This document shows positions 1 to 24,183 of a DNA stretch of 24,183 nucleotides, one piece after another. Origin of the DNA: Mycoplasmatota bacterium (GTDB taxonomy: Bacteria > Bacillota_I > Bacilli_A > RF39 > UBA660); contig JAAZHK010000063.1 in NCBI GenBank assembly GCA_012510745.1, positions 1-24,183 on the forward strand, read 5' to 3'. Numbering within the stretch: the first letter of the stretch is position 1; each line of letters opens with the position of its first letter. The position numbers and the translations under genes are program-made. The notes below the pieces were generated by a model. It searched no databases and was not told the origin of the DNA. It saw only the letters and a list, made by a program, of their open reading frames with translations.

Positions 1-321
1 ACATGTGTCAGTTGTTAAACAAAAGACATAAGAATTAATAACCACGCTTTCTTCTTCATTAATGTTTCTCAATTTACTATTTAGTAATTGTTTAATTTCG
101 TTAATAGAATAGTCTTCTTTATAATTAATAACCGGTAAAAAACTAAAATCTTCGACATTTTGTTTTTCAATATAATCGTAATAACGATTTTCTAACATAT
201 CTAAAGCACTATTTAATGTTGTGTAGATAGCAGTTGATAAAAAACAAAGAAGAATAATACCCAGCATTTGAACTTTTTTATTTTTTAAACCTTTTAAACT
301 GTTTATAAATAATAATTTCAC
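1..321 (-). CDS. ABC transporter permease, FtsX/MacB-like, N-terminal part (runs off the window start)
   Basis: GTG at 321-319, 4 nt after the ATPase stop. The frame is open to position 1: MKLLFINSLKGLKNKKVQMLGIILLCFLSTAIYTTLNSALDMLENRYYDYIEKQNVEDFSF. Basic N-terminus plus TM helix plus extracellular domain is typical of FtsX-family permeases. Not in the supplied ORF track. Confidence 0.8.
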   Translation of the reverse strand, partial: MKLLFINSLKGLKNKKVQMLGIILLCFLSTAIYTTLNSALDMLENRYYDYIEKQNVEDFSFLPVINYKEDYSINEIKQLLNSKLRNINEEESVVINSYVFCLTTDTC

Positions 322-325
322 TATA

Positions 326-1033
326 TTACACCCACTTTACATCACTGCCAGATATTGTTTTAATATTATGAGTGATTTTAATAATTTTGCCACTATTCAT
401 ATTTATAACTGTGTTAGCCATGTTTTTTATACTAGGATTATGAGTTACTATAATAAGAGTAGTCCGATATTCTTTATTAATATTTTGAAGCATTGTTAAA
501 ACCTTTTTACCGGTTTTTTCATCTAAAGCACCTGTTGGTTCATCACAAAATAAGACTTTAGGATTTTTAACTAAAGCTCTAGCTATTGAAACTCTTTGCA
601 TTTGTCCACCAGATAATTGATAAGGAAATTTATTAATATGTTTTTCTAGTTCTACTATTTTAATAATGTCATCTACATTTAATGGTTCACTAGATAATTC
701 CCGACCTAATTCAATGTTTTCTTTAACCGTTAAATTAGAGATTAAATTATAACTTTGGAAAACAAAACCTATATTATCTTTACGATATTTACTTAATTCG
801 TTTTCGTTAAATTTAGTAATGTCTTGATTATAAAATCTAATTTTTCCTTTTGTGGGGTTATCTATCCCAGATAAGATATTTAATAAAGTTGATTTTCCGC
901 TTCCTGATGGTCCTAATATAACAATAAATTCATGTTCTTTAACTTCTAAATTTATATTATCAAGTGCTATTGTTTCCGAGGTAAGAGAATTATATTTTTT
1001 GCTTACATTAGATAAAGTATATATTTCTTTCAT
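326..1033 (-). CDS. ABC transporter ATP-binding protein (LolD/MacB/SalX-like)
   Basis: Walker A GPSGSGKST, Q-loop FVFQ, signature LSGGQMQR, Walker B LFCDEPT, H-loop IVTH. Confidence 0.95.
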   Translation of the reverse strand: MKEIYTLSNVSKKYNSLTSETIALDNINLEVKEHEFIVILGPSGSGKSTLLNILSGIDNPTKGKIRFYNQDITKFNENELSKYRKDNIGFVFQSYNLISNLTVKENIELGRELSSEPLNVDDIIKIVELEKHINKFPYQLSGGQMQRVSIARALVKNPKVLFCDEPTGALDEKTGKKVLTMLQNINKEYRTTLIIVTHNPSIKNMANTVINMNSGKIIKITHNIKTISGSDVKWV

Positions 1034-1093
1034 TATTTTTCCCTTCTAAATAATATTATATCTACTATGATTGAAAAAGACCTTATTATTAAT

Positions 1094-1116
1094 AAAAAAA
1101 GATATCACTATCTTTA
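1094..1116 (-). terminator. Intrinsic terminator after the S41 protease gene
   Basis: Stem AAAGATA(1098-1104)/TATCTTT(1109-1115), 4-nt loop, T-run on the minus strand. Overlaps the stop at 1114-1116. Confidence 0.7.
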
Positions 1117-2331
1117 TTTTGTTAATAATTTAATGGCTTCTTGTAATTGATTATCGTTTTCTTCTATCGGATTTTTAAAATATTCTTCATTTAATTCTAT
1201 ATAATGAGTTGGCGTTATTCCTGTTTCATTGATCCAATTTCCATTAGGTGTTAACCATTTTTGAATAGTATATTTTAATGTAGCTCCATTTCTTAAGGTT
1301 GTAGCCTTTTGAACTGTTCCTTTACCATATGATTGCGTACCAACTATTAAAGCCCCATAAGATTCCTGTAATGCAGCAGCTAATATCTCCGAAGCTGAAG
1401 CACTTATCTCATTAATTAAAACAACAACATCTACATTTAAATTCTTCTTTTCTGTTGAATATATTTTACTTATTTTATCTTTAGTTTGTAATTGATATAT
1501 AATATGACTTCTATCCATAAATTGTGATGCCATATCAGAAACAGTATCTAAATAACCTCCCGTATTATTTCTTACATCAATTATTAAACCCGTTACGCCA
1601 TCCTTAAAAGCTGTATCAAGAGCTTTTTTAAATTGATCATTAGTATTAGCTGCAAACAAATCAATTGATATGTAACTTATTTTTTGATTATTATTAATTA
1701 ATTTGTATGTAATCGAATCTATATTAACTGATTTTCTAGTAATAACATATTCTTTTTCTTCGTTATCAGAAATAGTATTAATTTTTACTTTAGTATTAAT
1801 AGGACCTTTTATTAAATTAGCAATTTCACTAATACTTAAATCAGTTAAACTTTGATCATCAATTAAAGTTATTTTATCTCCTGGTTTAATATCTGTTTCA
1901 CTAGCTGGTGAATTTTTGAAAATTCGAACAACATTTGCTGTTCCGTCTGCATTGGCTGTTATTTCCATTCCAACACCAGCATATTCACCATTTAATCTTT
2001 CCATTAAGGCTTCCGTTTCTTCTTCATTCATATAAGTAGAATAAGGATCGCCCAAGTAATTAAACATACCATTAATAGCTTTTTCTATTAATACTTTTTT
2101 ATCTACTGTTTCATAATATTCGTCAACAATCTTATTATACGCTTCTTTAAAGATCGCTATTTCTTCATCATAATTACTATTAAAATCATGATTATACTCT
2201 TTACTAGTTGTTATTAATGTTCCCAATACAATACCGAAAATAATTGTTATAATCATTATAATTATTACTTCTAATAAATTAAATTTTATATTTTTAGGAA
2301 CTTTTATTGATTTATTTGTTTCTTCTTCCAT
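1114..2331 (-). CDS. ctpA: Carboxyl-terminal processing protease, S41A family (TM anchor, PDZ, Ser-Lys dyad)
   Basis: N-terminal TM helix, LGDPYSTY, PDZ region GVGMEI, DVRNNTGGYL, catalytic SASASEILA and YGKGTVQ, WLTPNG. RBS AAGGAG. Confidence 0.92.
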   Translation of the reverse strand: MEEETNKSIKVPKNIKFNLLEVIIIMIITIIFGIVLGTLITTSKEYNHDFNSNYDEEIAIFKEAYNKIVDEYYETVDKKVLIEKAINGMFNYLGDPYSTYMNEEETEALMERLNGEYAGVGMEITANADGTANVVRIFKNSPASETDIKPGDKITLIDDQSLTDLSISEIANLIKGPINTKVKINTISDNEEKEYVITRKSVNIDSITYKLINNNQKISYISIDLFAANTNDQFKKALDTAFKDGVTGLIIDVRNNTGGYLDTVSDMASQFMDRSHIIYQLQTKDKISKIYSTEKKNLNVDVVVLINEISASASEILAAALQESYGALIVGTQSYGKGTVQKATTLRNGATLKYTIQKWLTPNGNWINETGITPTHYIELNEEYFKNPIEENDNQLQEAIKLLTK

Positions 2332-2347
2332 TAGATTCTCCTTTTAA

Positions 2348-2896
2348 TTATAAAGAATTTAAATATTCAACAACCTGCTCTGTACCTGTAATGAACATAC
2401 TTAGTTGACTATTACTAATTTTCATAATAGTTACATCGTTAACTCTTATTTCACTAGATTTTGAAGGATTATAGTTAACATTGTCACTAATATATTTATT
2501 ATTTAAACCCACATTTAAATTAACATAATATACTCTAATTGCATTTTCTTTAGATTTATAATTATTAATATAATTTTTATATTGTTCAGCATTAGTATCG
2601 GTTTTATAATTATACATTATAATATAATAATCTGTTGGATTTTGATTAAAGGCAGTACCTATTAATATTTCTTCATATTGAATAGTAGCTGGTTTAATCT
2701 TATTACCAATCTTAATTTCACCAGTTACTAAACCTGATATAAAGTATACTAAAACTAATAAAACAATAACTATGGCAAATATTTTAATAGCTCTAGACAC
2801 ATCATCTTCTGGTTGAATTAATTGATCTTTTATTTTTCTTTCTTGCTTGATTTTTCCTGGTTTTAACATTTTTACTATACTTTTATTTTTTGACAT
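2348..2896 (-). CDS. Hypothetical single-pass membrane protein, possible redox-inactive thioredoxin-like fold
   Basis: 182 aa, RBS AGGTG, basic N-terminus, TM segment IFAIVIVLLVLVYFISGLV. The beta/alpha pattern (YYIIMY-helix-VYYVNL-VTIMKI) is reminiscent of a Trx fold. No Cys at all. The fold call is weak. Confidence 0.6.
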   Translation of the reverse strand: MSKNKSIVKMLKPGKIKQERKIKDQLIQPEDDVSRAIKIFAIVIVLLVLVYFISGLVTGEIKIGNKIKPATIQYEEILIGTAFNQNPTDYYIIMYNYKTDTNAEQYKNYINNYKSKENAIRVYYVNLNVGLNNKYISDNVNYNPSKSSEIRVNDVTIMKISNSQLSMFITGTEQVVEYLNSL

Positions 2897-2912
2897 TTTA
2901 TCACCTATTAAA

Positions 2913-2921
2913 ATTATAACA
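2913..2921 (-). promoter_or_regulatory. Extended -10 promoter element (TGTTATAAT)
   Basis: TGnTATAAT 16 nt upstream of the ATG at 2896; no recognisable -35. Confidence 0.55.
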
Positions 2922-2950
2922 TATAATTTTTTTTTTAGTGCTTTTTTTAG

Positions 2951-2978
2951 AAAAAAATAAACACATTGTGTTTATTTT
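2951..2978 (-). terminator. Intrinsic terminator after ssdC/ydcC
   Basis: Stem AAAATAAACAC(2954-2964)/GTGTTTATTTT(2968-2978) followed by a T-run. Contains the stop at 2972-2974. Confidence 0.75.
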
Positions 2979-3961
2979 AAACTGCTAACTGCAACCACTG
3001 ATTTTGCTATTTCTATTAATTCATCTTGGCTCATAACATCTGAAACTAAATAGTATTCAATACCATTACTAATCCAGTTGACAGAGGTTTCTGTTAATGC
3101 CCCTACTGTATCAATTAATAAGTAAGGTTCTCCATAGGTTGGTATAATTGAAAACTCATCTTCTATATCTACTGTTTCTTCAATAAAGAGAAAATCCTTC
3201 TCACCTTCAAAAGTCATAATAACTCTTTTTCCCTTTGTTTTTGAAATTTCTTCTTGTGATGTTAATGCTGTTCCTGATGGTATATATAGCGGGTAGATTA
3301 CTTCATCTATATTACCTGTTTCTTCTTCAATTTGATTATCTTTAATTATATTGTTTAATTCAAATTCACCATCATTAATATCTTTATTTATTTCATAAGT
3401 AGTAAAAACTAAAGTCATTTGAGGTATATTATTTTCGTTATATACTTCAACCATTTTTACTTTTAAATCTTTATCTAGTGTAATCTTTTGATTAATTAAT
3501 TTACGATTATTAGGATAATTAACTTGTGTTGTAAAAATAAATCCATCATCTGTTTTTTCAAATGTTTTTTCTTTATCATTTTCAATATCATTTACTAAGG
3601 ATTGAAGTAAGTATATTTGAGAATTATTATATGGCCATTCACTTTGAAATTTAAAACTTTTATTTAATGAAGGCGTTACAACAAAAACTCCATCTGTATT
3701 TTTTAAAATTATTTGTTCATGGTCATTACCCTTGTTTCTTAAGTTAACTTTAAATAAATCTTTTTTCTTATAAACAACTGATACATCGTAATCATATGTA
3801 TCATCATTGTTAACAATTTTTAAAGTTCCTGTTAATGTATATCCTTTTGTATTGTCAATTCCTTTTTTAAAGTCTTTGATAACATCCTTTTCATCATATT
3901 TACCACATCCTGTAAATAAAAAACATACAATTATAAGTAAAATTAAAAATATTTTTTTCAT
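2972..3961 (-). CDS. ssdC: LolA/RseB-fold sporulation lipoprotein, YdcC/SsdC homolog
   Basis: Lipobox LFTG-C. QIILKNTDGVFVVTPSLNKSFKFQSEWPYNNSQIYLLQSLVNDI closely matches the recalled B. subtilis YdcC segment QVILRNENGVFVLTPSLNKSFRFQSDWPNNSSQVYLFESLVKDV. The C-terminal region also aligns (KRVIMTFEGEK, GEP, W..NGIEY). Confidence 0.88.
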   Translation of the reverse strand: MKKIFLILLIIVCFLFTGCGKYDEKDVIKDFKKGIDNTKGYTLTGTLKIVNNDDTYDYDVSVVYKKKDLFKVNLRNKGNDHEQIILKNTDGVFVVTPSLNKSFKFQSEWPYNNSQIYLLQSLVNDIENDKEKTFEKTDDGFIFTTQVNYPNNRKLINQKITLDKDLKVKMVEVYNENNIPQMTLVFTTYEINKDINDGEFELNNIIKDNQIEEETGNIDEVIYPLYIPSGTALTSQEEISKTKGKRVIMTFEGEKDFLFIEETVDIEDEFSIIPTYGEPYLLIDTVGALTETSVNWISNGIEYYLVSDVMSQDELIEIAKSVVAVSSLK

Positions 3962-3990
3962 TTTTCACCTCTTTATTTTATTTTCATTTA

Positions 3991-4051
3991 ATTATATGGG
4001 CAAAAGAATAAGATATTCATGAATATTTTTGAATTTATAGCTCATTATAAT
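3991..4051. promoter_or_regulatory. Back-to-back divergent promoter region with a 14-bp palindrome; candidate sporulation-sigma promoters
   Basis: Perfect palindrome ATATTCATGAATAT at 4013-4026. Plus strand: GAATA(4021-4025)-N17-CATTATA(4043-4049), sigG-like. Minus strand: GAATATC-N13-CATATAAT(3998-3991), sigE-like with a short spacer. The AT-rich background lowers significance. Confidence 0.45.
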
Positions 4052-4078
4052 ATTAAACAGTTAAGAAGGAGGAAATTT

Positions 4079-4276
4079 ATGGCGACATTACAAAGAGTAG
4101 CTTTAATAATTACAATAATAGGTGCTCTAAACTGGGGTCTTGTTGGTTTATTTGAATTCGATTTAGTAGCAGCTTTATTCAATGGTGCCGAATCAGTTAT
4201 TTCAAGAACAGTGTATACTATCATTGGTATAGCAAGTTTGATAAATATTGGTCTGTTATTTGAAGACCTAGATTAA
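4079..4276 (+). CDS. yuzA: DUF378 small membrane protein, YuzA homolog
   Basis: Start placed at ATG 4079 (RBS AGGAGG) rather than 4019. IIGALNWGLVGLFEFDLVAALF is the DUF378 signature. Confidence 0.9.
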   Translation: MATLQRVALIITIIGALNWGLVGLFEFDLVAALFNGAESVISRTVYTIIGIASLINIGLLFEDLD

Positions 4277-4277
4277 C

Positions 4278-4305
4278 AAAAAAACAACTTTAAAAGTTGT
4301 TTTTA
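4278..4305. terminator. Bidirectional intrinsic terminator between convergent yuzA and cdaR
   Basis: AAAAACAACTT(4280-4290)-TAA-AAGTTGTTTTT(4294-4304), with T-runs on both strands. Confidence 0.8.
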
Positions 4306-5649
4306 ATTTTTAACTATTTTAATTTTGACAGTTGTAACCTTTGATTTATAATTAAGAGTTTTATCTGGACCATCAATACTGACTTTAACATCATGTTCTC
4401 CAACATCATATCCTGATAAATCAACATATGCTATAATATTAGATTCATCTAATTTATCTATAACATTTTTACTACCTTTAACAATGACTGTTATAATACT
4501 GTTCTCTTTATTTATGGCATACGCTTTTAAGCCTGTTTCAACGTTCTTTGTAACAATAGTAATATTTTCTATTTCTTTTGTAATAACACTATCAAGAGTA
4601 ATATTAACTGTTATTTTATCTACACTTAATGCTCTAATACCAGATGGTTTAGTTAAATTAAGATTAAAAGTCTTATTTTCAGCAAGACCTGCTACATCAA
4701 TTTCGATAGGAAAGGTTGAAATATTATCTAATGTTTCTTGATCTCCATATAAAGTAACAGTTGGAACATTAGATTTTAAAGCTGATATCGCTTTTCCAAC
4801 AGCTAAATCTCCTATTGGAATCAATTTAATTGGTACAGTTTTACTAGGTGATGAAATAGTTATAGAAGCTGTAACTTTAGCTGGTACAATTTCAACGTCA
4901 ATAATATTACTTGAAGCATCATAAGCAACTAACGGGATATCTTTAAGAGTAATTTCTCCTGGTGCTGGGTTTTTAATATTATTAATGTCTACTAAAGCTT
5001 TAACATAAGCAACTTCAGATAATTTATATTCTGCACCCTTAATAATTACTTCACTACGATCTAATTTTACAGAATCAATAACTAATTTTGTATCTAGCAA
5101 TTCTTTATGTAAAAGACTAACTTCTACTTCTCTTGTTTTCGATATCTTATCATAAATAACAACTGTAATAACAGAAGGGTCTAATTTATAAGTAATAGAA
5201 CTAATAACCTGATTATATTTTAAGGATACCTTATGAGTTCCTAATTTTAAATTAGTTAGATCTGCCGTAATTATGTGAGAAGGATATTGTTTAGCTAAAT
5301 AAAGGTCGGCTTTTCTACCGATTAAAGTCATATCAACAGTATCTGGAATTCCCTCTATAACATAAGCTTCTTCATTATAATCAACTTCAACTGGTAAATT
5401 ATATAATATTTCAACAGAATTATCAACTAAAACAACTATTTTTTGGTCAATAGCATAATAGGTTATAAAAGTTAAAATTAATGATAATACAATTAAAACT
5501 TGTTTATTATTTAATAACCTCTCAAAATAATTGTTATTATTTTTTTGAAATTCAGTTATTTTAACTAATATTTTAGTAATAGGATTAATAACTATTTTAT
5601 CAAAAAAATTAATGAATCTTTTGGGATTACTTTTAATCTTTTTTTTCAT
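4303..5649 (-). CDS. cdaR: c-di-AMP cyclase regulator CdaR (YbbR domains)
   Basis: One TM helix followed by repeated YbbR-type beta domains (YVIEGIPDTVDMTLIG, AKQY...ADLTNL). Directly downstream of and overlapping cdaA. Start placed at ATG 5649 (GAGG RBS); an in-frame ATG also exists at 5664. Confidence 0.88.
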   Translation of the reverse strand: MKKKIKSNPKRFINFFDKIVINPITKILVKITEFQKNNNNYFERLLNNKQVLIVLSLILTFITYYAIDQKIVVLVDNSVEILYNLPVEVDYNEEAYVIEGIPDTVDMTLIGRKADLYLAKQYPSHIITADLTNLKLGTHKVSLKYNQVISSITYKLDPSVITVVIYDKISKTREVEVSLLHKELLDTKLVIDSVKLDRSEVIIKGAEYKLSEVAYVKALVDINNIKNPAPGEITLKDIPLVAYDASSNIIDVEIVPAKVTASITISSPSKTVPIKLIPIGDLAVGKAISALKSNVPTVTLYGDQETLDNISTFPIEIDVAGLAENKTFNLNLTKPSGIRALSVDKITVNITLDSVITKEIENITIVTKNVETGLKAYAINKENSIITVIVKGSKNVIDKLDESNIIAYVDLSGYDVGEHDVKVSIDGPDKTLNYKSKVTTVKIKIVKN

Positions 5650-6460
5650 ATATTTCTTCCTCATTTATCTCTTCATCATCATAATCTTCTTCCTGTTTAG
5701 GCCTTAATTCATCAATTAACATCATACGTATGTCATCAAGTGTTAAATTATAATATAACTCACCTTTTACAGCAACTGAAACACGACCGGTTTCTTCAGA
5801 TACAACTATTGCTATAGCGTCTGTTTCTTCAGATATACCAAGCGCTGCTCTATGTCTAGTTCCTAATTTTTTAGCATTTTTAGGACTGCTACTTGTTGGA
5901 AAAACAGCACACGCACTACTTATTCTATTACCCTGAATAATTACACCACCATCATGTAAAGGATTATTAGGAAAGAAAATAGATATTAATAATTCACTAG
6001 ATAAATCAGCATATACTTTTTTACTCTTTTCAATATAATCCGATAAACTAATATCTCTTTCCAAGACAATTAAAGCGCCTATCTTAGTTTTCCTTAAGTA
6101 ATCTACTGATTGAATTATTTCATAGATAAGTTTTTCTCGTTCATCGACACTAAGTGTTTTATGTCTTCCTAATAATTGTCCACGCCCTAATTGTTCTAAA
6201 ATTCCTCTTATTTCAGGTTGAAAGATAATAATTAATGCCAAAGGACCCCACATAATAACATATTCTAATAGTAATCCCATTGTAACAAAATTAAAAATAT
6301 TGCTTATTAATTTTAATATTATTATAATCGCAACACCTTTAAAAATAAGGGTTAACTTAACATTGTTTTTAATATTTTTAAGGATATAATATAAAAATAT
6401 CCAAACTAATATTATATCAATAAGATCTTTAAACCAATCTAATATATTATTTATTGTCAT
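5633..6460 (-). CDS. cdaA: Diadenylate cyclase CdaA (DacA)
   Basis: Three N-terminal TM helices, IIIFQPEIR, catalytic motifs PLHDGGVII and GTRHRAALGISE. RBS AGGAGG. Confidence 0.96.
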   Translation of the reverse strand: MTINNILDWFKDLIDIILVWIFLYYILKNIKNNVKLTLIFKGVAIIIILKLISNIFNFVTMGLLLEYVIMWGPLALIIIFQPEIRGILEQLGRGQLLGRHKTLSVDEREKLIYEIIQSVDYLRKTKIGALIVLERDISLSDYIEKSKKVYADLSSELLISIFFPNNPLHDGGVIIQGNRISSACAVFPTSSSPKNAKKLGTRHRAALGISEETDAIAIVVSEETGRVSVAVKGELYYNLTLDDIRMMLIDELRPKQEEDYDDEEINEEEIYEKKD

Positions 6461-6494
6461 TTTTGCCTCCTATTATGGTGTTATTATTTTATTT

Positions 6495-6503
6495 ATTATA
6501 TCA
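6495..6503 (-). promoter_or_regulatory. Extended -10 element (TGATATAAT) upstream of cdaA
   Basis: TGnTATAAT in the dxs-cdaA gap. Confidence 0.5.
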
Positions 6504-6512
6504 AAAAAACAA

Positions 6513-8357
6513 TCATTTAGTAAAGGTTTTATCATTATTTAACTTTTTTATTTCTCTTAAAATAGATTCATTATCTAATTGTTCTTGTTGATATAGTTCT
6601 TCTATTGATCCTTGCTCAATAAATTTATCTTTAAAACCTAATATTTTAATTGTATTTTGAAATCCAAGTTTATTAAGTTCTAATAAGATATGATGACCCA
6701 TTCCTCCATTTATTAAATTATCTTCAATAGTTATAATATTAGTATTAAGATATCTTTTTAATAATTTTATATCTATTGGTTTTATAAAAAGAGCATTAAT
6801 TAAAGTAACGTCTAATTGTTCTTGTTCAATAATTTGATAAGCTTTTTGAACCATTTTACCAGTAGCTATTACAGTTACATTATGACCTTTTTTAAGAATC
6901 TCCCATTTACCATATTCTATTTTTTTAATAGACGGTAGTTCTATATAATCTGTACCTTTTGGATATCTAATAGCTATAGGTCCATTATAATCTAAAGCAT
7001 ATTCTAATATGGGTTTTAAATCTTTAATACTTTTAGGAGACATTATTATTATATTAGGAACAATATTTAGGTACGATAAATCAAAGATTCCTTGGTGAGT
7101 TTCACCGTCACTGCCAACAATACCAGCATGATCTAAAGCTAAAACAACAGAAGCTTTTGATATACATATATCATGAATAATCTGATCAAACGCTCTTTGC
7201 ATAAAAGAAGAATAAATAGCAACAACTGGTTTTATCCCTACTTTAGATAAACCAGCAGCAAAAGTTAAAGCATGTTCCTCGGCTATACCAACATCAAAAA
7301 AGCGATTTTTATATTGCTTAGAAAAGGAGGTCAATCCTGTTCCTTTATCCATAGCAGCTGTAATAGCCACTATCTTTGAATCTTTTTTAGCTAATTGTAG
7401 CAAGGCTTCTCCAAAGGCATTAGAATAGTTTTTTTCAGTTTGATTAATAATTCCTTCTGTTACATTAAAAGGATTAACAGCATGATATAAATTAGGATTT
7501 TCCTCTGCTAATTTATACCCTTTACCTTTTTTGGTCAAAACATGAATAATAACGGGATCTTCTAACTTTTTCACTCTTGTTAAAACCTTTTCTAAAGTTT
7601 TTATATCATGTCCATCAATAGGGCCTATATATTTAATTCCTAAATCTTCAAAATATTTTGCAGGTATAAATATTTTTTTAAAAGTATCTTTCAATTTTAC
7701 TAGTATTTTAAAAATATAAATTTCTAAAACATTATCATTTAGCGCATATTTAATTTTGTTTTTAAGTTTGATATATCGTTCATTTAAACTAATTCTTGTT
7801 AAGTAACTAGATAGACCACCAACATTGTTTGATATACTCATTCCATTATCATTTAATATAATAATCATTTTAGTTTTTTTTCCACCTAAATCGTTGAGGG
7901 CTTCAAAACTCATCCCGTTGCTAATAGAACCATCACCTATGACTGCTATAACATTATAATCTTTATTAGTAATATCCCTTGCTCTAGCCATTCCTAAAGC
8001 AGCGGAAATAGAGGTACTACTGTGTCCTGTTTCAAAATGATCATAAGAGCTTTCTTGGCAAGAAGGAAAACCTCTTAACCCTTTGTACTTTCTTAAAGAA
8101 TTAAATTTATCTTTTCGATTTGTTAAAATCTTATATACATAACTTTGATGACCAACATCAAAAATAATTTTATCTTTTTTAAAATCAAAGCTTGAACATA
8201 AACTGATAGTTAATTCAACAATACCCAAATTAGAGGCTAAATGTCCTCCTGTTTTAGAGACTTTTTCTAATAGAAAATTTCTAATTTCATCTGCTAGAAT
8301 TTGCTTTTCATGAATATTAAAATCTCTAAAACTATCTAATTTATTAAGCAACTTCAT
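6513..8357 (-). CDS. dxs: 1-deoxy-D-xylulose-5-phosphate synthase
   Basis: GGHLASNLG, FDVGHQ, GHSSTSISAALG, TPP motif IGDG...NDN, DVGIAEEH, QRAFDQ, DGETHQG, IRYPKG. Confidence 0.96.
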   Translation of the reverse strand: MKLLNKLDSFRDFNIHEKQILADEIRNFLLEKVSKTGGHLASNLGIVELTISLCSSFDFKKDKIIFDVGHQSYVYKILTNRKDKFNSLRKYKGLRGFPSCQESSYDHFETGHSSTSISAALGMARARDITNKDYNVIAVIGDGSISNGMSFEALNDLGGKKTKMIIILNDNGMSISNNVGGLSSYLTRISLNERYIKLKNKIKYALNDNVLEIYIFKILVKLKDTFKKIFIPAKYFEDLGIKYIGPIDGHDIKTLEKVLTRVKKLEDPVIIHVLTKKGKGYKLAEENPNLYHAVNPFNVTEGIINQTEKNYSNAFGEALLQLAKKDSKIVAITAAMDKGTGLTSFSKQYKNRFFDVGIAEEHALTFAAGLSKVGIKPVVAIYSSFMQRAFDQIIHDICISKASVVLALDHAGIVGSDGETHQGIFDLSYLNIVPNIIIMSPKSIKDLKPILEYALDYNGPIAIRYPKGTDYIELPSIKKIEYGKWEILKKGHNVTVIATGKMVQKAYQIIEQEQLDVTLINALFIKPIDIKLLKRYLNTNIITIEDNLINGGMGHHILLELNKLGFQNTIKILGFKDKFIEQGSIEELYQQEQLDNESILREIKKLNNDKTFTK

Positions 8358-8376
8358 AAATACTCCTTATTTTATT

Positions 8377-8385
8377 ATTATATCA
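8377..8385 (-). promoter_or_regulatory. Extended -10 element (TGATATAAT) upstream of dxs
   Basis: TGnTATAAT 19 nt upstream of the ATG; RBS AAGGAG follows. Confidence 0.5.
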
Positions 8386-8405
8386 CTACTAATAATATAA
8401 TTAAA

Positions 8406-8435
8406 TCAAAAAATGAAAGATTAACTTTCATTTTA
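8406..8435 (-). terminator. Intrinsic terminator after the hybrid kinase-like gene
   Basis: Stem AAAATGAAAG(8410-8419)/CTTTCATTTT(8425-8434), 5-nt loop, T-run. Overlaps the stop at 8433-8435. Confidence 0.75.
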
Positions 8436-10241
8436 ATTTTCTTTCAAATACGTAATAATGTTTTCTATATCTTTCTTTTTTATTGGTTTTTTAATAACAT
8501 CATAAATACCAATTTCTTTATATTTTTTCTTAATATTAACGTCATCACTATCTGTTGTAATTATAACGGGAATATCATAACCTTCGGTTTTTAATTTATT
8601 AAATACTTGTAATCCGTTTAATTTAGGCATCTCATAATCAATAATTATTAAGTTAAACTTTTCACCATTTCTGACTTTTCTTAAACATTGTTCACCCATT
8701 ATTACTGTGTCAATAAAAATATTTTGATTTTTAAACATTTTTTTAATTCTTTCTAAATTGTTTAAATCTTCATCCACTAATAATATTTTAGGTATAGTTA
8801 AGTCTTTAATATACTCAGCCATTTGGTCATTCTTGGTGTCTTCTTCAGGGATATGTTGATCAATAGTTATAGTTATTTTAGTACCTCTATTTAATTTGCT
8901 ATTAATATTAAACGTACCACCAATTAAATTTATTATTTTGTTAACACTATTTAAATTAAGATTTCTAGATATATAATCATTATCTTCTCTTTTACTAAAA
9001 ATATTATTAATAATTTTTTGGTCAATTCCTATGCCTGAATCTTCTAAAGTTATAATTAAACGACATATTTCATATTTAATTACACTACTAACTCTTAATT
9101 CAATAAATCCTTTTTTAGTATATTTAATTGAATTTTCTATAATAGTAGTTAAAATTTGTTTAATTTTAATAGAATCTCCAAATAAATACTCTGGAATATT
9201 ATTTTCTACCGACACTCTAAAATCAATACTTTCTTTGATTTTATTTTTAGCTGCTAAAGTTGTCTCTTTTATAAGATTCTTTACATTATATTTATTATCA
9301 ATTTTTTCTATTTTTATTATATCTTCTTCACTAATATTTAAGGTTTGATTTATCATTTTATTAGATCCATCTACTATAGATTGTAATTTATGTAAATTTG
9401 ATTTTATAACATCAACATCATTGCTAGCAAGTGTTTCAGTAATATTAGATTTCATTAAAATTATTCTTTTTTTCATTTCTTGAGTTATATTAAAAATAAA
9501 GTTGGATTTATCTGTATTTAATTGTTCTGCTTTATCTTTTGAAAGCTTTATTTCTTCAACTAATTTTAAATCCGGATTTTCAATGGTAAAGTACATTAAC
9601 AATACTGCGAAAGAAAAAGGGAGTGAATTTAATAATATTCCTGGATTAATTTGCCTTAAAAACAAAGCTAATCCTGAAATAATAATGAATATAAATAATG
9701 GTAAATATTTTATAAATCTCTTTTTATTCGTTCTAAATATTAAAGCAATAAACCAAGAAAAAAAGTACATTCCATATATTATTACAATAAAATCAGTTGC
9801 AGGCCCATAAGAATAAGAATAAACACCATCATTAAACTGATCAATTCTTAAAGTAATAATTTTAAATAAACATACTGCTATAAAAATTATAAATATAATA
9901 AACAATATTTTCATTTTTTTTGAATTAAATTTTTTTATAATCTTTTCTTTTTCACTAAAAGCAATTTTAAAAATATACACAGTAAAAACTGTTACCCAAT
10001 TAAAAATTGTTATTAAAAATAGTCTGTTTAAAAACATATTATACAATGAATATGAATCAACTTTCAATAAAACATTAACACACAAATGAAGTTCTATAAA
10101 CATATTAACAAGAGCTAAGATTAATAATACATTATATATATTTGTTTCGAAATTTTTAGTTTTTTTCTTTAAGAAATAAAGGATAGATATTATAATAGTA
10201 TAAATAAAACTGCAACCTATTGCTGACATACCTATTAACAT
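8433..10241 (-). CDS. 7TM hybrid sensor histidine-kinase-like protein with C-terminal receiver domain (kinase core degenerate)
   Basis: About 7 hydrophobic segments in the first ~220 aa. DHp-like KSNFIFNITQEMKKR (no His). HATPase remnants ENSIKYT and LEDSGIGI. REC domain LLVDED, IIIDYEMPKLNG, VIKKP. RBS GGAGGT. Confidence 0.88.
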   Translation of the reverse strand: MLIGMSAIGCSFIYTIIISILYFLKKKTKNFETNIYNVLLILALVNMFIELHLCVNVLLKVDSYSLYNMFLNRLFLITIFNWVTVFTVYIFKIAFSEKEKIIKKFNSKKMKILFIIFIIFIAVCLFKIITLRIDQFNDGVYSYSYGPATDFIVIIYGMYFFSWFIALIFRTNKKRFIKYLPLFIFIIISGLALFLRQINPGILLNSLPFSFAVLLMYFTIENPDLKLVEEIKLSKDKAEQLNTDKSNFIFNITQEMKKRIILMKSNITETLASNDVDVIKSNLHKLQSIVDGSNKMINQTLNISEEDIIKIEKIDNKYNVKNLIKETTLAAKNKIKESIDFRVSVENNIPEYLFGDSIKIKQILTTIIENSIKYTKKGFIELRVSSVIKYEICRLIITLEDSGIGIDQKIINNIFSKREDNDYISRNLNLNSVNKIINLIGGTFNINSKLNRGTKITITIDQHIPEEDTKNDQMAEYIKDLTIPKILLVDEDLNNLERIKKMFKNQNIFIDTVIMGEQCLRKVRNGEKFNLIIIDYEMPKLNGLQVFNKLKTEGYDIPVIITTDSDDVNIKKKYKEIGIYDVIKKPIKKKDIENIITYLKEN

Positions 10242-10278
10242 TAATTATTTACCTCCATTCAATTATTGCTTTATATAA

Positions 10279-10287
10279 ATTATATCA
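10279..10287 (-). promoter_or_regulatory. Extended -10 element (TGATATAAT) upstream of the kinase-like gene
   Basis: TGnTATAAT in the intergenic region, downstream of the preceding terminator. Confidence 0.5.
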
Positions 10288-10342
10288 TGTAAGTTTTAAT
10301 ATTCCATAGTTTTTTTATTTTTAACAATTTAATTCTTTTGTT

Positions 10343-10365
10343 AAAAAACGAGAATTACTCGTTTA
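10343..10365 (-). terminator. Intrinsic terminator after the adenylate-forming enzyme gene
   Basis: AAACGAG(10346-10352)/CTCGTTT(10358-10364), 5-nt loop, T-run. Overlaps the stop at 10363-10365. Confidence 0.75.
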
Positions 10366-12282
10366 TTTTTTTACAAATATTTTTTGCGGTTTCGGTGGAA
10401 TTGTTTTTTTTATATCATTTAAATCGTTAATTACTTGATATAAAGGTTCAGCGTTTTCTGGAAATGCTACTTTCATAATATTTCCTTCATCATTTATAGT
10501 ATAATAAGTAGTTCTTTCATCACGCAATGTGATAATTTCTCTTTTATCAGTTGATAAACTACGAGCAAAATGAGTTCTAAAAATTAGCCCCTCAGGAACA
10601 AATTTATCTTCTATTCCATAAGATTCATAAATATGTTTTATAATATTAGCAGGATTCACTTCTGGAGCTACAACTAAGTTTACTACTGGTGTTCCAGATT
10701 CATTGTCGTTATTATGAGGAATTAATAAAGCTTCTGCTTCTATTATACCAGGTATATTTAATAATTTATCTCTCATGTCAAATAAAAATGCACCTTTATT
10801 TAAATCTATCGAATCAACCTTCCCATCAGTAAAAGTAATACCCGGAGTATATCTTTTGTTATCTTGAGTTGGTACAACAAAATCATGAACTCTACCATTT
10901 ATTGAATATATTGGATGTCCATTATATTCTCCAGTAATCGTAGCAATATCATTATTGGTTCCCCAAATATTTCCGTCTTCATCTGTATAATTAAAAAAGT
11001 CTTCCGTCGCTTTTTTATTATGTAAATATTCTTTCATTTGCCAACCACACCTAGCATATAAGATTCCTCTTTCTCCAATTTTGCTTTCTTTCCATGTGGA
11101 AGGGTTTAATATCATTGCTTTAGCACCGGGGATTAATATACCTGTTTCATTACTTCTGTTTTCAACTCCATAAGTAGTCATTATAGCTGAGCCAAATTCT
11201 GTACTACCTCCACCTATAACTATTGGTTCTGATCCTGCCCATTTAAGCCTTTCATTAACTAATTTAGTTGGACCTAAGGGTGTTGGTTCACCTCCACAAC
11301 TAGGTTTCAGTTTATTTAAATCTCCTTTTTTTAACGGAGAATGAGCCACTGCAACATAAAGTCCAAAAGGAGATATTACATCGCTTATTTCATCTTCAAT
11401 AAGAGCCTTTGTGATTTGAGCCGGCTCAAATGCTCCAGGATTGTAAATAATATTAGCCCCAGATGCTCTACGAAGTAACAATCCATAATATTGGCTAGTT
11501 ATGTGTGATATAGGAATAAGTAATAATGACTTGTCTCCTTCATTAACACTAAAATCTGGAAATGTCTCTTTTTCATGAGCTTTCAATAACTCAATTATAG
11601 ATTTATGAGAATGAACAGCACAATTTGGAACTCCAGTGGTTGTTCCGCCTGTATTAGAATATGTTGCGCTATAATCTAAAAGATTTAATTTTTGTTTTTC
11701 TGTTGGTAATACAATTTTGTTTTCAGTTGCTCTTTTTAATTCACCGGGATACACAATTTCAATATTTTTAGGTAATTCTAAGAAATTAATCATTTCTTTA
11801 AAATTAAATTGTTTATTATAAATTGCCTCTTTTTCTTCAGTTCTATAATCGCCTGCAGAAGTAAATATAATTCGTTTTACAATATTTTTTCCATTATTAT
11901 TTCCTAAATCTTTTAAAGCTTTTTTCATATTAGGTGTAATATATTCAACACTTAATATAATTGTTTCTGATCCTTTTTCTGTAGTGTGTTTTTTTACATC
12001 GCTATTAAAAAAGGATAAACTTACTGTACTAACTATTGCACCAAGCTCAAGTAATGCCATATAAATAAATTCATATTCTGGAGCATTTAAATTGCATATA
12101 GTAACTGGTTTTTCACATCCATAAAAAAATCCTAGTGATATAAAATATCTTTTATATTGTTCTATTTTCTCCCAATATTCTTTGCGTGTAATTTTATTTC
12201 CGTCAAATTCTATTGAAATACCTTCTCTGTTTCTTTCTTTTTCTCTTTTTTTAATATAATCTACTACTGACTTATAATTCAC
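10363..12282 (-). CDS. Class I adenylate-forming (ANL/AMP-binding) enzyme, acyl-CoA synthetase-like, divergent
   Basis: GTG start, RBS GGGGGA. P-loop-like YSNTGGTTTGVPNCAVHSH, LIPISHI, CGGEP, GGSTE, ND(I), NGRVHD, and DKR corresponding to the A10 Lys. Substrate cannot be determined. Confidence 0.85.
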   Translation of the reverse strand: MNYKSVVDYIKKREKERNREGISIEFDGNKITRKEYWEKIEQYKRYFISLGFFYGCEKPVTICNLNAPEYEFIYMALLELGAIVSTVSLSFFNSDVKKHTTEKGSETIILSVEYITPNMKKALKDLGNNNGKNIVKRIIFTSAGDYRTEEKEAIYNKQFNFKEMINFLELPKNIEIVYPGELKRATENKIVLPTEKQKLNLLDYSATYSNTGGTTTGVPNCAVHSHKSIIELLKAHEKETFPDFSVNEGDKSLLLIPISHITSQYYGLLLRRASGANIIYNPGAFEPAQITKALIEDEISDVISPFGLYVAVAHSPLKKGDLNKLKPSCGGEPTPLGPTKLVNERLKWAGSEPIVIGGGSTEFGSAIMTTYGVENRSNETGILIPGAKAMILNPSTWKESKIGERGILYARCGWQMKEYLHNKKATEDFFNYTDEDGNIWGTNNDIATITGEYNGHPIYSINGRVHDFVVPTQDNKRYTPGITFTDGKVDSIDLNKGAFLFDMRDKLLNIPGIIEAEALLIPHNNDNESGTPVVNLVVAPEVNPANIIKHIYESYGIEDKFVPEGLIFRTHFARSLSTDKREIITLRDERTTYYTINDEGNIMKVAFPENAEPLYQVINDLNDIKKTIPPKPQKIFVKK

Positions 12283-12321
12283 TTTTATTCCCCCATATAT
12301 TTATAAAATAAATTATTTCAT

Positions 12322-12350
12322 ATTATATCAAAATAATTTACTTTTTGCAA
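12322..12350 (-). promoter_or_regulatory. SigA-type promoter TTGCAA-N17-TATAAT with extended -10 TG
   Basis: -35 TTGCAA at 12350-12345, 17-nt spacer ending in TGA, -10 TATAAT at 12327-12322. Confidence 0.7.
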
Positions 12351-12438
12351 ATTTATATTAATATTTTGTTAGTTAAATAGAAAAATGCAAATTACTATTT
12401 ATTAAATTATGGTTATTATGCTTAGCTACATCATAGTT

Positions 12439-12843
12439 TTAATAGCGATCTTTACCCCACCATTTATGGAACGTTTCTTTTAATTTAATCGTTTTAAATG
12501 AATCTAAATCAACTAATATTTCTAGTTCTTTATTTTTTTCAGCTAACTGGAGAAAGAATTCACTGCAAGCTCCACAAGGGGTCATTAAACGCCCATCACG
12601 GTAAAGACAAACTAATTTCGTTACCTCGTTTTCGCCATTAGTCAACATATTCATAATAGCATTTCTTTCAGCACAAGTACCTAATGAACATCTAGTATCG
12701 ACATTAACACCAGTAAAGATATTTCCTTTACTAGTCATTAAAGCACATGAGATGCCACCGGCTGTTATAAATGGACTGTATTCATTATATTTTTGAATAG
12801 ATTTAGCTTTTTTATATAATCTTTTAAAATCAGATTTAGACAT
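12439..12843 (-). CDS. cdd: Cytidine deaminase (tetrameric, Cys3-Zn type)
   Basis: CAERNAI and PCGAC zinc motifs. The start overlaps the gpmI stop by 8 nt. Confidence 0.88.
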   Translation of the reverse strand: MSKSDFKRLYKKAKSIQKYNEYSPFITAGGISCALMTSKGNIFTGVNVDTRCSLGTCAERNAIMNMLTNGENEVTKLVCLYRDGRLMTPCGACSEFFLQLAEKNKELEILVDLDSFKTIKLKETFHKWWGKDRY

Positions 12844-14350
12844 GAGTTTCTCCTTTCAATAATGACGTCCCTGTCATTTCTTTAGGAATTTTAATATTCA
12901 TAATATCTAAAATGGTAGGAGCAATATCAACAAGACTTCCATTATTTAATTGATATTCTTTATTGACAATAATAAAGGGTACTTTATTATTAGTATGAGT
13001 TTTGTCGGGCATATTATCATCGCTTATCATATGTTCACAATTACCATGATCTGATGTAATTATCCAAATATATTTATCTAGATCTATATTTTTTAAAATT
13101 TTTCCAATACACTGATCAATAGATTCTACTCCTTTAATAGCTGCCTCTAATATTCCTGTGTGACCCAAGGCATCTCCGTTAGGATAATTGGCAACAATCA
13201 AATCATAATTAGATTTAGTACTTTCTATAATAGCGTCTGTAATTGATGCTGATCTCATAGCTGGACTTTCATCATAAGTAAATACGTTTTCACGCTCAAA
13301 GATTAAACGATCCTCTAATGGAAATGGCTTTTTAGTACAACCGCTAAAAAAATAAGTTACATGTGGTTGTTTTTCAGATTCACTTATTCGTATTTGTCTC
13401 TTATTTAATTGGCTTAAATAATCTCCTAAAGTGTTATTTAGATAAGGTTCTGAAAAAGCTACGGTAATATTGTTGTTTTTATCATATTCAGTCATAGTAA
13501 TGAAAGTTAAAGGGGTTAAAAATCTTTTTCTTGGAAAAAAATTAAAATTAGAATTACTAATACTGCTTAAAAATTGTAGCATACGATCAGATCGATAATT
13601 AAAGAAAATAATGCTATCATTTGCTTGTATTGGAACTTTTTTAATAACAGTTGGTAAAATAAATTCATCAGTTATATTGTTTTTATAAGATGTTTCTATT
13701 ACTTCATAAATATTATTAGCTAAAGGACCCTCTCCATCAACAATAGCGTTATAAGCCTTTTGAGTTAAATCATAATTACTATCTCTATTCATCAGATAAT
13801 ATCTTCCTCCTACAGTAATAATCTCCCCAATACCTATTTGTTTTATTTTATCTTCAAGTATCTTTAAATATTTTTTAGCAACCTTAGGTTCTGTATCTCT
13901 TCCATCTAATAAAGCATGAATATAAACTTGTTTAAAATTTTGCATATAACAAAAATCGAGCAAAGCTAATAAATGATCAAGATGAGAATGAATTCCTCCA
14001 TCAGAGACTAAACCAATAAGATGAATATTAGTATTATTTTCTTTGCAATTATTAATAGCTTTTAAAAAGGCTTTGTTTTGATAAAAAGTTTCTTCTAATA
14101 TGCTTTTATTAATTCTAATTAAATCCTGTTCAATAAGGCGACCTGACCCTATAGACATATGACCAACTTCACTATTACCAACTTGATTTTTTGGTAAACC
14201 AACTGCTAAACCACTGGCTTCTAATAAAGAATTAGGAAAATTACTCATTATATAGTCAATATTAGGAGTATGTGCTTGTTTAAAAGCATTTCCTTTTTTT
14301 TGAGAGCTAATACCAACTCCATCTAAAACAGTTAATATAACTTTTTTCAT
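12836..14350 (-). CDS. gpmI: 2,3-bisphosphoglycerate-independent phosphoglycerate mutase
   Basis: VLDG, phosphoserine motif GNSEVGH, DGGIHSH, LDGRD, GRYY, EKQPHVTYFF, NGDALGHTG, SDHGN, HT. Metal ligands are present. RBS AGGAGG. Confidence 0.96.
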   Translation of the reverse strand: MKKVILTVLDGVGISSQKKGNAFKQAHTPNIDYIMSNFPNSLLEASGLAVGLPKNQVGNSEVGHMSIGSGRLIEQDLIRINKSILEETFYQNKAFLKAINNCKENNTNIHLIGLVSDGGIHSHLDHLLALLDFCYMQNFKQVYIHALLDGRDTEPKVAKKYLKILEDKIKQIGIGEIITVGGRYYLMNRDSNYDLTQKAYNAIVDGEGPLANNIYEVIETSYKNNITDEFILPTVIKKVPIQANDSIIFFNYRSDRMLQFLSSISNSNFNFFPRKRFLTPLTFITMTEYDKNNNITVAFSEPYLNNTLGDYLSQLNKRQIRISESEKQPHVTYFFSGCTKKPFPLEDRLIFERENVFTYDESPAMRSASITDAIIESTKSNYDLIVANYPNGDALGHTGILEAAIKGVESIDQCIGKILKNIDLDKYIWIITSDHGNCEHMISDDNMPDKTHTNNKVPFIIVNKEYQLNNGSLVDIAPTILDIMNIKIPKEMTGTSLLKGETHV

Positions 14351-14358
14351 ATATCCTC

Positions 14359-15627
14359 CTATAAAACATCTCTTAAACAGAAAATAGCATAAACTGGTAT
14401 ATATTTAACCTCTTTTTTAAAACTAAAATTATTCTCTGTAATACGAAACGCTTCCTTTAAATCGAATTTATTCATTAACAAAGTTAAAGCTTTAGCTTTA
14501 GTTAAATTAGGGTTTACAATTTCAATAGGAATAACTTTACCTTGTCTAGAGTTGATAATAAAATTTACCATAGCTTTTCCTTCGGATTGATAATAATATA
14601 AATTATAACCTAAAGAATTTAAAGTATTAGCAACTGCTGTTTCATATAAAATGTTCTTCATATTATTATTCATAAATAATTTATTTTGAGTTAAATGCAT
14701 TTTAGTATATAAAAGACCTGTGTCGGGTAAAAATAATTTGAAACTATCATTGTCTTTTTCTTTATTTAAGGGAATAACAATATTACTTATTTTATAGGAA
14801 CGATATATTAAATTGTTATTACATAAAAAATCAATACTATTTTCATAATCACTGGCTCTACTTCCTGTTTTCATAACGTTATATTGAAATTTAGGATTAT
14901 TTTTTTGTAATTGAGAGGCAATAGCGTCTATAATATCAACTGATCTAGTAATATCAATTAAATTTTTATTTAAAACAGTATCACTTTTCATAATGTTAAT
15001 AATTTTTTGATGAACACTTCTTACTTTATTTAAATCTTTAGTTTTTAAGTAACATTCAATAGCTTCTGGCATACTTCCAGTTATTAAGTATTCTTCAAAA
15101 TATTCTAATGCTAATGAATGAAAAGGCATAGAATTTCCTGTTTTAAAGGAATCTTTAATAAATAATATTAATTGCTCCTTGTTTTGAGCTTTTAGATATT
15201 CTTCGAAATCCATACTATACATTGTTTTAATTTGAATCTCTTCACCTTTAAGACTTTCTATCATCTCTTTTATATTAGTAATTAAAATAACGTGATATTT
15301 ACTTCCATTAAAACCTTTTAAGCTTTTAAAAAGTTTTTTATTATTAAAATTATCAAAAATAATTAAACTATCGTTTTCAAAAATAGTTTCACCTGTTAAA
15401 CTAGATAATTTATTAACCATTTTTTCAAGTACTGTTTCTTTACTTAAAATGTTTGTTAATTCCGAATTTATATTAGTATCAAAATAAATAATATTTTTAT
15501 ATTCTTTATTACCAAAATTTAATACTGAATAAGTTTTACCTATTTGTCTTGGACCATATATTAATAAAGGTTTTTTATTAATATCCCTTTTCCACTTAAG
15601 TAATTCTTTTGTTATCTTTCGTTCCAT
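14359..15627 (-). CDS. AAA_14 / DUF4143 family ATPase-like protein (Walker B and C-terminal nuclease-like motif degenerate)
   Basis: MERKI..LLKWK...KPLLIYGPRQIGKT (Walker A), MYSMDFEEYL, YLITGSMPEAI, KLFLPDTGLL, IPIE. Overall layout matches the family. Confidence 0.85.
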   Translation of the reverse strand: MERKITKELLKWKRDINKKPLLIYGPRQIGKTYSVLNFGNKEYKNIIYFDTNINSELTNILSKETVLEKMVNKLSSLTGETIFENDSLIIFDNFNNKKLFKSLKGFNGSKYHVILITNIKEMIESLKGEEIQIKTMYSMDFEEYLKAQNKEQLILFIKDSFKTGNSMPFHSLALEYFEEYLITGSMPEAIECYLKTKDLNKVRSVHQKIINIMKSDTVLNKNLIDITRSVDIIDAIASQLQKNNPKFQYNVMKTGSRASDYENSIDFLCNNNLIYRSYKISNIVIPLNKEKDNDSFKLFLPDTGLLYTKMHLTQNKLFMNNNMKNILYETAVANTLNSLGYNLYYYQSEGKAMVNFIINSRQGKVIPIEIVNPNLTKAKALTLLMNKFDLKEAFRITENNFSFKKEVKYIPVYAIFCLRDVL

Positions 15628-15672
15628 AAATCGCCTTCTCCTTACAGATTATTTGTTTTTTAACTTAATACA

Positions 15673-15701
15673 AGTATATATTATTGTAAAATCTTTGTCA
15701 A
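15673..15701 (-). promoter_or_regulatory. Near-consensus SigA promoter TTGACA-N17-TATACT
   Basis: -35 at 15701-15696, -10 at 15678-15673, exact 17-nt spacer. Would drive ATPase-like gene, gpmI and cdd. Confidence 0.8.
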
Positions 15702-15709
15702 TTTATTTC

Positions 15710-15737
15710 AAAAAAAAAGACCTATACTTCTGGTCTA
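15710..15737 (-). terminator. Intrinsic terminator after spo0A
   Basis: AGACC(15718-15722)/GGTCT(15732-15736), 9-nt loop, long T-run on the minus strand. Overlaps the TAG stop. Confidence 0.7.
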
Positions 15738-16508
15738 CCTTGAGCCTACTTTATGGAAATCTAATCTTAACTTATCTGCTACTGTAACAATAAATTCTGA
15801 ATTAGTAGGTTTTGCTTTATCAATATCAACACTATGTCCAAAGATTTCTTCCATAAGATCCCAACTACCTCTATTCCAACTTATTTCAATAGCGTGTCTA
15901 ATTGCTCTTTCGACTCTTGAAACAGTTGTTTCAAATTTAGAAGCAATATCAGGATATAACTCTTTAGTAATACCACCTATAACTTCTGGTTTTTCATATA
16001 TAATTGAGATGCCTTCTCTTATATATTGATATCCTTTAATATGGGAGGGAATACCCAATTCATGTAACACTTTAGTAATAGAGATTTGTAAATTATTATG
16101 ATAAATATCAATAGTTTTATTTCCATTCGAGGTATTAGTTACACATTCAGTTATCCTTCTTTCTAAATCAGACAACTCAAATGGTTTTAAAATAAAATAA
16201 TTAATCCCGAATTCAGAAACTTTTCTAATCATATCTTGAGCGTTATATGACGTTAAAACAATAATTTTAGCATCTATTCCTCTTTGATTTATTTCCTCTA
16301 ATACTGCTATGCCGTCTTTTTTAGGCATTATTAAGTCTAGCAAGATAACATCATAATCATTCTTTTTTTCTTCTATTAATTTTAGTCCTTCATCACCGTC
16401 ATAAGCTGTATATGTTACTTCAATGTTTGCGTGATCTTCGAAATACTCCTTTATCATTTTTACTAATTCGATATTGTCATCGATCATTAAAATTTTTGTT
16501 TTTTTCAT
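15735..16508 (-). CDS. spo0A: Sporulation master regulator Spo0A
   Basis: Start placed at ATG 16508 (RBS AAGGAG). Receiver IDDN, LLDLIMP, LT, LKPF. Spo0A C-terminal domain [50 protein letters not shown]. Confidence 0.97.
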
Positions 16509-16598
16509 GGTTCTCCTTTCTCTTGTACTTCCCACGCTATTTTATTATATAGTAATAGAATTTTAATTAAAAGAGCAAAAAAACACTACTTTTGTCTA

Positions 16599-16628
16599 AT
16601 TATGTATAATATTATCTTTTTTTGTCAA
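16599..16628 (-). promoter_or_regulatory. Candidate SigA promoter of spo0A: TTGACA-N18-CATAAT
   Basis: -35 at 16628-16623, -10 at 16604-16599. A second TATAAT at 16549-16544 lacks a -35. Confidence 0.5.
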
Positions 16629-16652
16629 AAAAAGATATTTTTCATATCTTTT
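16627..16652 (-). terminator. Intrinsic terminator after tpiA
   Basis: AAAAGATAT(16630-16638)/ATATCTTTT(16644-16652), 5-nt loop, T-run. The TGA stop lies within the hairpin. Confidence 0.6.
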
Positions 16653-17358
16653 CAATCATATTTATCATTTTGTTGGCATCTAGACTAGCTGCACCAATTA
16701 AAAAACCATCTAAATTATTTACCTTTAATAACTTGTTAATATTATTAATATCTACACTACCACCATATAATACTCGTATGTTAACATCATACTTTTTTAA
16801 TATATAATTTTTTATAAAAGAAATCGTTTCTAATAATTCTTCATTTGTAGGAATTATATCAGTTCCTATTGACCAAATAGGTTCATAGGCTATAACAATG
16901 TTATTAAGATCCTCGTAACCAATTCCCATTAAAGCTTTGTCTATTTGTTTCGGTAAAATAGTTATTAATTTATTTAATGCTTTTTGTTCTCTGGACTCTC
17001 CTATACAAAGAATTATTTTTATCCCTGCATTTAGGGCACTTTTTATTTTTTTATTAATTAGAATATCATCTTCATTAAATTGAAAACGCCGATTATAATG
17101 ACCTATTATAACATAATTAATATTTAATGATTTTGCTTGAAAAGGAGTTACTTCGCCAGTTAAATTTTCTCCTGAAACATTTAAATTTTGGATACCGACT
17201 TTGAACCCTTTGCCTAGAAAATATGGTATATAAATACTTGTGGGACAAATAATTAATTCTACTTTATCAGAATTATATTTTTTAATTATCTCTAGATAAT
17301 TTTTAATATCATTAGCTAATAAATTATTTTTGTGATTACCTACTATCATTATTTTCAT
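16642..17358 (-). CDS. tpiA: Triosephosphate isomerase, divergent active-site motifs
   Basis: GNHK, TGEV, IIGH..RR, LCIGE, AYEPIWSIGT, LYGGSV, FLIGAASL. Catalytic Lys, His and Glu are present. Confidence 0.93.
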   Translation of the reverse strand: MKIMIVGNHKNNLLANDIKNYLEIIKKYNSDKVELIICPTSIYIPYFLGKGFKVGIQNLNVSGENLTGEVTPFQAKSLNINYVIIGHYNRRFQFNEDDILINKKIKSALNAGIKIILCIGESREQKALNKLITILPKQIDKALMGIGYEDLNNIVIAYEPIWSIGTDIIPTNEELLETISFIKNYILKKYDVNIRVLYGGSVDINNINKLLKVNNLDGFLIGAASLDANKMINMIEKI

Positions 17359-17362
17359 ATAA

Positions 17363-18586
17363 CTACCTTCTTATCGTTTCTATAATTTTTGATAAAAAAC
17401 CAAATCTTCCTTTTTTATTTCTAATAGCATGGCGATATACTCTTAATGCATTTGTTGCATAAGTTTTTGAACTATTTTCTTCAGCTGTAATTCTTGCTTG
17501 ATTTTTTAATTTATCATTTTTATTATCTTGATTATAATAAACGTCTTTAATAATCTTTTCACATTCTTTAGGGTCATTAAATAAGTACCCGTTTAAACCA
17601 TTAATAACTACTTTATTAAAGGCATCATCATTAATACATATTGGAATCTTTTCTGCTGCCATAGCTTCAATAACTGTTAATCCTTGAGTTTCGCTTGTTG
17701 ATGGAGTGATAAAAGCATCAGCTAAATGATAATATAAAGGGACTTCTTCCCAAGGGACAAAACCAGTAAATATAGTTTGTTTTTCTATTCCTATTTTTTT
17801 AGCATGTTTTATAAACTTTTCTTTATCAGGACCGTCTCCTACTATTAGTAATTTAATGTTTTTTATATCTTTATAAACATCTTTAATAATATTTAATAAA
17901 TAAATAACATTTTTTTCCTCAGCTAATCTTCCAACAAAAATTAAAACAAAATTTTGATCACTTAGATTATACTCTGTTTTTATCTTTTTTAATTTACTAA
18001 AATTAATGTTTTCTTTATAAAATCTCTCTACTTCAATACCTGTTGGTACGATATGAACGTTACGATTTACTTGATATTTTTCTTTAAATAAATCATAAGT
18101 CTTTTTAGTTGGAACAATTAATTCTGTTGCTGTTTTATCACAATAAAATAAAGTTAGATATTCTACTATTTTGCGACTTGAATGATTAAAGTAACCTCGA
18201 GTAACATAGTGAACATAATCTTCATACATTGTATGATAAGTGTGTACAAGTGGAATATTAAATTGTTTAGCAACGATTCTTGCAAAAGTTCCTACTCCAA
18301 ATTCAGTATGTGAATGAATAACATCTAATCGCCATTTTTTAATCGTTTTTAATAATCTTATCGGATATACTTTTGTTAAACGATATCCATATATCCAAGT
18401 TTTAATACCTGGAATTCTAATTACTTTATTATTTTCTTCAAAACAATATTTATGATTATCATCATTAGAAGTAACTAAAAAAACCTGATGTCCCTCTTTT
18501 TCTAAAGCTTTCTTTAACATAGAAACGCTTGTAGAAACACCGTTTATATAAGGTGGGTATGTATCTGTAAATAAACCTATACGCAT
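17363..18586 (-). CDS. GT4 glycosyltransferase, monoglycosyldiacylglycerol synthase-like
   Basis: Start placed at ATG 18586 (RBS AAGGAG). MRIGLFTDTYPP..NGVSTS, IHSHTEFGVG, HTYHTMYEDY, FVGRLAEEKN, SETQGLTVIEAMA. Confidence 0.88.
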   Translation of the reverse strand: MRIGLFTDTYPPYINGVSTSVSMLKKALEKEGHQVFLVTSNDDNHKYCFEENNKVIRIPGIKTWIYGYRLTKVYPIRLLKTIKKWRLDVIHSHTEFGVGTFARIVAKQFNIPLVHTYHTMYEDYVHYVTRGYFNHSSRKIVEYLTLFYCDKTATELIVPTKKTYDLFKEKYQVNRNVHIVPTGIEVERFYKENINFSKLKKIKTEYNLSDQNFVLIFVGRLAEEKNVIYLLNIIKDVYKDIKNIKLLIVGDGPDKEKFIKHAKKIGIEKQTIFTGFVPWEEVPLYYHLADAFITPSTSETQGLTVIEAMAAEKIPICINDDAFNKVVINGLNGYLFNDPKECEKIIKDVYYNQDNKNDKLKNQARITAEENSSKTYATNALRVYRHAIRNKKGRFGFLSKIIETIRR

Positions 18587-18599
18587 ATTCTTCTCCTTA

Positions 18600-19787
18600 T
18601 TAACTTTCAATCTTTTCAATTATTTCAATTCCTGGTAGTTTTTTTCCTTCAAGATATTCTAATGTGGCTCCTCCACCGGTACAAGCATGAGTAACTTTAT
18701 CTTTATAATCAAATTTATTAGCTGCAGCTACAATATCGCCTCCACCTAATACAACATGAGCATTAATATTAGCTATAACTTCTAATATCTTCTTAGTTCC
18801 TATTTCATATTTAGAAAATTCATACACTCCTAGAGGCCCGTTCCAAAAAACACTTTTAGCTGTATTTAATATTTGTTTAAATTGTTCTATAGTATTAGGA
18901 CCTATATCCATTCCCATTTCTTTAGGATCTATATTTTCAATACTTACAATACGATTAATTGTCGTGTTACTAAATTCTACTGTTACATTTAAATCAATAG
19001 GTAAAACTATTTTATCATTATATTCCTTTATTAATCTTTTAACATATGGAAGACTTTCTTTGTCTAATAATGAAGTTCCTATTTCATAACCTTTTGCTTT
19101 TAGAAAAGTATATGACATACCACCACCAATTAATATTAAATCAGCTTTTGGCAATAATTTATCAATAATTCCTATTTTATCTTTAATTTTTGCACCACCC
19201 AAAATAATAATAAAAGGTCTTTCAGGATTAGCAAAGTAAGACAGTGCTTTTAATTCTTTCTCTATTAAAAATCCGATTCCATTAGGTAACAAAGAGGGAA
19301 CTCCATAAGTTGATGCATGTGCTCGATGAATAGACCCAAAAGCATCGTTTATATAAATATCAGCAAGATTTGCCCAGTATTTAGATAATTCTAAATCATT
19401 TTTACTTTCTGCTTCATTATTTAAATCTTCAAATCTAGTATTTTCCATTAAAATAATTTCACCATTTTTCATTTTTTTAATAGCAGTTTCTAGTTTTAAA
19501 CCTCTTGTTTGAGGAATAAACAAAACTTTCTGATCTAATTTTTCACTAAGTTTAATACTAATTGATAATAAAGAATTATCTTGTTTATCACCTTCTTCTT
19601 TTATTCTACCTAGATGAGACATTAAAATTACTTTAGCTTGACGATCAATAGCATATCTAATAGTTTTTAAACTAGCGTCAATCCGTGTTTCATCTATTAT
19701 TTCACCATTAATAATAGGAACATTAAAATCACATCTTATTAAAACCTTTTTCCCTGTTAAATCATAATCTTTAATTGTTTTATTCAT
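18600..19787 (-). CDS. pgk: Phosphoglycerate kinase
   Basis: RCDFNVP, SHLGR, ENTRF, NDAFG..HRAHAS, GGAKI.DK, DIGP, FWNGP.GV.E, GGGD, TGGGATLEYLEGK. Confidence 0.97.
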   Translation of the reverse strand: MNKTIKDYDLTGKKVLIRCDFNVPIINGEIIDETRIDASLKTIRYAIDRQAKVILMSHLGRIKEEGDKQDNSLLSISIKLSEKLDQKVLFIPQTRGLKLETAIKKMKNGEIILMENTRFEDLNNEAESKNDLELSKYWANLADIYINDAFGSIHRAHASTYGVPSLLPNGIGFLIEKELKALSYFANPERPFIIILGGAKIKDKIGIIDKLLPKADLILIGGGMSYTFLKAKGYEIGTSLLDKESLPYVKRLIKEYNDKIVLPIDLNVTVEFSNTTINRIVSIENIDPKEMGMDIGPNTIEQFKQILNTAKSVFWNGPLGVYEFSKYEIGTKKILEVIANINAHVVLGGGDIVAAANKFDYKDKVTHACTGGGATLEYLEGKKLPGIEIIEKIES

Positions 19788-20760
19788 TTTTATTTTCCTT
19801 TCTTAAATATTGTTTAACACTTTCTTTTATAGCTTTTTTAGCATCTTCGGCTTTATATCTAAGCTTATCCATACTTATTTCTTTTTCTATATAAGTATAT
19901 CTAGATTGAAAATCAATATATTTAATTGGATTTAAAACTGATTCTAAACCATGATTTTTATGGTTTTTTAACTTCTTTTTCATACCAACTTTAGCCAATT
20001 TAGTTGGGATAGTGTAAATTTGTTGTTCTTGGATAGCCGTTTTACTAATTATATCAATTAGCTCTTCCCAAGTTATATTAGTTCCTGCTAAAGGATAACT
20101 ACAGCCGTTTTCTCCATATTTAAAAGCACCATAAATAGCTTTATTTAGTTGATTAGGGGTAATAAAGGTCGAACCTCCTTTGGGTAAAAAAATAGCTTGT
20201 GATAATAATGTTTCTTCAATTATATAACTATTAGTCTTTTCCATTACAGGACCTTTACCAAATAAATGTGGTATTTCTAAATTAACAATCTCTATTTCAT
20301 TTTTATATTTTAATATAAGATTTAATTGTTCATTTCTAACTTTAATTAAAGGGTGATGTTTACTTAATTTTAATTTAGGCAGAGTTTTATCAAAATAAGT
20401 ATAAAAACTACCTAGGAAAACAATTTTTTTTATACCTGCTCGTTTTGCTATTTCAATAAATCTCCTTGTTTGTTCAACAATCTCAATTCGAAGACTATTA
20501 ATAACTGGTTTTTTTAAAGTTTTATTATAATCAATGCTGTCTCCATATAATAAATAATCATAATCTTTAAAAAGCGAAATTAGCTTACCATCATTAGCAT
20601 TTTTAAAATCAACTGTTTCTATTTCAATATTGGAAAAATCTTTATATAAATTTCTATTTATTGTGTTAGTTAATATTTTAACTTTCCATTTTTTATTGAT
20701 TAAAAACTTAGTTATATGATATGTTATAAAATTATTTTCATCGATTATTACTACCCTCAT
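19780..20760 (-). CDS. NAD-dependent epimerase/dehydratase (extended SDR)-like protein with degenerate motifs
   Basis: Start placed at ATG 20760 (RBS AGGAG). Family-like segments AKRAGIKKIVFLGSFY, LEIPHLFG, PKGGSTF, YPLAGTNITW. The stop overlaps the pgk start by 8 nt. Confidence 0.78.
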   Translation of the reverse strand: MRVVIIDENNFITYHITKFLINKKWKVKILTNTINRNLYKDFSNIEIETVDFKNANDGKLISLFKDYDYLLYGDSIDYNKTLKKPVINSLRIEIVEQTRRFIEIAKRAGIKKIVFLGSFYTYFDKTLPKLKLSKHHPLIKVRNEQLNLILKYKNEIEIVNLEIPHLFGKGPVMEKTNSYIIEETLLSQAIFLPKGGSTFITPNQLNKAIYGAFKYGENGCSYPLAGTNITWEELIDIISKTAIQEQQIYTIPTKLAKVGMKKKLKNHKNHGLESVLNPIKYIDFQSRYTYIEKEISMDKLRYKAEDAKKAIKESVKQYLRKENKNE

Positions 20761-20792
20761 GTTTCTCCTCTTCTCCATATATCCTTTAACTA

Positions 20793-20801
20793 ATTATAGC
20801 A
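20793..20801 (-). promoter_or_regulatory. Extended -10 element (TGCTATAAT) upstream of the SDR-like gene, pgk, GT4 gene and tpiA
   Basis: TGnTATAAT in the 65-nt gap. Confidence 0.55.
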
Positions 20802-20825
20802 TTTTTTATAAATAAAAACACCTAA

Positions 20826-21554
20826 TCATAGGTTGTTTTCTGTTAAATTATTATAATAATCTTTTATTATTTTAGGATGGAGCGTAATTATATACATATC
20901 ATCAATAATATTTGCTGTGTATATTTTAAAATATTCTGTCAATTCATCTTTATTTTGAATAAGGTTTGTCATTACTTCTTTTTTATTTAATAATCTATCT
21001 TTAATAAAATCTACTGGTACGGTATTAGTATCAATTACATAAAAATCATAATCTTCGCTCCATTCTTCTACATTATTATTTGTCATCTTCAAACCTATTT
21101 TAGCATTTATAGAATCTTTTTTAAGTAAATCAAGCATTTTTTTATTTGAACTTAAAACATATATATTATCTGTTGGATGATTATTTATTATTTGTTTTAA
21201 AACCTCTATATATCGTTCTTTATTTTTTGATTCATCTATTAAATTTAATATTATTATTTGTTTATTATCTTGATACACTTCTAAAACTTGATTTAATGTA
21301 TTAATATAATGGCTTTTTACTTTGGTACCTATATTATACTTTTTTAATAACTCATAACTACAATTAGAGATTGGTCCAAAACTGGAAGGTAATTTTACAT
21401 CTGATTTAACTATTACTAAATTATTATCAGTTGTTAAATAAGTATCTAATTTGATACCTGCTAAATATAAACATTTTGCTGATAATTCAATTGAATCCAT
21501 AGTACTAGCAGGTACATTTCTAGTGGATAAACCATCTTCAGCAATATATTTCAT
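20826..21554 (-). CDS. Glycerophosphodiester phosphodiesterase (GDPD)-like protein lacking catalytic residues
   Basis: Spacing pattern IA..G...P.ST..S...GI.LD..LT.D..LV....I..L..L..G...I.TL.QVLE follows the GDPD N-terminus. RBS GAGGTG. Confidence 0.75.
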   Translation of the reverse strand: MKYIAEDGLSTRNVPASTMDSIELSAKCLYLAGIKLDTYLTTDNNLVIVKSDVKLPSSFGPISNCSYELLKKYNIGTKVKSHYINTLNQVLEVYQDNKQIIILNLIDESKNKERYIEVLKQIINNHPTDNIYVLSSNKKMLDLLKKDSINAKIGLKMTNNNVEEWSEDYDFYVIDTNTVPVDFIKDRLLNKKEVMTNLIQNKDELTEYFKIYTANIIDDMYIITLHPKIIKDYYNNLTENNL

Positions 21555-21600
21555 GTATACACCTCTTTTAATTATATGTTTCTATATAATTAAAATTATT

Positions 21601-21629
21601 AAAATAAACATCTTGAAGATGTTTATTTT
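21601..21629 (-). terminator. Intrinsic terminator after gap
   Basis: 14-bp perfect inverted repeat AAAATAAACATCTT-G-AAGATGTTTATTTT containing the stop at 21623-21625. Confidence 0.75.
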
Positions 21630-22627
21630 TTCATTAAATATTTTGCGGTTCTAACCATTTGATGGCTATAGCCCATTTCGTTATCATACCATGCGACTAT
21701 TTTTACTAACTGTTTATTATCAACTTCTAAAACTTCTGTTAATAATCCATCTACTAAAGCTCCACAGCTTGATCCTATAATATCGCTAGATACTATTGGG
21801 TCTGTAGTAAATGTAAGGGTATCATTACTTTTATTTATAAATAGATTATTTATTATTTCTTTAGTAGTCTTTTGATTTAATTCAAGAACTAAATCTATAA
21901 CTGAACCAGTTGATACAGGTACTCTCATTGCTGTACCTGTCAATTTCCCGGATAAACTAGGTATAACTAATCCTATTGCGCTTGCAGCTCCAGTTGATGT
22001 TGGTATAATATTTTCAGCTGCTGCTCGTCCTCTACGAGAGTCAATACCTTTTTTATGTGGAATATCTAAGGTTACTTGATCGTTAGTATAAGCGTGAATG
22101 GTTGTCATAAAACCTTTTTCTATTTTAAAAGAATCATTTATTACTTTTAAAACTGGTGCTAAACAATTAGTAGTACAGCTAGCAGCTGAAATTATCTCTT
22201 CTTCTCCTGTTAATATTTCTTCATTAACATTATAAACGATTGTTTTTAAATCGCCTTTAGCAGGGGCTGATATAATTACCTTTTTAGCTCCAGCTTTAAT
22301 ATGAGCAGAAGCTTTTTCCTTATCTGTAAAAACTCCTGTACATTCAAAAACAATATCAATATCCAAATCTTTCCAAGGTAGCAGATTAGGATCTTTTTCA
22401 CTATAAATCTTAATTTTTTTATTGTCAATAATTATATAATTATCTTCAAAAGAAATACTATCAACTTTGTAATTACGATAATTTGTGTCATACTTTAACA
22501 AATACGCTAATTGTTCAGCATCTGTTAAATCATTTATTGCAACTATTTCAAAATCTTGATCACTATCCATAATTCTGAACACAAGTCTCCCAATTCTTCC
22601 AAATCCATTAATGGCTACTTTTATCAT
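21623..22627 (-). CDS. gap: Type I glyceraldehyde-3-phosphate dehydrogenase
   Basis: INGFGRIGR, INDL, ECTG, catalytic ASCTTNCLAP, HAYTNDQ, IIPTSTGAA, WYDNE. RBS AAGGAGG. Confidence 0.97.
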   Translation of the reverse strand: MIKVAINGFGRIGRLVFRIMDSDQDFEIVAINDLTDAEQLAYLLKYDTNYRNYKVDSISFEDNYIIIDNKKIKIYSEKDPNLLPWKDLDIDIVFECTGVFTDKEKASAHIKAGAKKVIISAPAKGDLKTIVYNVNEEILTGEEEIISAASCTTNCLAPVLKVINDSFKIEKGFMTTIHAYTNDQVTLDIPHKKGIDSRRGRAAAENIIPTSTGAASAIGLVIPSLSGKLTGTAMRVPVSTGSVIDLVLELNQKTTKEIINNLFINKSNDTLTFTTDPIVSSDIIGSSCGALVDGLLTEVLEVDNKQLVKIVAWYDNEMGYSHQMVRTAKYLMKK

Positions 22628-22643
22628 ATTTTCCTCCTTTTTA

Positions 22644-22672
22644 ATTGTAACAATTTATTTTATTTAAAACAA
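22644..22672 (-). promoter_or_regulatory. Candidate gap promoter TTGTTT-N17-TACAAT with extended -10 TG
   Basis: -10 TACAAT at 22649-22644 preceded by TGT; -35 TTGTTT at 22672-22667 inside the udk 3' end. Confidence 0.4.
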
Positions 22673-24183
22673 CTCCCACCAATAAACTCTCTTAAAATAG
22701 AATCATCTGGTATAGATTCTGATGGAATGGTTAAAAATAATTGTAAAAATTTTAATAATCTTACTACATCATTATAATGCGGTGAATCCGATTTTACAGA
22801 ATATAATAAAGGTTCCGCATATGTTCTTAATACACCTAGTTCATATATTAAAGCCGAATTAATAGTAGCATCAGCCTCATCTTGGTATGGAAAAACAAAC
22901 TGTTCTTCTCCTATTCTTACTTCTTGCCATTGCTCTAATGTCTGTTCTATACTCGTACCTCTAGTTTTATTATCTCTTACTATTCTTCTAAGTAATCTAT
23001 TATCAGTAGTAGAAATACGATTGTGTTTATCAATCTTTAATTCTGTTAAGGCTGAAATATATATTTTATATTTTTTACTTTGATCTATATTATTTAATAT
23101 ATCATTATTTAAACCATGTATACCTTCAATAATTAAAAAATCATTTTCTTGTAGTTTTAAAGCTTTTTTAAAAGATTTTTCCCCTGTTACAAAATTAAAA
23201 ATTGGGGCGATGACTTCTTCTCCATCTAATAATCTTTTAATTTGTTCATCAAATAATTTTAAATCTAATGCATAAATACTTTCAAAATCTAATTCGCCTT
23301 TTTCATTTCTTGGTTTATCTTTATGATCTAAGAAAAAATCATCCATAGATAACATAACTGGATTTAAACCAAAACTTCTAAGATACATGCTCAATTTATT
23401 ACATGTTGTTGTTTTTCCTGAAGAAGAAGGTCCAGCAACTAAAATAATTTTAACTTTATTCTTTCTACTGAAAATATCTCTTGCGATTTCTAACAAACGC
23501 ATACTTTGTAAAGTCTCATCTATCCTAATTAAATCTTCTATGTTACCTTTAGATACTATTTCATTTAATTGGGTAACATTTTCAATATTCATAATTTTAG
23601 CCCATGTATAATATTCTCTAAATATTTCAAATATTTGTGGATGATGTTGATATTTTTTGATTTTACCACCACTATATTTAGTTGGAAAAGTTAAAATTAA
23701 ACCGTTAGAATTTAAATAAGTTAAATTAAAATGACCTAAACACTCAGTATTAATAGGCATCAATGAATAAAAATAATTATATAAATATCCCAAACGATAT
23801 AAATTAATATTAGAACTGCTATTGTATTTCATAATGCCTTTTTTTGCATCATCATCCATTCTTTTAAAATAATCAATAGCGTCTAATCTATTAATAGTTA
23901 CTTTAGTAATATCCATGCGACTATTTATAACTTCTTGCATTTTTTCTTTTAATAAAGTAACACTATTTTCATCTATTTCAATATTTGTTTCAATATAAAG
24001 ACCTTTATCAATAGCATGTTCTACTTTAATATCAGCTTTTTCGCCAAATAATTCCTTAAAAGAATAAATTGTTAAATATATTAATCCGCTTACATAAACT
24101 TTATTAGTATAACTATCTAACAAATCAAAAAAATCTATATTACAAGGTTTAGTAATAACCTCATTTAATTCTTGATAAATACC
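22660..24183 (-). CDS. udk: Uridine/nucleoside kinase with N-terminal ThrRS-like domain (5' end outside the window)
   Basis: The frame stays open from 24123 to 24183 (GIYQELNEVITKPCNIDFFDL), so the track's TTG start is internal. P-loop AGPSSSGKTT, SMDDFF, IIEGIHGLN, RLLRRIVRD, VFPYQDEAD, LREFIGGS. Confidence 0.9.
   Translation of the reverse strand, partial: GIYQELNEVITKPCNIDFFDLLDSYTNKVYVSGLIYLTIYSFKELFGEKADIKVEHAIDKGLYIETNIEIDENSVTLLKEKMQEVINSRMDITKVTINRLDAIDYFKRMDDDAKKGIMKYNSSSNINLYRLGYLYNYFYSLMPINTECLGHFNLTYLNSNGLILTFPTKYSGGKIKKYQHHPQIFEIFREYYTWAKIMNIENVTQLNEIVSKGNIEDLIRIDETLQSMRLLEIARDIFSRKNKVKIILVAGPSSSGKTTTCNKLSMYLRSFGLNPVMLSMDDFFLDHKDKPRNEKGELDFESIYALDLKLFDEQIKRLLDGEEVIAPIFNFVTGEKSFKKALKLQENDFLIIEGIHGLNNDILNNIDQSKKYKIYISALTELKIDKHNRISTTDNRLLRRIVRDNKTRGTSIEQTLEQWQEVRIGEEQFVFPYQDEADATINSALIYELGVLRTYAEPLLYSVKSDSPHYNDVVRLLKFLQLFLTIPSESIPDDSILREFIGGSCFK

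Follow-up and report, generated by a model that had tools for sequence, protein, structure and literature searches.

Four pseudoenzyme genes interleaved with glycolytic genes and spo0A in a Mycoplasmatota genome: a probable composite of modules of different ages

The stretch of DNA analysed here (the window) comprises 24,183 nt of contig JAAZHK010000063.1 of a Mycoplasmatota bacterium. The genome has a size of approximately 0.75 Mb and a G + C content of approximately 26%, and the habitats of the host organism are digesters and the pig gut. Besides Spo0A, the genome encodes the sporulation sigma factors SigE, SigF, SigG, SigH and SigK. Genes were called with Pfam and NCBIfam on the translated ORFs of the window, and all coordinates given below refer to genes on the minus strand. 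Twelve genes separated by short gaps follow each other in the order gap, GDPD-like, SDR-like, pgk, GT4, tpiA, spo0A, AAA_14/DUF4143, gpmI, cdd, ANL and hybrid histidine kinase, which confirms the gene order from gap to an inactive kinase given in an earlier note on this DNA. A PRK/udk-like gene (22660–24123, Pfam/NCBIfam) is located before gap, and dxs, cdaA and ybbR follow beyond the hybrid kinase in transcription order. Gaps of 106–156 nt set apart four units, namely spo0A, AAA_14-gpmI-cdd, the ANL gene and the kinase gene. The same note had claimed that four folds lost catalytic residues with their frames open, and that the flanking enzymes kept theirs. Motif alignments bear out the former claim, and the latter holds for Gap, Pgk and GpmI, whose motifs are intact in the translations, as are those of Cdd and Spo0A.

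The run from gap to tpiA opens with gap (21623–22627, Pfam Gp_dh_N/C), which encodes a GAPDH with the catalytic SCTTNC kept in the translation. It is 84% identical to the gene of the sister species, with an omega of 0.06 (dS for the omega estimates was about 0.7–1.6, close to saturation). The intact pgk (18600–19787, Pfam PGK, 463 bits) is followed by a GT4 glycosyltransferase gene (17363–18619). The best NCBIfam match of the latter is Mgs (alpha-monoglucosyl-diacylglycerol synthase), with 280 bits against model NF049988, which is under the cut-off of 400. Synteny places the GT4 gene together with an LPG_synthase_TM gene between pgk and tpiA in most related genera; the LPG_synthase_TM gene is missing from the genus of the window. 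tpiA (16642–17358, Pfam TIM, 204 bits) is the sole TIM match in the genome. In the alignment, it reads GHYNRR versus GHSERR in its relatives, corresponding to Ser96Tyr and Glu97Asn, which occur only in this genus at otherwise near-invariant positions of triosephosphate isomerase. All three catalytic residues (Lys, His and Glu) are retained (NHK, GH, YEP).

spo0A (15735–16535, Pfam Response_reg 1.9e-24, Spo0A_C 9.6e-40) encodes an intact receiver and DNA-binding domain and is flanked on either side by a gap of about 106 nt. Within the genus, it shows 89–90% identity and an omega of 0.06–0.07. In this uncultured family of Bacilli, tpiA is directly followed by spo0A in 46 of the 52 genera having both genes, with one genome sampled per genus for all family-wide comparisons and a MAG completeness of 71–98%. 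In Bacillus, spo0A adjoins spoIVB. The cofactor-independent phosphoglycerate mutase gene gpmI (12836–14350, Pfam) is overlapped at its end by the cytidine deaminase gene cdd (12439–12843, Pfam and NCBIfam), the product of which has intact zinc motifs. The order gap-pgk-tpiA-gpmI is common to this block and the cggR-gapA-pgk-tpiA-pgm-eno operon of B. subtilis. However, the block lacks cggR and eno, has the PRK/udk-like gene before gap, and is interleaved with glycolipid genes, spo0A and the AAA_14 gene.

Two pseudoenzyme genes are located between gap and pgk. The first (20826–21554) encodes a protein of 242 aa, for which a Pfam scan yielded no match. Its assignment to the GDPDs is based on homology and fold: it matches a protein of genome G010 with an E value of 2.6e-14, which in turn matches Pfam GDPD (PF03009) at 1.8e-24. 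The AF2 model has a pLDDT of 89, and the best 25 PDB matches in Foldseek are all GDPDs, with a TM of about 0.75. The TIM-barrel fold is shared with GDPDs such as 2pz0, 3qvq and GlpQ of B. subtilis (5t91), with a TM of 0.70–0.77, but the motifs HRG, ENT, ELD, HD and ELK are changed to EDG, AST, KLD, SD and LNL, respectively. These substitutions remove the catalytic His pair, the Arg and the acidic residues that bind metal. The three species of the genus all show the same losses. No Pfam-detectable GDPD was found in the genome, which holds two dead GDPD copies; intact GDPDs are located elsewhere in the genomes of other genera. The omega of the gene is 0.32–0.54 and thus significantly below 1. 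With a within-genus identity of 45–48%, compared to a median of 73%, it belongs to the fastest-evolving 5% of genes, and an omega of 0.44 exceeds the 95th percentile of the genome (0.40). The gene is under relaxed, yet purifying, selection.

The second gene (19780–20778) encodes an SDR-like protein of 332 aa with a sub-threshold Pfam Epimerase match. The 3' end of the gene, with its stop, runs 8 nt into the start of pgk. A profile search with this protein yielded 171 clusters at E<1e-30, with about 320 residues aligned, and places it in the HPYIRSR family. Of about 115 family representatives, nearly all have intact GGTG[FL][LI]G and HPYI[RK][SA]R motifs. In the SDR-like protein, DENNFIT stands at the position of the Rossmann glycine motif and HPLIKVR at that of HPYIRSR, with Leu in place of the catalytic Tyr; across the three species this position is L, F or Y. 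The omega of 0.08–0.24 is significantly below 1. An orthologue on Logan contig L202 has a weak match to NmrA. NmrA-type atypical SDRs, which are non-catalytic regulators, likewise show an SDR fold that is kept by selection with the catalytic Tyr missing, and NmrA retains the dinucleotide-binding glycine motif. In contrast, the protein described here has also lost this motif, and its parent family (HPYIRSR, function unknown) is a different one. The order gap, GDPD-like, SDR-like and pgk and the same losses were observed in G001 and on L202, and the two genes are found between gap and pgk only in this genus (three species).

The AAA_14/DUF4143 gene (14359–15627, Pfam AAA_14 3.2e-11, DUF4143 4.8e-22) ends 8 nt from gpmI. 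Its product retains Walker A (GPRQIGKT), while Walker B reads IIFDNF with Asn instead of Glu, and EVDF...EVK is changed to MVNF...EIV. It belongs to a clade, here termed DN, in which every member shows GxxxxGK[TS] with hhhhDN, ITS for AGS and E[VI][NS]F...E[IL]x, such that the Walker B Glu and the nuclease Lys are absent from all members. DE, AGS and EVDF...EVK are present in 21 of 21 distant homologues. The AF2 model (pLDDT 90.7) shows an ORC/Cdc6/STAND-like fold. Members of the DN clade were found in about 58 species from 14 of 60 genera, and in 11 of the 13 genera besides the genome of the window the gene adjoins spo0A. The protein matches PADLOC PDC-S01 (PDLC04786) with 351 bits, and the canonical distant homologues match it as well. 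PDC-S01, an ATPase with a PD-(D/E)XK domain joined to it, is a very common defence candidate that is not experimentally validated (PMC12988326), and DUF4143 has been placed in the PD-(D/E)XK superfamily (PMC3424549). The two-domain architecture of PDC-S01 (AAA_14 + DUF4143, COG1373) is shared, with 31–36% identity to canonical members. However, three features set the DN clade apart: it has neither the Glu of Walker B nor the Asp and Lys of the nuclease motif, most of its loci are beside spo0A or gpmI rather than in variable regions, and it is under ordinary purifying selection (omega of the gene 0.08–0.20, significantly below 1).

An ANL-plus-sensor cassette opens with the gene of an atypical ANL adenylating enzyme (10363–12282, Pfam AMP-binding). 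Its P-loop reads TTTGVPNC with Asn in place of the A3 Lys, A7 is NND, and about 25 extra residues follow A8; A5 TE, A8 GR and a Lys near A10 are kept. All these features are common to a 70% identical orthologue in genome G063, which is likewise followed by a 7TM hybrid kinase gene. The 7TM hybrid histidine pseudokinase of the window (8433–10241, Pfam HATPase_c and Response_reg) has the H-box NITQEMKK, which aligns to SMSHEIRTP of sister-clade members with Gln in place of His. Of the ATP-binding boxes, the Asn of the N-box and the DSGIG of G1 remain, and G2 is changed from GTGLGL to RNLNLN, a loss found in all His-less members. The receiver is intact (DED, IIIDYEMP, ITT, KKP); about half of the remaining His-less kinases have lost its Asp. 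In a quick tree, kinases with and without His are split on one branch with an SH-aLRT support of 100%. The protein is a mosaic: its membrane part shows 64% identity to the kinase that accompanies the ANL in G063 and 27% to the genus's own His-less paralogue, whereas DHp and CA are 42–62% identical to this paralogue and 20–29% to the G063 kinase.

An ANL gene followed by a kinase gene occurs in at least 12 genera. The cassette sites are elsewhere in other genomes, and in the sister species gpmI, cdd and dxs are contiguous. The arrangement of an ANL-type acyl enzyme gene beside that of a multi-pass membrane hybrid kinase may resemble RpfB/RpfC of Xanthomonas (DSF signalling), a fatty-acyl-CoA ligase and a membrane hybrid sensor kinase. 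Unlike the dead kinase core here, RpfC is catalytically active and carries an HPt domain. A hybrid kinase-like protein conserved without the phospho-accepting His is also represented by PsmA of Streptomyces venezuelae and by DivL of Caulobacter, both of them histidine pseudokinases. The sequence relationship to both is only at superfamily level, and the pseudokinase of the window differs by its 7TM input domain, the lost G2 box, a constant acyl-type enzyme as partner gene and the lack of a known partner protein. PsmA works without a phosphorelay (PMC12963549).

Based on phyletic ranges and gene anatomy, we conclude with a probability of about 0.7 that three independent modules of different ages make up the stretch; the biochemical roles that we infer for them are put forward as such. 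The first and old module would be the gap-pgk-tpiA run carrying a membrane-glycolipid gene pair (LPG_synthase_TM and the Mgs-type GT4) and spo0A after tpiA. In one subclade, the AAA_14/DUF4143 gene was probably fixed between spo0A and gpmI, where its product would have kept the P-loop, but neither the Glu of Walker B nor the nuclease residues Asp and Lys. The second module would be young: a GDPD and an HPYIRSR-family SDR probably placed between gap and pgk in this genus only, which lost catalysis and may have been kept for ligand-binding or structural roles. The third would be a recurrent cassette of a fatty-acyl-type enzyme (ANL here, a PlsC-type acyltransferase elsewhere) followed by a 7TM hybrid histidine pseudokinase, presumably inserted between cdd and dxs in the species of the window.

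A reading that overlaps with this composite, and adds a named partner to it, is that the DN-clade protein works together with Spo0A or GpmI, for example as a sensor of the ATP state that acts on the entry into sporulation or on the spore store of 3-phosphoglycerate, with the other pseudoenzymes being unrelated. In Bacillus spores, regulation of the cofactor-independent phosphoglycerate mutase controls storage of 3-phosphoglycerate. In the DN clade, spo0A is located directly upstream in 31 of 52 loci, and gpmI follows directly in 28 of 54, with gaps of 8–16 nt or overlaps at the junctions to gpmI; for the 21 distant homologues both counts are 0/21. The retained P-loop, the loss of the hydrolysis residue in every member of the clade and the fold of switch-type ATPases in the AF2 model point in the same direction. 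However, this support consists of adjacency only, the gene is apart from both spo0A and gpmI in roughly a quarter of the loci, and most spo0A-bearing genera (about 40 of those sampled) have no AAA_14(DN). We thus consider a defined partnership rather unlikely.

Drift was weighed as a further explanation, in which the four genes are decaying relics in a reduced genome, with frames kept open by chance or by translational coupling. It would fit the fast evolution of the GDPD-like gene, the variable catalytic Tyr position of the SDR-like protein, the long branches of the His-less kinases and the fast evolution that is general in these lineages (PMC10868615). However, the omega values of the pseudoenzymes are below 1 at z 2.9–7, and those of the SDR-like and AAA_14 genes are about the genome median of 0.148 or lower. 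The DN clade is 44–53% identical over about 58 species, which equals gpmI and exceeds tpiA. Based on base composition, the probability of a random 242-codon frame staying open at about 26% G + C is about 2e-10, and the open frames are therefore not due to chance. A control for motif decay in the genome covered the SDR and ANL superfamilies. The other SDR-superfamily proteins with a readable N-terminus have the glycine motif in 4/4 and YxxxK in 3/4 cases, the fourth being cut by the contig end, and the second ANL keeps the A5 and A7 motifs, indicating that the decay is probably gene-specific. No orthologues of ANL or kinase were found in the approximately 70% of the sister genome examined, and evidence of constraint on both therefore comes from 7 SNPs; the within-species SNPs listed are mostly synonymous. 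Drift, which the earlier note had offered as its alternative, is hence very improbable. A dN/dS well below 1, which the note had named as a check of its main proposal, was found for the SDR-like and AAA_14 genes, with the GDPD-like gene at the higher values given above, and residue losses are shared among orthologues (three species for the GDPD-like and SDR-like proteins, the DN clade and the His-less kinases). These results support that the four proteins are real pseudoenzymes, with losses common to orthologues and kept by purifying selection.

Least probable is the proposal of the note that the twelve genes form a single lineage-specific system, in which the pseudoenzymes, as sensors or scaffolds, inform Spo0A of the carbon, lipid and nucleotide status or are structural proteins of the spore: the single strand, short gaps, sporulation sigma factors, the usual proximity of AAA_14(DN) to spo0A and the lipid-related ancestry of three inserts (GDPD, Mgs-type GT4, acyl-type ANL) are outweighed by three distinct phyletic ranges, the gaps between the four units and a canonical orphan histidine kinase, also encoded in the genome, that could be a candidate to serve Spo0A. 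Conserved synteny was confirmed across the family for tpiA-spo0A and within the genus for the GDPD-like and SDR-like genes, but not for the ANL-kinase pair, which is absent from the cdd-dxs site of the sister species. Similarly, AAA_14(DN) was never seen without spo0A in the sampled genomes, but many genera have Spo0A without it. Sequence and synteny comparisons yielded no link of any pseudoenzyme to Spo0A beyond adjacency.

Taken together, a composite of three modules is the preferred reading of the stretch. Within its old module, the adjacency of spo0A, AAA_14(DN) and gpmI could reflect a functional tie. The DN-clade protein would bind nucleotide without hydrolysis and may act as a non-catalytic switch or scaffold that is co-translated with GpmI.

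Alignments and motif comparisons confirmed that catalytic residues have been lost in all four proteins of the window that had been described as pseudoenzymes: a GDPD-like protein of 242 aa (20826-21554, minus strand), an SDR-like protein of 332 aa (19780-20778, minus strand), an AAA_14/DUF4143 protein (14359-15627, minus strand) and a hybrid kinase (8433-10241, minus strand). The same residues are also lost in the orthologues of each of the four. A dN/dS ratio (omega) well below 1, proposed as a test in the earlier note, was found for three of the genes and in moderate form for the GDPD-like gene. The pseudoenzymes are real and under selection, so that the alternative of drift in a reduced genome, with reading frames kept open for downstream translation, fails. 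Synteny proved to be conserved within each module but not across the stretch, the modules having three different ranges. TpiA, with the motif GHYNRR, and the ANL adenylating enzyme (10363-12282, minus strand) are atypical, as had been noted.

The gene order given in the earlier note is borne out by Pfam and NCBIfam assignments. In a survey of one genome per genus, covering 60 genera of the family, tpiA and spo0A were both found in 52; in 46 of these, spo0A lies downstream of tpiA in the same orientation, at most about 1.5 kb away. No paper on spo0A adjoining tpiA or gpmI was found in the literature. The usual upstream order in most genera is PRK/udk-like, gap, pgk, LPG_synthase_TM, Mgs-type GT4 and tpiA. 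The genus of the window has lost the flippase-like LPG_synthase_TM gene, which is located between pgk and the Mgs-type GT4 gene in other genera (loci L016:12834-13844, L015:13419-14468, L018:7761-8828 and L020:2685-3716), and its pgk overlaps the GT4 gene. Promoter-like sites (141 versus 122 expected) and terminator-like sites (4 versus 3.2 expected) are uninformative at the base composition of the window. Just upstream of gap (22660-24123), where Bacillus has cggR, the window codes for a protein of 487 aa with a uridine-kinase/PRK-like domain and an N-terminal half of no assigned family, an arrangement that recurs in many related genomes. In at least two genera tpiA is followed by two tandem spo0A paralogues (L020:5696-6478 and 6560-7363 in genome G002; G054:C32:7093-7866 and 7963-8715), which are about 50-61% and 70-72% identical to the Spo0A of the window.

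The GDPD-like protein has no Pfam match itself; its homologues in sister genera are Pfam-positive GDPDs and have HRG, ENT, E[LF]D, HD and E[LI]K at the positions of its EDG, AST, KLD, SD and LNL. Its model (pLDDT 89) matched solved GDPDs at a TM score of about 0.75, and a word-indexed protein search with it returned nothing but itself. The SDR-like protein belongs to an SDR family with at least 171 clusters, the reach of which required an exhaustive profile search, the word-indexed search giving only three SDR-like proteins. Almost all of about 115 full-length representatives of this family show GGTG[FL][LI]G, [FY]AAGxD and HPYI[RK][SA]R; the protein of the window reads DENNFIT, GDSID and HPLIKVR. 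Both genes were found between gap and pgk only in the species of the window, in its sister species G001 and in a third species of the genus (contig L202). The gene order from PRK to cdd is identical in L202 and the same in G001, but there spread over two contigs. The GDPD losses and the loss of the Rossmann motif are common to all three species, and the Tyr position of the SDR-like protein is L, F or Y across them.

As background for selection, 348 reciprocal best pairs with G001 gave a median identity of 73%, a median omega of 0.148 and a 95th percentile of 0.40, with pairwise values close to saturation. On this scale the SDR-like gene is ordinary (0.18) and the GDPD-like gene (0.44, identity 45%) is among the fastest 5%; over three comparisons the latter yielded values of 0.32-0.54 (z 2.9-4.3), each significantly below 1. 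A second dead GDPD-like paralogue beside tyrS (G000:C22:2365-3072, L012:1300-2007; G000 being the genome of the window) is better conserved than the window copy, with 64% identity and an omega of 0.15 to its orthologue in G001, and no Pfam-detectable GDPD was found in G000. As controls, the glycine motif is kept in all four other SDR-superfamily proteins of G000 with a readable N-terminus, YxxxK was seen in three of these (the fourth being truncated at the end of its contig), and the second ANL of G000 keeps YGxTE and TGD. In the sister species SDR and pgk appear to be fused, which is an artefact of a 100-N scaffold gap; such gaps lie inside genes of this assembly (L013, equal to G001:C24, 2132-2231, 6728-6827 and 10373-10472; L091, 1345-1444) and produce false fusions or truncations of the udk-like gene, SDR-pgk and AAA_14.

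In the AAA_14/DUF4143 protein of the window GPRQIGKT is intact, IIFDN stands in place of hhhhDE and MVNF...EIV in place of EVDF...EVK. This protein is part of a clade, here called DN, all members of which keep Walker A and show hhhhDN, ITS and E[VI][NS]F...E[IL]x, versus DE, AGS and EVDF...EVK in all distant homologues; the split in motifs is complete. The DN clade cannot be considered family-wide, its carriers being limited to 14 of 60 genera (profile matches of at least 360 bits), and the gene is younger than the tpiA-spo0A arrangement. It is found beside spo0A in 11 of the 13 genera other than that of the window. A scan of species genomes yielded about 58 carriers, with spo0A directly upstream in 31 of the 52 loci with enough flanking sequence, spo0A 0.5-4 kb upstream in further loci, and, in 28 of 54, gpmI as the next gene downstream. 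Of 21 distant homologues (31-36% identity; Clostridia, Bacteroidota, Spirochaetes), not one adjoins spo0A or gpmI. These homologues match the PADLOC profile PDC-S01 with 568 bits, the protein of the window with 351 bits; PDC-S01 denotes a defence candidate, unvalidated and very common, in which an ATPase is described as joined to a PD-(D/E)XK domain (PMC12988326, PMC3424549).

Within the genus the AAA_14 gene shows identities of 73-86% and omega values of 0.08-0.20. Across the DN clade its identity of 44-53% equals that of gpmI and exceeds that of tpiA. The model of the window protein (pLDDT 90.7) resembles ORC/Cdc6, STAND and archaeal ATPases, and a profile of the orthologues gave no sequence match in the PDB. 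We infer that the DN protein is a putative nucleotide binder without hydrolysis, co-translated with GpmI. Co-occurrence of the pseudoenzymes with spo0A and sporulation sigma factors, another test proposed in the earlier note, is trivial because nearly the whole family has spo0A, but most spo0A-bearing genera lack the DN gene. This gene is missing from four of five genomes in which Spo0A is absent or degenerate, which is uninformative because most genera are without it anyway. The predicted complex of Spo0A and AAA_14 scored 0.00 on alignments of 37 rows, which is not evidence either way.

The kinase of the window has Gln in place of the H-box His and no G2 box, and its receiver is intact. The ANL enzyme encoded next to it has Asn for the P-loop Lys and an insert after A8. 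Of 61 genomes, 47 encode one or, often, several hybrid kinases of about 600 residues, in which inspection of the sequence by eye predicts seven membrane helices. Two groups can be told apart, a canonical one (SMSHEIRTPLNAIVGF) and a His-less one in which Q, E or K replaces the His, and a quick tree splits them by one branch with 100% SH-aLRT support. In the His-less form, known from at least 11 genera, G2 is lost as well, and so is the receiver Asp in about half of the members. In at least 12 genera the gene immediately upstream of such a hybrid kinase, canonical or His-less, codes for an ANL; the other kinase copy of the genus (on contig C6 of G000, and in G001 and L202; omega 0.15-0.26) is preceded by a PlsC-type acyltransferase instead. 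The closest published analogue is the pseudokinase PsmA (PMC12963549).

In the genome G063 the kinase keeps its His and the ANL is 70% identical to that of the window. The membrane part of the window kinase is 64% identical to the G063 kinase and only 27% to the C6 paralogue, and its DHp and CA domains show the opposite, with 42-62% identity to the paralogue and 20-29% to the kinase of G063 (C60). Judged by these identities, the window kinase is a domain mosaic, in which the membrane sensor part travels with the ANL gene and the dead cytoplasmic core resembles the other copy of the genus. This suggests recombination between paralogues. Since gpmI, cdd and dxs are contiguous in G001, the ANL-kinase cassette is not at that site there, and the roughly 70% of the G001 genome that was searched yielded no ANL. 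Among the within-species SNPs listed, two of two in the kinase and four of five in the ANL are synonymous; they derive from fragmentary contigs of four runs, with strains about 99.5% identical and 23 coding SNPs classified among those listed, and many other differences in these contigs stem from related organisms, in conserved parts.

The window, in which every called gene of the 24 kb is on the minus strand, has a G + C content of about 25% and is the longest of 108 contigs in a MAG of 724 kb with an estimated completeness of 92%. Relatives are on record from the gut of humans, rabbits, ruminants and mice, and near-identical DNA occurs in bioreactor/digester, pig-gut, manure and wastewater metagenomes (11 studies); none of the sequencing runs listed for it was of RNA. 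G000 carries genes for SigA, for Spo0A and for five sporulation sigma factors (SigE, F, G, H and K), of which SigK is partial at a contig end. It features four receiver domains and one canonical membrane histidine kinase, an orphan in which the H, N, G1 and G2 boxes are all intact. Contigs C7, C54, C55, C82, C96 and C60 are those listed for Spo0A, the sporulation sigma factors and this kinase. Partial retention of sporulation genes is known from reduced orders of Bacilli (PMC10868615). Additional sporulation-related genes of the window, downstream of ybbR, code for a GerS-like germination lipoprotein (2972-3961, weak NCBIfam match) and a CtpB-like S41 protease (1114-2331). Genomes G062, G049 and G074 contain only short or divergent Spo0A_C-containing ORFs of 129-220 aa (G062:C9:25822-26112, G049:C18:19277-19483, G074:C23:11105-11425), the first of which still adjoins tpiA; sporulation loss may be under way in some genera.

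The proposal that the pseudoenzymes form a single system feeding Spo0A draws on adjacency as its sole support and could not be upheld. A joint reading, to which we assign a probability of only about 12%, is that a PDC-S01 member was domesticated in Bacilli with tiny genomes that keep the sporulation regulators, was fixed between spo0A and gpmI, lost its hydrolysis and nuclease residues, kept its P-loop and would now act as a nucleotide-state switch on GpmI or sporulation entry, and that the cassettes of acyl-enzyme and dead 7TM kinase would constitute an unrecognised, phosphotransfer-free family of lipid sensors.

Eukaryotic pseudoenzymes are well documented, bacterial ones only rarely so. The four found here, each of a different fold, can be dated and set against intact sister genes; the genomes concerned measure only about 0.75-1.3 Mb, a size at which useless genes should vanish quickly. 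The stretch also cautions that a tidy series of genes may be pieced together from unrelated insertions. If it truly sporulates, G000 would be among the smallest genomes that do. The DN clade is a clean case of an ATPase-nuclease from a defence-candidate family that now stands, conserved and non-catalytic, at a housekeeping locus, and it provides a way to approach what the uncharacterised AAA_14/DUF4143 family does.
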